Assembly: GCA_041674525.1 (NCBI GenBank) | Contig: JBAYVN010000002.1 | Location: 9,841-73,840, forward strand | Length of the DNA: 64,000 bases | Source: Dehalococcoidia bacterium | GTDB taxonomy: Bacteria; Chloroflexota; Dehalococcoidia; UBA2979 | Reading direction: 5' to 3' | Shown here: piece by piece, positions 1 through 64,000 of the stretch | Position numbering within the stretch: position 1 is the stretch's first letter | How the letters are laid out: the number at the start of each line of letters is the position of its first letter | Notes under the pieces: generated by a model | What the model saw: the letters and a program-made list of their open reading frames with translations, nothing else | What the model was told of the DNA's origin: nothing | Databases searched by the model: none | Program-made: the position numbers and the translations under genes

Positions 1-138
1 CCCGGCGCGACGACGGTGCCCGTTCCGCCGCGCCCGCCACGTCTTCGAGACCTCAACGAGACATTCTCGTAATGTTTCCGCAATACCACGCGTTCGCACG
101 CGCGTCCGGCGCGCGCGGACTTCGAACGGGAGCGAACC

Positions 139-1359
139 TTGGTCGAGGTGAGTGCGGGCGACACGGCGTGGCTCCTGGGCAGCGCGGGCCTGGTGCTGTT
201 CATGACCCCGGGTCTGGCGATGTTCTACGGCGGCATGGTCCGCGCGAAGAACGTGCTCGCGATGCTGATGATGAACTACATCGCGATGGGCATCGTCACG
301 ATCCTCTGGATCGTCGCCGGTGCCTCGCTGGCGTTCTCGGGGAACGCGGCGGCGGGGCTCGCGGGCAACCTCGGGCTGGTGGGGCTGCGGGGACTGGGGA
401 CGGGCAACGCCGTCTTCGGGCTCTCCGTCCCCGACTCGGCCTTCCTGATGTTCCAGCTGATGTTCGCCATCATCACGCCGGCAGTGGTCGCCGGCGCCGT
501 GGCCGAGCGCATGAAGTTCACGGCGTGGATGGCCTTCGTCGCCGCGTGGTCGCTGCTGGTCTACGCACCGCTGGCGCACTGGGTGTGGGGCGGCGGGTTC
601 ATCGCCAGTGAGCTGCACGCGATCGACTTCGCGGGCGGGATGGTCGTCGAGATCAACTCCGGGGCGTCCGCACTCGCCCTGGTGCTGGTGCTCGGGCCAC
701 GCACGGGCTGGGGCCGTCAGATCATCCGCCCGCACAACCTGCCGCTCACGATCCTCGGGGCCGGCATCCTGTGGTTCGGGTGGTTCGGCTTCAACGCCGG
801 ATCCTCGCTGGCGGCGAACGGACTGGCCTCGCAGGCGTTCATGACCACCCACATCGCCGCCGCCGTCGCCGCCTCCGCGTGGATCGCCGCCGAGGCCATC
901 ACCGGCGGCAAGCCGACCACGCTGGGCTTCGCTTCGGGGGCCGTCGCCGGGCTGGTCGCGATCACCCCGGCCGCCGGATTCGTCACCGCGATCGGCGCGG
1001 TGGCCATCGGCGTCGCGGCCGGGTTCGTCTGCTTCGCCGCCCTGCGGCTGAAGACGGCGTTCCGGTTCGACGACTCGCTGGACGTGGTCGCCGTCCACCT
1101 AGTGGGCGGCGTGGTCGGGACGCTGCTCCTCGGCATCCTCGCGGACCGCACCATCAATGCGGCGGCCGGCGGGGGCCTGGAGCAGCTCGGGCGGCAGGCG
1201 ATGGCCGTGGCCGTCGCGTTCGGCTACACGTTCACCGCCACATTCGTGATCGCAAAGGCGCTCGACATGTGGTTCGGGATCCGCGTCAGCGAAGCCATCG
1301 AACACGAGGGCCTCGACGTCGTGCTCCACGAGGAGCAGGCGTACCTGCTGACCGAGTAA
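139..1359 (+). CDS. amtB: Ammonium transporter (Amt/MEP family)
   Basis: 406-aa ORF, multi-TM, with conserved Amt motifs (LVLFMTPGLAMFYGG..., DFAGG..). TTG start has a GGGAG RBS about 8 nt upstream. glnK follows 30 nt downstream, the classical amtB-glnK arrangement. Confidence 0.9.
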   Translation: MVEVSAGDTAWLLGSAGLVLFMTPGLAMFYGGMVRAKNVLAMLMMNYIAMGIVTILWIVAGASLAFSGNAAAGLAGNLGLVGLRGLGTGNAVFGLSVPDSAFLMFQLMFAIITPAVVAGAVAERMKFTAWMAFVAAWSLLVYAPLAHWVWGGGFIASELHAIDFAGGMVVEINSGASALALVLVLGPRTGWGRQIIRPHNLPLTILGAGILWFGWFGFNAGSSLAANGLASQAFMTTHIAAAVAASAWIAAEAITGGKPTTLGFASGAVAGLVAITPAAGFVTAIGAVAIGVAAGFVCFAALRLKTAFRFDDSLDVVAVHLVGGVVGTLLLGILADRTINAAAGGGLEQLGRQAMAVAVAFGYTFTATFVIAKALDMWFGIRVSEAIEHEGLDVVLHEEQAYLLTE

Positions 1360-1388
1360 CCTGCTGGTGGAGGGGGAGAGACGACGCC

Positions 1389-1727
1389 ATGAAGCTGATC
1401 ATCGCCTACATCATCCCGTTCAAGCTGGACGAGGTCCGCGACGCGCTGAAGGAGACCGGCGTCACGGGGCTCTCCGCGGGCAATATCCAGGGCTTCGGCC
1501 GCCAGGCCGGGCACACGGAGACCTACCGCGGCGCGGAGTACGAGGTGGACATGGTGCCGAAGACGCGCCTCGAGATCCTCGTCGATGACCTGCTCGCGCC
1601 GATGGTGATCTCGACGATCGAGCGGACCGCGCGCACCGGATCGATCGGGGATGGCAAGATCGCCGTCATCCCGGTGGAGGACGTGATCCGCATCCGCACC
1701 GGCGAGCGCGGTCGGGACGCGCTCTAG
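1389..1727 (+). CDS. glnK: PII nitrogen regulatory protein
   Basis: 112 aa starting MKLIIAYI, with a T-loop Tyr context (TYRGAEY) and a GGGGGAG RBS. It lies inside the longer ORF 771..1727, whose 5' part is an antisense artefact over amtB. Confidence 0.9.
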   Translation: MKLIIAYIIPFKLDEVRDALKETGVTGLSAGNIQGFGRQAGHTETYRGAEYEVDMVPKTRLEILVDDLLAPMVISTIERTARTGSIGDGKIAVIPVEDVIRIRTGERGRDAL

Positions 1728-1739
1728 CGCGCCGGCGGC

Positions 1740-2600
1740 TTAGGATCGCCCGAAGACGCGCACCAGGAACGGCTCGAACGCGGCGTCGAAGGCCTCGGGC
1801 CGGTCCAGCATCACGTTGTGGTTCGAGCCCTCGATGGTGACCAACTCGCTCCCCCGGATCTCCGCGTGCATGCGCGCGGCCATCGCCTCCCCCAGGTGGC
1901 CCTCGGTCGCGCGGATGATCAGCGCCGGACAATCGATCCGCGAGTAGAGCTCGGTCAGGTCGACGTGCGCGATGTCCTGCATCGTCAGCCGCATGACCGG
2001 CGGCGTGAGGCGCAGGTGCACGCTCCCCGCGTGCTCGCCCGGCTCGATCAGCATCGCGGCGTACTCCTCCGAGTACGCGCTCCAGTTGCGCAGGAAGTTC
2101 GTCTGGCGCATGCGCTCCATGAACTCCTCGCGCGAGGCGTACTCGTGGACCAGCGGCTGGCGAGTGCGCGTGCGCGGGGGCGGCGTGCCGTTGACGTGCG
2201 GAACGATCCCGGGGTCGACGATCGCGAAGCCAGCCGGATCGTGCTCCGTGACCCACGGCATCGCGATGCGCGCGCCCAGCGAGTGCCCCACGATCAGCGG
2301 GCGCCCCCGGTCACCGGCGACGCTGCGCACGACGCAGTCCAGGTCGCCCCCCTGGTCGGCGTACGAGTAGCCCGTCTCGGGCTTGTCGCTCTCCCCGTGC
2401 CCTCGAAGGTCGTATGAGACGAGGCTGTACTCCGGGCCCAGGCGCTCGGCCGTCCGCCGCCAGTGCCAGCCATGCGCGTTCAGGCCGTGGAGCGCGACGA
2501 TGATCCTCGGTCCGTGCCCCCACCGCAGCGTGTGCAGGCGCACGCCGTCACGCGGATTCGTGACGTGGAACGATTCGAAGGAGCCGCCTTCACCCGACAC
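1740..2600 (-). CDS. Alpha/beta-fold hydrolase
   Basis: HG oxyanion motif (IVALHGLNAHG) and GHSLG nucleophile elbow. A GTG start at 2600 is chosen because of a GGAGAGGG RBS; the ATG at 2651 is an alternative. Confidence 0.75.
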   Translation of the reverse strand: MSGEGGSFESFHVTNPRDGVRLHTLRWGHGPRIIVALHGLNAHGWHWRRTAERLGPEYSLVSYDLRGHGESDKPETGYSYADQGGDLDCVVRSVAGDRGRPLIVGHSLGARIAMPWVTEHDPAGFAIVDPGIVPHVNGTPPPRTRTRQPLVHEYASREEFMERMRQTNFLRNWSAYSEEYAAMLIEPGEHAGSVHLRLTPPVMRLTMQDIAHVDLTELYSRIDCPALIIRATEGHLGEAMAARMHAEIRGSELVTIEGSNHNVMLDRPEAFDAAFEPFLVRVFGRS

Positions 2601-2910
2601 TGGGTTCCCTCTCCACCATGCCGCCGGCGATCGCGCCGCCCCGGCCATCACCCGCCGCTGACCTCGATCCGGTGCCGGAACCAGCGCCGGGCCGGGAAGT
2701 CTCCGCGCATGGTAACGGCTCTGTCACCCTCGGCTACGCGCCCCAGCACGCAGCGCACCGCGCCCGCGAGGGCGAGGTTCAGGCGCTCATCACTTCTGTT
2801 ATTCTCCTGCGCACCCGCCGCGAGGCGCGCCGCGCAGAACGCCTCTGCCAGGAGCGCGGAGCGTCGCAGGGGCAGCGCGCAGAGCAGCGTCGCAGAGCAA
2901 GGAGCACCCG

Positions 2911-3930
2911 GTGCAAGTCGTCCTTCGCGTCCCCGCGTTCGCCCCCGTGCCCGAGGTGGTGGAGTTCACGAAGCGCTGCGAGGACGCCGGGTTCGACGGC
3001 GTCGGCTTCGTGGACTCGCAGATGATCACCCGCGACGCCGTGGTCATGCTGGCAGCGGCGGCCACCGCCACGCACCGCGTGCGCCTGGTGCCCGCGGTGA
3101 CGAACCCGATCACGCGCCACGTCTCCGTCTGGGCCTCCACGGCGCAGGCGCTGGACGAGCTGGCGCCGGGACGCATCGAGATCTGGATGGGACGCGGCGC
3201 CAGCTCGGTGAACCTCGCCGGGATGCCGTACGCGACCGTGCGGCGGCTGCGCGAGACCGTAACGAACATGCGCCGGCTGATGGCGGGCGAGTGGGACGTG
3301 TTCCCGGATGTCCACACCCGGATGGGTGGCTCCGGCCGCCAGGTCCCCATCCGTATCGCCGCCGCCGGGCCCCAGGCGTTGAAGCTCGCGGGGGCGATCG
3401 GGGACAGCGTGCTGATCGCCGCGGGCGGCAACGACGCCTCGCTGCAGCGCGCGCGCGACCTGGTGCACGAGGGCGCGCGCGCGGCGGGCCGCGACCCCGC
3501 CGAGGTGCAGATCTCCCTCTCGCTGATGACCTCGATCCGCGAGCAGCGGGAGGATGCCTACCGCTGGGCGAGCCCGCTGTGCGCCCGCAATCTGCGCAAC
3601 GCGGCCTGGCTGGCGGACGCGGGCATCGATGCGCGCGGGATGCAATCGCCGCCCGAGCTGGACACGCTCTACCCGGACTTCTTCCACGCCGAGGACTGGA
3701 ACCGCGCGATGGCGCTCTCGTCGTTCCTCCCGGACGACCTGCTCGCGCAGATGGCCCCGCGCGTGGGCCTCGTCGGCTCTCCCGAGGACTGCGTGGAGCG
3801 CCTGCGCGAGCTCTCGCGCGCCGGGTTCACTGAGGTCTTCATGCAGACGATCGGGACGATGAACTACCCCGAGGCGGAGCTGCGCGCCTTCGCGACGACC
3901 ATCGGCCCCGCAGTCGCGGCGCTGCCCTGA
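2911..3930 (+). CDS. Luciferase-like monooxygenase family (F420- or flavin-dependent) oxidoreductase
   Basis: 339 aa with TIM-barrel LLM signatures (FDGVGFVDSQM, ..RIEIWMGRG..). Confidence 0.8.
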   Translation: MQVVLRVPAFAPVPEVVEFTKRCEDAGFDGVGFVDSQMITRDAVVMLAAAATATHRVRLVPAVTNPITRHVSVWASTAQALDELAPGRIEIWMGRGASSVNLAGMPYATVRRLRETVTNMRRLMAGEWDVFPDVHTRMGGSGRQVPIRIAAAGPQALKLAGAIGDSVLIAAGGNDASLQRARDLVHEGARAAGRDPAEVQISLSLMTSIREQREDAYRWASPLCARNLRNAAWLADAGIDARGMQSPPELDTLYPDFFHAEDWNRAMALSSFLPDDLLAQMAPRVGLVGSPEDCVERLRELSRAGFTEVFMQTIGTMNYPEAELRAFATTIGPAVAALP

Positions 3931-4091
3931 TCGCCACGCCCGCATCGCGGAGCACGCAGCGCGGCCCCCGGGGCTCCCGTTTGCGCCGGTTGCGTTCACG
4001 TTTGTGATTGACGGGCGGGTTAGCATACGCCCGCCAGTTGAATCAGCGCGTGCTTCGCAATACCGGCGAGCCGCGGAAAGGGTGCGCGGCC

Positions 4092-5223
4092 ATGAAGTTC
4101 GGGATGTTCCTGCTGATGCAGTCCCCCAACATGCTCCCTTCGGGCGAGGTGTATCGGAACGCCATCGAGCAGGTCGAGTTCGCGGACGCGATCGGCCTCG
4201 ACTACGTCGTGCTGGCCGAGCACCACTTCTCCAGTTACGGCTTCCTGCCGAACCCGCTGATGTTGATCCCGAAGCTCGCGGACCGTGCGCCGCACGTCCG
4301 CTTCAGCACCGCCGTCGTCGTGCTGCCGCTGCACGACCCGCTCCAGGTCGCGGAGGAGATCGCGATGGTGGATCACCTCACCGGTGGCCGCCTGGAGGTC
4401 GGGTTCGGCACCGGTTACCAGCAGTACGAGTTCCAGCGCTTCAACCGCCCGCTCGCCGAGAATCGCGCGATCTTCGAGGAGACCCTTGACGTGATCGTGA
4501 AGGCGCTGACGCAGGCGCCGTTCAGCCACCAGGGCCCATTACTTCAACATCCCGGAGACCACCACCCTGCCGCGGCCGCTCCAGGTGCCGCACCCGAAGT
4601 TCTGGCGAGCCACTTCCAGCGTGGAGAACATGGCGTCCACGCTGCGTCGAGGGATGAACGTCATCACGGGTGGCACGGCGAGCAGCATCGAGCGGGTGAT
4701 CAGCACATGGCACCTGTTCCAGGACGCCGTGGAGCTGTCCGGGATGGGCTGGCCGCAGGAGTTCATCGTCCAGCGCGGCGTGTACGTCTCGGACACGGAA
4801 GAGGATGCCCGCGCGCAGCTGCAGCAGGCGATCTGGCACACCCGCACCGCCCGCGGGCTCTCCTCGAACAGCCTCCCCGTGGACGCCGGTCGCGCGCTGA
4901 CGGAGCAGACCGCGCGCGTGGCGCAGGAGGACGATCCGGACATCCTGTACCGGGACTGGTTCTTCGGCACGCCGGAGGTGGTGGCGGAGAAGCTGCACCG
5001 TCTCACGCAGTACACGGGCGTGTCCTACTTCAACGGATCGTTCTCCCTGGGCGCGCTGCCGCAGGCGAAGGTCCTGCGCTCCATGGAGCTCTTCGCGACG
5101 AAGGTGATGCCTCTGCTGCGGGCGTACGAGCCGGATCAGGCAAAGTACCCGCGGCGCGAGGACGCCCCGGACCCGAAGGGCTACTACGCCTGGGAGGAGG
5201 GGATGCCGACCACGTTCGGCTAG
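4092..5223 (+). pseudogene. Luciferase-like monooxygenase family oxidoreductase with an apparent frameshift near 4533-4540
   Basis: The N-terminal LLM half (MKFGMFLLMQ...FSHQG) is in the frame of ORF 4008..5438. The C-terminal half (YFNIPETTTLPRPLQVPHPKFW... to TTFG) is in the frame of ORF 4585..5223. The two meet at the gcccattacttc sequence. This could be a true frameshift or a sequencing/assembly error. Confidence 0.55.
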
Positions 5224-5323
5224 GCCCGCTGACCGGCTCAGCCGGCACACCCTGCCCACCAGCGGTACGGTGTGATCGTGGCGGCCGCGTGAGGCCGCTC
5301 GCGGTCAGCGAAGGGGCGCCCCC

Positions 5324-6202
5324 GTGGCCGAGCTCCGCCGGAGGACGGCATCGCTGCTGCGCACCCGGGCGTTCACCGTCTGGGCGGTCGCCATCCTCGC
5401 CGGCGCGCTGCTCATGCAGACGCCGTTGCGCACGCTGATCTTCGGCGACTCGACGCTGGGTGGGTTTGTGGTCGTGGTCGACGCGGGCCACGGCGGCGAG
5501 GAACTTGGCGCCACGGCCCCCGGCATCGTCGAGCGCGACTCGAACCTAGACCTGGCGAAGCGCGTGCAGGTGCTGCTGGAGCGGCGCGGCGCGCGCGTGG
5601 TGCTCACGCGCCCGTCCGAGAATCGCCCGGGGGACGACGCGAGGGCGGGCCTGAGCGGGTACACGGCGACCTTTGCCGACCTGCAGGCGCGCGTGGCCAT
5701 CGCGAACGAGGCGCACGCCGACGCCTTCGTCTCGATCCACTCCAACCTCTTCGGCGATCCGAACGTGCGCGGACTCCAGGCCTGGTACGACGCCCAGCGG
5801 CCATTCGCGGACGAGAATCGCCGCCTCGCCACGCTCTGCATCGAAAGTGTGCGGGCGGCCCTGTCGATCGGCGGCTACGAGGTGCCCAGCGGCGGCGCGA
5901 TGGACGAGGCGGGGCTGCAGGACGCCTCCGGCCGCGACACGCCGCTCCTGGTGCTCGGGCCGGAGCGGGACGTGCTGCGCGAGGAGCTGCTGGACCGGGG
6001 GGCGGACCCGGCGGCGCTCGGGCTTGGGCCGGGTGATGCCTCGTACCACACGGCGGCGACGTCGATGCCGGGGAGCCTGCTGGAGATCCTGTTCGTCAGC
6101 AACGAGGCGGACGCCGCGCTGCTGAAGGACGACACGGCCCGGTCGCTGATCGCCGCCGGCATCGCGTACGGCATCGAACGGTTCCTGCTCGAGCAGCCCT
6201 GA
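5324..6202 (+). CDS. N-acetylmuramoyl-L-alanine amidase (Amidase_3 family)
   Basis: N-terminal TM/signal, then VVVDAGHGGEE and ..SIHSN.. zinc-ligand motifs typical of AmiC/CwlD amidases. Confidence 0.8.
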   Translation: MAELRRRTASLLRTRAFTVWAVAILAGALLMQTPLRTLIFGDSTLGGFVVVVDAGHGGEELGATAPGIVERDSNLDLAKRVQVLLERRGARVVLTRPSENRPGDDARAGLSGYTATFADLQARVAIANEAHADAFVSIHSNLFGDPNVRGLQAWYDAQRPFADENRRLATLCIESVRAALSIGGYEVPSGGAMDEAGLQDASGRDTPLLVLGPERDVLREELLDRGADPAALGLGPGDASYHTAATSMPGSLLEILFVSNEADAALLKDDTARSLIAAGIAYGIERFLLEQP

Positions 6203-6277
6203 GTCGACCGCGGAGCGAATCGCGGGAGGCCCGCCGGCTGGCGGGCCTCCCGGGCTGCGGCACGGTGTCCGAACGGG

Positions 6278-7210
6278 CTAGCCGATGGGGCGGATGCCGG
6301 CGCCGGGCGCGCCCGTGCCGGACGCCACGGCGGCGGCCGTCGCCTGGTCCACGCCCTTCGCCCACTTCCGCTTCAGCGGGTCGCTGACATGGAAGCCGAG
6401 CGTGCTGACCTTCTCGATCTCCATCTCGATGTACTCGCCGTCCTGCATGGCGCCGAGGCCCTGGTGGTTCGTGCCCGTGAAGAGCAGGTCGCCGGGGACC
6501 ACCGTCATGAAGCTCGAGAAGAACTCGATGCACTCGGGGATGTCGTGCGCCATGTCGTCGGTGTTGTACTTGCCGCGCAGCTCACCATCCACGGTCAGGC
6601 GCACGTTGAGCGCGTGCGGATCCTCGATCTCGTCCTTCGTGACGATGCAGGACCCGAGCGGCGCGAAGGTGTCGAAGTTCTTGCCCAGCCGCGTCCCGCC
6701 GCCGTTCGAGCCGGTGTTCCCCTCGCGCGCGGACCCGTCGACGCCGCAGGTGTACCCGAAGACGTAGTCCATCGCGTTGGAGCGGCCGATGCCCTTGCCG
6801 CGCTTGCCCATCACGGCCACCAGCTCCGGCTCGTGGTGGAAGATGTTGGCGTCCAGCGGGGGCAGCACCAGGGTGCCCCCATGTCCGATGACGGCCTCCG
6901 GGTTCTTCAGGAAGCCCCACATCGGCTGCACCGGACGCGTGCCGTTCTCCTTGTAGTTGGCGCCCATGCACATGATCTTCGGCGGACGGGGGAGCGGCGC
7001 CTCGATCTGCACGGAGGCGAGCGGGACGGCCGCGCCGCTCTGTTCCAGGCTGGCGAGGTCGCCTCGCACGGCCTCCCAGTTCGCGATGATCGCCTCCATC
7101 GCCTCCTGGCCGCTGCGCGGCTGGAAGCGCTGGAGCGCCTGCGAGACGTCCACCACGCCGCGGCTGCCGAGCACCCCGGGGCGGCCATTGTTGAACAGTA
7201 CGAGCTTCAC
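6278..7210 (-). CDS. Fumarylacetoacetate hydrolase (FAH) family protein
   Basis: 310 aa with an FAH-fold C-terminal pattern (..ELVAVMGK.., DYVFGYT..NDxSAR-like, GDLLFTGT). Paralog of 27005..27925. Confidence 0.8.
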   Translation of the reverse strand: MKLVLFNNGRPGVLGSRGVVDVSQALQRFQPRSGQEAMEAIIANWEAVRGDLASLEQSGAAVPLASVQIEAPLPRPPKIMCMGANYKENGTRPVQPMWGFLKNPEAVIGHGGTLVLPPLDANIFHHEPELVAVMGKRGKGIGRSNAMDYVFGYTCGVDGSAREGNTGSNGGGTRLGKNFDTFAPLGSCIVTKDEIEDPHALNVRLTVDGELRGKYNTDDMAHDIPECIEFFSSFMTVVPGDLLFTGTNHQGLGAMQDGEYIEMEIEKVSTLGFHVSDPLKRKWAKGVDQATAAAVASGTGAPGAGIRPIG

Positions 7211-7435
7211 GGTCTCATCCCTCCCTGCAGCCGCACGCCGATCGGCGGTGCTCCGACTCTGTGGCGCGAGGTCCGCGAGCCTCCGATGGCGACCGATCCG
7301 CCTCGACGCGCGCCGGCCCTGCCCCTCTACTACGCCCCTGCGCGGCGCACTTCAAGCGCATGCAGGCCGGGAGATGCCTTTTGCCAGCAAGATGCATGCA
7401 AATGCGAGAGGGATCCGCGGTGCGCCGCCGCCGAT

Positions 7436-7471
7436 CACACAGGGGCCCGCCGATCGGCGGGCCCCTGTGTG
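7436..7471. terminator. Perfect 36-nt palindrome (cacacaggggcccgccga / tcggcgggcccctgtgtg) between genes
   Basis: Seen directly in the sequence. It lies downstream of the minus-strand MBL gene stop (7549) and upstream of the FAH start (7210). Confidence 0.5.
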
Positions 7472-7548
7472 CGAGCTCCGGGTTCCGGGAGAGCGCCTCC
7501 GGTGCGCGCTGAGTGCGCTCGCCGCGGCGCGCCCCCCGGCGCACGGGG

Positions 7549-8196
7549 CTAGAGCGAGGGCTGGAGGATCTGCACAATGCCCTCGTCGCAGAGCTCCTTG
7601 AAGCGCTGCGCCTCGGCCTCGCTCCCGACAACGGTGTAGTGGATCGGCACGGCGAGGCGCGGCTTCAGGTCCTCCCGGACCGCGGCGGCGGCTTCCTCGG
7701 GCCCCATGGTGTACGTCCCGCCTACCGGGAGCATGACGACATCCGCCCGGATGTTCTTCAGCTCCGGGATGCGGTCAATGTCGCCGGCGTGGTACAGCCG
7801 GCGCCCCGCGACCTCGATCACGTAGCCGACCCAGTTGTTCGAGCGCGGGTGGTACGGCTTGTCGATGTTGTAGGCGGGCACGACTTCCACGTGCACGCCC
7901 TCGATCGTGTGCGTCTCGCCCGGCGCGACCGGGTACTTCTTGTCGTCCGGCACGGGCACCTGTGCGATGCAGTCGGGCGGACCGACGGCGATCGTCTCGG
8001 GCTTGATCACCTTGCGCATGTCGTCCGTGGAGAGGTGGTCACCGTGGGCATGGGTGATGAACAGGATGTCGGCCTTCGGGTCGCCGCTGCCCGACAGCCG
8101 GAAGGGGTCGATCCAGATCACCTTCCCGTTCGTGATCAGGAAGGTCGACTGCGCCCCCTTCGTCACTCCGTGGAGCAGATCGCTCGCCTGCGTCAT
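7549..8196 (-). CDS. MBL-fold metallo-hydrolase
   Basis: HxHxDH motif (ITHAHGDH). Start at MTQASDLL is preceded by a GGAGGAGG RBS. Confidence 0.8.
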   Translation of the reverse strand: MTQASDLLHGVTKGAQSTFLITNGKVIWIDPFRLSGSGDPKADILFITHAHGDHLSTDDMRKVIKPETIAVGPPDCIAQVPVPDDKKYPVAPGETHTIEGVHVEVVPAYNIDKPYHPRSNNWVGYVIEVAGRRLYHAGDIDRIPELKNIRADVVMLPVGGTYTMGPEEAAAAVREDLKPRLAVPIHYTVVGSEAEAQRFKELCDEGIVQILQPSL

Positions 8197-8456
8197 CCTG
8201 TCCTCCTCCATCCACTCCGCGCGCACGCGAAGTCATGATCACCCGGCGCCCGGGCTCTGCGAGTGGTGAGCGACGAGGGGCGGGTGCCTCGTCCGTCCGA
8301 GGAATCTACACGCTCCCCGGGTGATTCCGCCAGAACGGCGCGGATCGCCCCCTGCCAGTTGCCCCCGCTCGCGGCGCGTCCGACGCTGTACCCGGAAGCG
8401 CCCGCGGGCACGGGGCCCGTGCGCCGGCACTGGCTTCCGGGAACGGGTGGAGGACC

Positions 8457-9200
8457 ATGAAGCGCCTGGTGGTGTTCGACCTCGACGGCACGTTGGCGGA
8501 GAGCAAGTCCTCCCTGGACCCGGAGATGGCGCGCGTGCTGCGCGCGCTGCTCGGCGTGGCCCACGTCGCGGTCATCTCCGGCGGCGACTGGCCGCAGTTC
8601 GAGAGCCAGCTCCTCGCCTCGCTCGAAACGGGCGACCATCTGCGCGCGCTGTCCCTGCTGCCGACGTGCGGCACCAAGTTCTACGAGTACGACGGTGCCT
8701 GGAAGCAGCGGTACGCCGACAACCTCTCGGCCGGCGAGGTCGAGGAGATCGTCGCCGCGCTCCAGGGGGCGGTGGATGCGGCCGGCGTGGCGCCAGCGCA
8801 AACGTGGGGCGAACAGATCGAGAACCGGGACAGCCAGATCACCTTCTCCGCGCTCGGGCAGCAGGCCCCGCTGGCAGCGAAGAAGGAGTGGGACCCCGAC
8901 TTCGCGAAGCGCCAGCGGATCAAGGCGCTGCTGGATGCCACGCTCCCCCACTTCTCGGTGCGCCTCGGCGGCACCACGTCCATCGACGTCACGAAGCCGG
9001 GGATCGACAAGGCGTACGGGATCCGCAGGCTGGTCGAGGCGCTCGGGATCACGATCCCGGAGATGATCTTCGTAGGCGACGCGCTGTTCCCCGGCGGAAA
9101 CGACTACCCGGCGCGCGAGGCGGGCGTGACGTCGATCCAGGTGGACGGCCCGAAGGAGACGAAGCGAGTCGTCGAGACGATCGTCGCCTGCCTCGAGTGA
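8457..9200 (+). CDS. HAD-superfamily hydrolase (subfamily IIB, phosphomannomutase-like)
   Basis: DxDGT motif at the N-terminus (VVFDLDGTLA) and a C-terminal ..FVGDAL..GGND.. motif. Confidence 0.75.
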   Translation: MKRLVVFDLDGTLAESKSSLDPEMARVLRALLGVAHVAVISGGDWPQFESQLLASLETGDHLRALSLLPTCGTKFYEYDGAWKQRYADNLSAGEVEEIVAALQGAVDAAGVAPAQTWGEQIENRDSQITFSALGQQAPLAAKKEWDPDFAKRQRIKALLDATLPHFSVRLGGTTSIDVTKPGIDKAYGIRRLVEALGITIPEMIFVGDALFPGGNDYPAREAGVTSIQVDGPKETKRVVETIVACLE

Positions 9201-9240
9201 GCGCCCGGGCTCGAGTGGGTGCCCGGGAGGGGCCGGGCGG

Positions 9241-10185
9241 TCAGAACGTCGCGATCGGGTTGACGGGCGACCCAGTGCCGCCGAGCACCACCAGCGGCGC
9301 GACGGTGAACAGGAACTCGTAGCGCCCCGACTCCGCGCAGACCTGCGAGAGCCGCTCGAAGTTCGCGTTGTCCAGCAGCGGCATGCCCATGTGCGGGATG
9401 GCGATGCGGTGCAGCGGGATCTGCTCGCCGTACTGCTCCTGGTGCGACGCCTCCATGAAGTCCCATGCCAGCAGCGACGCATTCGTGTCGTACAGGAATT
9501 CGAGGGCAGACACGGCCACGCCGGGGGTGTTGAGCGGGTACGCGTGCTCGAAGTCCGGGTGCGCCGCCCAGAACGGCTCGGCCCCCGATCGCACGAGGAC
9601 GGCGTCCCCGGCGCGGGGGGTGATGCCGTGCAGGCGTGCAAAGTCGTCCAGGTCCCAGCCCTCCACCGGCTCGCCGTCCTGCACGTGGCGCTGCTCGCGC
9701 ATCCGCGGGATGTCGTACAGCACGCCGCGGGTGACGATGCCGTCCCGCCAGTAGTCGACGGAGTTCGTTTCCGCGCGCTCCGTGGTCACCATCGAGGCAG
9801 GGCGGCCGTTGTAGAGCTGGCGTTCGGGGCCCCATTCCTCGCCAGTGAACATGTGGCAGAGCGCGTCGATGTGCGTGGTGACGAAGCCGTGGTAGTAGAC
9901 GCCGATGTAGTCCCCACTGCCGCCGGGGTTCACGGACATCTCGAACTGCGCGGGGCGCGTGTTGCGGCGCGGATCGGGCTGCACCGCGGCGGTCTGCCAC
10001 GGGTTCGAGCAGGAGATGCTGCGCCCATCCCGCACCAGGGCAGCGGCGGCCCGTCGCACGTCGGGGGTGATGTGATTCAGCGTGCCCAGCTGGTCGTCCG
10101 CGCCCCAGCGCCCCCAGTTGTGGAAGCGCTGGCGGTAGGCCCGGTACTCCTCCACCGTGGCCGACCGCCGATCGGCGATGCTCAT
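9241..10185 (-). CDS. Cyclase family protein (kynurenine formamidase-like, PF04199)
   Basis: NWGRWGADDQLGTLN motif and histidine-rich metal site (THIDALCHM). Start at MSIADRR with GGAAGAGGG RBS. Paralog of 48135..49079. Confidence 0.75.
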   Translation of the reverse strand: MSIADRRSATVEEYRAYRQRFHNWGRWGADDQLGTLNHITPDVRRAAAALVRDGRSISCSNPWQTAAVQPDPRRNTRPAQFEMSVNPGGSGDYIGVYYHGFVTTHIDALCHMFTGEEWGPERQLYNGRPASMVTTERAETNSVDYWRDGIVTRGVLYDIPRMREQRHVQDGEPVEGWDLDDFARLHGITPRAGDAVLVRSGAEPFWAAHPDFEHAYPLNTPGVAVSALEFLYDTNASLLAWDFMEASHQEQYGEQIPLHRIAIPHMGMPLLDNANFERLSQVCAESGRYEFLFTVAPLVVLGGTGSPVNPIATF

Positions 10186-10232
10186 CGTGCCCTCTTCCTG
10201 TTCCGGTGCGTGCCGCGAGTATCGCCGCGTTG

Positions 10233-11105
10233 TCAATCCGTCGCGTAGCGCCGCTCCAGGGCGTCGTAGCGCGACTTGTCGACGAGCCGCTGCCGCTCCT
10301 CGAACGTGGCGATGTCGTCGAGGACGCCCTCGATCGATCCGGTGCGGCGAATGTGGCCGAGCACGCGCTGCATCCCCGTCACTGCCGCCTGCAACGCCGC
10401 GTTGGCGTAGAGCACCATCGCGTAGCCCACATCCGCCAGCTCCGCCTGCCCGAGGATCGGCGTGTTCCCGCCGTACACCAGGTTCAGCAGCACCGGCGCG
10501 CCGGTGCGGGCGGGAATCGCGCGGACCTCCTCGGGAGTGCGGGGGCCCTCCACGAACAGGCAGTCCGCACCGGCCTCCCGCGCGCGGTGGGCGCGGTCGA
10601 GGGCGTCCTCGAACCCCGTGCAGGCGATGGCGTCCGTGCGCGCCATGATCAGCGTGTCAGCGCTGGCCCGGGCGTCCACGGCGGCGCGGATCTTCGCCAC
10701 GAACTCCGCGGTCGAGACGACCTCCTTGCCCTCGAAGTGGCCGCACCGCTTGGGGAAGACCTGGTCCTCCAGCTGGATGCACGTTGCGCCCGCGCGCTCC
10801 AGCGTCCGTACGGCATAGCCGACGTTGACGGCGTTGCCGAAGCCGGTGTCCGCGTCAACGATGATCGGGAGCCGGGTCGCCTCGCGGATCGCGGCGACGT
10901 GGTCAGCCAGCTGCGTCAGGCTGACGAAACTCAGGTCCGGCAGGCCGAGGTACATGTTCGTCACACCCGCGCCGGTGACGTATAGCGCCTCGTAGCCCAG
11001 GTCCTCGGCGATGCGCGCGGTGAGCGCGTTCGCGCAGCCCGGGACGAGGAGCGCGTCGCGCCGGGCGATGCGCGTGCGGAGCGACCCGCCGAGCGACTCC
11101 ACCAT
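10233..11105 (-). CDS. Isocitrate lyase/PEP mutase family enzyme (methylisocitrate-lyase / carboxyvinyl-carboxyphosphonate phosphorylmutase-like)
   Basis: About 290 aa with DADTGFG and ..IQLEDQ..KRCGH.. catalytic signatures. Start MVESLGG has a GGGAGG RBS. The upstream part of the 457-aa ORF is Arg/Ala-rich noise. Confidence 0.8.
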   Translation of the reverse strand: MVESLGGSLRTRIARRDALLVPGCANALTARIAEDLGYEALYVTGAGVTNMYLGLPDLSFVSLTQLADHVAAIREATRLPIIVDADTGFGNAVNVGYAVRTLERAGATCIQLEDQVFPKRCGHFEGKEVVSTAEFVAKIRAAVDARASADTLIMARTDAIACTGFEDALDRAHRAREAGADCLFVEGPRTPEEVRAIPARTGAPVLLNLVYGGNTPILGQAELADVGYAMVLYANAALQAAVTGMQRVLGHIRRTGSIEGVLDDIATFEERQRLVDKSRYDALERRYATD

Positions 11106-11170
11106 CAGTGCACCTCCCTCGTACCCGCCACCATCGCCAGCACGTTCACGGCAAGCGCCTTCGTGGGCGG

Positions 11171-11947
11171 TCACGCCGGGCGCGGGGAGAGGTGCGCGGA
11201 CAGGAATGCCCCCACGTGTGCGTTGAACGCCCCGGGGTCCTCGAAGTACACGGAGTGCCCGGCGTCCGGGACCTCCGCGTACTGCGCGCCGGGAACGATG
11301 GCCGCGGTCATGCGCATGATCTCCGGCGGCACCAGCGGGTCGACGCCACCGACGAGGAACAGCGACGGCACGCGCAGCGCGGCCACCTGGTCCTTGGTGG
11401 GCACGCCGGGGGCGGCAGCGATCGCATCCGCGTTGCGCGGCGGGTTGAGACCCAGCACCTGCTGGTACAGGAACGTCCCCGCGGGATGCTCGCGCTGGAA
11501 CCGCGGGCCGAGGCCGCCTCGCGCGGGCGGCTCGGGCAGGCTCGCCCGCAGCTCCGCGGACCGCTCTGAGGCGGCGGGCCAGTCGAAGAAGCCCCACGTG
11601 TCGCACATCGCCAGCGCGGTCACGCGGGCGGGGTGGCGCACGGCGAAGCCGATCGCGGTGCGCCCGCCCATGGACTGCGCGACGAGCGCCGTGCGCTCGA
11701 TTCCGAGGCGGTCGAGCAGGGCCTCCAGGTCATCGACGTAGCGCGCCGATCCTTCCTCGCGCGGGTCGGTGGAGCGCCCGAAGCCACGGTGATCGATGGT
11801 GATGCAGCGATACCGCTGGCCGAACACGGGGATCTGCTGCCACCACGAGATGTGGTTGCCGCCCGCGCCATGCAGGAACGTCACCACGGGACCCTCGCCG
11901 GTGGACTCGTAGTACAGGTCAATGCCGTTGATTTGCTCGATGGGCAT
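11171..11947 (-). CDS. Alpha/beta-fold hydrolase
   Basis: HGAGG oxyanion motif and AQSMGG nucleophile elbow. Start chosen at MPIEQING. Confidence 0.75.
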   Translation of the reverse strand: MPIEQINGIDLYYESTGEGPVVTFLHGAGGNHISWWQQIPVFGQRYRCITIDHRGFGRSTDPREEGSARYVDDLEALLDRLGIERTALVAQSMGGRTAIGFAVRHPARVTALAMCDTWGFFDWPAASERSAELRASLPEPPARGGLGPRFQREHPAGTFLYQQVLGLNPPRNADAIAAAPGVPTKDQVAALRVPSLFLVGGVDPLVPPEIMRMTAAIVPGAQYAEVPDAGHSVYFEDPGAFNAHVGAFLSAHLSPRPA

Positions 11948-12067
11948 GCAGCGCTCCGTTCGCGATCCTCGCGTGCATTCTGCCACCGCGTGGCTACTCC
12001 AGCGGCGCCACGAGCTAGCGCACGCTCCCCGCGGCGGTTCCGCGAACGCCGCAGTCCCGGGGAGGCA

Positions 12068-12142
12068 GGTCGCGAGAGACCGGGTCGCGAGAGACTGGGT
12101 CGCGAGAGACTGGGTCGCGAAAGACTGGGTCGCGGGACACGG
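12068..12142. repeat. Five tandem copies of a 15-bp unit (GGTCGCGAGAGACTG)
   Basis: Read directly: ggtcgcgagagaccg, ggtcgcgagagactg, ggtcgcgagagactg, ggtcgcgaaagactg, ggtcgcgggacacgg. Intergenic, upstream of the minus-strand hydrolase gene. Confidence 0.85.
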
Positions 12143-12169
12143 AGAAGCCCGCCGAATGGCGGGCTTCTC
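12142..12169 (-). terminator. GC-rich hairpin (gagaagcccgcc-gaat-ggcgggcttctc) downstream of the hotdog gene pair
   Basis: Perfect 12-bp stem with a 4-nt loop, 39 nt after the minus-strand stop at 12208. Confidence 0.6.
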
Positions 12170-12207
12170 TCATCGGCCAGCGGTCGCGCGAACGCGCCGC
12201 CGGGACG

Positions 12208-12759
12208 CTACTGGCAGACGACGGTCGCCTTGCCCTCGAGGTCCCACATCGGCGTGGTGGTCGGGTACTTGGTGGACGGCAGCGCCACGATGACGGTGCC
12301 GGTCATGCCCACGCGGCGAGGCGTGTGCGACAGCATCGTCAGCTCGACGAAGTTCAGGCCGTTCTCCTGCCACTTCTTCGTGATCTTCCCACCGACGTGG
12401 ATGATGTCACCCGACAGGTGGAAGTTGGTGATGCGGAAGGTGGCGGACCGTACGCGGCCGTAGATGCCCATCCAGTCCGAGATCACGCGCTCCCACAGCA
12501 TCAGGCAGGAGTTGTTCTGGAGGAACATGCGCTCGGCGTTGTTGGCCTGGGCGACGCGGTCGTTGTGGTGCAGGCCGGGGTAGTTCCGGGTGGCGCCCAC
12601 GAACATGATCATGCGCTGGACGGTCAGGTTGAAGTCGACGGTCGGGATCTCGTCGTCGACGTTGACGCCCTCGAAGTAGACCTGGGGCGGAATCGGGTAC
12701 TGGACCGTGTTGTTGTCGTTCCCGTAGAACGTGGGCATTTGCGCGGGGTTACGTGGCAT
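12208..12759 (-). CDS. Hotdog-fold (MaoC-like) dehydratase subunit
   Basis: 183 aa. The single-hotdog pattern ..GDIIHVGGKIT.. is typical of MaoC/HadB-type (R)-hydratase halves. It follows a second hotdog gene directly. Confidence 0.6.
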   Translation of the reverse strand: MPRNPAQMPTFYGNDNNTVQYPIPPQVYFEGVNVDDEIPTVDFNLTVQRMIMFVGATRNYPGLHHNDRVAQANNAERMFLQNNSCLMLWERVISDWMGIYGRVRSATFRITNFHLSGDIIHVGGKITKKWQENGLNFVELTMLSHTPRRVGMTGTVIVALPSTKYPTTTPMWDLEGKATVVCQ

Positions 12760-12815
12760 GTGCGTTCTCCTTCAGCGTTGATCGAGAGGGATGCGGGTTG
12801 CGATCGTCCGGCTCG

Positions 12816-13448
12816 CTATGAGCCGGGCTCGTCAACCACGCCCTCCTTGCGCACGAAGGAGTAGGTCCCCTGCGTCGCGCGGGCGACGATCTGGCCGAAC
12901 TGGTTGAAGTAACTGGTGTCGTAGCCAATGAACGCGCCGATGCCGACGCGCGTCTCGCGCGGCGTGACGTGGTGCAGTACGCGACCCATGGTGGTGAGCC
13001 GGTCGCCCAGGCACACGGGCTCGAAGAACTCGATCGTCATGTCCGTGAAGAAGCCGGCGTTGGTCGGCGGCACCGGCGGACCGCCTGCGGACGGCTGGCG
13101 GTTGGCCAGCTGGGACTGGAAGTCCATGTCCACGTCCAGCGGGAAGCGCGTCGGCTGGCCCGGGCGCCAGTTGCCCCCGTAGGTGGGGACTTCCTTGACC
13201 ATGGCCCAGGGCACCACCTGGCTGCGGTAGCCGGCCATGCGGGCGACTTCCTCGTCCCAGTAGAGCGGGTTGCCGATCTCGGCCGGTTCGCAGTAGCGCG
13301 AGAGCATCACCTTATCGACGCGCTCGTCGGCGACCATGATGATGCCGCCGGAGTAGTCCTCGCCGATGTGCTTCGCGGTGTCTTCCCAGGTGACGTTCGG
13401 GTCGCCCCGCATCGGGCGCGCCGCTGGTGGTGTCTGTTCGGTTGTCAT
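12816..13448 (-). CDS. Hotdog-fold (MaoC N-terminal-like / FAS1-like) dehydratase subunit
   Basis: About 210 aa from MTTEQ with an AAGGACG RBS. Resembles the non-catalytic hotdog half of two-subunit hydratases. The pair 13448>12208 is reminiscent of HadAB, Mch and itaconyl-CoA hydratase. Confidence 0.6.
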   Translation of the reverse strand: MTTEQTPPAARPMRGDPNVTWEDTAKHIGEDYSGGIIMVADERVDKVMLSRYCEPAEIGNPLYWDEEVARMAGYRSQVVPWAMVKEVPTYGGNWRPGQPTRFPLDVDMDFQSQLANRQPSAGGPPVPPTNAGFFTDMTIEFFEPVCLGDRLTTMGRVLHHVTPRETRVGIGAFIGYDTSYFNQFGQIVARATQGTYSFVRKEGVVDEPGS

Positions 13449-13769
13449 TCTTACGTCCTTCGTGCGTGCTCTCTGGCTGCGGAACTGCTCGGCTCTCGGC
13501 TCTCGGTCGCTCCTTACGCTCTCGCGATCGCTCCGCCCGCATGGTAGCGGCGCCGCGACGCTCCTGCCTGTCTCTCCCGGCCCGGCGCCGGGGATGTGCC
13601 GCGAGGTCAATCGGTCCGGCATCCACAGCGCGGGGGGCCACCCTCACCCGCCGGAAAGGCCGGCGCGCGCACTGATACCACATCCTCACGCGCCGTGCCA
13701 GCGAAGCACCCCGGGGCAGGCGGGCAGGGGCCGGACCATGCCCGGCCCGGCGAGCCGCCTCGGCGCGGG

Positions 13770-14465
13770 TCAGGCGCGGTCGACGAAGCGGTAGCCCACG
13801 CCCGGCTCCGTCAGGAGGTGCCGCGGGCGCTGGGGATCCGGCTCGATCTTCTTGCGGAGGCGTGCGACGTAGACGTGGAGGTAATGGTTCTCGTCACCGT
13901 ACTCCGGCCCCCAGACCTCGCGCAGGAGGGCGCGGTCGGTCAGCACGCGGTCGCGATGCGTGACGAACGCCTTCAGCAGGTCGTATTCGGTGGGCGTCAG
14001 GTGCACCTCCTCGGCGCCGATGGTGACGCGCCGCCGCTCCAGGTCCACCGTCAGGTCGCCGCTGCTCCAGCGCGCCTCGCTCCCGCTGCGCGGCGACGCC
14101 ACGTGGCGGATGGCCACGCGGATGCGCGCGAGGAGCTCCTCCACCCCGAACGGCTTCGAGACGTAATCGTCCGCCCCGGCGTCCAGGGCCGCGACGCGAT
14201 CGCGCTCCGCCTCGCGCGCGGACAGCACGATGATCGGGAGGCTGGAATGCTCACGCACGGCGCGGATGAAGTCCACGCCGTCCATGTCGGGGAGGTTCAG
14301 GTCCAGCACCACCAGGTCGGGATGGCGGCTGCCGAGTTGGTCGAGGCCGCCGACCGCGGTCTCTGAGGTAAACACCTCGTACCCGCGCGCCTCCAGGTTG
14401 CGGCGCAGCAGCCGGAGCATCTGCGGCTCGTCATCGACCACCAGCAGGCGCGCACCGGTGCTCAT
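13770..14465 (-). CDS. OmpR/PhoB-family response regulator (KdpE-like)
   Basis: Receiver domain (LLVVDDE..D..) plus winged-helix output (..VGYRF). Confidence 0.85.
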   Translation of the reverse strand: MSTGARLLVVDDEPQMLRLLRRNLEARGYEVFTSETAVGGLDQLGSRHPDLVVLDLNLPDMDGVDFIRAVREHSSLPIIVLSAREAERDRVAALDAGADDYVSKPFGVEELLARIRVAIRHVASPRSGSEARWSSGDLTVDLERRRVTIGAEEVHLTPTEYDLLKAFVTHRDRVLTDRALLREVWGPEYGDENHYLHVYVARLRKKIEPDPQRPRHLLTEPGVGYRFVDRA

Positions 14466-14474
14466 GCGCGCACC

Positions 14475-16052
14475 CTACGCCTCGGTCCGCGGCGGGACCA
14501 TGCCGGCGGGCCGGGGGAGCGTGACCACGAACCGCGCGCCGCCGCCGGGGGCGTTGGAGGCGGCGATCGTGCCACCATGTGCCGCCACCAGGGCGTGCGC
14601 CACCGCCAGTCCCAGCCCCGTGCCGCGCTGGTCCCGCAGGCCGCGCTCCCGGGCGAACGGCTCGAAGAGGTGCGGAAGCACGTCCGCGGGGATCCCGGGC
14701 CCGTCATCCGCGACGGTGATGCGCAGGTCCCCCCCCGCGTCCTCCACCCGGACGTCGATCGCGGTCTCGGGGGGCGTGTGCCGGCAGGCGTTCTCCACGA
14801 GGTTCGCCACGACCTCGCCGATCGCCACGGGGTCCAGCACCGCGGACGAGAGGTCGTTGGCCGCGTGGAGGACGATGCGCCTGCCGGGGAGTGCATCGCG
14901 AAGGCGGGCCACCGTGGCCGCGACCACGTCCGCAGGGTCGTGCCACTCCCGGGTCAGCGCGAGCGTCCCCGACTCGATGCGCGAGAGGTCCAGCAGGTGG
15001 CGCACCATCTGGTCCAGCCGGTGCGCCTCGCCGGTGATCGCGTCGATGAACTCGCGGCGTTCCTCGGTCTTCCAGTCGATGTCGGAGCGGAGGCTGTCCG
15101 CGGCGGCGACGATCGCGGCGAGCGGGGTGCGCAGATCGTGCGAGACGGTGTTCAGCAGGATCGTCCGCAGCTCGTCCGCGCGGCGCAGGGCCTCCACCTC
15201 CGTCGCCTCGTGGCGCAGGCGGTCGCGCTCCACGGCCTCGGCCACCTCGTCCGCGGTGGCGGAGAGGAGGCGCTGGGTGATCGCATCCAGCGGGGGGCCC
15301 CCCGGGGGCAGCGCCACCGTCACCCAGCCGGCACCGTCCGTGCCGATGCGGACGTGGTACACGTCGAACCGCCCCGGCTGGCGGTGGCGCAGGCCGGTCC
15401 GGGTGCTGATCCACCGCCGCGGGCGGAAGCCGTTGGCGGCATCCTCCGCGCTCGCCAGGATGCGCCCCTCGCCGTAGCGCCCCAGCCCGCGCACGTAGCG
15501 GAGCGCTTCCTGGTCGCCGGACGAGGCGACGAGGGGCTCCGGGTCGCGAGACACGCTGATCGTCACGGCGGTCGCGCCCACCGCATTGGTGAGCACCGCC
15601 GCCGTCTCCTGCAGCCCTCCGGCCAGGGACTCGCCCGCCATGACGTGCGCGACGCGATAGAGCACCGAGGCGGCGCGCTCGTTGAGGCGAGCCTCGTCCG
15701 TGCGCCGCCGCACCAGCGTGGCGAGCTGCGCCGTGACCAAGCCGGTGAGCAGGAGCACCGACAGCGTGATCCACTCGACGGGGTCGGCCACGGTGACCGT
15801 GTAGTACGGCACCACGAAGAGCAGGTCGAACGCCAAGAACGAGGCCACGGCGGCCGTCACCGCTGCGGCACGCCCGGCGACGATCGCCACCACCAGCACC
15901 GCCGCGATATAGAGGACGGAGAGCCCGGCCACGGGCGTGTACGGCCGGGCAAGCGCGATCGCACCCGAGACCGCGCCGACGACGGCGAGCGCGAGACCGG
16001 TGCGCACCCACGGCTCGTTCCAGACGCGCGCGAGGCCACCGGGTGTCCGCAT
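14475..16052 (-). CDS. Sensor histidine kinase with KdpD-type TM (DUF4118) and GAF-like region; no KdpD N-terminal domain
   Basis: Four N-terminal TM helices, then HisKA (SHDLRTPL) and HATPase_c (G-box) motifs. Sits directly upstream of the KdpE-like regulator. No kdpABC genes are in the window. Confidence 0.8.
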   Translation of the reverse strand: MRTPGGLARVWNEPWVRTGLALAVVGAVSGAIALARPYTPVAGLSVLYIAAVLVVAIVAGRAAAVTAAVASFLAFDLLFVVPYYTVTVADPVEWITLSVLLLTGLVTAQLATLVRRRTDEARLNERAASVLYRVAHVMAGESLAGGLQETAAVLTNAVGATAVTISVSRDPEPLVASSGDQEALRYVRGLGRYGEGRILASAEDAANGFRPRRWISTRTGLRHRQPGRFDVYHVRIGTDGAGWVTVALPPGGPPLDAITQRLLSATADEVAEAVERDRLRHEATEVEALRRADELRTILLNTVSHDLRTPLAAIVAAADSLRSDIDWKTEERREFIDAITGEAHRLDQMVRHLLDLSRIESGTLALTREWHDPADVVAATVARLRDALPGRRIVLHAANDLSSAVLDPVAIGEVVANLVENACRHTPPETAIDVRVEDAGGDLRITVADDGPGIPADVLPHLFEPFARERGLRDQRGTGLGLAVAHALVAAHGGTIAASNAPGGGARFVVTLPRPAGMVPPRTEA

Positions 16053-16239
16053 CCTTCCATGATGCGCCTGTGCGTCTTAACGGGGCGAGGGACCCGTCCC
16101 AACAGCCCGAGGGCGCGCACGTCCAAACGTACGAACGGTCCGGGATTTGTGTACCATCGGTGCCGGCGAAGATTCGCCGAGATTAAGTAGGTCACGCGCA
16201 CCAAGGACGGGTCAGCCGGCCGTCAGAAGGTCCAGAGGT

Positions 16240-18558
16240 ATGGAGACCACCTCGCGCACGCCCCGTGACCCGGAGGACTCGCTGTCCATCCACAGCGACG
16301 GCCACGCGCAGATCCTGCTGACGCGCTCGGAGCGCCTGGCGGCGTTCGGGACATGGGAGCGGGACGTCGTGACCGGAAGAGGTCGCTGGTCGCCTGAGAC
16401 GTTCCAGCTGATGGGCCTGCACGAGGATGCCGGCGCGCCGGACTTCGATGTCTGGCTCAGCTGGATCCATCCCGAGGACCGCCGGCCCCTCCACGAGGCC
16501 CACGCGCTGGTGGCAACCGGCGGGGCGATCCACGCCGAGCTCACCTTCCGCGTGACCCCGCCGGACGGGCACATGCGCGTGATCCGCGGCAGCGTCTTCC
16601 GCGCGCCGGACCAGCCGGTCGTGCTCGGCATCGCCCACGATGTGACGCCGGAGACGCGGGCGCGCGAGGACGCGGAGCACACTCGCGCGCTCCTGGCGGA
16701 GGCGATCGACGCGGTCCCCGAGGTGATCACGATCCGCGGGAACGACGGGCGCCCGCTGTGGTGGAACCGCGCGCACGAGGAGTTGACGGGCCTGTCGCGT
16801 GAGGCGATCAACGAGTCCCGGCGCGGCGGGTCGATCCACGCGGACGATCTCGCGGCGTTCCTCGCGTGGACAGACGCCGCGACCGACCGCGAGCCGGCAG
16901 CGCCGGGCACGGAGACACCGACGTTCCGCGTGGTGCGCCCGGACGGGTCGATCCGGCACTTCCGGCCGATGCGCGGCGCGACCATCCGCCTGCACGGAGA
17001 GGCCATCGGCGTGGTGCGCTCGGGACGCGACGTGACCGAGGAGGTCCGCGCCCGGCAGGAGGCCGCGGCGCACGCCGCCGAGTCCGCGGCGATCCTGGAC
17101 GGCATCCCCGCAGCCGTCGCGCTCATCGATCCCGCGCAACGCATCGTGCGTTGCAACCGCGCCTTCGTGGACGCCGCCGGGTGCGCGGTGAACGAGGTGA
17201 TCGGGGAGCACGTCGCGCGCTTCCTCGTGGATGCGGCGCCGCTCGCCGCCGCGCACGGTCCGGCACCGGGCGACGCGCGGATCGTGCACCTGCGCCGGCG
17301 CGACGGGTCCACCACACCGGTGTCGCTGACCGCGGGGCCGCTGCGCGACACCGATCCGTCCGGCCCGCGCCTGTTGACGTTCACGGACGCGACGGCGACG
17401 GTGCTGGCAAACGAGCAGGTGCAGGCGCTCCAGCGCCACGAGGCGATCGGGGAGCTGGTTGCCGGGGTCGCCCACGACTTCAACAACCTGTTGACCGGGA
17501 TCCTCGGCCCGCTGCACATGCTGCAGGGGAACCCCCTGGAGCAGCGCTGGCTGGATATCGCCGTCGAGGCCGCCGAACGCGCGGTGCCGCTGACGCGCCA
17601 GCTCCTGGACGCCTCGCGCCCCGTTCCCGCGGAGCTGTCGCCCACCGACGTCACCCGGGTCGCGGCGGACGTGGTGCGCCTGTTCAGCGCGACCAGCGAT
17701 CGCCGCCTGCGCTTCGCGCTGCACCAGCCGCCCCTGGTGCCACACGTAGTGGCGACGGCCTCCGGCCTGCAGCAGGTGCTGATCAACCTCGTCGCCAACG
17801 CGCGCGACGCGGTGCTCGAACGCCTCGAGGCTGATCCGGAGGGACCGGCGGGCACGGTGGACGTGACCATCCGAGTGGACGACGACGCCCCTCCCCGCGT
17901 CTTGGTCAGCGTCGCGGACAACGGCCGCGGCGTCCCCGAGGAGCTCCGAGAGCGGATCTTCGATCCCTTCTTCACGACCAAGCGCAGCGGGAAGGGCACG
18001 GGCGTGGGGCTCCCGACCAGCCGCGCGCTGGTCGCGCAGTACGGGGGCACGCTGACCTTCCATCCCCACCCGGGTGGCGGCACCGTCTTCACCCTCGAGC
18101 TGCCGGTCGCGGGGGCCGCGCTCGAGTCCGGAGCGGCGTCACCCTCGGCGCCCCCGCGCGACCGGCCGCTGGAGGGCATGCGCGTGCTGCTCATCGACGA
18201 CGACGACGCGGTGCGGGCGTACGCGGAGCACGTCCTCACGGTAAGCGGCGCGATCGTCGACTTCGCTGCCAGCGCGGAGATCGGGCTGACGCTCATCGCC
18301 GCCTCGCCTCCCGAGGCCGCGGTCTTCGACCTCAACATGCTGGACATGAGCGGCTGGACATTCCTCCGTCGCGCTCGCGCGCTCGCGCCGGGGGCGCGCC
18401 TGGTGGTGCTGTCCGGCCACGTAGACGCGGAGCAGCAGCGCCGGCACCGCCCGGACGCGGTCGTGTGGAAGCCGTACCGACCGGCGCAACTCGTGCAGGC
18501 GCTGCTCGGCACGCGCTCGACCGGCGCGGCGGAGGCCGCCGGGGGCGCACCAGCTTGA
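16240..18558 (+). CDS. Hybrid sensor histidine kinase with multiple PAS domains and a C-terminal receiver
   Basis: Repeated PAS-like segments, HisKA (AGVAHDFNNLL), HATPase_c (DNGRGVP..GTGVGL), then a receiver (LLIDDDD..D..K). Confidence 0.8.
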   Translation: METTSRTPRDPEDSLSIHSDGHAQILLTRSERLAAFGTWERDVVTGRGRWSPETFQLMGLHEDAGAPDFDVWLSWIHPEDRRPLHEAHALVATGGAIHAELTFRVTPPDGHMRVIRGSVFRAPDQPVVLGIAHDVTPETRAREDAEHTRALLAEAIDAVPEVITIRGNDGRPLWWNRAHEELTGLSREAINESRRGGSIHADDLAAFLAWTDAATDREPAAPGTETPTFRVVRPDGSIRHFRPMRGATIRLHGEAIGVVRSGRDVTEEVRARQEAAAHAAESAAILDGIPAAVALIDPAQRIVRCNRAFVDAAGCAVNEVIGEHVARFLVDAAPLAAAHGPAPGDARIVHLRRRDGSTTPVSLTAGPLRDTDPSGPRLLTFTDATATVLANEQVQALQRHEAIGELVAGVAHDFNNLLTGILGPLHMLQGNPLEQRWLDIAVEAAERAVPLTRQLLDASRPVPAELSPTDVTRVAADVVRLFSATSDRRLRFALHQPPLVPHVVATASGLQQVLINLVANARDAVLERLEADPEGPAGTVDVTIRVDDDAPPRVLVSVADNGRGVPEELRERIFDPFFTTKRSGKGTGVGLPTSRALVAQYGGTLTFHPHPGGGTVFTLELPVAGAALESGAASPSAPPRDRPLEGMRVLLIDDDDAVRAYAEHVLTVSGAIVDFAASAEIGLTLIAASPPEAAVFDLNMLDMSGWTFLRRARALAPGARLVVLSGHVDAEQQRRHRPDAVVWKPYRPAQLVQALLGTRSTGAAEAAGGAPA

Positions 18559-18646
18559 GGGCGCGCTTGGTTGTCATCGATTAACGGGCCTCGAGGTGAT
18601 GGTCATCTGGTGAGGGGACACTCAACTCACCTGGGTTCGTGACGCT

Positions 18647-18732
18647 ACGTGATGTCGCACGTGATACCGCAGGTGATGGCGTCACGTGGTGGCATCGGTG
18701 ATCGCCTCACGTGATGTCGCATGTGATAGCGC
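18647..18732. repeat. Array of about seven tandem ~12-bp units with an A(C/G/T)GTGAT core; includes two 26-bp near-identical copies
   Basis: Read directly: acgtgatgtcgc, acgtgataccgc, aggtgatggcgtc, acgtggtggcatc, ggtgatcgcctc, acgtgatgtcgc, atgtgatagcgc. Lies about 190 bp upstream of SBP gene 18920. Confidence 0.8.
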
Positions 18733-18919
18733 CACTGAGCCAGGCGCCCGCTGCTACCGCGCGGCCGCGCGCAATCCGCGCCGCCGCGCGCTTCGTATCC
18801 CCCTTGTAATCAGTCGTGCACCGTACTACACATGACGAGCATTATCGGTACGGATGACGTGTGTGTTTGGGCGGCGTCTTCCCCTGTGCAAGGGGGAACC
18901 GCCGACGAGGGGAGTCCGA

Positions 18920-20662
18920 GTGAACGAGTCTGGATACTGGCAGAAGGTGGCAGCCGGAGGGCTGAACCGCCGCGCATTCCTGCGCTCAGCAGCGGTGACT
19001 GGCGTGGGCGCAGCCGCGTTCCTCGCGGGGTGCGGAACGAGCGCTCCGGAGAAGCCCGCCGCGGGCGGCACCGGCGGCGCCGGGGGCACCGCAACTCCCG
19101 CGGCATCCGCGGGCGTCTTCGCGAACCCGAAGGGGAAGAAGGGCGGGACGATCACCGATGTGGGGCTGGACCCCACGACCGGGTGGGACCCGCACGGCAA
19201 CATCGGCTACCTCACGGGCACGATCACCGAGCCCCTGGGAATCAAGCTGATCCGGCACGACTACACGGGCATCAAGACCAAGTGGACCGTCGGCGCGGAG
19301 GAACTCATCATCGGCGAGCTCGCCGAGAAGTGGGAGACGCCTGACGCCCTGACCTACAACATGACGATCCGCAAGGGGCTCAACTGGCCGAACCAGGAGC
19401 CGATGAACGGCCGCCCGATCACGGCCAAGGACGTCGTCTACAACTTCAAGCACTACGCGCTGCCCACCAGCCAGGTGCAGACGTGGGTCTCCAACAACAT
19501 CAAGTCGTGCACGGCGATCGACGACAACACGGTGCAGTTCAAGCTGAACTACCCGCACTGGCGCTGGGCCGGCGACCTGGACTCCTACAACACGATGATC
19601 CAGCCCGAGGGCCTGTACGAGTGGGCCAAGGGCGACGTGAAGGAGGCCACCAAGGCACGCGGCGGCGGCCCATGGATCCTCGACTCGTACCAGGCTGGCT
19701 CCGTGGCGCGCTTCATCCCGAACGAGTCCTACCGCAAGTTCTTCGGTGTCCCGTACGCCGACAAGCTGAACGTGGCGATCCTCGCGACGGGCTCTCCGCG
19801 CCTGCAGGCGTGGGCCGGGAAGAACGTCCAGTTCTTCACGCCGCTGCCGGGACAGATGGACACCGCGAAGAAGGCTCGCCCGGAGTCGCAGTGGACCACG
19901 AACTACGCGGCCACGAACACGAACGCGCTCTTCATGAAGACGGCGCAGAAGCCGTTCGATGACGTCCGCGTCCGCCGCGCGCTGTCCATGTCCGTCGACC
20001 GCGACGGCTGGGGCAAGACCCTGCAGAACGAGTTCAAGTGGGAGAGCGGTCCGATCACGTGGGGCTACCCGACGTGGAAGCTCGACCACACGAAGATGCC
20101 GGCCGAGACGCAGAAATGGCTGAAGGTCGACATCGCCGAGGCGAAGAAGCTCATCGACGCCGCGGGCGTGACGACGGCGAAGACGTTCACGATCCACATG
20201 TACCCGTACAGCCCGGACTACACGCCGGAGGCGCAGTTCCTGATCGACTCGCTGAAGAAGATCGGCGTGAACTCCGCGCTGAAGGTGTACGAGTACAACA
20301 ACTGGCTCGCCACCGCGTACACCGGCAAGTACGAGGACCTGCTCTACGGCCCGGACAACCTGGACCGCGTGACGCAGCAGCTCTCCGACCGCTTCACCGC
20401 GACCTCGGAGCGCAACCACTCGGGCGTCCAGGACGCGGAGATGCAGAAGATGCTCGCCGACTTCGGTGCGGCGAAGACTCCGGCGGACGCCAAGGCGGTC
20501 TCGGACAAGATCCAGACGCGCTCGGTGGATCAGGCCTTCGCCGTCTACCGGCCGCAGCCGGTGAGCCCGCTGACGTGGGACCCGTCGATCCAGAACTACG
20601 ATGGACAGGCCCCCATCCTGTACCACACGTTCTACCGCGACGCGTTCTCGTGGCTCGGATAG
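18920..20662 (+). CDS. ABC-type solute-binding protein, family 5 (peptide/nickel/opine-type), Tat-signal lipoprotein
   Basis: Twin-arginine motif (RRAFLRSAAVTGVGAAAFLAGC) with lipobox Cys, then an SBP_bac_5 fold pattern. GTG start chosen by alignment with paralog 22547 (shared GGAG..GTCCGAG RBS context). No permease or ATPase genes nearby. Confidence 0.8.
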   Translation: MNESGYWQKVAAGGLNRRAFLRSAAVTGVGAAAFLAGCGTSAPEKPAAGGTGGAGGTATPAASAGVFANPKGKKGGTITDVGLDPTTGWDPHGNIGYLTGTITEPLGIKLIRHDYTGIKTKWTVGAEELIIGELAEKWETPDALTYNMTIRKGLNWPNQEPMNGRPITAKDVVYNFKHYALPTSQVQTWVSNNIKSCTAIDDNTVQFKLNYPHWRWAGDLDSYNTMIQPEGLYEWAKGDVKEATKARGGGPWILDSYQAGSVARFIPNESYRKFFGVPYADKLNVAILATGSPRLQAWAGKNVQFFTPLPGQMDTAKKARPESQWTTNYAATNTNALFMKTAQKPFDDVRVRRALSMSVDRDGWGKTLQNEFKWESGPITWGYPTWKLDHTKMPAETQKWLKVDIAEAKKLIDAAGVTTAKTFTIHMYPYSPDYTPEAQFLIDSLKKIGVNSALKVYEYNNWLATAYTGKYEDLLYGPDNLDRVTQQLSDRFTATSERNHSGVQDAEMQKMLADFGAAKTPADAKAVSDKIQTRSVDQAFAVYRPQPVSPLTWDPSIQNYDGQAPILYHTFYRDAFSWLG

Positions 20663-20710
20663 CGGCTCGGTAGCCACCGCGGCGCACGGGCCGCTCGCAG
20701 GCCGATGACA

Positions 20711-20741
20711 GAAGGCCCCGGAACCTGGTTCCGGGGCCTTC
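20711..20741. terminator. Bidirectional hairpin (gaaggccccggaacc-t-ggttccggggccttc)
   Basis: Perfect 15-bp stem between the convergent SBP (+) and CapA-like (-) genes. Confidence 0.65.
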
Positions 20742-20838
20742 TTGCTGTCCCTGCTCCTGCGCCGCCGTCCGGCTGCCTCGACGCCCGGCCGCTGCCTGTC
20801 GCGCTGGACGGCCAGCGCCCGAGGTCCTCGCTCCCGGG

Positions 20839-22188
20839 CTAGAGGCGAATCCGTCCGATGTCGCCCTCGATCGTGATCTCGGTGCCGAAGGGCTCCGACA
20901 CCTTCTGCAACCACCGCAGGATCTCCTGCGCGACCGGCCCGCGCGCCAGCAATGGGCGCCCGCGCTGGGGAATCGGCCGACCGAAGCCGAGGTCGATCGG
21001 ATGCAGTGTGACCTCGGTCAACCGCTTTGCCTTGAAGTGACAGACGCCCACCACGCTCTGCCAGAAGACCGGGTCCGCGGGGAAGCCTCGACCGTCCGAG
21101 TCAGAGCGCGCCTCGAAGAAGTCGCCCGGCGTGTGCGAGTGATCCAGGCCGAAGCGGCGGTAGCCTTCGTCCGGCACCCAGTCGACCGTCTCGTTCTCGA
21201 AGACGAAGTTGCCCAGGCTGTAGAAGATCGGCGCGCCGTTGTAGATCTCGATGCCGCGCAGCAGGTGGGGCCCGTGGTTCGCCACCACGTGGCACCCCTG
21301 GTCCACGGCCCAGCGGGAGAACTCCACCAGGTAGTCCGGCGGCGCGGTGCGCGGGCCGCCGTGGCGTTCCCCGGTGGTGCCGCTGTCGTGGCAGTGGACG
21401 CTGTAGACCAGCCAGTCCGCCTGCTTGCGGGCGCCGCGGATCCAGTTGCCAATCCCGGCCAGGTCGTCCCGGTTCACGCTGGTGCTGATCTTGAACCCGT
21501 CGCCCAGGTGGAACTCGTTCTCCATGAACTTCGCGGCCACGCTCTTATCCACCGGCGCGACGCGCCCGGAGAAGCCGAACTGCTCCGAGGCCTCGGCGGC
21601 CTCGTCGTAGCCCAGCTCGCGGTTCGCCCGGTGCAGCGCGTCGAGGATGTCGCGGGGAACAGTGTGCTGCTTCTGGTGCCGCAGCGCGTTGATGCCGGGA
21701 CGGCCGGGGAAGTCCGGGCGTCCGCGACCCGCCCGCGAGATCTCGGAGAAGCTGCTGGACGCGGACATCAGCGCCACGCGCCCCTTCGGCGAGTCGACGT
21801 ACCCGGGGGCGCGCGCGTGATCGATGTCACGCCCACCGCCCGCGTACGGGATGTCCATGTCCTCCAGGTGCTTGAGCGTGGTGAGGTAGCCGCCCTCCGA
21901 GAAGTCGAAGGAGTGGTTGTTCGCAGTGCCGACCGCGTCGATCCCCATCCACTTCAACTCGGCGAGGTTCTTGGGATCGGATCGCGTGTAGGTGGCGCCG
22001 GACCAGTTCCATGACGTCTCGAAATCGTGGAAGAGCATCTCGAGGTTGGCGATGCTCACGTCTGCGCCGCGCAGGAGTTCCACCAGCCCCAGGTAATCGG
22101 GCTCGCGGAAGCTGCGCATCCGTCGCGTGACCATCGCGTCGCCGACCACGGCCATCGAGATGTCTCCGCTTTCGGACTCATACAACAT
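20839..22188 (-). CDS. CapA/PGA_cap family metallophosphatase-like protein
   Basis: About 450 aa from MLYESESGD with calcineurin-like metal-ligand patterns (GNHSFD.., ..VHCH.., GNFVFE). The N-terminal 51 codons of the ORF are probably not translated. Confidence 0.7.
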   Translation of the reverse strand: MLYESESGDISMAVVGDAMVTRRMRSFREPDYLGLVELLRGADVSIANLEMLFHDFETSWNWSGATYTRSDPKNLAELKWMGIDAVGTANNHSFDFSEGGYLTTLKHLEDMDIPYAGGGRDIDHARAPGYVDSPKGRVALMSASSSFSEISRAGRGRPDFPGRPGINALRHQKQHTVPRDILDALHRANRELGYDEAAEASEQFGFSGRVAPVDKSVAAKFMENEFHLGDGFKISTSVNRDDLAGIGNWIRGARKQADWLVYSVHCHDSGTTGERHGGPRTAPPDYLVEFSRWAVDQGCHVVANHGPHLLRGIEIYNGAPIFYSLGNFVFENETVDWVPDEGYRRFGLDHSHTPGDFFEARSDSDGRGFPADPVFWQSVVGVCHFKAKRLTEVTLHPIDLGFGRPIPQRGRPLLARGPVAQEILRWLQKVSEPFGTEITIEGDIGRIRL

Positions 22189-22450
22189 GGGCCATTCCTG
22201 ATCCTGCGGCCGGCGCCGCCGTGCTGAACGCGTGCTTCGGACTGCCTGCAACGTGTGTGATGCGAGGCCTGCTCCGAGCAGTACGCCAGGCCGTACGCGG
22301 ACACAAGGTGCGTCCCCTCCAAACGACCAGTGCGATCCCATCTATCCGCGGGACGAGGGTTGCGCGATGTGCCTACGCTCCGGGACGAAAGTCCCCCAAC
22401 AACCGGGACATCGTGGCTGTAATGACCCCCCTGCCGGCGCTATAACCCGC

Positions 22451-22510
22451 ACGTGATGCCGCACGTTCACACGTGATGAGCACACGAAGCGCGATAAGCA
22501 CGCCAGCCTG
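22451..22510. repeat. Second array of ACGTGAT-core ~12-bp units
   Basis: Contains acgtgatgccgc, acgttcacac, gtgatgagcac and gataagcac. About 40-95 bp upstream of SBP gene 22547. Confidence 0.65.
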
Positions 22511-22546
22511 GCGTGCCAGGGGATCCGCCTGGAGGGAAGTCCGAGT

Positions 22547-24292
22547 ATGAGCGATTCGAGTTACTGGCAGCGCAAAATCGCCGGGCCGGGGCTGGGCCGG
22601 CGGACGTTCCTGCGCTCGGCCGCGGTCACGGGGGTGGGCGCCGCGGCCTTCCTCGCAGGGTGCAAGTCGAACGCACCGAGCACGCCCGCCGCTGGCGGCG
22701 GCGCCGCTGGTGGCGCCGCCTCGGCGTCATCCGGCCCATCACTGGGCGTGTTCCAGGTCCCGGAAGGCAAGCGAGGCGGCACGCTCGTCGATGTCGGCAT
22801 CGACCCGACCACGGGCTGGGACTCGCACACCACGTCCGCGCAGCAGACCACCCAGAACCTCGAGCCACTGCACATCAAGCTGATCCGGCACGACTACCGC
22901 AAGAACTTCAAGGCCGGCGATGACACCCTCATCGGGGAGCTCGCCGAGAAGTGGGAGTCTCCTGACCCGCTGACCTACAACTTCACGCTCCGCAAGGGCA
23001 TCAACTGGCCCGACCAGGAGCCCATGAAGGGCCGCCCGATCACGGCGCAGGACGTGAAGTACGCCTTCGACGCCTGCATGTCTCCCACCGCGCAGGTGCA
23101 GGAGTATGTGTTCGGCAACATCGCCTCCACGACGGCCGTGGACGACGGGCAGTTCCAGATCAAGCTGAAGCAGCCCAACCTGTTCTTCCCCAGCGACATC
23201 GACTCGTTGAACACGATGATCGTGCCAAAGGGCATCTACGAGTGGGCCGGCGGGACGATGAAGGACCCGGCAAAGGTGCGCGGCGGTGGCCCATGGCTGC
23301 TGGAGGAGTATCGCGCCGGGTCGCTCGTGAAGATGAAGCCGAACGAGGCCTACCGGAAGGTCTTCGGCGTCCCCTACGCCGACAACTTCAACGTCGCGAT
23401 TGTCGCGACCGGCGCGCCACGATTGACCGCGTTCGTGGCGAAGAACGTGATGTTCTTCGCCCCGGCGGCCGGCCAGCTGGAAACGGCGAAGAAGAGCCGA
23501 CCGGACGCGAAGGTCATTGAGGACGCGTACCCGTCGTCGGGCGGCACGTCCATCTCGATCAAGCAGATCGACAACAAGCCGTTCGACGACGTGCGCATCC
23601 GGCGCGCGATGTCCATGGCGATCGACCGTGACGGCTGGGGCAAGACCTTCCAGGTCCCGTACAAGATGGAGTCCGGCCCCATCTCGTGGGGCTACCCCAC
23701 GTGGAAGCTCGACCCGGCGAAGCTGCCGGCCGAGACGGCCAAGCTCGTCAAGTACGACGTGGCCGAGGCGAAGAAGCTGCTGGACGCCTCTGGCTTCAAG
23801 CAGCCCGGCGAGATCCTCATGCACTACTACCCGTACAGCCCGGACTACGCGGGTTGGTCCCAGTTCCTGCTGGACTCGTTCTCGAAGATCGGCATGAAGG
23901 TCACGCCGAAGGTGTACGAGTACAACAACTGGCTCGGCACCGCGTTCATCGGCAAGTACACCGGCCTGATGTTCGGCCCGGATGCCAGCATCGACCGGCC
24001 GTCGCCGATGCTGTGCGACCGGCTGCGCAAGGGCTCCGCGCGCAACCACTCGTTCATCGAAGACGCCACCACGCAGAAGATGCTCGCCGACTTCTGGGGC
24101 GCCAAGAGCATCGCCGACGCCAAGCCGATCGCCGAGGCGGTCCAGGCGCGATCGATCAGCGAGGTGTTCTCGATCTACAGCCCCATGGGCGTCGCTCCGA
24201 AGCTCTGGGACCCGGCCGTCCAGAACTACAACGGCCAGCAGGCGTTCAACCACCAGTTCGAATACAAGAACGCCTTCTACTGGCTGGCATAG
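22547..24292 (+). CDS. ABC-type solute-binding protein, family 5, Tat-signal lipoprotein (paralog of 18920..20662)
   Basis: MSDSSYWQRKIAGPGLGRRTFLRSAAVTGVGAAAFLAGC start, then the same domain pattern. Strong GGAGGGAAG RBS. Confidence 0.85.
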   Translation: MSDSSYWQRKIAGPGLGRRTFLRSAAVTGVGAAAFLAGCKSNAPSTPAAGGGAAGGAASASSGPSLGVFQVPEGKRGGTLVDVGIDPTTGWDSHTTSAQQTTQNLEPLHIKLIRHDYRKNFKAGDDTLIGELAEKWESPDPLTYNFTLRKGINWPDQEPMKGRPITAQDVKYAFDACMSPTAQVQEYVFGNIASTTAVDDGQFQIKLKQPNLFFPSDIDSLNTMIVPKGIYEWAGGTMKDPAKVRGGGPWLLEEYRAGSLVKMKPNEAYRKVFGVPYADNFNVAIVATGAPRLTAFVAKNVMFFAPAAGQLETAKKSRPDAKVIEDAYPSSGGTSISIKQIDNKPFDDVRIRRAMSMAIDRDGWGKTFQVPYKMESGPISWGYPTWKLDPAKLPAETAKLVKYDVAEAKKLLDASGFKQPGEILMHYYPYSPDYAGWSQFLLDSFSKIGMKVTPKVYEYNNWLGTAFIGKYTGLMFGPDASIDRPSPMLCDRLRKGSARNHSFIEDATTQKMLADFWGAKSIADAKPIAEAVQARSISEVFSIYSPMGVAPKLWDPAVQNYNGQQAFNHQFEYKNAFYWLA

Positions 24293-24320
24293 CAAACTAA
24301 GCAAAACAAGTGCATCATCC

Positions 24321-24348
24321 GGGAACTCACCCTTCGGGGTGAGTTCCC
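24321..24348 (+). terminator. Hairpin gggaactcaccc-ttcg-gggtgagttccc downstream of the SBP gene
   Basis: Perfect 12-bp stem with a tetraloop, 29 nt after the stop. Confidence 0.6.
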
Positions 24349-24379
24349 GCTGATTGGCCCTGACAGTGGAGCGTGGTGG

Positions 24380-25618
24380 ATGACGTCCGCGAACAACCCG
24401 ACGGCAACCCAGCCCCCCGGGATCCTCGCCGGGGTCCGGGTGCTGGACCTCACCCGGCACATCGCCGGGCCGTACTGCACGAAGCTGATGGCGGACTACG
24501 GCGCCGACGTCATCAAGATCGAACAGCCGGGCACCGGTGACCCCTCCCGGCACTTCCCGCCGTACTACCACGACCAGCCGGACCAGGAGGGGAGCCTTCA
24601 CTTCCTCTACCTGAACACCAGCAAGCGCAGCGTCACGCTGGACCTGAAGACCGAGCGTGGACGCCAGATCTTCCTCGACCTCGCGCAGCAGGCGGACGTG
24701 GTCGTGGAGAACTTCCGGCCGGGCGTCATGGACTCGCTGGGGATCGGCTGGGAGACACTGCACGCCCTCAAGCCGAGCCTCATCCTCACCTCGATCTCGA
24801 ACTTCGGGCAGACGGGGCCGTATCGCGACCTGAGGGCGACCGAGCTCATCGAATACGCGATGAGCGGGGTCATGACGATCAGCGGCCGCGAGGACCGCTC
24901 GCCGCTGAAGCACGGCCTCTCGCAGGCCCAGTACGACACCGGGGCCAACGCCGCGTGGGTGACGGCGATGATGCTGTTCTGGCAGGTCCAGGGCCGCGCC
25001 GGGCAGCACGTGGACATCGCCATCCGCGACACGGTCGCCGGCACGCTGGTGCTGAACGAGCCGTACTACGCGTGGATGGGCGGCATCCAGGGCCGGCGCA
25101 CCTCCGCCGGCGACGGCACGGGCAACGGGCTCAGCGACATCATGCCCTGCGCGGACGGCTACGTGATCGTCCAGCACCGCAACACGCAGCCATGGCAGAA
25201 CGTCGTCGATTTCCTGCGGGCGCCCGAGCTGGACGACGACCGCTTCCACACCAACGACGGCCGGATGCTGAACGGCGAGGAGCTCTACGAGATCCTCAAG
25301 AAGGCGCTCTCCACGCGCACCAAGCGCGACCTGCTGGACGATGGTGCGGCGCACCGCGTCCTGCTCGGCATCGTGCAGGACCCCTCGGACCTGGTGAGCT
25401 GCCCGCACCTCAATGCCCGCGGCTACTGGGTGGACGTGGAGCACCCGGCCACCGGCCCGATGAAGTACCCCGGCGCCCCCGTGCGGCTCCCCGGCACCAC
25501 GTGGCGGATCCGGCGCCACGCCCCGCTCCTCGGCGAGGATACCGACGAGGTACTCGAGTCTGAGCTCGGCATCGGCCAGGCGGAGCGCGACGCGCTGCGC
25601 GCGCAGAAGGTGATTTGA
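24380..25618 (+). CDS. Family III CoA-transferase (CaiB/BaiF family)
   Basis: GVRVLDLTRHIAGPYCTKLMADYGADVIKIE N-terminal signature, with the catalytic Asp region. Confidence 0.85.
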   Translation: MTSANNPTATQPPGILAGVRVLDLTRHIAGPYCTKLMADYGADVIKIEQPGTGDPSRHFPPYYHDQPDQEGSLHFLYLNTSKRSVTLDLKTERGRQIFLDLAQQADVVVENFRPGVMDSLGIGWETLHALKPSLILTSISNFGQTGPYRDLRATELIEYAMSGVMTISGREDRSPLKHGLSQAQYDTGANAAWVTAMMLFWQVQGRAGQHVDIAIRDTVAGTLVLNEPYYAWMGGIQGRRTSAGDGTGNGLSDIMPCADGYVIVQHRNTQPWQNVVDFLRAPELDDDRFHTNDGRMLNGEELYEILKKALSTRTKRDLLDDGAAHRVLLGIVQDPSDLVSCPHLNARGYWVDVEHPATGPMKYPGAPVRLPGTTWRIRRHAPLLGEDTDEVLESELGIGQAERDALRAQKVI

Positions 25619-26991
25619 GGCCGCCCGTGACCACAGAGAACAGCCTGCCCCTTGATGGCATCCGCGTCCTGGATCTGAGCTCCGTCTGGGCCATGCCGTA
25701 CGCGGCGGGCGTGCTGACGGACCTCGGCGCCGAGGTGATCAAGATCGAGGCGCTCCAGCGACTGGACTCCAGCCGCGAGATGGGCGTCTGGCCGGACACG
25801 ATGGGCGGATCCGAGCCGTGGAACTCGGTGGGGACGTTCTCCGTCCTCAACCGCGGCAAGCGGTCGATCACCCTCAACCTCTCGGACCCGCGGGGCCGTG
25901 ACATCTTCCGCGAGCTGGTGAAGATCTCCGACATCGTGATCGAGAACTACACCGCGCGGGTGATGCGGAACTGGGACCTGGACTTCGAGCACCTGAACGA
26001 GCTCCGGCCGGGGATCATCATGGTGTCGAACACCGGCTACGGACACGCCGGGCCGTGGGAGAGCTACCCCGTCCAGGGCACCGCGCTCGAGGCGACCGTG
26101 GGCATCCCGAACTTCTCCGGGTATGCCGGCGGCCGCCCGTGGACCATCGGCCAGTCCTACCCGGACTTCGTCGCCATGTGGCACGGCCTGTTCTGCGTGA
26201 TGTCCGCGCTTCGCCGCCGGGCGCTGACCGGCGAGGGCCAGTGGATCGACCTCGGCATGTACTCCGCGAACGTCGCGATGCAGGGCGAAGCGATGCTCGA
26301 CTTCATCGCCAACGGCCGCAAGGGCGAGCGCATCGGCAACCGGGACCACATCCAGAACGTGCAGGGCGCATACCAGACGCAGGGCGACGACGCGTGGATG
26401 ACTCTGGCCGCGCAGACGGACGCGGAGTGGGCCGCGCTCTGCGGTGTCCTCGGCCCCACCGCGTGGGGAAGCAGCACCCCGCCGGCGACGCTGGCCGAGG
26501 CGCGCGTGCGCCACGACGAGGTGGACGGGGTGATCGGGGCATGGGCGGCGACGCAGACGCGGGAAGGCGCGGTGGACGCCATCCGCGCCGCCGGCATAGC
26601 CGCGGGCCCCTGCAACGACGCCCGCGACCTGTTCTTGGATCCGCAGCTCAAGCTGCGCGGATTGTACGAGTGGGTGGATCACGCGCCGGGCACGGGCGTC
26701 GGGCGACGGCCGATCATCGGTCGCGCGTTCCGGCTGAGCGACACGGAGCTCAAGGTGCGCGGCGGTGCCCCGCCGCTGGGCGAGGCGAACGAGTACGTGT
26801 TCAAGGAGCTGCTCGGCCACTCGGCCGTGGAGTTCGAGGAACTGGTGGAGCGGGAGATCACGGGCAAGCGTGAGCCGCTGGTGGAGGAGATGAGCGGCCT
26901 GCCGATCGACGCCCTGCTGGGCGTCCGCCGCATCCGGGTCTACGACCCGGAATACAAAGAGCGTCTGGGCATCGTTCTCGAGCCGGACTAG
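25615..26991 (+). CDS. Family III CoA-transferase (CaiB/BaiF family), second copy
   Basis: GIRVLDLSSVWAMPYAAGVLTDLGAEVIKIE signature. Overlaps the previous stop by 4 nt. Start is TTG at 25615 or GTG at 25627. Confidence 0.8.
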   Translation: MRPPVTTENSLPLDGIRVLDLSSVWAMPYAAGVLTDLGAEVIKIEALQRLDSSREMGVWPDTMGGSEPWNSVGTFSVLNRGKRSITLNLSDPRGRDIFRELVKISDIVIENYTARVMRNWDLDFEHLNELRPGIIMVSNTGYGHAGPWESYPVQGTALEATVGIPNFSGYAGGRPWTIGQSYPDFVAMWHGLFCVMSALRRRALTGEGQWIDLGMYSANVAMQGEAMLDFIANGRKGERIGNRDHIQNVQGAYQTQGDDAWMTLAAQTDAEWAALCGVLGPTAWGSSTPPATLAEARVRHDEVDGVIGAWAATQTREGAVDAIRAAGIAAGPCNDARDLFLDPQLKLRGLYEWVDHAPGTGVGRRPIIGRAFRLSDTELKVRGGAPPLGEANEYVFKELLGHSAVEFEELVEREITGKREPLVEEMSGLPIDALLGVRRIRVYDPEYKERLGIVLEPD

Positions 26992-27004
26992 CGAGGAGCA
27001 TGGA

Positions 27005-27925
27005 ATGAAGCTGCTGTTTTTCGACGACTTCAAGTTCGGCGCGTTGAAGGGCAACGACACCGTCGTCGACCTCTCGGCGCAGGTCGCGGGGATCCCCCAC
27101 GCACAGCCGCAGGACATCATCCGCGGCGTGATCGAGAAGTGGGACGAGTACAGGCCGAAGCTCGAGGCTGCAGTGGCCAGCGGCAGCGGCGTGCCGCTGT
27201 CCAGCGTCCGCATCCGCCCGCCGCTGCCGAAGCCCACGAACATCGCCTGCATGGCGGTGAACTACATGGAGAACGGCACCCGGTCCGAGCCCGCGCCGAT
27301 CAACGCCTTCGGCAAGTCGCCGCTCGGCATCATCGGCGACGGCGACACGATGGTCCTGCCGGACGTCCCCGCGACGATCTTCGAGGGCGAGGCCGAGTTC
27401 GCGATCGTCATCAGCAAGTACGCCTCGAACGTCCCCGCGGCGCAGTGGGAGGACTACGTCTTCGGGTACATCAACTTCATCGATGGCTCTGCCCGCGGCA
27501 TCGGCGACTGGTTCAAGATGAAGTCGCGCGACACGTTCGCGCCGATCGGCCCCTTCCTCACCACCAAGGACGAGATCAAGGACCCGCAGAACCTGGCGAT
27601 CAAGCTCCACGTCAACGGCGTCCTGAAGCAGGACTTCAACAGCAACGACATGGCCCACAAGCTCCCGCGCTGCGTGGAGTTCGTGACCTCCGTTCACCCC
27701 ATGGAGGCGGGCGACATCATTCCCACGGGCACCAACCACCGTGGCCTGAACGCCTTCCAGGACGGCGACCTGGTCACCCTGGAGACTGAGTGCCTGGGCA
27801 AGCTCACGATCCACGTGAAGGATGACCTGAAGCGCACCTGGGGTCGCGAGACGCGCCTCGAGCTGCAGGAGAAGGGCATCGAGGGCACCACGCCGCAGCT
27901 CACCGGCAAGTACGCCAAGGCGTAG
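27005..27925 (+). CDS. Fumarylacetoacetate hydrolase (FAH) family protein, paralog of 6278..7210
   Basis: Same architecture and motifs (..EFAIVISK.., DYVFGY.. , GDIIPTGT). 13 nt after the CoA-transferase gene. Confidence 0.8.
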   Translation: MKLLFFDDFKFGALKGNDTVVDLSAQVAGIPHAQPQDIIRGVIEKWDEYRPKLEAAVASGSGVPLSSVRIRPPLPKPTNIACMAVNYMENGTRSEPAPINAFGKSPLGIIGDGDTMVLPDVPATIFEGEAEFAIVISKYASNVPAAQWEDYVFGYINFIDGSARGIGDWFKMKSRDTFAPIGPFLTTKDEIKDPQNLAIKLHVNGVLKQDFNSNDMAHKLPRCVEFVTSVHPMEAGDIIPTGTNHRGLNAFQDGDLVTLETECLGKLTIHVKDDLKRTWGRETRLELQEKGIEGTTPQLTGKYAKA

Positions 27926-27945
27926 CCCTCGCCGGGTCGTAGCAG

Positions 27946-27976
27946 GAGGGGCGGTAGCGGCTCGCTACCGCCCCTC
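27946..27976. terminator. Hairpin gaggggcggtagcg-gct-cgctaccgcccctc followed by TTTC
   Basis: Lies between the convergent FAH (+) and nitroreductase (-) genes. Confidence 0.6.
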
Positions 27977-28008
27977 TTTCGTTCGGGGGCGCCGTCCCTG
28001 CCCCGCCG

Positions 28009-28611
28009 CTACCGCCAGTCCCACGTCACGATCGGCGCGCTCCGCGCGCCCGTCTTCCGCTCGACGCCCTCGCGGAGATAGCCCACGTTGACCATCGCGA
28101 CCACGCGATCGCCGGGCCGCAGACCGAGGTAGGCCCGCGTACCGTCGTACGCGATCATGCGGTCGGTGCTGAAGTGCGCGATGAGGCCCTCCTCGTGCGC
28201 AGCGAGGAGCAGATTCTGGATCGCGGCGGCGCACGCCGCGTAGTCCTCCAGCTCACGGGTCGCGTCGCCGTCCGCGCCGACACCGCCGCCTGCGCTGCCC
28301 GCTCCACCCGGGGCGCTGGCGCTCGCGGCCTGGCTCACGATGATGGTGAGCGGCGCACGCATGATTTTCCCGCGCATCGAGCGTTCGGCGCCCTCGGTGC
28401 CGCCGTTCGCGCTCAGCCACGCGGCGACCGCGTCGCACATCGCCTCGCGGCGCGCCCCGGCGACCACGTGGAAGCGCCAGGGCTCCGTCATGCGGTGGTT
28501 CGGCGCCCAGACGGCAGCCTCGATGATGCGCTCGATGACCTCGCGGGGTGGACACGCCTCGGCGAAGGCCTCGATGTCGCGCCGGGTGCGGATCGCCGTG
28601 TACACGTCCAT
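28009..28611 (-). CDS. Nitroreductase family protein
   Basis: 200 aa from MDVYTAIRTRR, with a nitroreductase fold pattern and GGGGGAG RBS. The remaining 459 codons of ORF 28009..29988 are antisense noise over the next gene. Confidence 0.75.
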   Translation of the reverse strand: MDVYTAIRTRRDIEAFAEACPPREVIERIIEAAVWAPNHRMTEPWRFHVVAGARREAMCDAVAAWLSANGGTEGAERSMRGKIMRAPLTIIVSQAASASAPGGAGSAGGGVGADGDATRELEDYAACAAAIQNLLLAAHEEGLIAHFSTDRMIAYDGTRAYLGLRPGDRVVAMVNVGYLREGVERKTGARSAPIVTWDWR

Positions 28612-28794
28612 GAGCTCCCCCCACGCCGCTGGTCCGGCGCCTGCTGGCTCGTCCCCCGTTGCACCGGCGTCGCGTTGCGCCATCGGGCCGGAGCGCATCG
28701 TAGCGGAGGTTCGGGGCGCGGGTAACGCGGATCGCCCGGCGCCCCCTACAATCGCCCCCGCATCTGGGCCCGGGGGCGCGAGGGGTGGACGGCG

Positions 28795-29868
28795 ATGGCT
28801 GCATTGCGGGTCGGCGTGGTGGGTCTGGGGTTCGGCGCGACCGTGCACGTGCCCGCATTCCTCTCCGAAGGCTGGGAGGTCCCGGTGGTGTGGAGCCGCC
28901 GCCTGGAGCGCGCGCAGGAGCAGGCGGTCGCCCTCGGCATCGCGGAAGCCACCAACGACTTCGCGGGGCTCATCGCCCGCCGGGACATCGACGCGGTCGC
29001 GATCGCGACGCCACCCGCGGCGCACCACGAGATGGTGCTGGCGGCGCTCGCGGCCGGGAAGCACGTCCTGTGCGAGAAGCCCTTCGCGCGGAACGCGACC
29101 GAGGCGCGGCAGATGCTGGACGCCGCGACCGCCTCGCGGCTGACGGCGATGGTGGCGCACGAGTTCCGCTTCGCCCCGCAGCGCGCCTTCGTCAGGCAGC
29201 TCCTGGACGAGGGGTACGTGGGGACGCCGCAGGTGGCGCAACTGGAGTTGTTCATGGGCGGTCGGCGTCCCGCGCAGCCACCGGCGCTCGGTGCGGGCGT
29301 GGCGGACGGCGGCGGCATGCTCGGCGCGCTCGGATCGCACTTCATCGATGGCCTGCGCCACTGGTTCGGCGACGTGCACGAGGTGACCGGGCTGACGCGC
29401 GCGCTGCGTCCGGATCGCACGGACCCGGCCACCGGCGCCATCGTCCAGACGGACGCCGAGGACACGTTCCAGTTCTCGCTCACGTTCCACCGGGGCGTGG
29501 TGGCCGCCATGACCGCATCGAGCGCCGTGGGGCCGGGACTCGGCGGGCGAACGTTCATCAGCGGCACGGACGGATCCCTCATCGCGGAGCAGCGCGGGCC
29601 GAACCCGGAGCCGGACGGGACAGTCCGCGGCGCGAAGGTGGGCGAGCGCGCGTTTGCGGAGCTCGCCATGCCGGAGCGCTACCGGCCGTTCGAGGATGAG
29701 CGCGACCAGCGCCTCATGGCCTTCCGGCTGCTCGTTCGCGAGTTCGAGCGCGGCATCCGCGAAGGCACCTCGCCATCGCCGTCGTTCGAGGACGGCTGGC
29801 GCTGCCAGCAGGTGCTGGACGCGGTGCGCGAATCCTCGCGCTCCGGGCGGGGCGTCTCCATCTCGTAG
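28795..29868 (+). CDS. Gfo/Idh/MocA family NAD(P)-dependent oxidoreductase
   Basis: Rossmann N-terminus (LRVGVVGLGFGA) and a ..EKP.. motif in a 357-aa protein. Confidence 0.8.
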   Translation: MAALRVGVVGLGFGATVHVPAFLSEGWEVPVVWSRRLERAQEQAVALGIAEATNDFAGLIARRDIDAVAIATPPAAHHEMVLAALAAGKHVLCEKPFARNATEARQMLDAATASRLTAMVAHEFRFAPQRAFVRQLLDEGYVGTPQVAQLELFMGGRRPAQPPALGAGVADGGGMLGALGSHFIDGLRHWFGDVHEVTGLTRALRPDRTDPATGAIVQTDAEDTFQFSLTFHRGVVAAMTASSAVGPGLGGRTFISGTDGSLIAEQRGPNPEPDGTVRGAKVGERAFAELAMPERYRPFEDERDQRLMAFRLLVREFERGIREGTSPSPSFEDGWRCQQVLDAVRESSRSGRGVSIS

Positions 29869-30196
29869 CCCGGGGGCGGCGAACGCCCGCGGATCGCGGC
29901 GAGACGCCGGGCGCCCCGTGTCCGCCGCCAGCCGCCACGCGCAGAACTCATGTTCGACGGCCGCCGTTCGGCCCACCGGGAGGCGCATCCTTCGCCCACC
30001 CCGCCCTGCTCGGCGTCCACAAATGTCGAAGATTTTCCCCCCGGAACGTCAGAGGGCACGCAAGAGGTGTAAGAACCCGCCCCCTCCCGCCGTCATACCT
30101 ATCGAACGCGGTCCTCAACCGCGCAGCACCACAGATCGGGCCCCATGGCCCGCACCGGCGACGGCGGGAGCCGACCGACCGAAGAGGAGACATCAG

Positions 30197-30376
30197 ATGA
30201 CCGCTTTGACCTCTCTCATGGGCATGCTCTGGACCACGACTCACGACGAGGACGGCCAGACGATGGCCGAGTACGGGCTGATCCTGGCTGGCGTGGCCGT
30301 GATCGTCATGGCCGCGGTGTGGGCCCTCGGTGGCGCCATCAACGCGACGTTCGAGAGCATCGTGGGCCAGTTCTAA
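30197..30376 (+). CDS. flp: Flp-family type IVb pilin
   Basis: 59 aa. The leader ends ..EDG|QTMAEYGLILAGVAVIV (Flp G/xxxxEYG motif). GAGGAG RBS. Confidence 0.85.
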   Translation: MTALTSLMGMLWTTTHDEDGQTMAEYGLILAGVAVIVMAAVWALGGAINATFESIVGQF

Positions 30377-30394
30377 GCCCATCGCTGCGCGGGA

Positions 30395-30436
30395 GCCTGC
30401 AGAGCGCCCATTTTGCCGCCCGGGCGCTCTGCAGGC
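30395..30436 (+). terminator. Hairpin (15-bp stem, 12-nt loop) between the two flp genes
   Basis: gcctgcagagcgccc ... gggcgctctgcaggc. Typical of an attenuator after a major pilin gene. Confidence 0.5.
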
Positions 30437-30501
30437 TCAGCTCAAGCAGCTTCAGCGATACCGAACACGCCGATCAGGCACGTCTCCGGAAGGGATCCGC
30501 G

Positions 30502-30723
30502 ATGGCTCAGGTTGAACTTCCTGGAAGCGCACAGACCCCGTCGTCCACCTCGGCCGAACGAGGCGTCGACGGGCGGTGGCCGTCGGGCAGCCGTGAAGAC
30601 GGCCAGACGATGGCGGAGTACGGGCTGATCCTGGCGGGCGTGTTCGTGCTGGTCGCGGCAACCGTGCTCGCATTTGGCCCGGCACTGAGTGGCCTGTTCG
30701 AGCAGGTCATCGCGGAGTTCTAG
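30502..30723 (+). CDS. flp: Flp-family type IVb pilin, second copy with long leader
   Basis: 73 aa. Leader ..SREDG|QTMAEYGLILAGVFVLV, with the identical cleavage motif. Confidence 0.85.
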   Translation: MAQVELPGSAQTPSSTSAERGVDGRWPSGSREDGQTMAEYGLILAGVFVLVAATVLAFGPALSGLFEQVIAEF

Positions 30724-30760
30724 ATCCACCCAGCTGGCCTGAAGACGACGGGAGCGCGCT

Positions 30761-31180
30761 ATGCACCTTCCGAACGCCACCATCAAACCCGCCAACGAAC
30801 GGGGACAGGCCGTGCTGGAACTCGCTCTCATCATGCCCGTTCTCGTGATGCTCGTCTTTGGCGCGCTCGAGGTGGGGCGGCTGCTGAACGCATGGGTCGT
30901 GGTCACCGAAGCCTCGCGCGAGGGTGCCCGTGTCGCCGCAGCGAAGTGCACCTGGCAGGCCGGGTGCGGCACGCTCGTGCAGACGGGCGTCACCAACTCA
31001 CTGGCGGGGCTGGACGTCGCGCGATCGAGCTGGTCGATGACGACCGGTCCGTACGTCGCGGGCGACGCGGTCACGGTGAACGTCGATTACCGATCACAAC
31101 TGGTCGTTCCGCTGATCAGTTCGATCTTCGGCTCCGACGAGGTCACCGTGCACAGCCAGACGAGCATGAGGCTTGAATAA
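30761..31180 (+). CDS. tadE: TadE-like pseudopilin
   Basis: ERGQAVLELALIMPVLVMLVFGALEVGRLL N-terminal TadE/G signature (PF07811-like). Confidence 0.8.
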   Translation: MHLPNATIKPANERGQAVLELALIMPVLVMLVFGALEVGRLLNAWVVVTEASREGARVAAAKCTWQAGCGTLVQTGVTNSLAGLDVARSSWSMTTGPYVAGDAVTVNVDYRSQLVVPLISSIFGSDEVTVHSQTSMRLE

Positions 31181-32220
31181 TGCCTACCCTGCTCTTCCGC
31201 CACGTACTCTCCCTGTCGGCCTCGTGGCTCCGGCGCCTGCGCGTGGAGTCGGGAGCCGCCGCGGTCCTGTTTGCCGCGACGCTGCTCCCGATCGTCGGCA
31301 TCTCGTCGCTCAGCGTGGACGTGGCGAACGTCTTCCTCGACCGGCGCGAGCAGCAGAACGCGGTGGATGCCGCGTCGCTGGCCGCCGCCTCCTACCTGCC
31401 CACCACCAGCACCAGCGTCCTGAACAGCGCGACCAGCGCGGCGATCGAATTCGCCGCGGCGAACGGGGTCACGATCTCCGCCTCGGACGTCACGTACAGC
31501 ACGTCGAGCCAGCGATTCGACGTGGTCACCGTGCGTAGCGAGCGCACCGTTCCCTTCTTCTTCGCCGGAGCCATGGGCATCACCAGCGGCGCGGTGAGCA
31601 GCCGCGGCGCCTCGCAGCTCGGCTCCCTGGTGGGCATGACCGGCGTCATGCCGTGGGGGTTGCACCAGCAGACCTTCAACTTCTCAGCCCCGTACTGCCT
31701 GAAGATGGGCTCGAACGGCAACGGCGCGGACTGCAACCAGCAGAGCAGCGCCGGCGACTTCGGCCCGATCGACATCGACAACAACGGCAGCGCGTCCGGC
31801 AACCTGTACCAGGGCCTGATCATCACCGGCTCGCAGACCGAGGTGCTGGTCGGCCAGGTCAAGGGCACCGTCAGCGGCAACAAGCAGGGCCCCACGGAGT
31901 CCGCGCTTGGGTGCAGCAACAACAGCAACGGCCGCCTGACCGGCAACACGCAGACCTTCACGGACGTGCTGCGGGCCAACGCCGACGGCGTGACCTACAC
32001 CGTGCTGGACTGGAGCAGCCCGCGGCTGGTGATCATCCCGGTGATCCAGACGGTCGGAAACAACCTGATCCAGATCAAGGGACTCGTCGTCTTCTTCATC
32101 ACGGAATGCGGCCAGAACGGGTCGGTCATCGGCCAGTTCATCGACACCGTGGTGCCCGGCGGCAGGTGGGGCGTGTACCAGCCCGGGTTCGGTACGCGGG
32201 CGATCCGGATGATCGAGTGA
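31180..32220 (+). CDS. tadG: TadG-like pilus assembly protein (Tad N-domain protein)
   Basis: ESGAAAVLFAATLLPIVGISSLSVDVANVF N-terminus, then a Ser/Thr/Gly/Asn-rich beta region. Confidence 0.7.
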   Translation: MPTLLFRHVLSLSASWLRRLRVESGAAAVLFAATLLPIVGISSLSVDVANVFLDRREQQNAVDAASLAAASYLPTTSTSVLNSATSAAIEFAAANGVTISASDVTYSTSSQRFDVVTVRSERTVPFFFAGAMGITSGAVSSRGASQLGSLVGMTGVMPWGLHQQTFNFSAPYCLKMGSNGNGADCNQQSSAGDFGPIDIDNNGSASGNLYQGLIITGSQTEVLVGQVKGTVSGNKQGPTESALGCSNNSNGRLTGNTQTFTDVLRANADGVTYTVLDWSSPRLVIIPVIQTVGNNLIQIKGLVVFFITECGQNGSVIGQFIDTVVPGGRWGVYQPGFGTRAIRMIE

Positions 32221-32239
32221 TGCAGACGAGGGACGAGGC

Positions 32240-32953
32240 ATGAGAACACGATCACTGCTGCTATCGCTGATCTTCGCCGTGGTGGGCGGGGGGCTCACGC
32301 TCCTCGTCCTTCGCGGTCACACCGTGAGCCAGGCGCCACAGGCCGACGCGACCGAGCGCGTGGTAGTGCCCGTGCGCCCGATCGCCGTGGGCGACAAGCT
32401 CGGCGTCGCTGATGTGCGCACCGCAGTGCTCATGAAGGGAACGGCGCCCGAGGATTCTCTCCGGGATCCGGCCGAGGTGCAGGGGCAGTTCGCGCAGGTG
32501 CCGCTGGTCGTCGGGCAGCCGCTCCGCCGCGCGGACATGAGCAGCGCCGCGCCGGGCAGCCGCCTCGCCGCGATCATCCCGGACGGTCACATTGCGATCG
32601 CGGTCGGCGTGAGCGACGTGATCAGCACTGGAGGCTTCGTCGCCCCGGGTGACCACGTGGATGTCCTCGGCGTCGTGACGAAGGAGGCGCAGGACAGCGC
32701 GCAGGTGGTCCTGCAGGACGTCCTGGTGCTCGCGGTGTCCAACGCCCTGAACGGCACCGCCGACCCTGCCGCCTCCACCCGCAAGCCCGCGGCCGGCGGC
32801 GAGAACCCGAACGGCGTGCACTCCACGATCACCCTCGCCGTGACGACCCAGGAGGCGCAGCGCCTGGTGCAGGTTGACGAGCTGGGCAAGCTGCGATTCG
32901 CGCTCCGGCGTCGCATCGACGGTGGTACCGGTCCCGCAGCGGCGTCCAGGTAG
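32240..32953 (+). CDS. cpaB: Flp pilus assembly protein CpaB (RcpC) with SAF domain
   Basis: N-terminal TM, then a SAF-like segment (VVPVRPIAVGDKLGVADV) and an RcpC-like C-terminus. Confidence 0.75.
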   Translation: MRTRSLLLSLIFAVVGGGLTLLVLRGHTVSQAPQADATERVVVPVRPIAVGDKLGVADVRTAVLMKGTAPEDSLRDPAEVQGQFAQVPLVVGQPLRRADMSSAAPGSRLAAIIPDGHIAIAVGVSDVISTGGFVAPGDHVDVLGVVTKEAQDSAQVVLQDVLVLAVSNALNGTADPAASTRKPAAGGENPNGVHSTITLAVTTQEAQRLVQVDELGKLRFALRRRIDGGTGPAAASR

Positions 32954-32976
32954 CGAACGTAGCCAGGGGGGCATGC

Positions 32977-34194
32977 ATGGCACGAAACCCGTCACTCCTG
33001 CTCGTCGATGCGAACCCGGATCATCGCGCGCTGCTCCGGCAGCTCGTGTCCGGGCTGCCCTACGCCGTGGCCGCGGAGGCCAACTACGGCGTGGAGGCAG
33101 CGCGGCTCGCGGGCGAGCTCCAGCCCGAGATCGTCCTCGTGCACATCGAGGAGCCGCTCGCACTCGCGTTCCGCACTCTGGAAGTCGTGCAGCAGGCGGC
33201 CCCGCGTGCCGTGCCGGTGGTCATCTCGCGCCGCAATGACGGGGAGACCGCGCGCAAGGCGATGCTCTTCGGGGCGCGCGGCTTCGTCCTGAGCCCGCCC
33301 ACGGCCAACTCGATCGACGAGGTGCTCGCGCTGGCGAAGGCGCGGTACGACTCGACGATCCAGTCGGCGCTCGACGGGCTGCAGCTGGACGATGACGGCG
33401 CGATCCGCACCTCGGCGCTCGCCGGCGGCACGGTGATCACGGTCTTCGGGCCGAAGGGGGGCATCGGCAAGACGACGCTCGCCACCAACCTGGCGATCTC
33501 GATCCAGCGCCGGACCGAGGCGCGCGTCGCGATCGTGGATGTCGACGCGGACTTCGGCGACGTCGCCGTGATCATGGGCATCGAGCCGGAGCGCACCATG
33601 CGCGACCTGCTGGACGCGTACCGCGACGGCGAGCTGCCTCCGCTCCAGGACTTCATGGCGCTGCACAGCTCCGGCGTGCACGTCCTCGGCACCCGCCATG
33701 CGGAACGCATCGGGACGATGCCGGACCCGGATGCGATCGCCACGCTGATCCGCCAGTTGGTGCGCACGTATGACTTCGTGATCGTGGACACCCCCGGCGC
33801 GTTCGTGCCGCAGGTGGCCGCCGCCCTGGACGAGGCGACCACCGTGCTCCTCGTCACCAGCGCGGACCTCTCGAGCATCAAGGACGCACGCCTCGCGATC
33901 TCGATGCTGCGCGGGTCCGGATACCAGGGCGATCGCCTCAAGCTGGTCGTCAACCACGCCACCAACGCGAACTCCGTGTCCGATGCGGACGTGGCGCGCA
34001 CGGTGGGGTACGACGTCTTCTGGACGCTGCCGCACGACCGCGCGGTGCCGCAGTCCACGCAGCACGGCGAGCCCATCGTGATCTCGAACCCGCGCTCGCG
34101 CATGGCGCAGCGGGTCGACGCGCTGGCAACGTACCTGAGCGGCACCGGCGAGGTGCCCGAGCCCGAGCCGCGGAAGCGGCGCTTCTTCTGGTAG
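32977..34194 (+). CDS. cpaE: CpaE/TadZ: receiver-like N-domain + ParA/MinD-type ATPase
   Basis: Pseudo-receiver N-terminus and a deviant Walker A (GPKGGIGKTT). Confidence 0.85.
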   Translation: MARNPSLLLVDANPDHRALLRQLVSGLPYAVAAEANYGVEAARLAGELQPEIVLVHIEEPLALAFRTLEVVQQAAPRAVPVVISRRNDGETARKAMLFGARGFVLSPPTANSIDEVLALAKARYDSTIQSALDGLQLDDDGAIRTSALAGGTVITVFGPKGGIGKTTLATNLAISIQRRTEARVAIVDVDADFGDVAVIMGIEPERTMRDLLDAYRDGELPPLQDFMALHSSGVHVLGTRHAERIGTMPDPDAIATLIRQLVRTYDFVIVDTPGAFVPQVAAALDEATTVLLVTSADLSSIKDARLAISMLRGSGYQGDRLKLVVNHATNANSVSDADVARTVGYDVFWTLPHDRAVPQSTQHGEPIVISNPRSRMAQRVDALATYLSGTGEVPEPEPRKRRFFW

Positions 34195-34208
34195 GACTGG
34201 AGGCATCA

Positions 34209-35672
34209 GTGGCCACGGAAATGCTGCGTCACCGCTTCCGATCGCCCGGGAGCGAGCCGCCCGCCCCGGCGCCGGGCACCCAGGGCACCCCGGGCACCCC
34301 GGGCACGTCCGCGCTGGAAGCGGCGGTCAACCTCGCCGCGGCCGGGGACATCTCGCCGATCGGCGAGGGGCCGCTGATGCGCTGGGCGGCCGAGCCGCCG
34401 CCCCTGCCGCCCTCGCTCGTGCGGCTGAAGGAGACCGTGCACGAGCAGCTGATCGAGGAGGTCGACCCCGGGTCGCTGGACCCGGAGGGCGCTCGCCGGC
34501 TGGTGCGCGAGGTGGCCACGGAGCTCCTCGGCCAGCAGGACGTGCGCGGCGTCGCCGAGTACCGCGATCGCCTGGTCAACGAGATCGCGGATGAGGTGCT
34601 GGGGCTCGGCATCCTGGAGCCGCTGCTCCGCGACGACTCCGTCACCGAGATCATGGTGAACGCCCCCGACGGCATCTTCGTCGAGGTGGGCGGCCGGCTG
34701 TTCCGGAGCACGTACGCATTCCGCGATGAGGCTCACCTGATGCGCATCATCGAGCGCATCGTGGCGCCGATCGGCCGGCACGTGGACGAGAGCTCGCCCA
34801 TGGCGGATGCGCGCCTCCCCGACGGATCGCGCGTCAACATCGTCGTCCCGCCGGCCTCGCCGCACGGCGCGAAGCTGACGCTCCGCAAGTTCGCGCGGCA
34901 CCGCATGCGGGCCGAGGACCTGGTCCGGCTGAGGGCGCTCTCCAGCGACGCCACGCTGTTCCTGCAGGGCGCCGTCCGAGCGCGACTCAACATCCTCGTC
35001 TCCGGAGGCACCGGCAGCGGCAAGACCACGCTGCTGAACGTGCTGTCCTCGTTCATCAGCGATGGAGAGCGCATCGTCACGATCGAGGATCCCCTGGAGC
35101 TCCAGCTGCAGCAGATCCACGTCGTCGCGCTCGAGGCGAAACCGCCGGGGATCGAGGGATCGCGGCAGATCACGCAGCGCGACCTGGTGCGAAACGCGCT
35201 GCGCATGCGCCCCGACCGGATCATCATCGGCGAGGTCCGCGGTGCCGAGGCGTTCGACATGCTGCAGGCGATGAACACCGGCCACGAGGGATCGATCAGC
35301 ACGGTGCACGCCAACACCCCCCGCGATGCCCTGAGCCGCGTGGAGAACATGGTGATGATGGCGGGCTTCGACCTCCCGGATCGCGCGATTCGGGAGCAGG
35401 TCGCCTCGGCGATCCACCTGCTGGTGCAGGTCGCAAGGATGTCCGATGGCAGCCGCAAGGTGACGCACATCACCGAGGTCGCGGGGATGGAGGGACAGGC
35501 GATCACGATGCAGGACCTGTTCCTGTTCCAGACGACAGGCCGGGACGACCACGGCCGGGTGCAGGGAGAGCTCCAGGCCACCGGGCTGCAGCCGCACTTC
35601 CTGGGCCGGTTCGCGGAGCGCGGCATCCACCTCCCGCAGGACATCTTCCACAGCACGAGGTGGTCGGAATGA
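34209..35672 (+). CDS. cpaF: CpaF/TadA secretion ATPase (type II/IV secretion NTPase)
   Basis: Walker A (GGTGSGKTT), Asp/His boxes (TIEDPLEL ... TGHEGS). Confidence 0.9.
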   Translation: MATEMLRHRFRSPGSEPPAPAPGTQGTPGTPGTSALEAAVNLAAAGDISPIGEGPLMRWAAEPPPLPPSLVRLKETVHEQLIEEVDPGSLDPEGARRLVREVATELLGQQDVRGVAEYRDRLVNEIADEVLGLGILEPLLRDDSVTEIMVNAPDGIFVEVGGRLFRSTYAFRDEAHLMRIIERIVAPIGRHVDESSPMADARLPDGSRVNIVVPPASPHGAKLTLRKFARHRMRAEDLVRLRALSSDATLFLQGAVRARLNILVSGGTGSGKTTLLNVLSSFISDGERIVTIEDPLELQLQQIHVVALEAKPPGIEGSRQITQRDLVRNALRMRPDRIIIGEVRGAEAFDMLQAMNTGHEGSISTVHANTPRDALSRVENMVMMAGFDLPDRAIREQVASAIHLLVQVARMSDGSRKVTHITEVAGMEGQAITMQDLFLFQTTGRDDHGRVQGELQATGLQPHFLGRFAERGIHLPQDIFHSTRWSE

Positions 35673-36619
35673 TGCTGGCGGTGATCGCCGCTCTGACCGT
35701 GGGCGCCGCCGGGTTCTTCGGCGCGCTCAGCATCCTCGCGCCCGCGGAGCGCAGGCGAACGACCGCCGCCGCGCGCCTCACATCGATCGCCGATCACGAG
35801 AGCGTCTTCGAGCCCGGCTTCGAGGCCCTCGGACGGCGGCTCGGGCCGAGCAACCTGGACCGCCAGCTCGTGCGCTTCCCGCTGGGATCGATGATCAAGC
35901 GGGATCTCCAGCGCTCAGGGCTTGCCTGGCAGGTCCGCGACTACATCGGCGTGATGCTGGTGCTGGCAGTGGTCGGCGGTTCCGTGGCCTTCCTGTTCTC
36001 GGCGACCGCGTTCCCGCTCGGCGGGCTCGCGGGCGCACTGGTGCCGGTGCTCATCGTCAAGCGCATCGCCTCCAAGCGGGCGTCACGCCTGAACGGCCAG
36101 GTCGTGGACCTCGTGGAGCTGCTCGCCTCGTCGCTCCGATCGGGCTTCAGCTTCGTACAGAGCCTGGAGCTGGCGCTGCGCGAGCAGCCCGAACCCATGG
36201 CCGGCGAGCTCCGGCAGGTGATGCGCGAGACCAGCCTCGGCATGAGCACCGACGAGGCCCTCCAGCGCCTCGCGGACCGCACCGGGGACGAGGATCTCGG
36301 GCTCGTGCTGACGGCTGTGCTCATCCAGCGCCGCGTCGGCGGGAACCTCGCGGAAGTGCTCGGCGGGATCGTGGAGATGATCCGCGACCGTGCGCGGGTC
36401 CGCGGCGAGATCCACACCCTGACCGCGCAGGCCCGCATGTCCTCGTGGATCGTGGGATCGCTGCCCGTGGTGCTCGCCATCGTGATGTCGATGATGCAGA
36501 AGGGCTACATGGCGGCGCTGTACACCGAGCCGGTGGGCCGGCTCATGCTGATCGCGGCCGTCGTCCTCGAGGTGATCGGACTGTACCTCGTGCGGCGGAT
36601 CGCGTTCGTCGACTACTAG
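35669..36619 (+). CDS. tadB: TadB (T2SS-F family inner membrane platform protein)
   Basis: T2SSF domain pattern. ATGA overlap with cpaF. Confidence 0.85.
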   Translation: MMLAVIAALTVGAAGFFGALSILAPAERRRTTAAARLTSIADHESVFEPGFEALGRRLGPSNLDRQLVRFPLGSMIKRDLQRSGLAWQVRDYIGVMLVLAVVGGSVAFLFSATAFPLGGLAGALVPVLIVKRIASKRASRLNGQVVDLVELLASSLRSGFSFVQSLELALREQPEPMAGELRQVMRETSLGMSTDEALQRLADRTGDEDLGLVLTAVLIQRRVGGNLAEVLGGIVEMIRDRARVRGEIHTLTAQARMSSWIVGSLPVVLAIVMSMMQKGYMAALYTEPVGRLMLIAAVVLEVIGLYLVRRIAFVDY

Positions 36620-36659
36620 CCGAGAACGGACAGAGCGGACAGAGCGGACGGAGCCAGCG

Positions 36660-37568
36660 GTGTTGCTCACAGTATTCGCAGCGCTTTCGGTAGCGGCGGC
36701 GGCCTTCTTCGGCGGCCGGGCCGTGCTCGTGCACGAGTCCGGTCGAAGCGCCGCGCGCCTGCAGGAGATCGCGAGCTCCGGCGAGCCGTTCGACCCGGAT
36801 GCCGACCAGGGCACGGTCTGGGATCGCCTCGTCAGGCCATTACTGCGCGGCGCCGCGGAGCGGTTCAGCGCCCTGCTCCCGACGCGCCTGGCGCAGTACT
36901 TCGAGGGACAGCTGATCGTGGCCGGCGATCCGGTCACCCCGCATGCCTACGCGCTCTTCGTGCTCCTGCTGCCGGCTGCGCTGGCGCTCGGGCCGCTGGT
37001 CGTCGTGTTGCGCACTCACAACCTGTCGCTGGCGACGTTCGGAGTGCTCGCCGCGTGCCTGACGCTGGGCGTCGCCGCACCGCCGATCTGGCTGAAGGGG
37101 CGGATCGCCCGGCGGCAGATGGCGCTGGTGCGCAGCCTCCCGGACGCGGTCGACCTCGTCGTCGTGTCGGTGGAGGCCGGTCTCAGCCTGGAGGGCGCGC
37201 TCGGGCGCGTGGCGGAAGGGCAGGACGGCCCGCTGGTGCAAGAGCTCCGGCGTGCATTGACCGAGATGAGCCTCGGCATGGGCCGGCGGCGGGCGCTCCA
37301 GGGCCTCGTCGATCGCACGCAGCTCCCGTCGCTCCGCTCGCTGGTGAGTGCGATCGTGCAGGCGGAGATGACGGGCATGGGCATTGCCCAGGTCCTGCGC
37401 GCGCAGTCGCTGCACCTGCGGACGCAGCGCCGCCAGCGCGCCGAGGAGCAAGCGATGAAGGCGCCGCTCAAGATGCTCTTCCCGCTCGTCTTCTTCATCT
37501 TCCCCTCGCTCTTCGTGGTGGTGCTGGGCCCCGCGGTGTTCTCCCTGCTCCGGGCGCTGGGCCAGTAG
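36660..37568 (+). CDS. tadC: TadC (T2SS-F family inner membrane platform protein)
   Basis: T2SSF domain pattern. GTG start. Confidence 0.85.
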   Translation: MLLTVFAALSVAAAAFFGGRAVLVHESGRSAARLQEIASSGEPFDPDADQGTVWDRLVRPLLRGAAERFSALLPTRLAQYFEGQLIVAGDPVTPHAYALFVLLLPAALALGPLVVVLRTHNLSLATFGVLAACLTLGVAAPPIWLKGRIARRQMALVRSLPDAVDLVVVSVEAGLSLEGALGRVAEGQDGPLVQELRRALTEMSLGMGRRRALQGLVDRTQLPSLRSLVSAIVQAEMTGMGIAQVLRAQSLHLRTQRRQRAEEQAMKAPLKMLFPLVFFIFPSLFVVVLGPAVFSLLRALGQ

Positions 37569-37577
37569 GAGCGTGAC

Positions 37578-37994
37578 ATGACGAGCGAGCAGCCCCGTCC
37601 GCTGGCGGCAGGCGAACCTCGACGCGACACGCGCGCCGTGCTGCGATGCTCGCGCACGGACGTGCTGGTGGTGACGCGGCTCCGCGTCGCGGGCAACATG
37701 CTGTCGCGCCTGAAGGGCCTCCTGGGCAGCGCAGAGCCCGCGCCGGGTGACGGCCTGTGGATCGTGCCGTGCTCCGGCGTGCACACGGTGGGGATGCGCT
37801 ATCCGATCGACGTCGTGTTCCTCGATCGAGCGGGCCGCATCGTCGCCACGCGTCCGGAGCTCCGGCCGCTGCGCGCCGTGCCCTGGGTGCGACATGCGCA
37901 CAGCGCTCTGGAGCTGCGGCAGGGAGCGATCGCCCGCTGCGATCTGCGAACCGGCGACGTGCTCGTCGTCGACCCCGGCGGGACCGCGGGGTGA
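37578..37994 (+). CDS. DUF192 (COG1430) domain protein embedded in the Tad operon
   Basis: ..WIVPCSGVHTVGMRYPIDVVFLD.. matches the DUF192 core. 9 nt after tadC. Confidence 0.7.
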   Translation: MTSEQPRPLAAGEPRRDTRAVLRCSRTDVLVVTRLRVAGNMLSRLKGLLGSAEPAPGDGLWIVPCSGVHTVGMRYPIDVVFLDRAGRIVATRPELRPLRAVPWVRHAHSALELRQGAIARCDLRTGDVLVVDPGGTAG

Positions 37995-38052
37995 TCGAGG
38001 TAATCGGGATCGAGGTGGTTGTGATCGAGGTGGTTGTGATCGAGGCGATCGG
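37993..38052. repeat. Four tandem copies of a 15-bp unit (GATCGAGGTGGTTGT)
   Basis: gatcgaggtaatcgg, gatcgaggtggttgt, gatcgaggtggttgt, gatcgaggcgatcgg. Fills the gap between the DUF192 stop and the cpaA start. Confidence 0.85.
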
Positions 38053-38055
38053 GTG

Positions 38056-38598
38056 ATCCGCGTCATCGAGCCGCGCACGGCGATCGCCGAGACCAGCGCG
38101 CATACGCCCGCGTGGCGCAGCAATGTGTCGCTGGGCGTGCTCGCCGGGGTCACCGCCGGCGCTGCCGTCGCGTTCATGCTCCCCGCGGCGCGATGGCTGC
38201 CCCTGCTCGTGATCTTCGCCCTCGCCGCGGGGATCGACTGGCGGACGCGGCGCATCCCCAACTGGCTGACGGCGGGCGGCGGGGCGTTCGCCCTGCTCAC
38301 GGCCGGCGGCGCGCTCGGCGCATCGCTCCTCGGCGCCGCGGTGGCGCTCGGGGCGGGGGTGGTCTTCGTCGTGCTGGCCCGCGGCGCGTTCGGAATGGGC
38401 GACGTGAAGCTCCTGGCGGTGGCGGGGGCGGCGACGGGCGCGGCAGCGTTGCCCGGCGTGCTCCTGGTGATGTCTATCGCCGGCGGTGTCCTGGCGTTGT
38501 GGGCCATGGCGACCGGTCGAGGTCCGGGCCCGCGCACCATCGCTTACGGTCCGGCGATCGCCGTGGGCGCGGCCGCCGCGATCTGGCTCGAACGCTAG
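38056..38598 (+). CDS. cpaA: Prepilin peptidase (A24 family; CpaA/TadV)
   Basis: Multi-TM with catalytic Asp motifs (..GMGDVKLLAVAG..). GTG start. Confidence 0.8.
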   Translation: MRVIEPRTAIAETSAHTPAWRSNVSLGVLAGVTAGAAVAFMLPAARWLPLLVIFALAAGIDWRTRRIPNWLTAGGGAFALLTAGGALGASLLGAAVALGAGVVFVVLARGAFGMGDVKLLAVAGAATGAAALPGVLLVMSIAGGVLALWAMATGRGPGPRTIAYGPAIAVGAAAAIWLER

Positions 38599-38631
38599 GC
38601 AAGCAGTCGACGGAGGCCGGCCACGGGCAAC

Positions 38632-38961
38632 GTGATCGCGGTCATGAGCGGCGACTGGGTGGTCGCCGAGATCTCCGGGACACGGCAGTTCCGGCGCATG
38701 CTCCGCGCCGCGATGCGGCCGGAGGACCTCATCTTCGACGCGGACGACGGGCTGTGGAGGATCCGCGGCACCGCATGGGGCGCCGCCTGCGCGGTGTTCT
38801 GGAGCTTCCAGATGTCGGTCGAGATGTTCCAGGCGCCCGATCACGGGGGCGATGGCCATGCGACCGCCGCGCGCACGCTCCCCGATGACGCGATCCGGCG
38901 TGCGCGGCGCCTGTCCGCCGCGATCGCGCGGGATCGCCTGGATTTCCCGATCGAGCGCTGA
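38632..38961 (+). CDS. Hypothetical small protein at the 3' end of the Tad operon
   Basis: 109-aa ORF with no recognisable motif. Start is uncertain (GTG 38632 or ATG 38644). Confidence 0.35.
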   Translation: MIAVMSGDWVVAEISGTRQFRRMLRAAMRPEDLIFDADDGLWRIRGTAWGAACAVFWSFQMSVEMFQAPDHGGDGHATAARTLPDDAIRRARRLSAAIARDRLDFPIER

Positions 38962-38999
38962 ACACGCTCGCCAGTCTGCAAGCGCGGAGCGTGTCCGGG

Positions 39000-40925
39000 C
39001 TACGCCTCGCCAGGCGCCGCTGCGACTTCACTCGCGCCGAACCGCAGCGTGTGCGCCCCGATGCGCATGGCCTCGCCCGGGGCGAGGATCGTCCACTCGG
39101 CGGTGCCGTCCGAGCGCGACGCCGGATCGCTCGTGAGACGCTGCACCCGCAGGTTGCCGTCCGGCGCGATCGTGACGCGGGCATGACGTGGCGCGATCTG
39201 CGGCCCGGTGACGACGATGTCACACGACGGCTCGCTCCCCAGCACCAGCCCCTCACCCACCGGGTGGCTCTCCGGGTCGCCCTGTGGCCCCTCCACGGTG
39301 ATCGCGAGTGCGCTGCCGGGCGTCCAGAGATTCACGCGATCGCCGATCATCCGGACGCCGCGCGGCTGCAGCTCCCCGACCCCGGGCGTTGCGACTCGAG
39401 GCGGCCGCCGCCTCAGCGTCTGCCACCCGACCGTGGCGATCGCGGCGGCCACCAGCGCCGCAACGAGCGCGATGATCGCGAGCGGGTTCACCCCCGCCGA
39501 CACGCCGGCGCTCTCCGTGCGGATCACCGCGCCGCTCGCATCGAGCAGCGCCAGCGTCAGGCCGCCGGACGGGGGATCCTGCATGCGGAGCTCCGGCGCG
39601 CTTCCCCGCGCGAGCTCGCGCCCGTCGCCGGTCACCACGATCGTCGCGGCGCGGCCCTGTACACGGCCGCTCACCACGAGGGTCCTCGGCGGGCCGTTCT
39701 CAACGCGGGACGACAGCGTGGAATCGAGCTGCGGAACGTCGATCGACAGCGTCTCGGTCGCGGCGGTCCGGCCGTCGACCATCGCGGTGACGGTCACCAC
39801 GGTCACGCCCGGCGGGAACGCCCACGGGTCGATGCTGATGCTGCGATCACGCCCCCACGGCACGCTGGTGCCGCTCAGCGATGCGGTCAGCTGCAGCGTG
39901 TCCGGGCGCGCCGGGCCATCGAGCGTGATCACGATCGGACCATCAGGCCGGGCCGACGGGATCGCGCGCGGCTTCAGCAGGCCGTCGTTCGTGACATCGA
40001 ACGACAGCCCGGCAGTCTCGACGCCACCGGCGACGGAGACGCGCACGGAGACCTCGTGCGATCCGTTCGCGAGCACGGGGATCGAGGCGTCCACCAGGAA
40101 CAGCGTGTGCAGGCGATCACCGAGCGCCGTGAGCACGCCGCCCAGTGCCTGGACGTTCGCCACCGCCTGGTAGGTGCCGCCGGTCGCCATCGCCAGCTCG
40201 GAGAGATAGGCGGCGTCCGGATCGGCGCCCAGCCCGAACGCGAAGATCCGCGCGCCTGCCCTGCGCGCGGCATCGAGGCTTTGCGAGCGCGTGACCTTCG
40301 AGACCCCGCCCACCTCCTCGCCCTTGCGCAGCGGCGCATTCGAGAGCACCACCAGCACGTGCCGTCCCGGCGATGCCGGTCCGAGGGCGTTCGCACCGAG
40401 CGCCACGGCGTCGTAGAGTCCGGCATTGCCACCGGCCGCGATGTTCGTGATCCCCGTGCGGAGGCGCGTGCGATCGGTGGAGAGCGGCACGACGACCTTC
40501 GTGCTGTCCGCGAAGGTGATCAGCCCGACCTGGTCCGCGGGACCCAGGCGGTCGACCAGCGCGCGCGCGGCGTCCTTCGCCGCGATGAGTGGCGCGCCCC
40601 GCATGCTGTCGCTGGCGTCGACGGCGATCAGCACCGAGGCGGCGGGGGGCACCTGCCGGGAGACCGCGGGCGCCGGGACCTCACGACCGTCGATGGATAC
40701 CGCGAGCTGGGTGGCATCGATGGCGCTCCCCAGCGGACCGAAGAGCGAGATCAGCAGGTGGCCATCCACGCGGTAGGAGACCTCCGAGATCCCCAGCGCC
40801 CCGGGCGGGCGCTGCGCTCGTCCGGACTGCGGGACGAGCGCCCACGACACGGCGATGCTGACGAGTAGCGCGAAGAGCAACGACCGTCGCCCGCGAGGCA
40901 GGCTGATACGCCAGTGGAGCCACAT
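39000..40925 (-). CDS. Signal peptide - vWA domain - beta-rich extracellular region - TM - C-terminal FHA domain protein
   Basis: 641 aa. N-terminal signal (LLFALLVSIAVSWA). vWA MIDAS-like pattern (VLIAVDASDSM ... ITFADS ... VVLSNAP). TM near residue 470 (LAIIALVAALVAAAIATV). C-terminal FHA-like motifs (..GSEPSCDIVV..APRHARV..LTSD..GT..LAPGEAMRIGAHTLRFG). Confidence 0.7.
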   Translation of the reverse strand: MWLHWRISLPRGRRSLLFALLVSIAVSWALVPQSGRAQRPPGALGISEVSYRVDGHLLISLFGPLGSAIDATQLAVSIDGREVPAPAVSRQVPPAASVLIAVDASDSMRGAPLIAAKDAARALVDRLGPADQVGLITFADSTKVVVPLSTDRTRLRTGITNIAAGGNAGLYDAVALGANALGPASPGRHVLVVLSNAPLRKGEEVGGVSKVTRSQSLDAARRAGARIFAFGLGADPDAAYLSELAMATGGTYQAVANVQALGGVLTALGDRLHTLFLVDASIPVLANGSHEVSVRVSVAGGVETAGLSFDVTNDGLLKPRAIPSARPDGPIVITLDGPARPDTLQLTASLSGTSVPWGRDRSISIDPWAFPPGVTVVTVTAMVDGRTAATETLSIDVPQLDSTLSSRVENGPPRTLVVSGRVQGRAATIVVTGDGRELARGSAPELRMQDPPSGGLTLALLDASGAVIRTESAGVSAGVNPLAIIALVAALVAAAIATVGWQTLRRRPPRVATPGVGELQPRGVRMIGDRVNLWTPGSALAITVEGPQGDPESHPVGEGLVLGSEPSCDIVVTGPQIAPRHARVTIAPDGNLRVQRLTSDPASRSDGTAEWTILAPGEAMRIGAHTLRFGASEVAAAPGEA

Positions 40926-41072
40926 GTGCGGAGGTTACGCTGCCGGTCCGCGCGCTGTCACGCTAGCGCACGCACAGCGCGACGGGACAGGCGAGGTGGA
41001 CGTGAGATTTGGCGACACCGGGCCTTCCGTACTATCTGGTGCTGTCCACGAACGTTCTCGGAGGGGAGAGAC

Positions 41073-41555
41073 ATGACACTGGTTCGTTCGGGGCGCGGGT
41101 TGCGCTCCCTGATCCTCGGGCTGACGGCGATGGCGGCGACGGTTGCAGTCGCCTGCGGCGGAGATTCGACCACGAAGGCCGACATCCCGCCCGCACCGAC
41201 GGCGACCGTGGAGACCGCGCCGACGGGACCGAACGTGAGCGTGGCGAAGGTCGCCTCGATCGGTGACGTGCTCGTGGATCCGAAGGGGATGACGCTCTAT
41301 ATCTCGAGCGAGGACACCTCTGGCAAGAGCAACTGCACGGGCAACTGCGCGGCCAACTGGCTGCCGCTCAAGGCGTTCAACGGCGTCGCGGCCAAGGCGG
41401 ACGGCGTGCCCGGCGAGCTCGGTGTGATCACACGCGCCGATGGGGTGCAGCAGATCTCCTACAAGGGGATGCCGCTGTACCGGTACGCCGGTGACTCCGC
41501 CGCAGGCGAGGCGAAGGGCATCACTGTGATGAACTGGGCGGTGGCCGCTCCCTGA
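41073..41555 (+). CDS. Secreted lipoprotein with two copies of the 'secreted repeat of unknown function' (COG4315 / Lipoprotein_15-like)
   Basis: Lipobox (AVAC). Repeats ..VLVDPKGMTLYIS.. and ..GMPLYRYAGD.. with CxGxCAxxW. GGAGGGGAG RBS. Confidence 0.7.
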   Translation: MTLVRSGRGLRSLILGLTAMAATVAVACGGDSTTKADIPPAPTATVETAPTGPNVSVAKVASIGDVLVDPKGMTLYISSEDTSGKSNCTGNCAANWLPLKAFNGVAAKADGVPGELGVITRADGVQQISYKGMPLYRYAGDSAAGEAKGITVMNWAVAAP

Positions 41556-41648
41556 TCGAGGCCGTCCCGCTGGCACGATGCTGACCGGCGCGCCGGACGC
41601 AGCATCGGCGGCCGCGCGGGTGATCGTGATCACAGGGGTCGAAGAGAG

Positions 41649-41674
41649 GAAGGTCCGCCCCGGGGCGGACCTTC
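41649..41674. terminator. Palindromic hairpin gaaggtccgcccc/ggggcggaccttc
   Basis: Between the convergent lipoprotein (+) and AAA+ (-) genes. Confidence 0.6.
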
Positions 41675-41785
41675 CCGCTCCCCGCCCCCCAACTCCGCGC
41701 ACACCCCGCCCGACCTCGCCGCAGTCGCGTGGCGACGCGGGCGGTCCCGCACGCCCGATGGCCATCGATCCCGCGGCCGTCGTGC

Positions 41786-43192
41786 TCAGCTCATCGCCTC
41801 CCGCCAGGGCAGCACGTGATCCGGACGGGACGTCCGCGCGACGAAGTAGATGCTGGCGGCCTCGGCTAGGGCCTCCACGCTCAGGCGAGCCCGCTCGCCG
41901 CGGTAGGCCGCGCAGTCCAGCAGGATGCGGATGATGTCCGTGGGGTGGCACCCGCGGTATTCGCGCTCCGCCTCCTCGTACTCCCTGCGCATGAACGCCA
42001 CGGTCACGTCCGGGTCGTCGACAAGCCCCACCGCAGCCGAGGCGCGATGCATCAACTCAACGAACTCCTCGCGCGTGGGATCCGGGACGTGGATCTTGTA
42101 GCGGATCCGCCTCAGGAATGCCTCGTCTCCCAGCTCGGCGGGAGCGCGATTGGATGAGAAGACCACGAGCACGTCGAAGGGGACGCGGATGGTGCCTTCG
42201 GTCCGCATGCGGAGCTGATCCCACCCCGCCTCCAGCGGTGTGATCCAGCGGTTGAGCAGCTCGCTGGGTCGCACGCGCTGCCGTCCGAAGTCATCGACGA
42301 CGAGGATGCCTCCGTTGGCCTTCAGCGGAGGCGGCGCGTTGTAGCAGCGGTTCGCCTCATCCCACTGCAGCTCCAGGTCCTCCAGGACCAGCTCGCCCCC
42401 GAGCGTGACGATGGGCCGGCGGCACGCCACGTATCGACGATCGTAGGCGGGCAGATCCTCGGTGAGCGGCTCGTGCACGCGCGGATCGAAGATCGTGATC
42501 GTCTGGTGCCCCACCTCGACGGCGTACGGCACGAGCACGCGGCCCTCGAGCATGTCGCGCATGGCGCGGGTGATGCTGGTCTTGCCGTTCCCGGGCGCGC
42601 CCGAGAACAGGATCGAGTGGCTCGAGTTCACAGCGACGCCAATCGTGTCGATCAGCGGGCTGGACAGCACGAGTCCGGAGAGCGCCCGCGCCACTGCCGG
42701 GCGCGGCACGCGCATGGCGTGCACCGACTGCCGCTCCAGCAGCGCCGCGTACTGCGCCCACGATACGGGTGCCGGCCCCACGTAGCCGTTGCGCTCCGCA
42801 GCGGTGACCGCCTGGTCGCGCCCACTGGCGGTGAGCAGGTAGTTGAACCACTGCTCACCCTGCGACGCGCTGCCGGAGATCTGCACCAGCCGCTCATGCT
42901 TCAGCGGGGCCATCACCTCGTCGATCACGCGGGGGGACAGGCACAGCACGTCCGCGATCTCGCGCGGTGTCGCGCTCCCGCTTGCGAGGATGTACTTGAG
43001 CACGAGTCCGCGCAGGGTGTCCTCGGCGAGGCCGGTCTCGTCCACGGTGCGTGGCTCGGTGGGCAGCGAGTCCGGCCACCCGCCAGCGTCGAGGCGCCCA
43101 CCGGCGTTGAGGTGCCCACCGGCTTCGATGTGATCGCCGCCCGGGAACAGGCGGTCCGCGGCCGGCTCGGCGAGACGCGTGCGTTGAAGCAT
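41786..43192 (-). CDS. Winged-HTH (MarR-like) N-domain + AAA+ ATPase; uncharacterised family
   Basis: About 468 aa from MLQRTRL with an AGGAAG RBS. wHTH pattern (LRGLVLKYILASGSATPREIADVLCLSPRVIDEVMAPLKHERLV..YLLTASGRD). Walker A (GAPGNGKTS), Walker B (ILVVDDFG), sensor-1 (VVFSSN), Arg (FLRRIRY). Confidence 0.65.
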   Translation of the reverse strand: MLQRTRLAEPAADRLFPGGDHIEAGGHLNAGGRLDAGGWPDSLPTEPRTVDETGLAEDTLRGLVLKYILASGSATPREIADVLCLSPRVIDEVMAPLKHERLVQISGSASQGEQWFNYLLTASGRDQAVTAAERNGYVGPAPVSWAQYAALLERQSVHAMRVPRPAVARALSGLVLSSPLIDTIGVAVNSSHSILFSGAPGNGKTSITRAMRDMLEGRVLVPYAVEVGHQTITIFDPRVHEPLTEDLPAYDRRYVACRRPIVTLGGELVLEDLELQWDEANRCYNAPPPLKANGGILVVDDFGRQRVRPSELLNRWITPLEAGWDQLRMRTEGTIRVPFDVLVVFSSNRAPAELGDEAFLRRIRYKIHVPDPTREEFVELMHRASAAVGLVDDPDVTVAFMRREYEEAEREYRGCHPTDIIRILLDCAAYRGERARLSVEALAEAASIYFVARTSRPDHVLPWREAMS

Positions 43193-43324
43193 CGGTACTT
43201 CCTGATTCTCCTCAGCGCGTCCGCGCACCACGAGCGCGACGCGCATCACGCGCATCCGCGCGCCGCTCAAGCCGGCGAGGCGACGGCATGGGGTTCACTC
43301 GGCTCCCGCATCGTGCGGCGTGCA

Positions 43325-43735
43325 TCACGGCGTGCACGGCGCGGGCGACACGGGCAGCGGCTGCGTCTCGTACGCGGGCCGGTCCCCCGCGACCAGGAAC
43401 ACGTCTACCCAGGTCAACAGCCCGCTCGCGCTCGTCGCGGTGACCGAGGCGGACCCGTGCCGGGTCCCCTTTACCGCGAAGGAATCGAACAGCACCTGCG
43501 CGCCGGGCTGCGGGTCGTACCCGGTGACGTACCCGCCGGTGGCGCGCACGTTGTCCCAGGCAACATCGATGCGGAACGCCCCGCCGCCGGCGTCGCACGC
43601 GCTCACGGTGACGGCCGCCTGCGGCTGGCCGGCCTCGACCGGCCGCGGGATCGCGGTGATCGTGGCTGCTGCGATCAGCCCGGCCGCCGAGGCGAGCGCC
43701 AGCGGCTTCACGAGGCCCGTTCGCTTCCAGTACAT
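43325..43735 (-). CDS. Small secreted hypothetical protein
   Basis: Starts at MYWKRTGLVKPLALASAAGLIAAATITA (signal peptide) with a GGTGAGGGGAG RBS. About 136 aa; no known motif recognised. Confidence 0.5.
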   Translation of the reverse strand: MYWKRTGLVKPLALASAAGLIAAATITAIPRPVEAGQPQAAVTVSACDAGGGAFRIDVAWDNVRATGGYVTGYDPQPGAQVLFDSFAVKGTRHGSASVTATSASGLLTWVDVFLVAGDRPAYETQPLPVSPAPCTP

Positions 43736-43904
43736 CGGGATGCTCCCCTCACCCCCGCGCCACGACTGGCGCCCTCGCCAACGCAGAACGGGGGGCTTCA
43801 CACGCCGCCCGTTCGTATAAATGCTGTACGCGTCTGTATGTGACGCGTCGCATTTCATATGAGGCGGAACACAGCGTGCGTCGCCGGAGCGCGAGCAGTC
43901 CCTG

Positions 43905-44165
43905 CTACGCGCCTGCCTCCCCGCGGAGGGTCTCGAACGCGGCGGCGGCGGGCCGGGTGTCCGGTCCGCTGACGGTCGCGCGAAGAGATGGCAGCGCGGA
44001 CGACACGGGCGGCGTGGGCCGTCGAGTCTCCATCACCGGGACCTCATTGCGGTTGAAGATGCGGGTCATGACGAGCCACGCCGTGTCAAAGTCCACGTCG
44101 CGCTCCACGTTGACGCCCTCGCCCTTGATCTGGATGACAAACCGCTCACTGTCGACGTTTGGCAT
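43905..44165 (-). CDS. Small hypothetical protein
   Basis: MPNVDSERFVIQIKGEGVNVERDVDF... with a GGGAGG RBS. 86 aa; no motif recognised. Confidence 0.45.
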   Translation of the reverse strand: MPNVDSERFVIQIKGEGVNVERDVDFDTAWLVMTRIFNRNEVPVMETRRPTPPVSSALPSLRATVSGPDTRPAAAAFETLRGEAGA

Positions 44166-44440
44166 GATGCCTCCCAGCACAATTCACCTCCCACAGGGAG
44201 GGCCCTACCTGGAATGACTGCCCGAGGGCGGTAGTTCTTACAGGCGCACCCACCCCGGGCGCGCCAGGCGCACGAGTAGCGAGCCGGGCCACCCGCGCGC
44301 GAGCGGATTCGCGAGGTGGCAGCCCGGGCGGGCGAACGGAACCCGGCCTGGCACGTTTGTAGCGATACCGACCGTGTCCGGGGCCGCACGTTCAGCGTTC
44401 GCCCCCCGGACGAGCTGGGCCTCGCCCCGGAGCACACCGC

Positions 44441-44698
44441 ATGCTCGATACCCTCAGGACCGCGCGCACGGAACGGCGAGCCGCCGAGGCGGAGCGCGAC
44501 ACGGTGCTCCCGGAGATGCCCCCGGAGGTGGAGATGCCCCCGGACGCCATGGACGCCATGCGCCGGGCCGGGGAGGCGCTCGACGGCCCACCGGAGAGCC
44601 GCTGCCTCGTCTGCGAGCGCTTCATCGCTGCGTTGCTCGCCGAGCGCGACCGGCTCAGGCGGTTCGACGCCCCCGTCACGGGGCAACCCGTTCGCTGA
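44441..44698 (+). CDS. Possible small hypothetical protein (Cys-x2-Cys containing)
   Basis: 85-aa ORF with no clear RBS. Kept at low confidence. Confidence 0.25.
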   Translation: MLDTLRTARTERRAAEAERDTVLPEMPPEVEMPPDAMDAMRRAGEALDGPPESRCLVCERFIAALLAERDRLRRFDAPVTGQPVR

Positions 44699-44879
44699 GT
44701 TCCGCTGCCTGGTCTTCGCTCGCTGGCCCTGAGCATCCTCGGGAGCCCGGTCGCGGTCTCCGCGCGCGTCACCGCGTCCCTGCCCGGCGCGCCCCCTCCT
44801 CGCGCGCCACTTGCGGTCGACGCCGGACGCGCGCACCGTGGCCGGAGCGTGCGGAGCCGTTGCTCCGTGAGGGGGCAGC

Positions 44880-46172
44880 GTGCGCCGGTTCTTTCCGAAT
44901 GTGTACGAGGGCTGGCTGATCGTCGCGGCTTCCGCCTTCTACATCACGCTCACCTCGGGCGCGATCAACTACGGCTTCGGCACGATCTTCCTGCCCCTCC
45001 GCGAGGAGTTCGCGTGGAGCGTGGCGGCCACGGCCTTCGCGTTCTCCATCCGGCAGGAGGCGAGCGGCGTCGCCGCGCCGTTCATCGGCATGATCAACGA
45101 CCGCTGGGGCCCGCAGCGCACGGTCGCCCTGGGTGTGCTGATCGTCTCCAGCGCGGTGTTCGGCCTGTCGCTGATCCAGAACATCTGGGAGTTCTACGGC
45201 GTGATGCTGATGATCTCCGTCGGTGCGAGCAGCGTGGGCGGGCCTGTCGGCATGGCGGCCGTGACCACGTGGTTCGAGCGGCGTCGAGCGTGCGCGCTGG
45301 CGCTGATGACGATCGGCGGCGGCCTCGCGGGCGTCATGGTCGTGCCGATCGCCGCGCTGGTGGAGGGCATGGGCTGGCGCGGCGCGCTGCGCGTGGAAGC
45401 CCTGGTGCTCCTGGTCGCCGGCCTCGTGCCGGCCACCACCACGCGCTTCCGCCCGCCCGATCACCACCAGCCCATGGACGGCATCCGCGCGTCCGCGGAC
45501 GGCGCACCGGCGAAGCCGACCGTGCGCTGGGGGATCCCGGCCCGCCAGGCCGTGCGCACTCCCTCGTTCGTCATGCTCACCGTGGGGCTCGCGGGACTGT
45601 CGTTCGGGACCGCGACGGTGACCGTGCTGCAGATCCCGTTCCTCGAGTCGGTCGGGTTCCCCACCACGGTCGCGGCATCCACGGTCACGTTCTATGCGCT
45701 GTCATCCGTCGCCGGGCGGATCGGCTTCGGCTTCCTTGCCGATCGCTTCAACCCGCGACTCATCCTCGCCACCTGCGTCGGGATGACGGCGATCGGGCTC
45801 GCGCTATTGCCGCTGGTGCGCACGCCATGGGAGGCGGTGGCCGTGCTCGCGCTGCTCGGCCCGGGCTTCGGCGGCTCGGTCCCTGTGCGCACCGCGATGA
45901 TCGCGGACAACTACGGCACCATGCACTTCGGGACGATCAACGGCATCGCGACCTTCGTGCGCACCATCGGCTCCGCGCTGGGCCCGCTGACCGTCGGCTA
46001 CGCCATCGACCGGTCGGGGGCGTACACCATCGGCTGGCTGCTGGCCGCCGGCGTGGTCGGAGCGGGACTCATCGGCGTGCTCCTGGAGCGCCCGCCCGAG
46101 GCGCTGCGGTCGGAGTGGCGCGCCCGCGCGGAGGAGACCGCGGGCCCGGCGACGGCAGCGCACCGCGCCTGA
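44880..46172 (+). CDS. MFS transporter (oxalate/formate-antiporter-like architecture)
   Basis: 12-TM pattern. N-terminal GWLIVAAS motif is shared with the two MFS paralogs at 58817 and 62988. GTG start. Confidence 0.8.
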   Translation: MRRFFPNVYEGWLIVAASAFYITLTSGAINYGFGTIFLPLREEFAWSVAATAFAFSIRQEASGVAAPFIGMINDRWGPQRTVALGVLIVSSAVFGLSLIQNIWEFYGVMLMISVGASSVGGPVGMAAVTTWFERRRACALALMTIGGGLAGVMVVPIAALVEGMGWRGALRVEALVLLVAGLVPATTTRFRPPDHHQPMDGIRASADGAPAKPTVRWGIPARQAVRTPSFVMLTVGLAGLSFGTATVTVLQIPFLESVGFPTTVAASTVTFYALSSVAGRIGFGFLADRFNPRLILATCVGMTAIGLALLPLVRTPWEAVAVLALLGPGFGGSVPVRTAMIADNYGTMHFGTINGIATFVRTIGSALGPLTVGYAIDRSGAYTIGWLLAAGVVGAGLIGVLLERPPEALRSEWRARAEETAGPATAAHRA

Positions 46173-46185
46173 GCCGGGGCAGGGC

Positions 46186-47463
46186 TCAGGCGGCGCCCCC
46201 CGCGCGGGCGCGGGCGAGCAGCACCTCACGCTCGCGCGCGTTGCCGGTCATGGATGCGGCCCGTTCGAACTCGGCACGCGCGTCCTCGAAGCGGCCGAGC
46301 TTCGCCAGCAGGTCCCCGCGGACGCCCGGCAGCAGGTGGTACGACCGCAGCGACCGCTCCCCCGCGAGGGCATCCACGGCCTCGAGGCCGGCGGCCGGCC
46401 CGAACGCCATCCCCACGGCGACGGCGCGGTTGAGCGCCACCACCGGCGAGGGCGCCACCGCCGCCAGCGCGTCATACAGCGCGACGATGCGCTCCCAGTC
46501 GGTGTCCTCCGGGGTGCGCGCCCGGGCGTGGCAGGCCGCGAGCGCCGCCTGCAGCGCGTACGGCCCGTGCGCCCCGCCCAGCGCCTCGGCGCGGGCGAGC
46601 GCGGCCAGCCCGCGGCCGATGAGCAGGTGATCCCAGCGCGCCCGGTTTTGGTCGAGCAGCAGGATCGGCTCCCCGGACGGCCCCGTGCGTGCGCGGATGC
46701 GCGACGCCTGGATCTCCATCAGCGCCACGAGGCCGTGGACCTCGGGCTCGCCCGGCATCAGCTCCGCGAGGATGCGGCCCAGGCGCAGCGCGTCCTCGCA
46801 CAGCGCGGGACGCATCCAGTCGTCTCCCGACGTGGCGGCGTACCCCTCGTTGAAGACGAGGTAGATCACCTCCAGCACCGAGGCCAGGCGCGCCCCCAGC
46901 TCGCCGCGATCCGGCACCTCGTACGGCACGCCCGCCTCCGCCAGCGTCCGCTTCGCGCGCACCATGCGCTGGGCGACGGTGGGCTCCGGCACGAGGAACG
47001 CGCGGGCGATCTCCGCCGTCGTCAGCCCGCCCAGCAGGCGCAGCGTGAGCGCGACCCTCGCCTCGGGGCGCAGCACGGGGTGGCAGGCGGTGAAGATCAG
47101 CCGCAGCAGGTCGTCGCCCACGTCGTGCTCGCCCACGTGGTTCTCGATCGCCTCGATGTCCGCGGCCGTGAGGTCCTGGCGCTCGGCGAACGCCCGCCCC
47201 AGCGCATCGCGGCGCTGCTCCAGGCGCACGTTCCGGCGGACGAGGTCGATCGCGCGGTGCTTCGCCGTGGCCATGAGCCAGGCCCCCGGGTTGCGCGGGA
47301 TGCCCGACCCCGGCCACTGCTCCAGCGCGGCGACCAGCGCGTCCTGCGCCAGGTCCTCGGCGAGCCCGACGTCGCGGACGATGCGCGCGATCCCCGCGAT
47401 CAGGCGCGCGGACTCCATGCGCCAGACCGCGTCGATCGCGCGGTGCGTATCCTCGGCCGTCAT
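46186..47463 (-). CDS. ECF-type RNA polymerase sigma factor with C-terminal TPR-like extension (COG4941 type)
   Basis: Sigma70 region 2 (..DLAQDALVAALEQW..) and region 4 (LTTAEIARAFLVPEPTVAQRMVRAKRTL), then a long helical C-terminal domain. Confidence 0.75.
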   Translation of the reverse strand: MTAEDTHRAIDAVWRMESARLIAGIARIVRDVGLAEDLAQDALVAALEQWPGSGIPRNPGAWLMATAKHRAIDLVRRNVRLEQRRDALGRAFAERQDLTAADIEAIENHVGEHDVGDDLLRLIFTACHPVLRPEARVALTLRLLGGLTTAEIARAFLVPEPTVAQRMVRAKRTLAEAGVPYEVPDRGELGARLASVLEVIYLVFNEGYAATSGDDWMRPALCEDALRLGRILAELMPGEPEVHGLVALMEIQASRIRARTGPSGEPILLLDQNRARWDHLLIGRGLAALARAEALGGAHGPYALQAALAACHARARTPEDTDWERIVALYDALAAVAPSPVVALNRAVAVGMAFGPAAGLEAVDALAGERSLRSYHLLPGVRGDLLAKLGRFEDARAEFERAASMTGNAREREVLLARARAGGAA

Positions 47464-47503
47464 CCGCCTCGGTCCACCCCTGCCCGCGCCGCGGGCCCGC
47501 GCA

Positions 47504-47935
47504 CTACTGGCCCTGCCGCTGCTGCGCCTCCACCTGGGCGCGCAGGCGCGTCTCGCTCTCCCGCACCTCGGGAGAGAGCGCATCGCCGAAGTCCTCGGTC
47601 TCGAAGACCTGGCGTATCTCCAGTTCCACGCCGCCACCGAACGGCGCGCGCTTGACCCACTCGATCGCCTCTTCGCGCGACTTGACCTGGATCAGCCAGA
47701 AGCCGGCGATAAGCTCCTTGGTTTCCGCGAACGGACCGTCGATGACGGTGCGGGTGTCGCCATCGAAGCGGATGCGCGCGCCCTTCGAGCTCGGGTGCAG
47801 GCCCTCCCCGGCAAGCATCACCCCCGCCTTCACCATCTCCTCGTTGAACCGGTTCATCTCCTCGAAGATCTGCGCGTCCGGGAGCACGCCGGCCTCAGAC
47901 TCGTCGTTCTCCTTGACCATGACCATGAATCGCAT
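47504..47935 (-). CDS. YciI-like (DGPF domain) protein
   Basis: MRFMVMVKE..., about 143 aa, with a YCII-related pattern. Sits immediately upstream of the COG4941 sigma factor, a commonly seen pairing. Confidence 0.65.
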   Translation of the reverse strand: MRFMVMVKENDESEAGVLPDAQIFEEMNRFNEEMVKAGVMLAGEGLHPSSKGARIRFDGDTRTVIDGPFAETKELIAGFWLIQVKSREEAIEWVKRAPFGGGVELEIRQVFETEDFGDALSPEVRESETRLRAQVEAQQRQGQ

Positions 47936-48073
47936 CGGTGGGTTCCTCTTTCGTCGTTCCATTCTCAGGTGAGGAGCGAATCAGCTCCGTGCATACACGT
48001 CGAACAACGTGCCGCCGGATCGACAGCCGCGCCGGAAGAATCGGTGCAAATCTCCGGTCGATGTGCACAGGAA

Positions 48074-48095
48074 GGGCCCGCGTCGCCGCGGGCCC
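48074..48095 (-). terminator. Hairpin gggcccgcg-tcgc-cgcgggccc downstream of the cyclase gene
   Basis: 9-bp GC stem, 40 nt after the minus-strand stop. Confidence 0.5.
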
Positions 48096-48134
48096 GCTCG
48101 GTGCGCGCCGGGAGCACCCGGACGGTACCGGGTA

Positions 48135-49079
48135 CTAGAAGATCGCGATCGGGTTCACCGGGCACCCGGTGCCGAGCGAGAACTTCAGCGGCGCGATCGT
48201 CATCATGTACTCCCAGCGATTGCGCTCCTCGCACGCCCTGGCGAGGTCGTCGAAGTTCGCCGCGTCGATGAGGTACAGGCCCATCGCCGTGATCCCGATG
48301 TGGTGCACGGGCAGCCGGTCGACGTCGTAGCCGCTCGGGGTCACCTCGGGCCCTTCGCCGCCGATCACCGCGACCCCGCGCTCGTGGAGCCACGGCATGC
48401 ATGCGGCATGGAGGCCGGGGCGGTTCGTCGCGGGCACCGCCTCCGCGCCCTCCTCCAGGCGATGGCGGTAGTGACCGGTGCGCACGAAGAGGATGTCGCC
48501 CTCCTCCACGCGCACGCCCTCCGCGCGCTCGGCCGCCTCCAGATCCTCGGGCAGCACGGGAGTGCCGTTCTCCAGCCACTTCACGCCCTTCAGTCGAGCG
48601 ATGTCGAGGAGCACGCCCCGGCTGACCACGCCGCGCTCCGCGGGCACCTCGATCGACCCGGCGCCCGCGCCGCGCGCGGTGACGAGGTTGGCGGGCTTCC
48701 CGTTGTACATGTAGCCCTCCCAGAACATATGGCTCAGGGCGTCCATGTGCGTGATCGTGTACCCGTGCGGGGCGATGCCGAAGAAGTCGCCGGAGCCGCC
48801 GGCCACGTGCGTGGCCCCCTGCACCTGCGCCTCGCCGGTGCCGGTCATGTAGTGCAGCACCAGGCTGGAGCCGGGGCCCATTTCATAGGTGATCGGGCGC
48901 TCGCAGGAGACCGTGTACCCCTCGCGCACCAGCGAGGCCGCCTGGCGCACCTTCTCGGGCGTGATCAGGTTCAATGTCCCGCGCTCGTCGTCCGCGCCCC
49001 AGCGACCCCAGTTGCTGAGCGACTTGAAGAACCCGAGCAGCTCCGCCTCGGTCGGAAGACTCCGCGATCCTGTGGTCAT
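48135..49079 (-). CDS. Cyclase family protein (PF04199-like), paralog of 9241..10185
   Basis: NWGRWGADDERGTLN and THMDALSHM motifs. Start at MTTGSRSL. Confidence 0.75.
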   Translation of the reverse strand: MTTGSRSLPTEAELLGFFKSLSNWGRWGADDERGTLNLITPEKVRQAASLVREGYTVSCERPITYEMGPGSSLVLHYMTGTGEAQVQGATHVAGGSGDFFGIAPHGYTITHMDALSHMFWEGYMYNGKPANLVTARGAGAGSIEVPAERGVVSRGVLLDIARLKGVKWLENGTPVLPEDLEAAERAEGVRVEEGDILFVRTGHYRHRLEEGAEAVPATNRPGLHAACMPWLHERGVAVIGGEGPEVTPSGYDVDRLPVHHIGITAMGLYLIDAANFDDLARACEERNRWEYMMTIAPLKFSLGTGCPVNPIAIF

Positions 49080-49243
49080 GCCGGTCTCCTCGCACGCTGA
49101 ACCCGGGGTGATTACAGAAATTATCGCCGGAACCATAGACCTGCGCGGATCGGCTGTCCACATTCTCGCGAGCGAACGAGTATCCTGCCCCGGGCCGCGC
49201 CGAGGCGGCCCCCGTCACGCCCGAGGAGCGACTCCGAAGGAGG

Positions 49244-50053
49244 GTGCTCGCCATGCAGCAGCCGGACCGCCGCAGTTCGTTCGACGACGTTCCCGCCATC
49301 TACGACCGTGCCCGCCCGGAGTACCCTCCGGCGCTGTTCGACGACCTGTTCGCGTACCTGAACGAGCGCGCCGCCCGTCCGCAACCCGCGATCATCGAGG
49401 TCGGTCCGGGGACCGGGCAGGCGACGCACGCGCTCCTGGAACGCGGGGCGCTCGTGACCGCCGTAGAGCTCGGGCCGAACATGGCGGAATACCTGGCCGC
49501 GAAGTACGCGGGCCGATCCGGCCTGCGCGTGCTCACCGGCGCCTTCGAGGACGCGCCGCTGGAGCCCGGCCGCTGGGACGCGGTGTTCGCGGCCACCGCG
49601 TACCACTGGGTGGACCGCGCGGAGCGCATGCGGCGGCCGCACGCGCTGCTGGTGCCCGGCGGTGTGCTCGCCGTCGTGGACACGAACCAGGTGCGCAGCG
49701 AGGCGGACCGCGGCTTCTTCGAACGCTCGCACCCGATCTACCTGAAGTACCGCCCGGGCGAGCCGATGGGCCAGGGCCTGCCGCTGGACCTGGTCCCGCC
49801 GATCTTCGACGAGATGTGCGAGAGCGGGCTCTTCGAGGACGTTCGCCTGTGGCGCTACCGCTGGGACCAGCGGTACGACGCCGACGAGTACGCCGACCTG
49901 GTGATGTCGTACTCGGACGCGCAGAACATGGAGCCCGGGCCGCGCGCGGGCCTGATCGCGGACCTGCGCGCGATGGTGGCCGCGGAGCCCGGCGGCTGCG
50001 TGGTGCGGCCGCTCGTGATCACGCTCGCGGCGGGGCGGCGCACTGGTCCGTAG
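49244..50053 (+). CDS. Class I SAM-dependent methyltransferase
   Basis: Motif I (IIEVGPGTGQAT) and motif II region. Confidence 0.75.
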   Translation: MLAMQQPDRRSSFDDVPAIYDRARPEYPPALFDDLFAYLNERAARPQPAIIEVGPGTGQATHALLERGALVTAVELGPNMAEYLAAKYAGRSGLRVLTGAFEDAPLEPGRWDAVFAATAYHWVDRAERMRRPHALLVPGGVLAVVDTNQVRSEADRGFFERSHPIYLKYRPGEPMGQGLPLDLVPPIFDEMCESGLFEDVRLWRYRWDQRYDADEYADLVMSYSDAQNMEPGPRAGLIADLRAMVAAEPGGCVVRPLVITLAAGRRTGP

Positions 50054-50262
50054 GCTGCACTGGAGGCCAGTGCCGTCGCCGAGCCGGGCGTGACGGGCAC
50101 GCCCGCACCGCCCCCTCGCACGAGACGACCGCACCGGTCCCGGGCCACGCGCTGACCGCTCCCGTCGCACTCCGGTCGCACGGCCGCCATCCTCGAGCCG
50201 GCCGGAGGCTCAACGGGATTTCACCGGTAGAATGATGTGACCTCTGGGGAGGGGGCGAACAC

Positions 50263-53200
50263 GTGTTTCAGAAGATCCTCGTGGCCAACCGCGGCGAGAT
50301 CGCGATCCGAGCGTTCCGCGCGGCGCACGAGCTGGGTGTGCGCACCGTCGCCATCTTCCCGTACGAGGATCGCTCCTCCACCCACCGCATGACGGCGGAC
50401 GAGGCGTACCAGATCGGCGTCCCCGGCCACCCGGTGCGGGCTTACCTCGACATCGCGGAGATCATCCGCGTCGCGAAGGTGTCCGGCGCGGACGCGATAT
50501 ATCCTGGCTACGGGTTCCTCTCGGAGAACCCCGCGCTCGCCGAGGCGTGCCAGGAAGCCGGGATCACCTTCATCGGCCCGCCGGCGAGCGTGCTGACGAT
50601 GGCGGGGAACAAGGTCACGGCGAAGGAGCACGCGGTCGCCGCGGGCGTGCCCGTGCTCAAGTCCACCCCCGCATCCCGGGATGTCGCCGAGCTGCTGCGC
50701 GGCGCGGACGAGGTCGGCTTCCCGATCTTCGCGAAGGCCGTGGCCGGGGGCGGCGGGCGCGGGATGCGCCGCGTCGACAGGCGCGAGCAACTGCCCGCGG
50801 CCCTCGAGGAGGCGATGCGTGAGGCGGAGACTGCCTTCGGCGACGCCACCATGTTCCTGGAGCAGGCGTTCCTGAACCCGCGCCACATCGAGGTGCAGAT
50901 CCTCGCCGACGCGCACGGCGACGTCGTGCACCTCTTCGAGCGCGACTGCTCGCTGCAGCGGCGGCACCAGAAGGTGATCGAGATCGCCCCCGCGCCGAAC
51001 CTCGACTCCCGCATCCGCGAGGCGCTCTTCCGGGACGCGGTCGCCTTCGCACGCGCGATCGGGTACGTGAACGCCGGGACCGTGGAGTTCCTGGTCGACA
51101 CCGTCAGCAATCACGCCGGGCAGCACGTGTTCATCGAGATGAACCCGCGCATCCAGGTGGAGCACACCGTCACCGAGGAGGTGACGGACGTCGACCTGGT
51201 GCAGGCGCAGATCCGCATCGCCGCCGGCGAGCGCCTCGAAGACCTCGGCATCCGCCAGGCGGACCTGCGCGTGCGGGGCGCCGCGCTGCAGTGCCGCGTC
51301 ACCACCGAGGATCCGCAGGCCAACTTCCGCCCGGACATCGGCCGGATCACGCAGTACCACTCCCCCGGTGGCGCCGGCGTGCGCCTGGACGGCGGCACGA
51401 TCAACCTCGGCACGGAGATCGGGCCGTACTTCGACTCGATGCTGGTGAAGCTCACCTGCCGCGGCAGGGACTTCCCACAGGCGGTGAGCCGTGCGCGGCG
51501 GTCGCTGGCCGAGTTCCGCATCCGCGGCGTCTCCACCAACATCCCGTTCCTGCAGGCCGTGCTGACGGATCCGGCGTTCCTGCGCGGCGCGCTCACCACC
51601 GCATTCATCGATGAGCGCCCGGACCTGTTGCGCGCGAACCCCGCGCGGGACCGCGGTTCGCGGATCGTGGCGTGGCTCGCGGACGTTACCGTGAACCAGC
51701 CGTACGGCAGCCGTGGCAAGATCATCAGCCCCGCGGAGAAGCTCCCGCGTATCAACCTGGACGGCCCGGTCCCCCCGGGCTCGCGCGATCGGCTGCTGGC
51801 GCTCGGCCCCGCGGGATTCGCGCGCGCGCTTCGTCAGCAGACCGCGCTGGCCGTCACCGAGACGACGTTTCGCGATGCCCACCAGTCGCTGCTGGCGACG
51901 CGCGTGCGCACGCGCGACCTGATCGCGGTCGCGCCGTACGTCGCGAGGACCACGCCGGAGCTGCTCTCCATCGAGGCGTGGGGCGGCGCGACGTATGACG
52001 CGGCGTTGCGCTTCCTGGGCGAGGATCCGTGGCAGCGGCTGGCCGCGCTGCGCGAGGCGCTGCCCAACGTGAACATCCAGATGCTGCTGCGCGGCCGCAA
52101 CACCGTGGGCTATACGCCCTACCCAACCGAGGTCACGGACGCCTTCGTGCGCGAGGCGGCCAGCACGGGCGTCGACATCTTCCGCATCTTCGATGCGCTG
52201 AACGACGTCTCGCAGATGCGCCCGGCGATCGAGTCCGTGCTCGCCACGGGGACGGCCGTCGCGGAGGTGGCGCTGTGCTACACGGGCGACCTCCTGGACC
52301 CCGCGGAGACGCTCTACACCCTCGACTACTACCTGAAGCTCGCCGAGCAGATCGTCCAGGCGGGCGCCCACATCCTCGCCATCAAGGACATGGCCGGGCT
52401 GCTGCGTCCGACCGCGGCCGAGACCCTGGTGACCGCCCTGCGCGAGCGCTTCGACCTGCCGGTGCACCTGCACACCCACGACACGCCGGGCGGGCAGCTC
52501 GCCGCGCTGCTGTACGCGAGCCGAGCGGGCGTCGACGCCGTGGACGTGGCGAGCGCGCCGATGGCCGGGACCACGAGCCAGCCGCCTGCCTCCGCGCTGG
52601 TCGCGGCGCTGGCGCACACCCCGCGCGACACCGGCATTTCGCTGCAGGCCGTCAGCGACCTCGAGCCGTACTGGGAGGCCGTGCGCCACGTGTACCGGCC
52701 GTTCGAGTCGGGACTGCCGGCGCCCACCGGCCGCGTCTACCGGCACGAGATCCCCGGCGGCCAGCTCTCCAACCTCCGCCAGCAGGCGATCAGCCTCGGC
52801 CTGGGCGAGCAGTTCGAGAAGGTCGAGGACTGGTACGCCACCGCGAACCAGATCCTGGGCCGCCCGCCGAAGGTAACGCCGTCGTCGAAGGCCGTGGGCG
52901 ACCTCGCGATGTACCTCGCGGCCGTCAACGCCGACCCCGTCTACTTCGAGGAGCACCCGGAGCGCTACGACATCCCGGACTCAGTCATCGGGTTCATGGC
53001 CGGCGAGTTGGGAGACCTCCCGGGAGGATGGCCGGAGCCCTTCCGCAGCAAGATCCTCGAGGGCCGCAAGGTCGACATCGGCGTCAAGCCGATCAGCGGC
53101 GAAGACCGCGAGGCGCTGAACGGCGACGCGGCGTCGCGGCGCCACGCGCTCAACCGGCTGCTCTTCCCGGATGCCCTGGAGGACTTCCAGCGCGTCACCG

Positions 53201-53667
53201 ATCGCTACGGGGATCTGTCCGTGGTCGACACGGTGGAGTACCTGTACGGCCTGGAGCGCGGCAAGGAGCACCAGGTGGAGGTGGCGAAGGGCGTCATCCT
53301 CTACGTGGGCCTCGAGGCGATCGGGGAGGCCGACGAGCGCGGCATTCGCACGGTGATGACGACGCTCAACGGCCAGCTGCGGCCGGTGTACGTCACTGAC
53401 CGCCACATCGTGACGCGGGTGCTCGGCGCCGAGAAGGCCGACCCCGCCCGCCCGGGCCAGGTGGCCGCGCCGTTCTCGGGCTTCGTCACCATCCAGGTGC
53501 AGGTGGGCGACGCCGTCACCGCGGGCCAGACGGTCGCGACCATCGAGGCGATGAAGATGGAGGCCGCGATCACTGCTCCGATCGCGGGCATCGTGAAGCG
53601 CATCGTCATCTCGGAGACGCGGCAGGTGAACGGCGGCGACCTGCTGATGCAGATCGAGGCGCCCTGA
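50263..53667 (+). CDS. pyc: Pyruvate carboxylase (single-chain: biotin carboxylase + carboxyltransferase + biotinyl domains)
   Basis: 1134 aa. ATP-grasp BC domain, DRE-TIM carboxyltransferase (..FRIFDALND..), C-terminal biotin attachment motif (EAMKME). Confidence 0.9.
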   Translation: MFQKILVANRGEIAIRAFRAAHELGVRTVAIFPYEDRSSTHRMTADEAYQIGVPGHPVRAYLDIAEIIRVAKVSGADAIYPGYGFLSENPALAEACQEAGITFIGPPASVLTMAGNKVTAKEHAVAAGVPVLKSTPASRDVAELLRGADEVGFPIFAKAVAGGGGRGMRRVDRREQLPAALEEAMREAETAFGDATMFLEQAFLNPRHIEVQILADAHGDVVHLFERDCSLQRRHQKVIEIAPAPNLDSRIREALFRDAVAFARAIGYVNAGTVEFLVDTVSNHAGQHVFIEMNPRIQVEHTVTEEVTDVDLVQAQIRIAAGERLEDLGIRQADLRVRGAALQCRVTTEDPQANFRPDIGRITQYHSPGGAGVRLDGGTINLGTEIGPYFDSMLVKLTCRGRDFPQAVSRARRSLAEFRIRGVSTNIPFLQAVLTDPAFLRGALTTAFIDERPDLLRANPARDRGSRIVAWLADVTVNQPYGSRGKIISPAEKLPRINLDGPVPPGSRDRLLALGPAGFARALRQQTALAVTETTFRDAHQSLLATRVRTRDLIAVAPYVARTTPELLSIEAWGGATYDAALRFLGEDPWQRLAALREALPNVNIQMLLRGRNTVGYTPYPTEVTDAFVREAASTGVDIFRIFDALNDVSQMRPAIESVLATGTAVAEVALCYTGDLLDPAETLYTLDYYLKLAEQIVQAGAHILAIKDMAGLLRPTAAETLVTALRERFDLPVHLHTHDTPGGQLAALLYASRAGVDAVDVASAPMAGTTSQPPASALVAALAHTPRDTGISLQAVSDLEPYWEAVRHVYRPFESGLPAPTGRVYRHEIPGGQLSNLRQQAISLGLGEQFEKVEDWYATANQILGRPPKVTPSSKAVGDLAMYLAAVNADPVYFEEHPERYDIPDSVIGFMAGELGDLPGGWPEPFRSKILEGRKVDIGVKPISGEDREALNGDAASRRHALNRLLFPDALEDFQRVTDRYGDLSVVDTVEYLYGLERGKEHQVEVAKGVILYVGLEAIGEADERGIRTVMTTLNGQLRPVYVTDRHIVTRVLGAEKADPARPGQVAAPFSGFVTIQVQVGDAVTAGQTVATIEAMKMEAAITAPIAGIVKRIVISETRQVNGGDLLMQIEAP

Positions 53668-53696
53668 GCCCCGTCACCATCCAGTACGGAGCGACC

Positions 53697-53724
53697 GAGC
53701 AGCCCGCCGAAGGGCGGGCTGCTC
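53697..53724. terminator. Bidirectional hairpin gagcagcccgcc-gaag-ggcgggctgctc
   Basis: Between the convergent pyc (+) and AOR (-) genes. Confidence 0.65.
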
Positions 53725-53767
53725 GTTGCGGGACGCCCTCTGTCTCGGAACCCGCTGTCTGAACCTG

Positions 53768-55648
53768 CTACGACTGCTTCCAGATCGCCGGCACCAGGTC
53801 ATCGAGGCCGAGCGCCTGCAACGTCCCCGGCAGGGGACGGCCGCTCTCCCGGTCGCGCCCCATCAGCTCGTAGTAGTTGTCGAGCATGGCCTCCCAGTGC
53901 GGCCGCACGGACTTCCCCTCGGCGGGGCCGTCGATCGGCGCGGTGCTCCACCGCGTCGAGGGCTGCTCGGACGCCGGGGTGATGCCGTGCAGCACGTTGA
54001 ACACGCGCATCACGTTCGCCGCGCGGAAGCCGACCTGCTGCGCCTCCTCCAGCGTGAAGTCCCACCCCGTCACGGCGTTCAGCTGGTCGACGATGTGCTG
54101 CAGGGGCACGCGGGTGCAGAAGACGCAGGTGCCCAGGGTGTCCTCGAACTGCCGCCGCCCGGTCGCCTTCGCCACGTTGGTGGACACCTGCTCCGGCGAG
54201 AATGCATCGGTGATGCCGGGGATGCCCGACGCCGGGTCCGCGGGCCCCATGTACCCGGACTGGTACGTCGCGATGTCTGCCGTCGCGGTGTCGAACATCT
54301 CGCGCCACATCGCGCGGTGGTCGTGGCCGCGCGGCGAGTGGCCCTTCTTCGCGTAGATGCCGGCCTGCATAGCGGACGGGCCCAGCGCCTCGGCCGCGCG
54401 CATCGTGCCCTCGGCGAGCACGTTCGCGAAGTGGCCGTCCCGCATCGCGATGCGCTCCAGCAGCGTGCGCATAGCGGCGGTGTTGCCCCACTTCAGCTCC
54501 AGGCCACCCGTGTCCTCCGGCGAGAGCTCGCCCTTCTCGTAGAGCTCGATCACCATCGAGAGGAGGAAGCCGGCCTCGTTGCTCTCCAGTCCGAGGCGGG
54601 TGTTGAGGTTCGCGAGGATCAGCGTCTCCGCCGGGTCGCCGTTGCCGACGAGCGGGCCCCACGCCGCGTACATCTCGTACTCGGGCTCCTCCACGGTCTG
54701 GCCTTTGTAGGGACCGTCGGTGAACGTGATCATGTGGCAGTGGTGCTGGATGCAGGCCCAGCACGGGTTCATCTTCGCCGACCACGTGGCGCGAGTGTGC
54801 TCGTTGGTCATCAGATCGGACTCGGGGTAGAAGTTCGTGGTGTAGTTGCGGATCGGCAGCGTCCCCACCGACATCCGCGACTTCGAGGACTCGTACGTGC
54901 CGCCGGTGCCCCAGTTGAAGAGGTGCCGCCCCTGCGGGTAGGACTGCAGCACGTCCCAGATCTCCTTCGCGATCTGGCCGACGCGCTGGGGCTGCGCGAC
55001 CTGCACGCTGCTGCCTCGGCCGCGCGCCGCGCAGAACGCCTTCAGGTGCTTCGCGCCCATCACCGCGCCCACGCCGTTGTGCCCGGCGGCGTGGTCCTTG
55101 TCGCCGAAGATTCCCGCGAACTTCACGCCGTTCTCGCCAGCCGGGCCCACGCAGAGCACGCTCATGCCGCGCTCGGTGTACCCCAGCTCCGCCTTGATCG
55201 CGTCCTCCGTCTCCCACGTGTCCTTGCCCATGACGGCGGCCGCGTCGCGCAACTCCGCGACGCCGTCGTGCATGTACAGGTAGACCCACCGATTCGCCTG
55301 GCCGGTGACGACGATCGCGTCGTACCCGGCGAACTTCATGTAGGCGCCCATGAAGCCGTTGGCCTGCGTGGACGTGGCGCCGTTGGTGAGCGGGCCCTTC
55401 GTCGAGATCGAGATCATCCCGGAGCCACCCGCGCGCGTCCCGCCCAGCGGACCGGACGCGATGATCAGGCAGTTCTCCGGGTCGTCCCACTCCACGCCCG
55501 GCGGGACCTCCTCGTACAGGTACTTCGCGCCGAGGCCGACGCCGCCGACCCACTTCCGGAGCGTCGCCTCGTCCAGGGTTTCGTCGGTGAGGGTCTCGGC
55601 GGTGAGATCCACGCGCAGGATCTTCCCCGCGTATCCGTTCAGGGACAT
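53768..55648 (-). CDS. Aldehyde:ferredoxin oxidoreductase family (tungsten/molybdopterin, AOR)
   Basis: 626 aa from MSLNGYAGKILRVDL, with AOR_N and AOR_C patterns and [4Fe-4S] Cys ligands (C..C..C). Confidence 0.85.
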   Translation of the reverse strand: MSLNGYAGKILRVDLTAETLTDETLDEATLRKWVGGVGLGAKYLYEEVPPGVEWDDPENCLIIASGPLGGTRAGGSGMISISTKGPLTNGATSTQANGFMGAYMKFAGYDAIVVTGQANRWVYLYMHDGVAELRDAAAVMGKDTWETEDAIKAELGYTERGMSVLCVGPAGENGVKFAGIFGDKDHAAGHNGVGAVMGAKHLKAFCAARGRGSSVQVAQPQRVGQIAKEIWDVLQSYPQGRHLFNWGTGGTYESSKSRMSVGTLPIRNYTTNFYPESDLMTNEHTRATWSAKMNPCWACIQHHCHMITFTDGPYKGQTVEEPEYEMYAAWGPLVGNGDPAETLILANLNTRLGLESNEAGFLLSMVIELYEKGELSPEDTGGLELKWGNTAAMRTLLERIAMRDGHFANVLAEGTMRAAEALGPSAMQAGIYAKKGHSPRGHDHRAMWREMFDTATADIATYQSGYMGPADPASGIPGITDAFSPEQVSTNVAKATGRRQFEDTLGTCVFCTRVPLQHIVDQLNAVTGWDFTLEEAQQVGFRAANVMRVFNVLHGITPASEQPSTRWSTAPIDGPAEGKSVRPHWEAMLDNYYELMGRDRESGRPLPGTLQALGLDDLVPAIWKQS

Positions 55649-55977
55649 GGCATCCTCCTCGCGATCTCTTCGCATGCGCCTCCGGCGAACGCCGGGAGAA
55701 TCAGGATCGTGTCGCCGTCCACCAGCACCGTGTCCAGGCCGCCGGCGAGCTCCACCACGCGATCGTTGAGCACGACGCGCACGGCCTCGGTCAACTCGCG
55801 TGACGACCGGTCGATGAGCACGCCGTCCAGCGCCGCGTGCTCATCGGCGAGGTGGCCCAGCAGATCGAGGATCGTGTCGCCGTTCTCGATCGGTGCGGTG
55901 AATCGCAGGTGCTCGCCCCCGGCGGCGCTGAAGTACGGTGCGAGCATCGGCATCACGTCCACCGTCACCTCGCTCAT
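55639..55977 (-). CDS. MoaD/ThiS-like sulfur-carrier protein with a C-terminal extension after the GG motif
   Basis: About 112 aa. Beta-grasp pattern ending ..DGDTILILPAFAGG, followed by ACEEIARRMPCP. Its 3' end overlaps the AOR start by 10 nt. Confidence 0.5.
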   Translation of the reverse strand: MSEVTVDVMPMLAPYFSAAGGEHLRFTAPIENGDTILDLLGHLADEHAALDGVLIDRSSRELTEAVRVVLNDRVVELAGGLDTVLVDGDTILILPAFAGGACEEIARRMPCP

Positions 55978-56200
55978 CTCGACGGCTCGCCTCGAACGCG
56001 CGCACCTGCGATCGCCTGGGGCGATCGCAGCAATGGTGATTCGATCGCAGCGTGCGCCGTGGCGACGGGATATCACAAGGGACATCGGTCCCGTGCTGGG
56101 TGTGACATTCGCGCGTTCGCCGCTGGAGGAATAGAGGCGGAAGCACCGTATGGCACCCGCGTGCAGCACCGGCGCTCGTGCCGCCGCGGTGGCCGCTGCC

Positions 56201-56395
56201 TTACGAACGCCGCCCGCGCACGCCGCCGAGGATGGGCGAGCCCGCGCCGAGCAGGAAGCCGAAGTCGTACCAGTTCCCCCCGCGCGCCACGTCGAAGAGG
56301 GGGTACTCGCGGAACGCGCCGAAGACGTGCGCGATCAGCACCACCCACGCGGTCAGGCCATTCCAGAAGCCCCAGAGGAGATCCTGCCACCACAT
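56201..56395 (-). CDS. Small hydrophobic hypothetical protein
   Basis: MWWQDLLWGFWNGLTAWVVLIAHVFGAF... 64 aa, one to two TM helices. Confidence 0.4.
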   Translation of the reverse strand: MWWQDLLWGFWNGLTAWVVLIAHVFGAFREYPLFDVARGGNWYDFGFLLGAGSPILGGVRGRRS

Positions 56396-56956
56396 GCCGC
56401 CATTCTCGCACACCGGATCCCGCGCACCCGGGCCCGCGGCGACGGAACGTGATGGCACGGGCGGTGCTGGACCCTCCTTCACCCGGCTAGCACCGGAGGT
56501 TCGCATCCGACCGGATACTCACGAATGACACTACATTGAACCGAGGGGCATCAATGCGGCTCAACGTGAGAGCGGCGTTCGAGTCACTCCAACTCGCCGC
56601 CGACCAGTGGCTCTTTCACTTTGCTAACGCCGTCTCCTTGTCAGCAGTTCGGCCCGCCCGCGCCGGTTGATCTCATCGAAGAGATGTCACGTCTCCTCGC
56701 CAACCACTCACTCAATCACGTCACGATCAACGACGAGACCTGTGACCTCACCTTGGCCTTCGACTCTTCGTCACTGCCAGCGAGGTCCTGCTGCTTCCGG
56801 CTCGCCTCCTTCTCCTGCGGCGCTAACACATTCGCACGTAGCCGCACCATCCGCGCGCCCGCGCAGGGGTGAACCGCGAAGCGACCGCCTCGGGTAGAGT
56901 CGGAGTGGTCGCGAGCGGGGGCGCGGGCCCGGGGACCCTGATCGTGGAGGTGGAGC

Positions 56957-57310
56957 ATGCCAGGCAAGCAGCTGTCGCAGCAGGAGATCAACCGCGAGTT
57001 GCAGCGCGATCAGTACGCGCAGGCCAGCGGCAGCACGGGCGAGCAACGGCGCGTGACGGCCGTCGTCGCCTTCAACGCCGCCGACTTCGATCAGTGGTGC
57101 AAGGCCAACGGGAAGAATCCGCGCGATCGCAACCTGCTGATGGTGACCGCGGCCACGGCGCGCGGACTGCAGAACGCCCACCTGGAGGTCACCGGGCGCG
57201 GCATGTGGCGCGCCGACATCCACGCGCTGATGGTCGCGCTGGTGCCCATGCTGGACCGCCCCTCGCAGCAGCGGCTCGCGGGCATGGGATGGGGCCAGCC
57301 CATCCCCTGA
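56957..57310 (+). CDS. Hypothetical protein
   Basis: 117-aa ORF with a GGAGGTGGAGC upstream. Its 5' end sits at the edge of a lower-GC segment. No known motif recognised. Confidence 0.4.
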   Translation: MPGKQLSQQEINRELQRDQYAQASGSTGEQRRVTAVVAFNAADFDQWCKANGKNPRDRNLLMVTAATARGLQNAHLEVTGRGMWRADIHALMVALVPMLDRPSQQRLAGMGWGQPIP

Positions 57311-57326
57311 CCTCGTCCGCGCGAGT

Positions 57327-58610
57327 CTACCGGGACTGGGCGAGGCGATCGAGTGCGTACGAGAGCGGCCGATCGGCCAGCGGCACCGCTCGACGATCCG
57401 TCGCCGGCGTCCCGCCGGGATCGAGTGGCGGGCGGTCCGCGTTCTGGAGTCGCACCACGAATGCCGCCCCGCCGCCCGGGGCATCCTCCACCGCGACGGT
57501 CCCGCCGAACTGCCGCACGAGCGTCGCCAGCGTGGACAGTCCCAGGCCGGAACCCTTCTCGGGCGGCTTCGTGGTGAAGAACGGATCGAAGATCCGGTCG
57601 CGGATCTCCCGCGGCACCCCGACGCCGTTGTCGCGCACGCTGATCGTCACGTGATCGCCCGTCAGATCGCCAGCGAGGGCCACGTGGACCTCGCCGGGCA
57701 GTCCGGGATCGCGCTCCATGCGTTCCAGCACCGCATCCCGGCTGTTGGTCAGGAGATTCAGGAGCACCTGCTGCAGCCCGGAGGTGGTGGCGTGCGCGCG
57801 CGGCACGTCGGCCTCGGCGTGCAGGGTGTACTGCATCCGCCGTCCGGAGGCGGCGGAGACGAGGTCCACGGTCTCCCGCGCCACCTGCACCGCGTCCACG
57901 CTGCCCACGCTCGCGGTCCCCGGGCGGCAGAGCGCCATCAGGTCCTTGACCAGGAGGGTCGCCTCGCCGGATGCCTTGGCCGCGATGTCGAGCCAGTAGG
58001 CGCGCTCGTCTCCGGGCGGCGTGTTCTCCTGCACGATGTGGATCGGGCCGATCACGCTCGTCAGCAGGTTGTTGAAGTTGTGCGCGAGGCCGGCGACCAG
58101 CGTGCCCAGTGCATGGTTCTTCTGCAGGACGCGCAGGCGCTCCTCCGCCTCCAGGCGTTCCGTCATGTCGACGAGCACGCCCAGCACGCGCCTCCCCGGC
58201 GAGCCGTCCGCGGGGAGGGTGGTCACCGAGCACGCCGCGAGGAATTCGGACCCGTCGCGACGCCGGGCGCGGGCATTGCGCCCCCACGGCGTGGAGGGCA
58301 GTTCTCCGGCCAGGTAGCGCCGCAGCGCGCGGTTGTGCACCTCCGGCGCGACCTCGGCGATCAGGACGGTGACCGACTGGCCGACGAGCTCCTCGGGAGC
58401 CCAGCCGAACGTGGTCTCCACTGCCGGATTGCAGGAGACGACCATGCCGCGCTCATCGAGCACCAGCATCGCGAGCGGCGTCGCCTGGAAGATGGCTTCG
58501 TACATGGCGAGGCGCTGGTGCAGTCCATCCAGCGACTCGCTCTGACCCGTCTGGCCTGCGCCATCCAAGGTCGGCCCCCCATCCATGGACGCGTTGCCGG
58601 CGAGCCGCAT
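57327..58610 (-). CDS. PAS-domain sensor histidine kinase
   Basis: PAS (..LAMLVLDERGMVVSCNPA..), HisKA (AGLAHNFNNLL), HATPase_c (DNGVGVP..GSGLGL). Start chosen at MRLAGN; ATG 58694 is an alternative. Confidence 0.75.
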   Translation of the reverse strand: MRLAGNASMDGGPTLDGAGQTGQSESLDGLHQRLAMYEAIFQATPLAMLVLDERGMVVSCNPAVETTFGWAPEELVGQSVTVLIAEVAPEVHNRALRRYLAGELPSTPWGRNARARRRDGSEFLAACSVTTLPADGSPGRRVLGVLVDMTERLEAEERLRVLQKNHALGTLVAGLAHNFNNLLTSVIGPIHIVQENTPPGDERAYWLDIAAKASGEATLLVKDLMALCRPGTASVGSVDAVQVARETVDLVSAASGRRMQYTLHAEADVPRAHATTSGLQQVLLNLLTNSRDAVLERMERDPGLPGEVHVALAGDLTGDHVTISVRDNGVGVPREIRDRIFDPFFTTKPPEKGSGLGLSTLATLVRQFGGTVAVEDAPGGGAAFVVRLQNADRPPLDPGGTPATDRRAVPLADRPLSYALDRLAQSR

Positions 58611-58816
58611 CCTGCGGCGCGGCTCCCCGGGCCGGTGGACCGGTCCCCGTCGAGCAACGTGGGATAGCGTAGGTACGGATACCGTCTGCGGCATCCGTAA
58701 TTCACGAACATGCCCGGGGGCAAATGGCGTAGCCCCTCATTCCGCCGTCCCTCGCGCCCGGCCGGCCCGTGAAGCGGCACGGGATCGTAGGGGGTGCCGT
58801 GACATACTCCCTACCT

Positions 58817-60172
58817 ATGTCGAGACCCACGTCGCAACATACATCGAGGCCCTCCCGCCCGCGGGTGTTCTATGGCTGGTGGATCGTTGCGGCGGGCTTC
58901 CTGAACCAGGCCCTGGCGGCCGCGCTCCTCCAGCGCTCGTACGGCGCATACGTGGTGCTCCTGCGTGAGGAGTTCGGCTGGAGCAAGGCCGAGCTCTCCG
59001 CCGCGTACTCCATGCAGCAGGTGGAGAACGGCATCCTCGGCCCGATCCAGGGCTGGCTCGTCGATCGCTTCGGGCCCCGGGCGAGCATGCGTGTCGGGAT
59101 GGTCATGTTCGGGCTCGGCTTCATCTGGTTCAGCCGCATCGATTCGCTCTCCACGTTCTACATCGCATTCGTCATGATGGCCTTGGGATCCAGCCTCGGC
59201 GGGTTCTTCCCGTTCTCGGTGGCGACGGTGAACTGGTTCAGCCGCCGGCGCAGCCGCGCGCTGTCCACCATGCAGATGGGGGGCGCGCTGGGCGGGCTGC
59301 TGATCTTCATCGTCGTCTTCGCGCTGGAGACCTTCGGCTGGCGGCAGACGGCGTTCGTCTCCGGGCTGCTGATCCTCGGCGTGGGCCTGCCGCTGACGCA
59401 GATCATCCGCCGCCGCCCCGAGGACCACGGCATGGTGGTGGACGGCGTGCCGCCCGAGGACCAGCCCGCGATCGAGGATGGTGCGTTGCGCGGCGCTCGC
59501 CTGTCGGATGCGTCCGGATCAGGCGACTTCACGCTCAAGCAGGCGATGGCCACTCCCGCGTTCTGGCTGATCTCGCTCGGGCACGCCTCCGCGCTGCTCA
59601 TCGTCTCGGCGGTGAACGTGCACATCGTCCTCTACATCACGGAGGACCTGGGCTATTCGCTGGGATTCGCGTCGCTCGTGCTGATGGTGCTGACCGTCGC
59701 GCAGGTCGCGGGCATCGGCGCGGGCGCCGTGGTGGGCGATCGCTGGGACAAGCGGCACATCGCCGTGGGGTGCATGGCGTTCCACACCATGGCCCTGCTG
59801 CTGGTCGCGTACGCCTTCCATCCCGCGGTCGTCTTCGCCTTCGCGGTCATGCACGGCGCGGCGTGGGGGCTGCGCGGGCCGATGATGCAGGCGATCCGCG
59901 CCGAGTACTTCGGCCGGAGCGCGTTCGGCTCGATCCTCGGCGTGTCGTCATTGCTGGTGATGGCGGGAACGATCTCCGGTCCACTGGTGGCCGGCGTGCT
60001 GGCGGACCGCACGGGGAGCTACCGCCTGGGGTTCACCATCCTCGCGATCCTGTCGGGCAGCGGCGCCGTCTTCTTCATGCTCGCGCGCCGCCCGACGCTG
60101 CCGCCCGGCGGCGGGCCGGCCGAGGAGAGCACGACGACGGCCGACGCCGGCCGGGCGCCCGCCGGTCGCTAG
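58817..60172 (+). CDS. MFS transporter (paralog of 44880 and 62988)
   Basis: 12-TM pattern with a shared VFYGWWIVAAGF N-terminal motif. Confidence 0.8.
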   Translation: MSRPTSQHTSRPSRPRVFYGWWIVAAGFLNQALAAALLQRSYGAYVVLLREEFGWSKAELSAAYSMQQVENGILGPIQGWLVDRFGPRASMRVGMVMFGLGFIWFSRIDSLSTFYIAFVMMALGSSLGGFFPFSVATVNWFSRRRSRALSTMQMGGALGGLLIFIVVFALETFGWRQTAFVSGLLILGVGLPLTQIIRRRPEDHGMVVDGVPPEDQPAIEDGALRGARLSDASGSGDFTLKQAMATPAFWLISLGHASALLIVSAVNVHIVLYITEDLGYSLGFASLVLMVLTVAQVAGIGAGAVVGDRWDKRHIAVGCMAFHTMALLLVAYAFHPAVVFAFAVMHGAAWGLRGPMMQAIRAEYFGRSAFGSILGVSSLLVMAGTISGPLVAGVLADRTGSYRLGFTILAILSGSGAVFFMLARRPTLPPGGGPAEESTTTADAGRAPAGR

Positions 60173-61170
60173 CGCGGCAGGAAGGCGATCGCGCCGAGGC
60201 CCTCCAGCGGGTCCGCGAGCACCGGCGCGGCCGGCTGCAGCGTGCGCAGATCGAACGCGGCGAGGCGTTCGTCCGTCGTGCGGTACACCAGCAGCCTCCG
60301 ATGCCCGTCGATCGCCAGCTCGCGGAAGGCGTTGGCGCGGCCGTGGTCCTGCGCGGTCTGGGGGATAATGCGTCCGGTCTTCACTCCACGCATGAGATCG
60401 GCCTCGATGAAGTCGCCGCGCGCGTTGGCGTACCAGGCGAGGCCCGTGCCGGGATCGCTGGCGAAGTGGCGGAAGCCGCCGGACACGATGTCGCCGAAGA
60501 ACGCGATGCCGAGACCGCCGTTCATCGTCGCGTCGTCGAGGTCGTAGAAGAGCACGCTGCCGGTCTGCGTCGGGACGATCAGGCGGCGGTGCACCAGGTC
60601 CACGGCCATGTGCCGCGCGTCGCTGGTCACCCCGCATCCCGGCGCGGACAGATCCGCGAAGCCGCGCAGTGACGGGCCGGCGGCGCCGGTGTCGATGTTG
60701 ATCGAGCGGATGGCGTCGTGCGTGTCGCTGTACCAGAGGCGCCGCGTCGCGGGGTCGAAGGCCACCTCGCGCGAACCGAGGGTCTGTCCGAGGCCAACGG
60801 CGTCCTCGCTGGGGCGCTCTGTCCAGGGCGGGAGCAGCACCCGGTCGGTGCCGCCCTGCACGTGCGCGACCACCGATCCGTCCCGCAGCGCCATGATCCA
60901 GCCGTCACCGGCGTTCGCGAACGTGTTGCGCTGATCGCCCTGCGACACACCCGTGCCGCGCACGTCGCGCACCGCCGTGATCAGGGTGAAGACGGTGACG
61001 CCCGCCATCGCTGCCACGATCGTGGCGGCGATGGCGGCCCGCAGCCCCCCTCGCGGCCGGTGCCCGGCGAAGGGAACACGCGGGCGACGGATCGGGTGCG
61101 CGAGGAGGGCGGCGGACACCCACGACCTCGGACGGGCCGGGTGCAGTGGATGCGCGTCATGAACGGTCAC
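60169..61170 (-). CDS. Membrane-anchored beta-propeller-like hypothetical protein
   Basis: N-terminal TM (AAIAATIVAAMAGVTVFTLI), then a repeated beta-strand pattern. Confidence 0.5.
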   Translation of the reverse strand: MTVHDAHPLHPARPRSWVSAALLAHPIRRPRVPFAGHRPRGGLRAAIAATIVAAMAGVTVFTLITAVRDVRGTGVSQGDQRNTFANAGDGWIMALRDGSVVAHVQGGTDRVLLPPWTERPSEDAVGLGQTLGSREVAFDPATRRLWYSDTHDAIRSINIDTGAAGPSLRGFADLSAPGCGVTSDARHMAVDLVHRRLIVPTQTGSVLFYDLDDATMNGGLGIAFFGDIVSGGFRHFASDPGTGLAWYANARGDFIEADLMRGVKTGRIIPQTAQDHGRANAFRELAIDGHRRLLVYRTTDERLAAFDLRTLQPAAPVLADPLEGLGAIAFLPR

Positions 61171-61198
61171 GGACGGCCTCGATCCCCACGGGGAACCG

Positions 61199-62380
61199 CT
61201 ACAGCTGCTTGAAGATCGCCGGGTCCGCCGGGCCCTCGACCACGAGCTGGCCCGCGGCGCCCTTGTTGAGCCGGCTGAGCGCGTGATCGACGATCGTGAA
61301 GGTGCCCGGGACCGGCACCGTGAGCTCCACCATCGTCGCGCCGCCCGGCGCCACGGTGACCGTCTGCACGCTCTCCGAGATGGACGCGAACGATCCGAAG
61401 ATCGCCGCGCGGTCGAAGATCGTCCCGATCACGTGGAACGAGGACGACAGGTTCGGCCCGCCGACGCCGAAGAAGATACGGATCTTCTCGCCCACCTTGG
61501 CCTTCAGCGCGCGGTCGCCGGTGACGGAGCCCATGGCGCCGTTGAACACCACGTACGTCGGGCGCTCATCGGCCATCGCCGGGAGGTTGAACTCCTGCAG
61601 CCCCGGCGTGCCCGCCGCGGACTTCGTGTACATGTCGCTCTGCATCACGTAGAACTCGCGGTCGACCCTGGGAAGCAGGTCCGGCGGCTCGATCACGATC
61701 AGCCCGAACATGCCGTTCGAGATGTGCAGGTCGATGGGCGCCGTGGCGCAGTGGTAGACGTACACGCCCGGATTCAGCGCCTTGAACGAGAACGCCTTGG
61801 TCTCGCCTACGGCAACCTGCGTCAGCGCGGCGCCGCCGCCCGGACCCCAGACCGCGTGGAGGTCGATGTTGTGACCGAGCGCGGACTCCTTCGGGTTCAC
61901 CAGGGTGAGCTCCACGGTGTCGCCGACGCGCGCGCGCAGCAGGGGCCCGGGGACGGATCCGTTGAAGGTCCAGTACGTGTAGGCCGCGCCGTCCGCCAGC
62001 TTGCCCTTCACGTCCTTGATCGTCAGCGTGGTCTTCACGGTCTCGGCGGTCTTGCGCGTCAGCGCCGGCGCGAGCGCGGGGACCGGCATGTAGTCGACGT
62101 TCACCGCGGCCTGGGGTGCGGCGGCCGTCGCCCCCGCACCCGATGCGCCGGATGTCACCGGCACGGCGGTCTTGCGGGGCGACGCGCCACCTTTGTTCTC
62201 GGAGCACCCGATGCCGAGGAATCCGGCCGCCGGGATGCCCACGCCGAGCAGTCCGATCCTCCGGAGCAGGCTGCGCCGGTCAACCGAGCAGTCGAGAGCC
62301 CGCTCGGCGCTGGTGGAGGCATCGGCGTTCGAGCCACGGCCGGTGCGGTCTGCTGCGCTGTGGGTGTCGTTGGTGGTCAT
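61199..62380 (-). CDS. nirK: Copper-containing nitrite reductase (two-domain cupredoxin, NirK/AniA)
   Basis: Tat/lipobox N-terminus (RRSLLRRIGLLGVGIPAAGFLGIGC). Type-1 and type-2 Cu ligand motifs (HNIDLHAV, VYVYHCATAP..H..NGMFG). Confidence 0.85.
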   Translation of the reverse strand: MTTNDTHSAADRTGRGSNADASTSAERALDCSVDRRSLLRRIGLLGVGIPAAGFLGIGCSENKGGASPRKTAVPVTSGASGAGATAAAPQAAVNVDYMPVPALAPALTRKTAETVKTTLTIKDVKGKLADGAAYTYWTFNGSVPGPLLRARVGDTVELTLVNPKESALGHNIDLHAVWGPGGGAALTQVAVGETKAFSFKALNPGVYVYHCATAPIDLHISNGMFGLIVIEPPDLLPRVDREFYVMQSDMYTKSAAGTPGLQEFNLPAMADERPTYVVFNGAMGSVTGDRALKAKVGEKIRIFFGVGGPNLSSSFHVIGTIFDRAAIFGSFASISESVQTVTVAPGGATMVELTVPVPGTFTIVDHALSRLNKGAAGQLVVEGPADPAIFKQL

Positions 62381-62484
62381 TCCCGTCCTCCTGGGACCCG
62401 GCGGCGCATCACTTACTCGTGCGCCTTACGTTGACTGGAATACTATTGGTTGCAGCAATCAACGTCTAGTACGAGAGTCAACAT
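62381..62484. promoter_or_regulatory. Divergent nirK / Rrf2-regulator promoter region with an AT-rich inverted repeat
   Basis: gttgact ... agtcaac inverted repeat flanks an AT-rich stretch (about 45% GC against about 70% locally). Confidence 0.45.
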
Positions 62485-62922
62485 ATGAACGTGACATTTA
62501 GTCGGAGAGCGGACTACGCGATTCGCGCAGTGCTAGACATCGCTCGTGCGTACGGGACCGGTCGACGGAAGACCCGCGAGATTGCCGCCGAGATGAACAT
62601 CCCGCCGAACTACCTGTCGCAGATCCTCGCCGTCCTGGTCCGGCACGGCATCCTGACGGCTGTCGCCGGGCAGGAGGGTGGCTACGAACTCGCCCGCCCG
62701 CCGGCCGCGATCCGCATGCTGGACGTGCTGGAGGTCTTCGAGGGGGCTCCACGCATCCAACGCTGCCTGCTCCGCGGCATCCCCTGCGGCTCGGATGGCA
62801 CATGCGCCGTCCACGATTCCTGGACGGACGCCCAGGAGGCCCTCGCCGCCCGCCTGGCGAACGTCACGTTCGAGGAACTGGCGGAGCGCGACCGCGCGCT
62901 GCGCGCCGGGCGCGCCGGCTGA
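62485..62922 (+). CDS. nsrR: Rrf2-family transcriptional regulator (NsrR-like, three Cys cluster ligands)
   Basis: N-terminal wHTH (ADYAIRAVLDIA...). C-terminal Cys cluster (C..LLRGIPCGSDGTCAVH) characteristic of [Fe-S] Rrf2 regulators. Divergent from nirK. Confidence 0.7.
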   Translation: MNVTFSRRADYAIRAVLDIARAYGTGRRKTREIAAEMNIPPNYLSQILAVLVRHGILTAVAGQEGGYELARPPAAIRMLDVLEVFEGAPRIQRCLLRGIPCGSDGTCAVHDSWTDAQEALAARLANVTFEELAERDRALRAGRAG

Positions 62923-62987
62923 CGGACGCCCGCGCTCGGCCCCCGGCGGAGCGTGCGGGCCGTTGACGCGGGGCGGAGAATCCGGTG

Positions 62988-64000
62988 ATGGCAGCGCGCG
63001 TCCGCACCGGGCTCTTCTACGGCTGGTACATCGTCCTGGTCGCCCTCGTGGCCCAGTTCATCGCGGGCGGCACGCAGATCTACGCGATCGGCGTCTTCCT
63101 GAAGCCGATGACCGAGGAGCTCGGCTGGTCCCGCGAGAGCTTCTCAGCGGTGCAGACCGTCTCCACGGTCGTCATGGGCATCAGCGGGCTGGCGATCGGC
63201 GGGCTGCTGGACCGCCGCGGTCCGCGGATGCTGCTGCTGCTGGGCGGCGTGATCGCGGGCGCCTCGCTCTGCGCGATCGGCGCGGTGCACGAGCTCTGGC
63301 AGTTCTACCTGCTGCGCGGCGTGGGCCAGACGCTGGGCGCGGCGATGATGGGAAACCTCGTCGTCAATGTCACGGTGGCCAAGTGGTTCGTCGCCCGCCG
63401 GGGCATGGCGATCTCCATGGCGTCCCTCGGCATCTCGCTCGGCGGGGTGCTGCTCGCGCCGCTAATCTCGGTGATCACGGACGCGTACGGGTGGCGGTCG
63501 GCGTGGGTGCTGCTGGGCGTCATGGTCTGGGTGCTGATCATCCCCAGTGCCTTCGTCATCCGCGCGACGCCCGAGCAGTACGGGCTGACGCCGGACGGCC
63601 TGAGCCCCGAGGAGGCGCTGGCGTACACGCAGCGCAAGCGCCGCGCCTCCGCGGCGACCGAGGTGCAGTGGACGCGCTCGGAGGCGATCCGCACCCCGAC
63701 GATCTGGATGGTGATCACCGCGTACGGGCTGGGCGGCATCGGGCTGGGGGCGCTGTTCCTTCACCTGATCCCGTTCCTCACGGACCAGGGATTCGGCCGC
63801 TCCACCGCGGCGGTGCTGTTCGGGTCGCAGGCATGGGCCTCGCTGCTGGCGAAGCCCGTGTGGGGCGCGTTGATGGACCGCTTCCATGCGAGGTTCCTGA
63901 GCGCCGCCGGCTTCACGCTCACCGCCGGGAGCATCGCGCTGATGATCCCTGCGGCGTCCACCGGATCGCTGTGGCTCACCGGGCTCGTGCTCTTCGTCTA
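62988..64000 (+). CDS. MFS transporter, 3' end outside the window
   Basis: Open frame from ATG 62988 to the end of the window (LFYGWYIVLVALVAQF...), so the ORF track lists no stop. Paralogous to the other two MFS genes. Confidence 0.75.
   Translation, partial: MAARVRTGLFYGWYIVLVALVAQFIAGGTQIYAIGVFLKPMTEELGWSRESFSAVQTVSTVVMGISGLAIGGLLDRRGPRMLLLLGGVIAGASLCAIGAVHELWQFYLLRGVGQTLGAAMMGNLVVNVTVAKWFVARRGMAISMASLGISLGGVLLAPLISVITDAYGWRSAWVLLGVMVWVLIIPSAFVIRATPEQYGLTPDGLSPEEALAYTQRKRRASAATEVQWTRSEAIRTPTIWMVITAYGLGGIGLGALFLHLIPFLTDQGFGRSTAAVLFGSQAWASLLAKPVWGALMDRFHARFLSAAGFTLTAGSIALMIPAASTGSLWLTGLVLFV

Follow-up and report, generated by a model that had tools for sequence, protein, structure and literature searches.

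The 64-kb stretch of DNA analysed here (the window) carries, at 16240..18558 on the forward strand, a gene for a PAS-PAS-HisKA-HATPase-REC hybrid histidine kinase (domains from Pfam; a called gene of 772 aa on an ENA contig). The 3' flank of this gene holds a tandem repeat array, and beyond the array, on the same strand, lies SBP1 (18920..20662), encoding a family-5 solute-binding protein (Pfam SBP_bac_5, E = 1.3e-50). An earlier note on this DNA had the kinase gene ending about 90 bp upstream of the repeats, and its stop, at 18558, is indeed 88 bp before the first unit. Alignment with the protein family places the SBP1 start codon at GTG 18920, not at ATG 18854, and the ribosome-binding site GAGGGGAG lies at 18907-18914 on the forward strand. 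The N-terminus of SBP1 bears a twin-arginine signal and a lipobox, and RRxFLR...LAGC is invariant in the family. A terminator hairpin at 20711-20741 (forward strand) ends the gene, indicating that SBP1 is a monocistronic, solitary gene; the annotated part of the window revealed neither a permease gene nor an ATPase gene. Further downstream come a PGA_cap-family gene on the reverse strand (20839-22341, Pfam) and SBP2 (22547..24292, forward strand, Pfam), a paralog of SBP1 with 56% amino-acid identity that is followed by two family III CoA-transferase genes.

Tandem Repeats Finder calls the array at 18647-18727, with a period of 12, 6.6 copies, 65% matches and 16% indels, and calls it also at 18649-18735, with a period of 25, 3.5 copies and a score of 76. 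Likewise, a repeat search detects four 28-nt copies in the array, with spacings of 12, 25 and 25. The core array (18647..18733, forward strand) consists of seven 12-13-bp units with the consensus A-C-G-T-G-A-T-n-n-C-G-C; the array 12-mer consensus is ACGTGATnnCGC. The units begin at 18647 (ACGTGATGTCGC), 18659 (ACGTGATACCGC), 18671 (AGGTGATGGCGTC), 18684 (ACGTGGTGGCAT), 18696 (CGGTGATCGCCTC), 18709 (ACGTGATGTCGC, identical to unit 1) and 18721 (ATGTGATAGCGCC), so that all seven lie on the same strand and follow one another at 12, 12, 13, 12, 13 and 12 bp. The motif A[CGT]GTGAT is exact in 5/7 units and one base off in the other two, the GTGAT core is present in six of the seven, and columns G3, T4, G5, T7 and C10 are invariant. 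On the 5' side of the core array, outlying degenerate half-sites extend over 18596..18643 on the same strand (GTGAT at 18596, GTGAG at 18610, GTGAC at 18639), and the RNA fold predicts a small GGTGAG/CTCACC hairpin at 18609-18631 (forward strand).

We compared the 361-bp intergenic region with 5000 dinucleotide shuffles. GTGAT occurs 7 times on one strand, whereas the shuffles gave a mean of 0.77 and a maximum of 5. Autocorrelation has its maxima at lag 12 (0.47), lag 25 (0.54) and lag 37 (0.50), as against 0.11 at lag 11. The array is one of the two densest 5-mer clusters within the window, and the independently assembled ENA contig is identical. The spacer has a GC content of 63%, the window one of 70%, and the third codon positions of the window genes one above 0.9. 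Together the results show that the repeat array is real and non-random, and they bear out the seven units with a GTGAT core that had been read upstream of the SBP gene.

The earlier note had also described two near-identical copies of 26 bp within the array. Two such copies are present, with a length of 24 bp: the second (18709..18732, forward strand) equals 18647-18670 at 22/24 positions, and a search allowing up to 3 mismatches finds just these two copies in the window. The match points to an internal duplication of roughly 62 bp. The array can alternatively be parsed into three 25-bp super-units, CACGTGrTnnCGCAnGTGATnGCGy, from 18658, 18683 and 18708, which agree pairwise at 16-20/25 positions. 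The near-identical 24-mers and the matches among super-units indicate that the array grew via nested local duplications. Once internal duplication is discounted, the excess of GTGAT-core conservation over the spacer is not significant (p about 0.2, our estimate).

Several familiar kinds of repeat are ruled out by the sequence. The array is not a coding repeat, as it is crossed only by ORFs of at most 49 aa and there are stops in every frame. A dispersed element of the REP or MITE type is excluded, since the 24-mer (up to 3 mismatches) is confined to the array; accordingly, the possibility raised in the earlier note that the repeats are a small element scattered at random finds no other copies in the window to draw on, and the phased pattern itself occurs nowhere else in it. 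A phase-variable contingency repeat is excluded as well, because the units are too degenerate and the independent assembly is identical. Inspection also disposed of an array of antisense -10-like TATCAC promoters, there being no -35-like hexamer at the right distance. Searches of plasmid and phage collections gave no similarity to the array. Rfam gave no relevant match in 12000-28000 at E-values up to 1, and its gathering threshold was reached neither in the window nor in five ortholog loci. A GTGAT cluster at 41423-41634 was set aside, as it lies mostly within a lipoprotein gene, and matches to ACGTGATnnCGC in proteobacterial loci proved irrelevant, being a conserved permease coding motif (ILPNVMPPVIV). 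The window holds two other intergenic tandem repeats, at 12068-12134 and 37991-38057.

Between the array and SBP1 lies a GC-rich inverted repeat, GCGCGGCCGCGCG-caatc-CGCGCCGCCGCGC (18759..18789, forward strand), with 14-nt arms that are 93% complementary (13/14 bp); its stem also appears in the predicted fold. This terminator-like hairpin, placed between the array and the putative SBP1 promoter, is probably the end of the kinase transcript. A generic sigma-70 promoter scan and a terminator scan found nothing, and promoters were thus deduced from family-wide word enrichment. The words most enriched in 21 upstream regions of the SBP family, relative to 19.9 kb of control intergenic DNA, are TGTAAT, ATAACG and GGAGGGA; TGTAAT occurs in 10/21 of these regions and once in the control. 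Most family members carry TTGTnn-N17-19-TATAAC ending 72-100 nt before the start codon. By this comparison the SBP1 promoter would lie at 18804..18832 on the forward strand, with a -35 element TTGTAA(T) at 18804-18810, a 17-nt spacer and a weak -10 element TACACA at 18827-18832, a placement that comes from comparing the family, not from a mapped start site. The end of the array at 18733 and the putative -35 at 18804 leave a gap of about 70 bp or more, which holds the GC hairpin, and the array would span about -195 to -105 relative to the predicted SBP1 transcription start. The 5' leader, of about 80 nt, contains a stem-loop at 18870-18903 (forward strand), according to the fold and to a comparison of family leaders.

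We examined whether SBP2, before which a similar array had been claimed, shares these repeats. The region upstream of SBP2 has CACGTGAT twice in exact form, at 22450 and, 20 bp further on, at 22470, with a degenerate CACGTTCA between the two copies, and it lacks a 12-bp phased array. These boxes occupy 22450..22480 on the forward strand: CACGTGATGCCG at 22450, CACGTTCA at 22462 and CACGTGATGAG at 22470. The putative SBP2 promoter (22417..22446, forward strand) comprises CTGTAA(T) at 22417-22423, a 17- to 18-nt spacer and TATAAC at 22441-22446, with 11/12 matches to the family consensus. The boxes begin 4 nt past this predicted -10, and at that distance they would overlap the predicted transcription start, a position that implies repression of SBP2 if the promoter is correctly placed. 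Furthermore, in the closest homolog of SBP2 for which DNA is available (L095, 69% identical), TATCAC-N25-GTGATA brackets TATAAC.

Within the window, intergenic CACGTGAT occurs only at 18658, 18708, 22450 and 22470. A matrix built from the seven array units alone has its best other intergenic match in the window at 22451, with 15.8 bits, and only one match in 56 kb of coding DNA scores comparably. We estimate the chance of the best match landing in the 205-bp upstream region of SBP2 at about 0.003. One box is common to both paralogous SBP genes. Thus, of the proposal in the earlier note that a single regulator serves both cassettes, the shared box stands (the CACGTGAT sites and the matrix match at 22451), but the second array comes down to two sites.

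Among 5.8 billion proteins searched for the SBP family, 38 were 51-100% identical over the segment that aligned, and the next match stood at 30%. The family is therefore narrow; seven paralogs are found in one GTDB genome (CANJBO01), and most of the others come from one metagenome. We gathered 22 further family upstream regions, leaving the array region out of the enrichment counts. GTGAT occurs 34 times in these regions, compared with 14.4 +/- 3.8 in dinucleotide shuffles (z = 5.2), and ACGTGAT occurs 6 times, compared with 1.3 (z = 4.2). For two extended motifs, both picked after the data had been seen, ATCACGYG occurs 8 times compared with 1.4 in shuffles (z = 5.7), which is 1.33 per kb of family upstream DNA as against 0.15 in control intergenic and 0.24 in coding DNA, and the 10-mer ATCACGTGCG has 9 occurrences in 1.17 Mb, 6/9 of them in family upstream regions. 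The family-wide ATCAC signal coincides in part with -10-like hexamers. For example, the TATCACGTGCGT of one member (L089) is replaced by TATAACGTGCGT in an ortholog that is 93% identical to it (L100).

The boxes also cluster upstream of SBP1 orthologs. At least four same-strand GTGAT within 90 bp are found at three places in the 1.25 Mb of DNA examined: this array, the region upstream of L009 together with its duplicates, and an unrelated 15-bp repeat at 37991. L009 is a 74%-identical SBP1 ortholog, and its cluster lies at -222 to -156 from the start codon; the seven contigs of this ortholog differ by one SNP only and are uninformative on population variation. When clusters on either strand were counted in 261 kb of Chloroflexota DNA, 4/6 fell within the long 5' spacers (310-610 bp) that precede SBP1-clade genes, namely those of the window, L009, L010/L174 and L169. 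In addition, the upstream region of L091 contains six (A)ATCACGTGCGATGTG units inside 60/120-bp repeats. The box is missing from a third paralog of the same sample (L173).

Orientation differs by locus: the coding strand reads GTGAT in the window but ATCAC in L009, L010 and L091. Near-palindromic boxes occur in L009 (ATCACGCGTGTA) and L094 (TGTGATGTATCACA). Box number, spacing and orientation are not conserved between orthologs. In alignments of ortholog upstream regions (L010 with L169; the window with L008 and L009) mainly the proximal promoter and the leader align; the remainder hardly aligns, and the boxes show no positional conservation there. A box that occurs on either strand is expected of a DNA site and not of an RNA motif. 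Enrichment and clustering of a short box 5' of one gene family, on either strand and with fast positional turnover, is the usual signature of a transcription-factor site. Across the family loci examined, no conserved regulator gene lies beside the family members.

We consider it slightly more probable than not that the array is a tandemly amplified operator array, made of binding boxes for a candidate DNA-binding protein that serves a lineage-specific regulon. The box has a GTGAT core, extended to (C)ACGTGAT, and reads as ATCACGTG(CG) on the opposite strand. Local duplication of a 12-13-bp or 25-bp segment bearing one or two boxes, including the event of about 62 bp, would have produced seven to eight same-strand boxes some 105-195 bp upstream of the predicted SBP1 start. 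Several protomers may then load cooperatively on the array as a platform. With boxes about 12.4 bp apart, each is turned by about 65 degrees relative to the one before, and the proteins would therefore spiral round the helix and not share a single face. Once bound, they would tune transcription of SBP1 from its weak promoter, whereas the same protein, bound to the two boxes over the predicted SBP2 start, would repress. Binding to the box clusters upstream of SBP1-clade orthologs would complete a small lineage-specific regulon. Protein binding, its cooperativity, the promoter positions and the direction of regulation are what we infer here. Simple cooperative activators seldom have sites that, as with this 12.4-bp spacing, face different sides of the helix.

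The closest architectural precedent is the pstS promoter of Streptomyces lividans and Streptomyces coelicolor. The S. lividans gene is preceded, at -329/-144 from its ATG, by eight degenerate 12-nt repeats whose deletion doubles expression; the protein that binds them was not known in that study (PMC2605767). As in pstS, about eight degenerate 12-nt direct repeats stand far upstream of a gene for a secreted lipoprotein SBP in a high-GC bacterium, separate from the proximal promoter or operator. Unlike pstS, whose repeats have the consensus ACYCASCCMNSV, the array has the unrelated consensus ACGTGATnnCGC; moreover, it belongs to another phylum and precedes a family 5 SBP gene where the precedent concerns the phosphate protein PstS.

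The main competitor, to which we give a minor though substantial chance, is a neutral and decaying tandem duplication in a long spacer, minisatellite-like and produced by slippage or unequal recombination. The array would then be functionless, and the motif shared with SBP2 and the orthologs would stem from base composition and from words related to promoters. The degeneracy of the units (65% matches) speaks for this reading, and the most similar copies are explained by the single duplication of about 62 bp. The two other intergenic tandem repeats of the window and those of L091 indicate that repeat formation appears common in these genomes. The upstream regions of the orthologs are poorly conserved, and ATCAC can be a -10 variant. 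Against neutrality, the best external match of the array matrix falls exactly in the 205-bp region upstream of SBP2, and intergenic CACGTGAT is confined to the two SBP regions of the window. Furthermore, box clusters occur without tandem structure at four or more other SBP1-clade genes and are rare elsewhere, and the enrichment holds against dinucleotide shuffles.

The earlier note had likened the repeats to response-regulator operators. That they behave like protein-binding boxes agrees with their enrichment and clustering at SBP1-clade orthologs, but the response-regulator version of the idea is weakened by the 12-13-bp spacing and the distal position, and we regard it as improbable. It would make the array a multimeric, head-to-tail operator, like those of PhoB, PhoP and OmpR, for an OmpR-family response regulator, either the one encoded at 13770-14465 or whichever one partners the neighbouring hybrid kinase. 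In its favour are the direct orientation of the repeats, the adjoining kinase genes and the weak putative -10 of SBP1, which is compatible with dependence on an activator. OmpR/PhoB-type operators are bound cooperatively, often lie upstream of SBP or transport genes and, like the array, are built from short direct repeats in which a conserved core alternates with a variable spacer; the PHO boxes of Streptomyces PhoP, for instance, consist of 11-nt direct repeat units (PMC2275107). However, these operators have a 10-11-bp period on one helix face and usually abut or replace the -35, whereas the array has a period of 12-13 bp and ends 70 bp or more upstream of the predicted -35, with the GC hairpin between. 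The orthologs that have box clusters carry no two-component genes nearby, and boxes are found in both orientations and as near-palindromes (L009 and L094).

The regulator at 13770, which had been put forward as a candidate binder, fares poorly as well. It forms, with a kinase resembling the C-terminal half of KdpD (14475-16052, reverse strand; Pfam; best NCBIfam match KdpD, below cut-off), the sole classical two-component pair nearby (13770..16052, reverse strand), and is itself KdpE-like (reverse strand; Pfam; best NCBIfam match KdpE, 268 bits, below cut-off). The promoter region of this operon (16053-16146) contains neither GTGAT nor ATCAC, and domain, promoter and neighbourhood analysis gave no evidence tying the regulator to the array. 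The only other transcription factor nearby is an ECF-type sigma factor (46186-47637).

An RNA-level element is very improbable. The array would then act within the 3' UTR of the kinase mRNA or a long SBP1 leader, where ACGUGAU repeats bind a multimeric RNA-binding protein or the region folds. Its position between the kinase stop and the only strong hairpin suggests that the array is probably transcribed, and the plus-strand fold has a z-score of -2.6. That fold signal is, however, what the palindromic CACGTG cores of the repeat lead one to expect. No Rfam family matches, and the family leaders have no covarying structure in common. In L009, L010 and L091 it is the other strand that carries the boxes, and at SBP2 they fall at the predicted transcription start, in a divergent promoter region.

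Least credible of all, to the point of being nearly dismissed, is an iteron, centromere or partition array, whether a replication iteron, an omega/ParR-type ribbon-helix-helix centromere or a degenerate parS. The iteron-type operator proposed in the earlier note is contradicted by the wrong period and by the lack of a rep gene, of an AT-rich unwinding region and of plasmid or phage similarity. Plasmid iterons are tandem direct repeats bound by a multimerising protein, as the array may be, with 17-22-bp units at a period of about 22 bp, beside a rep gene and an AT-rich unwinding element, whereas the array repeats every 12-13 bp, or every 25 bp when read as super-units, is flanked by a kinase gene and an SBP gene, and sits in a GC-rich spacer. 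The annotated neighbourhood of the array shows no rep, parA, parB or small ribbon-helix-helix gene, and the context is chromosomal and metabolic. Pfam detected no ribbon-helix-helix or ParB domain in 49 different ORFs, taken from the window up to about 6 kb short of its right end, several small ORFs giving no match at all. The 16-bp parS palindrome TGTTNCACGTGAAACA is absent; one unit junction, TGTCGCACGTGATACC, comes within 3 mismatches of the parS consensus, a chance-level match, as one or more such matches arise in 20/100 shuffles. The array shares its pentamer core ATCAC/GTGAT with the WATCACW heptads bound by omega (ParB) of pSM19035, which form arrays of 7-10, direct or inverted, and act as operators (PMC9499535). 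Omega needs at least four gapless heptads (PMC9499535), and its sites are contiguous 7-bp units, AT-rich, promoter-overlapping and plasmid-borne with a ribbon-helix-helix gene adjacent, unlike the cores of the array, which are 12-13 bp apart.

If the array is an operator array, it works by a familiar mechanism: operators arranged in tandem are well documented, and none of the present results conflicts with the accepted picture. A bolder version, which we hold to be unlikely, would make the ATCACGTG/GTGAT box the operator of a new regulator dedicated to the expansion of TAT-exported lipoprotein SBPs in high-GC Dehalococcoidia-related Chloroflexota. On the 12.4-bp array this protein might form a helical multi-protomer filament, omega/ParR-like with a new spacing, that exerts its effect from afar, or that separates the kinase gene from SBP1 as a transcriptional roadblock or insulator.

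We know of no transcription-factor motif for this uncultured Chloroflexota lineage. Its orphan solute-binding lipoprotein family is expanded, the source sample having at least three paralogs and a related genome seven, and is encoded beside CoA-transferase, acyl-CoA and MFS genes. If the boxes are real operators, they would constitute the first candidate regulon and cis-element for this family, and would provide a handle for finding the regulator and for predicting co-regulated uptake and sensing genes.

A promoter-like element, TTGTnn-N17-19-TATAAC, is common to the family formed by the two paralogous family-5 solute-binding protein (SBP) genes, SBP1 (18920-20662) and SBP2 (22547-24292), and their homologs from metagenomic genomes. 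It falls within 18804-18919 and 22417-22546 in the window and recurs at loci carrying SBP-family relatives (L008-L015, L089-L102, L169 and L170). The last base of its -10 hexamer is C or G rather than T, an odd feature that is unusual for sigma-70. Some family members additionally carry a conserved GGCAGGGG box ~25-30 nt 5' of the start codon, and the spacer AGTCCGAGT preceding the start codon is identical in SBP1 and SBP2. Leader stem-loops differ among family members, and no RNA structure common to the leaders of SBP1, SBP2 and the family loci was found. At the family locus L091 (positions 3420-3960; equivalent to L176), a 610-bp spacer upstream of an SBP gene with 64% identity is built of 60/120-bp repeats and contains six (A)ATCACGTGCGATGTG units and a run of (GTGCGCT)x4.

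The window holds other tandem repeats besides the GTGAT-core array upstream of SBP1 (18647-18733). The top TRF score in the window belongs to a near-perfect 15-bp tandem repeat at 12068-12134 (4.5 copies of GGTCGCGAGAGACTG, 96% matches), followed directly by a terminator-like hairpin at 12142-12169; both (together 12068-12169) are intergenic, flanked by two minus-strand genes. Four copies of another 15-bp unit, GTGATCGAGGTGGTT, occupy 37991-38057 at the end of the Tad/Flp pilus cluster (30761-38600), from the stop of a DUF192 gene to a putative prepilin-peptidase ORF (38055-38598). Apart from also containing GTGAT, this repeat bears no relation to the SBP array. A near-palindrome, GGTGATCGTGATCAC, is present within 41620-41680, just 5' of a strong terminator hairpin; both follow a small lipoprotein gene whose ATG is at ~41074 and which runs to 41555. 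The minus-strand ORF at 4020-4529 displays a third-position GC of 0.67 vs >0.82 in all other called genes and has no Pfam match; it may be either not a real gene or foreign DNA.

Between SBP1 and SBP2 sits a PGA_cap-family gene (20839-22341, minus strand), whose best NCBIfam match is the model for MslH, a lasso-peptide C-terminal Trp epimerase, at 304 bits, far under the cut-off of 700. The two-component pair at 13770-16052 (minus strand) resembles KdpE and only the C-terminal half of KdpD; the kinase has a DUF4118-HisKA-HATPase arrangement and lacks KdpD's N-terminal sensor domain. Within the scanned part of the window, no genes for a kdp transporter turned up.

In SBP1, SBP2 and their family, a twin-arginine signal and a lipobox are invariant. 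One MAG holds seven paralogs, and the sample from which the window DNA derives has three or more. Most of the genes lack accompanying permease or ATPase genes and adjoin genes for CoA-transferase III, MFS, acyl-CoA dehydrogenase and HpcH. The family-5 SBPs of this type (window, L173 and L009-L015) are an expanded, lineage-restricted family.

Follow-up and report, generated by a model that had tools for sequence, protein, structure and literature searches.

A gene for a DUF192 protein lies between tadC and the prepilin peptidase gene of a Tad/Flp pilus locus in a Dehalococcoidia MAG, which raises the question of whether this protein is part of the pilus machine. The locus spans 30197-38598 of the window, i.e. 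the 64-kb stretch (of an 87.9-kb contig) that was analyzed. Pfam matches identify 11 genes, all on the + strand and at the coordinates claimed earlier:

30197..30376, + strand: flp1, 59 aa, likely the major Flp prepilin (Flp_Fap 40.5 bits, cutoff 32.2)
30393..30438, + strand: perfect 17-bp stem-loop in the flp1-flp2 gap (RNA fold)
30502..30723, + strand: flp2, second Flp-like prepilin, 73 aa (Flp_Fap 23 bits, under the cutoff)
30761..31180, + strand: tadE-type pseudopilin, 139 aa (Pfam TadE 54.2 bits)
31180..32220, + strand: tadG-like minor pilin or tip protein, 346 aa (PF13400 Tad 38.1 bits)
32240..32953, + strand: cpaB/rcpC, 237 aa (RcpC 87.8 bits, SAF 34 bits; TIGR03177 148, cutoff 71)
32977..34194, + strand: cpaE/tadZ, 405 aa (ParA 52, AAA_31 45.5, Response_reg 28.8 bits; CbiA also matched)
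34209..35672, + strand: cpaF/tadA motor ATPase, 487 aa (T2SSE 221.8 bits)
35660..36619, + strand: tadB platform protein, 319 aa (T2SSF 66.1 bits)
36660..37568, + strand: tadC platform protein, 302 aa (T2SSF 69.8 bits)
37578..37994, + strand: DUF192/UPF0127 (PF02643), 138 aa (54.5 bits, cutoff 27)
37993..38053, no strand: tandem repeat, 15-bp unit, 4.1 copies, consensus GATCGAGGTGATCGG (Tandem Repeats Finder score 66)
~38053..38598, + strand: cpaA/tadV prepilin peptidase, ~181 aa (Peptidase_A24 58.1 bits)

An earlier note on this DNA had described a complete Tad/Flp locus and proposed HMM searches of the translated ORFs. These searches bear the description out, with Pfam matching the Tad families as well as DUF192 across the 11 genes (flp2 under the cutoff) and TIGR03177 matching CpaB. 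The locus encodes Flp prepilins with the G/XXXXEY motif, an A24 peptidase without a methyltransferase domain, a TadA/CpaF ATPase together with two T2SSF platform proteins, TadZ/CpaE, RcpC/CpaB, and TadE/TadG pseudopilins, as expected of a Tad system. For cpaF, the TadA-family model TIGR03819 is the best NCBIfam match, with 318 bits and, thus, below the equivalog cutoff of 373. CpaE/TadZ combines an atypical N-terminal receiver-like domain with a MinD/ParA ATPase, and the usual phospho-acceptor site of the receiver reads LVHIEE, in which His replaces Asp. CpaA has Peptidase_A24 as its sole domain with the two aspartate motifs GIDWRTRRIPN and GMGDVKLL, while its start is uncertain (GTG 38053, GTG 38125, or ATG 38176). 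The ATG of the tadG-like gene overlaps the stop codon of tadE, tadB overlaps cpaF by 13 nt, and intergenic spacing is -13 to +40 nt except for flp1-flp2 (125 nt) and DUF192-cpaA (58 nt). Inside the operon, no unassigned ORFs are left over that might encode CpaD. This tight spacing supports that the region is one operon, predicted to encode a monoderm-type Tad (type IVc) pilus. The gene order had been called Caulobacter-style; cpaB-cpaE-cpaF-tadB-tadC is, rather, common to nearly all Tad loci compared and represents a generic Tad order.

In searches with phmmer and two secretin queries, we found no match in the 64-kb window, and an unfiltered search of all six frames of the window with a secretin profile of 47 sequences likewise yielded none (best E = 3.3). 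Thus, the outer-membrane secretin RcpA/CpaC, which is defining for diderm systems only, is lacking in the window, in agreement with the suggestion in the earlier note that the locus fits a monoderm. Because the source is a Dehalococcoidia MAG, a Tad locus of this kind is to be expected, and such loci are already known; a secretin is not needed since the outer membrane is absent, and its lack fits the monoderm Tad subtype. The monoderm Tad/Flp loci include tad2003 of Bifidobacterium breve, the flp locus of Mycobacterium tuberculosis, and those on Cutibacterium plasmids. The window shares with them Flp, TadE, TadG, TadZ, TadA, TadB, TadC, and an A24 peptidase without a methyltransferase domain, as well as the lack of a secretin and pilotin, but it differs in keeping cpaB/rcpC, in having the peptidase gene last, in an additional Flp whose hydrophilic leader has 34 aa, and in DUF192 between tadC and the peptidase. 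With cpa of Caulobacter crescentus and tad of Aggregatibacter, it shares the core cpaB-(secretin)-cpaE-cpaF-tadB-tadC order and the G/XXXXEY motif, whereas those systems additionally encode CpaC/RcpA as the secretin and CpaD/RcpB/TadD as a lipoprotein. As secretin-less Tad operons of monoderms are well known, the pilus locus itself is ordinary and offers nothing new.

Both prepilins contain the G/QTMAEY site and have the same mature N-terminus (QTMAEYGLILAGV), and the mature portion of Flp2 is nearly identical to that of Flp1. The leader of Flp1 is MTALTSLMGMLWTTTHDEDG, with cleavage predicted before QTMAEYG based on the G/XXXXEY motif read in the sequence. A good Shine-Dalgarno sequence (GAGGAG) 7 nt upstream of ATG 30197 gives a 20-aa leader, while alternative in-frame ATGs would give leaders of 13 or 11 aa. 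The leader of Flp2 is hydrophilic and atypical; because no in-frame ATG, GTG, or TTG lies between 30502 and G/QTMAEYG, it has at least 34 aa. Among 103 Flp ORFs of the fetched loci, for which the shortest possible leader has a median of 12 aa and a 90th percentile of 21 aa, this minimal leader is the longest. Of two leaders previously claimed to be unusually long, that of Flp2 is, but that of Flp1 (11-20 aa) is in the normal range. The stem-loop between the two genes folds with -49.9 kcal/mol (z = -4.6; 0/200 shuffles fold as well), and the sequence 3' of the stem contains no T-run. This hairpin probably functions as an intra-operon attenuator or as an mRNA stabilizer following the major pilin gene.

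The DUF192 gene starts 9 nt past the tadC stop codon, and the 58-nt gap to cpaA holds the tandem repeat, of which the 15-bp unit has no exact further copies elsewhere within the window. Therefore, the gene is embedded in the operon between tadC and the peptidase gene as the earlier note stated, but the tight coupling is on its upstream side only. The protein has a single Pfam domain and the beta-rich DUF192 fold, and it lacks a PilZ domain (motifs RxxxR and D/NxSxxG), which occurs only in fused paralogues of Acidobacteria. As 0 of 109 strong DUF192 matches have a hydrophobic N-terminal segment, and neither a signal peptide nor a membrane segment is present, the Tad-linked DUF192 is predicted to be cytoplasmic. 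The Tad-linked subfamily has its own motif (GLWIxPCxxVHTxGMxFPIDVVFLD), and R44, H69, D78, and E112 are invariant in its stand-alone members. The conserved Cys/His/Glu residues of these stand-alone proteins are lost in PilZ-fused paralogues, and a common catalytic site is, thus, unlikely. Fold matches are exclusively to structures without an assigned function. The profile retrieves 3pjy (Sinorhizobium meliloti R01717; E = 4.5e-9) and 3m7a (Novosphingobium Saro_0823; E = 2.3e-8), which are DUF192/UPF0127 structural-genomics proteins with 18-19% identity to the Tad-linked type. The depositors of 3pjy describe it as a "hypothetical signal peptide protein," whereas signal peptides are absent from the Tad-linked subfamily. 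The family comprises 26,081 clusters (50% identity) at E <= 1e-3 and the close subfamily 1,093 at E <= 1e-30. To our knowledge, DUF192 is a large orphan family with two solved structures and no established function.

We analyzed the loci of the closest DUF192 relatives in 80 species-representative genomes, using as the criterion for Tad linkage that at least two Tad gene families are located within 10 kb. By this criterion, 67 of the 80 are Tad-linked, in ~15 phylum- or class-level groups including Bdellovibrionota, Myxococcota, Gemmatimonadota, Desulfobacterota, Bacillota, Actinomycetota, Chloroflexota, and Beta- and Gammaproteobacteria; outside Acidobacteriota, the count is 24/35. The remaining 13 (e.g., L001, L007, and L145) are not linked. 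In 41 of the 51 loci that contain tadC, a DUF192 domain begins within 900 nt past this gene. Independent look-ups with precomputed Pfam annotation gave Tad linkage in 5/9 cases, and in all three annotated plasmid records inspected (Streptomyces, Moraxella bovis, and Alkaliphilus; of 15 records with a match), DUF192 is beside Tad genes or the prepilin peptidase gene. In Bdellovibrionota, a tadC-DUF192 pair is kept away from the other tad genes (L010 and L050), and a preprint places tadC of Bdellovibrio bacteriovorus at a separate locus. In the reverse sample of 46 TadC-relative loci, DUF192 is directly 3' of tadC in 15 and within the fetched DNA in 17; the gene is, thus, not universal. Both Dehalococcoidia genomes retrieved (L061 and L079) have tadC followed by DUF192. 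The absence of DUF192 from orthologous loci, which the earlier note had named as a refutation, is, therefore, contradicted by these two genomes, the 15/46 loci, and the peptidase fusions described below. We rejected the idea that the association is peculiar to monoderms, as loci with a secretin show it to the same extent. That DUF192 is not a recognized Tad component holds: a single paper from December 2025 (PMC12786226) reports it in a few Bacillota tad operons, including that of Bulleidia extructa PP_925, and proposes no role, and DUF192 is not described in the model systems of Caulobacter, Aggregatibacter, and Pseudomonas, compared here by published description. Beyond what PMC12786226 describes, we find a linkage that is phylum-wide, a pairing of DUF192 with tadC, and fusions to peptidase, PilZ, HD-GYP, GT87, and PEMT domains.

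Seven distinct clusters of proteins, with a mutual identity of 42-69%, fuse DUF192 to Peptidase_A24. In one of them (P0242), the DUF192 half is 59% identical to the window DUF192 and the peptidase half 52% identical to the window CpaA; in the locus most similar to the window, DUF192 and the prepilin peptidase are a single polypeptide. The loci with these fusions are secretin-less and have the order flp-tadE-cpaB-cpaE-cpaF-tadB-tadC-[DUF192::A24], as in the window. An N-terminal DUF192 domain is also fused to PilZ in 16 Acidobacteria loci, with the PilZ motifs RxxxR and DxSxxG intact, and to PAS-GAF-HD_5, TPR, PEMT/ICMT, and GT87 in other proteins. Two genes downstream of the locus in the window also have relatives near Tad or DUF192 genes elsewhere:

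39000..40925, - strand: membrane protein, VWA domain extracytoplasmic, FHA domain C-terminal (VWA 53, FHA 23, Yop-YscD_cpl 27 bits)
41786..43270, - strand: AAA+ ATPase, 494 aa (weak Mg_chelatase and AAA_5 matches)

The VWA-FHA gene is convergent to the Tad locus. In the Dehalococcoidia locus L079, a homolog lies just 5' of flp, and L113 and related loci encode FHA-TadB fusions; tentatively, its product is possibly Tad-associated. Homologs of the AAA+ ATPase are encoded directly 3' of DUF192 in L021 (331 bits) and near DUF192 in L059, and we tentatively link this protein to Tad/DUF192.

The occurrence of this DUF192 subfamily in Tad clusters of many phyla, together with the peptidase fusion in the closest relatives, supports that DUF192 is probably an overlooked part of the pilus machine, and we consider it very likely that it is a true Tad component. 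It could instead be an unrelated passenger carried by shared ancestry or by horizontal transfer of whole clusters, given that horizontal transfer of Tad loci is established (PMC12786226) and that about two thirds of the TadC-relative loci lack DUF192. However, the linkage outlasts extensive rearrangement (DUF192 3' of tadC, 3' of the secretin, divergent from flp, or in an isolated tadC-DUF192 pair), spans monoderms and diderms as well as chromosomes and plasmids, and is reinforced by in-frame fusions of at least six kinds to pilus- or c-di-GMP-related domains, all of which makes a passenger highly improbable. The best explanation overall, and one that we find reasonably likely, is a monoderm Tad operon in which DUF192 serves as an accessory or adaptor module in the cytoplasm and is coupled, in this locus, to CpaA and TadC. 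From operon content, conserved neighborhood, and domain fusions, we infer the physical partners and the adaptor function by guilt by association, and a specific adaptor mechanism is, accordingly, put forward as tentative.

As to these partners, the evidence is split, with the fusions to membrane enzymes pointing to pilin handling, whereas the motor or signaling is suggested by the fusions to PilZ and HD-GYP and by the Elusimicrobia copies that adjoin an MshEN-T2SSE ATPase. DUF192 might be a prepilin-handling domain that, without docking on the motor, binds Flp prepilins and pseudopilins by their cytoplasmic leader or N terminus and delivers them to the peptidase and to pilin-modifying membrane enzymes, possibly taking the topological place of the N-terminal methyltransferase domain of PilD-type peptidases. 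Peptidase_A24, GT87, and PEMT/ICMT are all polytopic membrane enzymes that possibly act on pilins; DUF192 adjoins cpaA in the window and L098, the prepilin peptidase gene on the Alkaliphilus plasmid, and a PMT_2 glycosyltransferase gene in L144; the secretin-proximal copy in Acidobacteria precedes genes for GT87, GT2, and, after these, Flp; and the cytoplasmic leader of the window Flp2 is exceptionally long. We nevertheless regard this reading as unlikely, as it leaves unexplained the PilZ and PAS-GAF-HD-GYP fusions and the Elusimicrobia loci, which have neither pilin nor platform genes nearby, and as most diderm loci have the peptidase gene at the opposite operon end while DUF192 stays beside tadC. 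Alternatively, DUF192 could be an input domain with a sensory or regulatory role, responding, for example, to a small molecule or a second messenger, and tune Tad activity rather than act as a structural adaptor. In agreement with this, DUF192 is N-terminal in P0213 (DUF192-PAS-PAS-GAF-HD_5), is fused to canonical PilZ domains, forms a triad with the c-di-GMP-binding MshEN ATPase and GAF-HD_5 in Elusimicrobia, and has several invariant residues in the stand-alone subfamily. The fold, however, resembles no ligand-binding family, the PilZ-fused paralogues lack these residues, and fusion to a peptidase or glycosyltransferase is unusual for sensor domains; we consider a sensor quite improbable.

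We therefore return to the adaptor as the preferred reading. By their established Tad roles, the Flp1 and Flp2 prepilins would enter the membrane and be cut by CpaA at G/QTMAEYG, the CpaF hexamer would power the TadB/TadC platform for pilin polymerization, TadE and the TadG-like protein would prime the fiber, CpaB would form the extracytoplasmic ring, and CpaE/TadZ would position the machine. The small, beta-rich DUF192 domain would act at the cytoplasmic face of this inner-membrane assembly, physically coupled to CpaA in the Dehalococcoidia lineage and genetically coupled to TadC across phyla. As an adaptor, it may tie the A24 peptidase, GT87, PEMT/ICMT, and the PilZ and HD-GYP signaling proteins to the TadB/TadC-CpaF motor. 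It is conceivable, if somewhat doubtful, that cytoplasmic DUF192 is a widespread coupling module that docks on TadC/CpaF and tethers the peptidase, pilin-modifying enzymes, or c-di-GMP domains. PilZ/FimX-type regulators of type IVa ATPases and the N-terminal cytoplasmic domain of PilD are likewise small cytoplasmic modules that add regulation or activity to a motor or peptidase; the analogy to DUF192 is functional, without sequence or fold kinship.

The Tad linkage and the peptidase and c-di-GMP fusions provide a first concrete, testable functional context for the DUF192 family, and culturable carriers were found (Moraxella bovis, Streptomyces plasmids, and Pigmentiphaga), which opens the hypothesis to direct tests. 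This linkage and these fusions also suggest that an accessory part has been missing from the picture of a machine relevant to adhesion, biofilms, predation, and host colonization. If DUF192 is indeed a coupling module, single- and double-membrane bacteria alike would have a physical connection from pilin processing and second-messenger control to pilus assembly.

The Tad/Flp locus comprises eleven plus-strand genes within 30197-38598. Pfam searches confirmed all eleven (NCBIfam models were also run), bearing out the earlier note, which had described a complete locus with a DUF192 gene embedded between tadC and the prepilin peptidase gene. The locus as such is already known and is an ordinary monoderm Tad operon. 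The G+C content is ~70% across the window. The DUF192 protein (37578-37994) shares 100% identity with an NCBI entry from a Dehalococcoidia metagenome-assembled genome. The features considered here are as follows.

30197-38598, plus strand: Tad/Flp operon in the order flp1, flp2, tadE, TadG-like, cpaB/rcpC, cpaE/tadZ, cpaF/tadA, tadB, tadC, DUF192, cpaA/tadV (Pfam)
30393-30438: perfect 17-bp stem-loop in the flp1-flp2 gap (-49.9 kcal/mol, z = -4.6), without a T-run after the stem
34272-34306: 9-bp tandem repeat, 3.9 copies of CCGGGCACC, coding for a PGT-rich low-complexity stretch at the CpaF N-terminus
36623-36654: 9-bp tandem repeat, 3.6 copies of AGAGCGGAC, within the 40-nt tadB-tadC spacer
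37993-38053: 15-bp tandem repeat, 4.1 copies of GATCGAGGTGATCGG, filling the 58-nt DUF192-cpaA spacer
38632-38961, plus strand: 109-aa ORF with high GC3, directly after cpaA
39000-40925, minus strand: membrane protein with VWA and FHA domains, convergent with the operon
41786-43270, minus strand: AAA+ ATPase of unknown function

The genes of the operon are mostly spaced by -13 to +40 nt; the flp1-flp2 and DUF192-cpaA gaps are wider. The stem-loop in the first of these gaps probably sets the ratio of major pilin to downstream transcripts. A promoter scan returned no sigma-70-like site, and terminator-like matches fell inside genes, an outcome that is uninformative for Chloroflexota. By direct reading, the G|QTMAEY Flp motif is present, CpaA has both catalytic Asp motifs, and the receiver-like N-terminus of CpaE carries His in place of the usual phospho-acceptor, the pattern expected of a TadZ atypical receiver domain. 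Both Flp leaders had been described as unusually long. Across 103 Flp ORFs in the retrieved loci, the minimal leader length had a median of 12, a 90th percentile of 21, and a maximum of 34 aa. By this measure, the flp1 leader (11-20 aa, of the typical amphipathic kind) is ordinary. For flp2, no start codon lies in frame from 30502 to the cleavage site; its leader is hydrophilic, at least 34 aa long, and the extreme of the set.

In the second gap, every unit of the 15-bp repeat GATCGAGGTGATCGG carries a GAGG Shine-Dalgarno-like core, and no further exact copies of the unit occur elsewhere in the window. The repeat length is divisible by 3, and no stop codon interrupts the repeat in the frame of cpaA. 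That frame runs without a stop from 37714, overlapping DUF192 at its 3' end (37714-37995). With a +1 shift at GGG-TGA (37989-37994), either a programmed frameshift or an assembly indel, the product would be a DUF192::CpaA protein resembling two natural fusions, P0242 and P0268. We considered that an assembly error might have divided a single gene into DUF192 and cpaA; however, because P0002 and P0003, the nearest relatives, also have stand-alone lengths and a separate GAGG-GTG start is present for cpaA, we kept two genes.

Downstream of the operon, the 109-aa ORF matched no Pfam family, and none of the retrieved loci encodes a homolog of it. In a further Dehalococcoidia locus, L079, a homolog of the VWA-FHA protein (1256-3331) precedes flp. 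In seven loci of TadC relatives (L113, L117, L118, L120, L124, L125, and L131), the TadB ORF is ~650-700 aa and also matches the VWA-FHA protein of the window; we read these long ORFs as putative FHA fusions. An FHA-T2SSE fusion is found in Pigmentiphaga. In loci of Gemmatimonas and Thermodesulfobacteriota, Tad-linked DUF192 is directly followed by, or lies near, strong homologs of the AAA+ ATPase (L021, 10396-11772, and L059, 14078-15490; 331 and 287 bits).

The absence of a secretin gene, which the earlier note had taken as fitting a monoderm or atypical envelope, held throughout the 64-kb window: phmmer with two secretins gave no match, and a 47-sequence profile run unfiltered over all six frames found nothing (best E = 3.3). 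A monoderm-type locus is what is expected in a Dehalococcoidia genome. A secretin is present in a metagenome-assembled genome labelled Chloroflexota (L081, 1-1332) and in four metagenomic loci (L097, L100, L102, and L110) with a TadC 38-50% identical to that of the window. Close TadC relatives therefore differ in whether a secretin accompanies them, unless some bins have been wrongly assigned.

DUF192 is conserved in Tad loci. We aligned 41 homologs (alignment A1), scanned the resulting profile over one genome per species, and searched the best 80 DUF192 loci with Tad protein queries. In 67 of these 80 loci (43/45 in Acidobacteriota and 24/35 in other groups), at least two Tad gene families lie within 10 kb of DUF192; the chance of a random gene being this near a Tad locus is ~1%, a figure gauged roughly from the sizes of loci and genomes rather than computed. 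The non-acidobacterial loci include members of Bdellovibrionota, Myxococcota, Gemmatimonadota, Geobacteraceae, Thermodesulfobacteriota, Bacillota, Gaiellaceae, four Chloroflexota lineages, Burkholderiaceae, Lysobacteraceae, and Thiotrichaceae. Where a DUF192-anchored locus includes tadC, a DUF192 domain starts within 900 nt downstream of it in 41 of 51 cases. Independent look-ups with precomputed Pfam annotation gave a Tad-embedded DUF192 in 5/9; in Streptomyces albidoflavus and Moraxella bovis, plasmids annotated by PGAP carry DUF192 within Tad clusters, and in an Alkaliphilus plasmid DUF192 directly follows a prepilin peptidase gene. Because DUF192 occurs alongside a secretin as well as where none is present, it is not an adaptation to the monoderm state.

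The converse test covered 49 metagenomic loci that encode TadC relatives, 46 of them with enough downstream DNA. The earlier note had named absence of DUF192 from orthologous Tad loci as evidence against its reading; we found DUF192 immediately after tadC in 15 of the 46 and anywhere in the available flanks in 17, so it is a frequent accessory gene and not a universal core gene. In two Bdellovibrionota loci (L010, 8987-10318, and L050, 9081-10360), tadC is paired with DUF192 alone, apart from tadB and cpaF; a 2026 Bdellovibrio Tad preprint likewise places tadC of B. bacteriovorus at a separate locus, without mentioning DUF192. An MshEN-T2SSE ATPase gene adjoins DUF192 in 5 of the 13 Tad-unlinked loci and also in L003 and L004. 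Elusimicrobia-type loci with this arrangement are L003, L004, L015, L024, L030, L036, and L045; in L003 and L004, the neighbourhood is a methylmalonyl-CoA mutase gene cluster that also includes a GAF-HD_5 protein, and pilin and platform genes are absent nearby.

An exhaustive profile search gave 26,081 representative clusters, including 1,093 at E <= 1e-30. In long members among them, DUF192 is N-terminal to a Peptidase_A24 prepilin peptidase (P0242), to PAS-PAS-GAF-HD_5 (P0213), to TPR repeats (P0170), and to a PEMT/ICMT membrane methyltransferase (P0217). P0242 is 59% and 52% identical to the DUF192 and CpaA proteins of the window, respectively. Since the DUF192::A24 fusion occurs in seven distinct clusters with 42-69% mutual identity, it is evolutionarily maintained and not a sequencing error. 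Its loci lack a secretin and have the order flp-tadE-cpaB-cpaE(REC)-cpaF-tadB-tadC-[DUF192::A24], i.e. the architecture of the window with the final two genes joined. Acidobacteria carry two kinds of copy. Downstream of tadC, 16 loci encode a DUF192-PilZ fusion whose RxxxR (RKAPR) and DxSxxG (DISxxG) motifs, canonical for c-di-GMP binding, are intact; a second, stand-alone DUF192 follows the secretin gene and is followed by, or fused to, GT87, near GT2 and Flp genes.

Acidobacterial Tad loci (alignment A2) with DUF192-PilZ after tadC and a second, stand-alone DUF192 after the secretin gene
L017, L018, L020, L022, L026, L028, L034, L035
L037, L038, L063, L076, L077, L084, L088

The AlphaFold model of the DUF192 protein is confident (pLDDT 88) and matches only the two DUF192 crystal structures of unknown function and distant uncharacterised proteins; in NCBIfam, the sole match was weak, to a model titled 'hypothetical protein'. 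We rejected a periplasmic location, which is suggested by the title of 3pjy and by 'membrane protein' as the COG name. All 109 strong hits lack a hydrophobic segment at the N-terminus, so the Tad-linked subfamily is cytoplasmic. This fits the N-terminal position of DUF192 on polytopic membrane enzymes and cytoplasmic signalling proteins. C65, H69, D78, and E112 are conserved in alignment A1; a catalytic Cys-His-Asp-Glu site was set aside because the PilZ-fused paralogues lose the Cys, His, and Glu. In openly searchable (non-subscription) literature, no function is given for DUF192, and COG1430, UPF0127, and PF02643 yield nothing further. The sole report there of DUF192 in tad operons (PMC12786226, December 2025) concerns a few Bacillota and assigns no function, in agreement with the earlier note that DUF192 is not a recognised Tad component.

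Together, these data strongly support that DUF192 is functionally part of Tad machines. As to mechanism, we tentatively suggest that DUF192 may be a cytoplasmic docking or adaptor module that joins partner activities to the TadB/TadC-CpaF motor, with CpaA as its most likely partner in the window. This is the single idea that accommodates all contexts: the pairing with tadC, including the isolated pair in Bdellovibrionota, the Elusimicrobia copies adjoining orphan T2SSE ATPases, and the fusions to prepilin peptidase, glycosyl- and methyltransferases, PilZ, and HD-GYP. The main rival, that DUF192 handles prepilin leaders on behalf of the peptidase and modifying enzymes, is unlikely. A sensor is less likely still, and a mere passenger gene is highly improbable. 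The DUF192 gene embedded in this operon reveals a broad and essentially undescribed association between DUF192 and Tad systems.

Follow-up and report, generated by a model that had tools for sequence, protein, structure and literature searches.

Introduction

What might be the role, beside a pilus operon, of a membrane protein whose vWA domain faces outwards and whose FHA domain lies in the cytoplasm? Tad pili are widespread organelles for adhesion, colonisation and contact-killing, and their mechanism is known almost wholly from secretin-bearing diderm Proteobacteria. Here we analyse a 64-kb stretch of Dehalococcoidia DNA, in its full length called the window below, in which a secretin-less Tad operon ends next to a gene for such a protein, which we call the vWA-TM-FHA protein. 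A sequence-only reading of this DNA had proposed that the protein couples pilus or surface contact to Ser/Thr-kinase signalling. The analysis leads us to regard it as probably an undescribed accessory part of the Tad pilus, and not as a phospho-threonine signalling receptor.

The gene and its surroundings

The Tad operon and the genes beyond it are arranged as follows:

30502..38598, + strand: secretin-less Tad operon (Pfam, NCBIfam, Flp motif), with the ten genes below
30502-30723, + strand: Flp prepilin (G|QTMAEY motif and start codon)
30761-31180, + strand: TadE (Pfam)
31180-32220, + strand: TadG-like protein, vWA-less (Pfam)
32240-32953, + strand: CpaB/RcpC
32977-34194, + strand: REC-TadZ/CpaE
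34209-35672, + strand: CpaF/TadA
35660-36619, + strand: TadB
36660-37568, + strand: TadC
37578-37994, + strand: DUF192 protein
38068-38598, + strand: prepilin peptidase A24
39000..40925, - strand: whole coding sequence of the vWA-TM-FHA protein (ORF list, translation, GC3, identical protein P0001)
41070..41555, + strand: divergent lipoprotein with Lipoprotein_15 repeats (PF03640, E 1.2e-24), between the vWA-TM-FHA and AAA genes
41786..43270, - strand: wHTH and classic-clade AAA ATPase, likely start ATG 43192 (motifs, weak Pfam P-loop matches)

The reverse-strand frame 39000..40925, which opens with an ATG and translates into 641 aa, is a real gene. Its GC3 of 0.89 matches that of the other genes in the window (~70% GC), and an identical 626-aa protein, P0001, is encoded on a JGI metagenome contig. 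Two further open frames were rejected: the overlapping ORF 38991..40868 (+) is an Arg-rich, mirror-frame antisense artefact, and ORF 40935..41951 (-), considered as an upstream operon partner, has a GC3 of 0.63 and no Pfam match, the coding frame there being that of the lipoprotein gene on the + strand.

It is this lipoprotein gene that forms the true upstream neighbour, and because it is divergent, the vWA-TM-FHA gene is monocistronic. At its 3' end the gene converges, across a gap of 38 bp, on a 109-codon ORF (38632-38961) that sits after the prepilin peptidase gene, the last recognisable Tad gene. The earlier description had it convergent with the last Tad gene itself. Since it faces the operon and forms a transcription unit of its own here, it does not share a transcript with the Tad genes. 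Scans for promoter and terminator consensus sequences around the gene returned nothing, as expected for a non-model organism of 70% GC. A query-set search of related loci likewise returned no homologue of the lipoprotein, whose gene is probably outside the system.

Architecture and topology of the protein

The protein divides into the following parts, all on the - strand:

40815..40925: signal peptide, residues 1-37, with a basic n-region, hydrophobic residues 15-33 and a GRA|Q cleavage-like site (hydropathy, AF2)
40659..40793: N-terminal beta-strands before the vWA domain, residues 45-89 (AF2)
40107..40637: vWA domain, residues 97-273 (Pfam, AF2, Foldseek)
39501..40103: beta-rich extracytoplasmic stalk, made of a beta-sandwich (residues 275-311) and two Ig-like domains (318-397 and 403-475) (AF2, pLDDT >90)
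39411..39485: TM helix, residues 481-505, with RRRPPR next to it in the cytoplasm (hydropathy maximum 2.67, AF2 helix)
39315..39410: disordered basic/Pro-rich cytoplasmic linker, residues 506-537 (pLDDT <50)
39033..39308: FHA-fold domain, residues 540-631 (PF00498, family profile against PDB, Foldseek)

Pfam, hydropathy and an AF2 model (overall pLDDT 84.4) agree on the architecture that the sequence-only reading had described, a 641-aa protein with a vWA domain outside, a beta-rich region, one TM helix and a cytoplasmic FHA domain. The hydrophobic segments number exactly two, a signal-peptide-like one at residues 15-33 and another at 481-502; with RRRPPR following the latter, they place the vWA side outside and the FHA domain inside, and the fold and topology, as shown or predicted, are those of a type I (N-out, C-in) single-pass membrane protein. 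In the signal peptide region, AF2 builds a helix over residues 14-30, and the family consensus at the GRA|Q position is AxAQ.

The vWA domain is well supported both by sequence (PF00092, residues 98-261, E 4.8e-14, 53.4 bits against a cut-off of 23.8) and by its Rossmann-like alpha/beta fold (residues 97-273, pLDDT >90), and in the AF2 model it is housed in a small beta-sandwich. Foldseek matched the model to the vWA structures 4fx5, ITIH1 and ArnB (E 1e-9 to 4e-13), with the ArnB structures 8s05 (E 2e-12) and 5a8j matching the vWA domain plus the beta-sandwich. Within the stalk, residues 386-468 gave a weak BiPBP_C match, and relatives such as P0004 match Big_7. The linker is poorly conserved (alignment A1) and carries TP motifs. 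No TadE/G-like pilin segment (PF13400/PF07811) was matched in the protein, which does not classify as a TadG/CpaL minor pilin; domains of this kind are found in the products of two other genes, 30761-31180 and 31180-32220.

A family beside secretin-less Tad operons

Word-indexed searches returned only the protein itself at full length, and the singleton reading that this gave was dropped when an exhaustive search revealed a family: 57 representatives at E<=1e-30, with the same C-terminal FHA domain behind a TM segment in 102 of the top 149 matches. Full-length relatives are ~25-47% identical to the vWA-TM-FHA protein, and Dehalococcoidia MAGs, every one of them uncultured, are the sole source of the named members. 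NCBIfam held no model that reached its cut-off for this protein, for the neighbouring AAA ATPase or for the J-like partner discussed below.

The position beside a Tad operon recurs across the family. Of 15 informative loci, 13 have a secretin-less Tad operon next to the family gene; protein identities there are only 25-47%, and three arrangements occur: relatives stand directly after the prepilin peptidase gene (L085, L087, L092) or directly upstream of Flp-TadE-... (L003, L086, L088-L090), or converge on the operon end (the window and L005), and those of L004, L120 and L122 are adjacent to Tad genes. Taken as an operational mark of a Tad component, association with tadZ/cpaF/tadB/tadC across divergent genomes thus holds for 13 of 15 loci. 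The Tad link is strongly supported by this, and the check that the sequence-only reading had put forward, a neighbourhood shared with Tad loci in related genomes, is clearly positive. By a rough estimate, chance would bring a gene to within 10 kb of a single ~8-kb locus in <1% of cases, given a genome of a few Mb. No Tad genes lie within 10 kb of the closest homologue, P0032 (47% identity), or of the distant P0139. The TadG-like proteins of the related loci have no vWA domain, and the vWA-TM-FHA protein is therefore the only vWA protein in these Tad loci.

A second line of evidence comes from fusions of a vWA ectodomain to TadB. The N-terminal ectodomain of one such protein, P0002, is 36% identical to residues 76-302 (E 5e-23) and is encoded in a syntenic Tad operon; the N-terminal beta-strand region (45-89) is conserved in the family and in the fusions, the P0002 alignment beginning at residue 76. 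Fusions occur in 21 of 80 GTDB loci, all inside Tad operons of Actinomycetota and Chloroflexota, in a locus set drawn from a 13-sequence alignment whose pattern is a generic MIDAS motif, so that it holds few true family members. Our literature searches found no paper describing a vWA-TM-FHA protein as a Tad component, in agreement with the earlier remark that it is not a described one, and no description of vWA-TadB fusions, of DUF192 in pili, or of Tad in Chloroflexi/Dehalococcoidia with FHA.

Altered ligand sites in the vWA and FHA domains

The vWA domain had been called MIDAS-type, and this holds for its DxSxS motif (D103, S105, S107), but the Thr and Asp ligands are replaced by Ala168 and Asn196, and there is an 8-residue insertion. 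Across 36 family sequences, over which all residue-column counts were taken, the Thr and the Asp are each present in 31. The incomplete site suggests that metal-dependent ligand binding may be weaker in the window copy. An incomplete MIDAS is, we note, an odd feature for a ligand-binding adaptor.

The FHA assignment itself is firm. PF00498 matches at 23.4 bits (cut-off 20.7), the family profile matches the FHA domains of GarA, OdhI and EmbR in PDB (E 5e-11), and a separate model of the C-terminus matches FHA domains only among its top 50 PDB matches (TM 0.61-0.69, Foldseek), so that both the profile and the 11-strand beta-sandwich fold that define an FHA domain are present. Yop-YscD_cpl (PF16697) scores 26.8 bits, under its cut-off of 33.2, and the protein is not a member of that family. 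What is weakened is the earlier description of the domain as phospho-Thr binding. The canonical phospho-Thr-contacting residues, the Arg of GR, the Ser of SxxH and the Asn of NG, are replaced in the window copy and in most of the family: the window copy reads G563-S564 and A578-P-R-H581, and the NG motif is absent. At the GR-motif Arg position the family has Ser in 23/36 and Ser or Ala in 27/36, Arg being kept in 6/36; the SxxH Ser is found in none of the 36, its place being taken by Arg or Ala (Arg in 22/36), while the His is kept in 31/36. A pocket without these three residues suggests that docking by this domain is probably phosphorylation-independent. Phosphate binding by the variant pocket is possible, given the Arg kept in 6/36 and the Arg at the Ser position in 22/36.

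These observations bear directly on the idea of outside-in Ser/Thr-phosphorylation signalling, in which the vWA domain detects a ligand, a surface or tension on the pilus, and the FHA domain binds phospho-Thr on a kinase or substrate and feeds an STPK/PP2C network. The fold is genuine and homologous to the phospho-Thr-binding FHA domains of GarA, OdhI and EmbR, the TP motifs of the linker would fit, and there are precedents in PpkA-Fha1 (PMC3224232), the Myxococcus kil clusters (PMC8460266) and ArnA/ArnB (PMC4858521). However, the family does not conserve the three positions that canonically contact phosphate, and no Pkinase (Ser/Thr kinase) or PP2C gene was found among the scanned genes of the 64-kb window or among the annotated genes of the eleven related loci with Pfam-annotated gene tables. 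We consider such signalling unlikely, and the proposed coupling to Ser/Thr-kinase signalling is not supported, while surface contact sensing as such is possible. More generally, an FHA annotation should not automatically be taken to mean kinase signalling.

Recurrent neighbours: an AAA ATPase and a J-like/TM/FHA protein

The AAA ATPase encoded beyond the lipoprotein gene recurs with the family. Its homologues adjoin vWA-TM-FHA genes in L001 and L092 (42-46% identical) and are adjacent to them in the window, L107, L108, L120 and L122 as well. Tad genes are present in 24 of 80 metagenome loci collected around AAA homologues, and a complete vWA+FHA gene in four (L107, L108, L120, L122), and in two more (L097, L116) partial vWA ORFs stand at the locus edge; in at least 14 Tad operons the AAA homologue closes the run of co-directional genes, and seven AAA loci with full 10-kb flanks contain no Tad genes. 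The translation of 41786-43270 has neither signal peptide nor TM segment. A PDB profile search matches it, distantly, to Vps4, EccA1 and p97, and its N-terminal region is winged-helix-like by weak SufR and AlkZ-like wHTH matches, both below their cut-offs. A MoxR-vWA pair was considered and rejected: the ATPase scores 17 bits for bpMoxR (cut-off 27) and 19.3 bits for AAA_5 (cut-off 22), its motifs are classic-clade-like, and the vWA domain is extracytoplasmic whereas the ATPase lacks a signal peptide or TM segment. In seven loci the vWA-TM-FHA gene is followed by a gene for a J-like/TM/FHA protein; the 64-kb window holds none, the sole match there being the FHA domain of the vWA-TM-FHA protein itself.

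A winged-helix-like N-terminus raises the prospect that the vWA-TM-FHA protein is a membrane-tethered regulator of Tad expression, its FHA domain sequestering the wHTH-AAA protein and releasing it according to the outside state, after the logic of anti-sigma factors or of ArnA/ArnB repression. Adjacency in seven loci, often in the divergent orientation frequent among regulators, would suit such a role, as would the ArnB-like vWA plus beta-sandwich (8s05). Yet the wHTH matches stay below their cut-offs, classic-clade AAA motifs typify protein remodelling and not transcription, the ATPase gene stands last inside Tad operons as would that of a structural or assembly factor, and ArnA and ArnB are both cytoplasmic and never encoded in T4P loci (PMC4858521). 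A regulatory role of this kind appears improbable to us.

A proposed adaptor of the Tad machine

On balance, we are inclined to see in the vWA-TM-FHA protein an adaptor that spans the membrane at the Tad machine and would dock cytoplasmic partners through its FHA domain, without phosphorylation; the function is inferred from architecture and genomic context. The Sec signal peptide would export an ectodomain in which the vWA domain, set in its small beta-sandwich, is carried on two Ig-like domains, and one helix would span the membrane, with a flexible linker of ~30 residues bearing the cytoplasmic FHA fold. The protein would serve as an accessory adaptor of the secretin-less Tad machine of Dehalococcoidia/Chloroflexota. 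Its ectodomain most likely acts right by the pilus platform, on the outer side of the membrane; this placement is suggested by the covalent fusion, in other lineages, of a related ectodomain to TadB, the platform protein. The FHA domain may take the place of this covalent tether, docking to partners encoded next door, putatively the wHTH-AAA ATPase (here 41786-43270) and, in other loci, the J-domain-like/TM/FHA protein. The output, more speculatively, could be control of the assembly, positioning or activity of the pilus machine.

That the protein is instead a surface adhesin of general type, or a vWA membrane protein like BatA, without any part in Tad pili and placed beside Tad genes by coincidence or hitch-hiking, is very improbable, for although the gene faces the operon here as a transcription unit of its own, its closest homologue P0032 lacks a Tad link and NCBIfam shows weak likeness, all far below cut-offs, to BatA and acidobacterial VWFA families, the Tad linkage holds in 13 of 15 informative loci over three gene orders and 25-47% identity, random placement within 10 kb is rare (<1%) by our rough estimate, and a related ectodomain is fused to TadB.

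The adaptor reading can be extended, tentatively, to an idea that we regard as possible and not as probable: the vWA-TM-FHA protein, the wHTH-AAA ATPase and the J-like/TM/FHA protein might be parts of one hitherto unrecognised module that acts across the membrane in the control or assembly of Tad pili of the secretin-less (monoderm) type. At the base of the pilus, an extracellular vWA "hand" would then be coupled, mechanically or allosterically, by way of a phosphorylation-independent FHA domain, to a cytoplasmic remodelling or chaperone engine that runs on ATP. If true, this would be a new way of coupling outside events to a type IV filament motor. The vWA-TM-FHA family, the vWA-TadB fusions and the AAA and J-like/FHA neighbours in any case offer concrete candidate accessory parts of secretin-less Tad systems, and phosphorylation-free docking through an FHA domain offers a testable hypothesis.

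Comparison with known systems

Among Tad proteins, TadG/CpaL resembles the vWA-TM-FHA protein in having a vWA domain tied to the Tad locus. The latter lacks a PF13400 pilin N-terminus and is instead built with a Sec-type signal peptide, a TM helix towards the C-terminus and an FHA domain in the cytoplasm; the window also holds a separate, vWA-less TadG-like gene (31180-32220). Also comparable are the vWA-TadB fusions, uncharacterised proteins annotated as 'tight adherence protein B', which share the signal peptide, the vWA ectodomain, the single TM segment and the Tad gene order, but have a cytoplasmic T2SSF platform domain instead of FHA and lack the two Ig-like stalk domains.

Two regulatory systems combine the same modules. 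In Sulfolobus, ArnA (FHA) and ArnB (vWA) regulate the archaellum through kinases (PMC4858521), a case in which FHA and vWA modules likewise work together on a type IV filament, and the ArnB fold is matched. ArnA and ArnB are, however, two soluble, cytoplasmic, mutually binding and kinase-controlled proteins that are not encoded in T4P loci (PMC4858521), whereas the vWA-TM-FHA protein is one chain with its domains on opposite faces of the membrane and an FHA domain without the phospho-Thr-binding residues. Membership of the ArnA/ArnB system, made up of cytoplasmic ZnF-FHA and vWA proteins, was rejected, leaving similarity to the ArnB fold only. In the Pseudomonas H1-T6SS, PpkA has an extracytoplasmic vWA domain and activates the T6SS through Fha1 (PMC3224232), a parallel in that a vWA domain on the outer side of the membrane is linked across it to FHA-dependent control of a secretion or filament machine. 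PpkA differs in having a kinase domain, with Fha1 as a separate phospho-Thr-binding protein, while the vWA-TM-FHA protein has no kinase and a non-canonical pocket.

The FHA domains of T3SS YscD/PrgH and T7SS EssC are not known to need phosphorylation for docking, the mode proposed here for the vWA-TM-FHA protein. YscD has the order FHA-TM-periplasmic domain, the reverse of the ectodomain, TM and FHA order seen here. FHA domains also recur in Tad systems, in class III FHA-CpaF and in KilF, and the Tad-like kil clusters of Myxococcus encode many FHA proteins, for which a signalling role has been proposed (PMC8460266). By sequence the vWA-TM-FHA protein falls below the cut-offs of the FHA-CpaF, KilF, YscD/PrgH and EssC families and belongs to none of them, but it shares with all of them an FHA fold as a built-in module of a trans-envelope machine.

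Coding status and operon context

At a window GC content of ~70%, long spurious ORFs are common, and real genes were told from mirror frames by third-position GC (GC3). The vWA-TM-FHA ORF at 39000..40925 (-), 641 codons with an ATG start, has GC1/2/3 of 0.73/0.56/0.89 and resembles the other genes of the window. Long antisense or mirror ORFs of 338-625 aa (38991-40868 (+), 40935-41951 (-), 37495-38859 (-) and 36840-38540 (-)), typical of 70% GC DNA and at risk of being mis-called as genes, were rejected on GC3 and Pfam, which place coding on the opposite strand; the first, overlapping the target, translates to Arg-rich nonsense, and the second, 5' of it, is non-coding with a GC3 of 0.63. Since this upstream ORF is non-coding and the real upstream neighbor is a divergent lipoprotein gene, the target is monocistronic. 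It flanks a Tad operon, and the scanned window genes include no secretin:

30502-30723, +, Flp prepilin (G|QTMAEY motif)
30761-31180, +, TadE
31180-32220, +, TadG-like protein without vWA
32240-32953, +, CpaB/RcpC
32977-34194, +, REC-TadZ/CpaE
34209-35672, +, CpaF/TadA
35660-36619, +, TadB
36660-37568, +, TadC
37578-37994, +, DUF192 protein
38068-38598, +, A24 prepilin peptidase
38632-38961, +, 109-codon ORF (GC3 0.91, gene-like)
41070-41555, divergent from the target, Lipoprotein_15 lipoprotein
41786-43270, -, wHTH + AAA ATPase, the next (-) gene beyond the lipoprotein (weak Pfam P-loop matches)

The 109-codon ORF, between the prepilin peptidase and the target and convergent with the latter across 38 bp, has no Pfam or NCBIfam match and no homologue among the fetched loci. 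The Flp prepilin leader is unusually long (~36 residues ahead of the processing motif), and the mechanical ORF list puts its start far upstream, at 30145. TadZ/CpaE begins with a receiver (REC) domain, as do its counterparts in every related Dehalococcoidia locus, and this domain could serve for docking or regulation in the cytoplasm. The gene at 46186-47637 (-) encodes an ECF-type sigma factor extended at its C-terminus by DUF6596 and TPR; ECF sigma genes also adjoin vWA-TM-FHA genes in relatives' loci L001, L089 and L090, and could represent a regulatory link.

Domain architecture and pocket residues

Pfam places a VWA domain (PF00092) at residues 98-261 (E 4.8e-14, 53.4 bits) and an FHA domain (PF00498) at 23.4 bits against a cut-off of 20.7; the T3SS-type FHA model Yop-YscD_cpl outscores the latter at 26.8 bits, below its own cut-off of 33.2. 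Exactly two hydrophobic segments were found by hydropathy. Residues 15-33, preceded by a basic N-terminus (RGRR) and followed by GRA|Q, resemble a Sec signal peptide, and residues 481-502 are followed by RRRPPR; the positive-inside rule then gives an external vWA and an internal FHA. The AlphaFold2 model from the 36-sequence family alignment (mean pLDDT 84.4) comprises a signal helix (14-30), beta-strands (45-89), the vWA (97-273), beta-sandwiches (275-311, 318-397, 403-475), a TM helix (481-505), a disordered stretch (505-537) and the FHA beta-sandwich (540-631); when the last 105 residues were modeled on their own (pLDDT 83.9), the top 50 PDB matches were all FHA domains. Pfam, hydropathy, the AlphaFold2 model and PDB fold matches thus confirm the signal-vWA-TM-FHA plan on one protein that the sequence-only reading had proposed, with both domains recovered by HMM.

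That reading had also called the vWA MIDAS-type. The DxSxS motif (D103, S105, S107) is indeed intact, but two further ligands are replaced, by Ala168 at the Thr position and Asn196 at the Asp position, each kept in 31/36 relatives. An 8-residue insertion is otherwise seen only in the closest homologue, P0032 (47% identity; L084 10001-11926), which shares the Asp-to-Asn change and has Ser at the MIDAS Thr. Similarity to P0032 fades after residue ~566, with an early end within the FHA region; as its contig has 1.7x coverage, this C-terminal loss probably reflects an artefact of assembly or a frameshift.

For the FHA pocket, the target was compared with CT664 and MDC1, and the family profile with GarA, OdhI and EmbR (E down to 5e-11). 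The signature Gly and His are retained (G563 in 36/36, H581 in 31/36). At the Arg position of 'GR', the target and 23/36 relatives have Ser, and 6/36 keep Arg. 'SxxH' has Ala in place of Ser in the target; family-wide this position is Arg (22/36) or Ala (9/36), never Ser. The 'S-x-N-G-T' loop is absent. Judged by these residues, the target has a true FHA fold but lacks the canonical phospho-threonine site.

The family and its linkage to Tad loci

A word-indexed search returned an identical metagenome protein as the sole full-length match, and an exhaustive HMMER search gave 10,039 matches at E<=1e-3, mostly vWA alone, with 57 at E<=1e-30. Dozens of these are end-to-end relatives of 620-680 aa at 25-47% identity. 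The FHA lies behind a TM segment in 102 of the top 149 representatives, none of which has a TadB domain; a subfamily of ~500 aa keeps the plan but has a single beta module where the longer proteins have three. All organism-bearing source names read 'VWA domain-containing protein [Dehalococcoidia bacterium]', and no NCBIfam model matched at or above cut-off.

Family members' contigs were scanned with the window Tad proteins, supplemented by precomputed Pfam tables. Tad linkage was found in 13/15 informative loci, in three gene orders and at low sequence identity, suggesting selection on linkage rather than one inherited arrangement. In each of them the vWA-TM-FHA protein is the sole vWA-bearing ORF, the TadG-like proteins being without vWA.

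Placement of vWA-TM-FHA genes relative to Tad genes
Co-directional, right after prepilin peptidase: L085 (P0035), L087 (P0044), L092 (P0219, ~500-aa type)
Directly upstream of Flp-TadE-...-TadV: L003 (GTDB Dehalococcoidia MAG), L086 (P0045), L088 (P0050), L089 (P0056), L090 (P0054)
Convergent on operon end: window; L005 (another Dehalococcoidia MAG)
Adjacent to Tad genes: L004 (Anaerolineaceae); metagenome loci L120, L122
No Tad link within 10 kb: L084 (P0032); L091 (P0139, distant)
Contigs too short to judge, outside the count: L001, L007, L083, L107; L108 (probably linked)

Beyond the family, the closest vWA domains in the word-indexed search and the GTDB scan are those of 620-720-aa vWA-TadB proteins comprising a signal peptide, vWA, TM segment and T2SSF (TadB) platform domain. 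One of these, P0002, is 36% identical to target residues 76-302 (E 5e-23) and is the TadB gene of an operon ordered like the window's. Such fusions occur in 21/80 GTDB loci, all within Tad operons, in Acidimicrobiia, other Actinomycetota and some Chloroflexota; the loci include L002 (10001-11923), L008, L009, L011-L019, L021, L023, L025, L027, L028, L038, L046 and L062. Their covalent ectodomain-platform tether gives the best hint available of the ectodomain's site of action.

Recurrent neighbors

A J-like/TM/FHA protein of 400-475 aa is encoded directly after the vWA-TM-FHA gene in seven loci (L003, L083, L085, L087-L090) and a search of the window for it found none. Its N-terminus resembles a J domain (faint Pfam DnaJ), it contains hydrophobic segments, and the FHA-like domain at its C-terminus is non-canonical and a homologue of the target's. 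Coordinates of its genes are:

L085, 11909-13210
L087, 11913-13208
L088, 11905-13293
L089, 11920-13209
L090, 5088-6287
L003, 11716-13143

The wHTH-AAA ATPase (41786-43270) is 46% identical to a 448-aa protein overlapping the 3' end of the vWA-TM-FHA gene in L092, and 42% identical to a 454-aa neighbor of P0004 in L001. Used together to scan metagenomes, the three sequences gave 80 loci at 36-48% identity, with Tad genes in 24, many contigs being just 1.4-5 kb. The ATPase gene closes a co-directional, secretin-less Tad operon (TadZ-CpaF-TadB-TadC-DUF192-AAA) in at least 14 loci (L100, L119, L128, L129, L135, L139, L141, L145, L146, L148, L151, L153, L164, L172) and is divergent from a complete vWA-TM-FHA gene in L107, L108, L120 and L122; L097 and L116 have partial vWA ORFs at contig edges. 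The link is common but not obligate: Tad genes are missing from seven loci whose 10-kb flanks are complete. Among solved structures the ATPase comes closest, though distantly, to classic-clade AAA proteins (Vps4, EccA1, p97), and no Pfam or NCBIfam model covers the family. Taken by itself, it seems to be a Tad-associated ATPase that has not been described before.

Proposed mechanism

Taken together, the fold, topology, conserved synteny, fusion relatives and non-canonical FHA pocket, shown or predicted here, suggest that the target is probably a transmembrane adaptor, accessory to a secretin-less Tad machine. The ectodomain would act on the outside of the membrane, beside the platform, and the FHA would dock cytoplasmic partners without need for phospho-threonine: the AAA ATPase here, the J-like/FHA protein at other loci. 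The physiological output is more speculative: the protein might control assembly or positioning, or serve as a checkpoint on the state of the pilus.

A membrane-tethered transcription switch acting via the wHTH-AAA protein is possible, although the ATPase looks like a remodeling enzyme and its gene is often inside the operon. Ser/Thr-kinase signaling through the FHA, which the sequence-only reading had raised as a possibility, is weakened: pThr-binding residues are missing, kinases and phosphatases are absent among the scanned or annotated genes of the loci examined, and none of the 50 window ORFs scanned, which leave a few short stretches between them, contains a Pkinase or PP2C domain. That reading is supported in its Tad link, upheld by conserved synteny, and unsupported in its pThr signaling. 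Conserved synteny also contradicts a Tad-unrelated adhesin.

Comparison with known systems

For monoderm-type Tad pili this is a solid finding that generates hypotheses; it rests on genomic inference in uncultured organisms. In the literature searched, which covers some but not all journals, no paper turned up on a vWA-TM-FHA Tad component, the vWA-TadB fusions or the AAA partner. The known Tad vWA proteins are TadG/CpaL, from which the target differs in having no pilin-like N-terminus, and FHA domains are known in Tad systems from FHA-CpaF (class III) and the Myxococcus Kil clusters (PMC8460266). An FHA and vWA pair, ArnA/ArnB, regulates a type IV filament (PMC4858521); the target ectodomain resembles ArnB in fold. 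The two Arn proteins, however, partner each other in the cytoplasm, while the target's two domains lie on opposite membrane sides. The closest signaling analogue is PpkA (vWA outside, kinase inside) with Fha1 of the T6SS (PMC3224232), though, unlike PpkA, the target has no kinase domain. The domains and themes are known; the conserved bitopic arrangement and its partners are undescribed.
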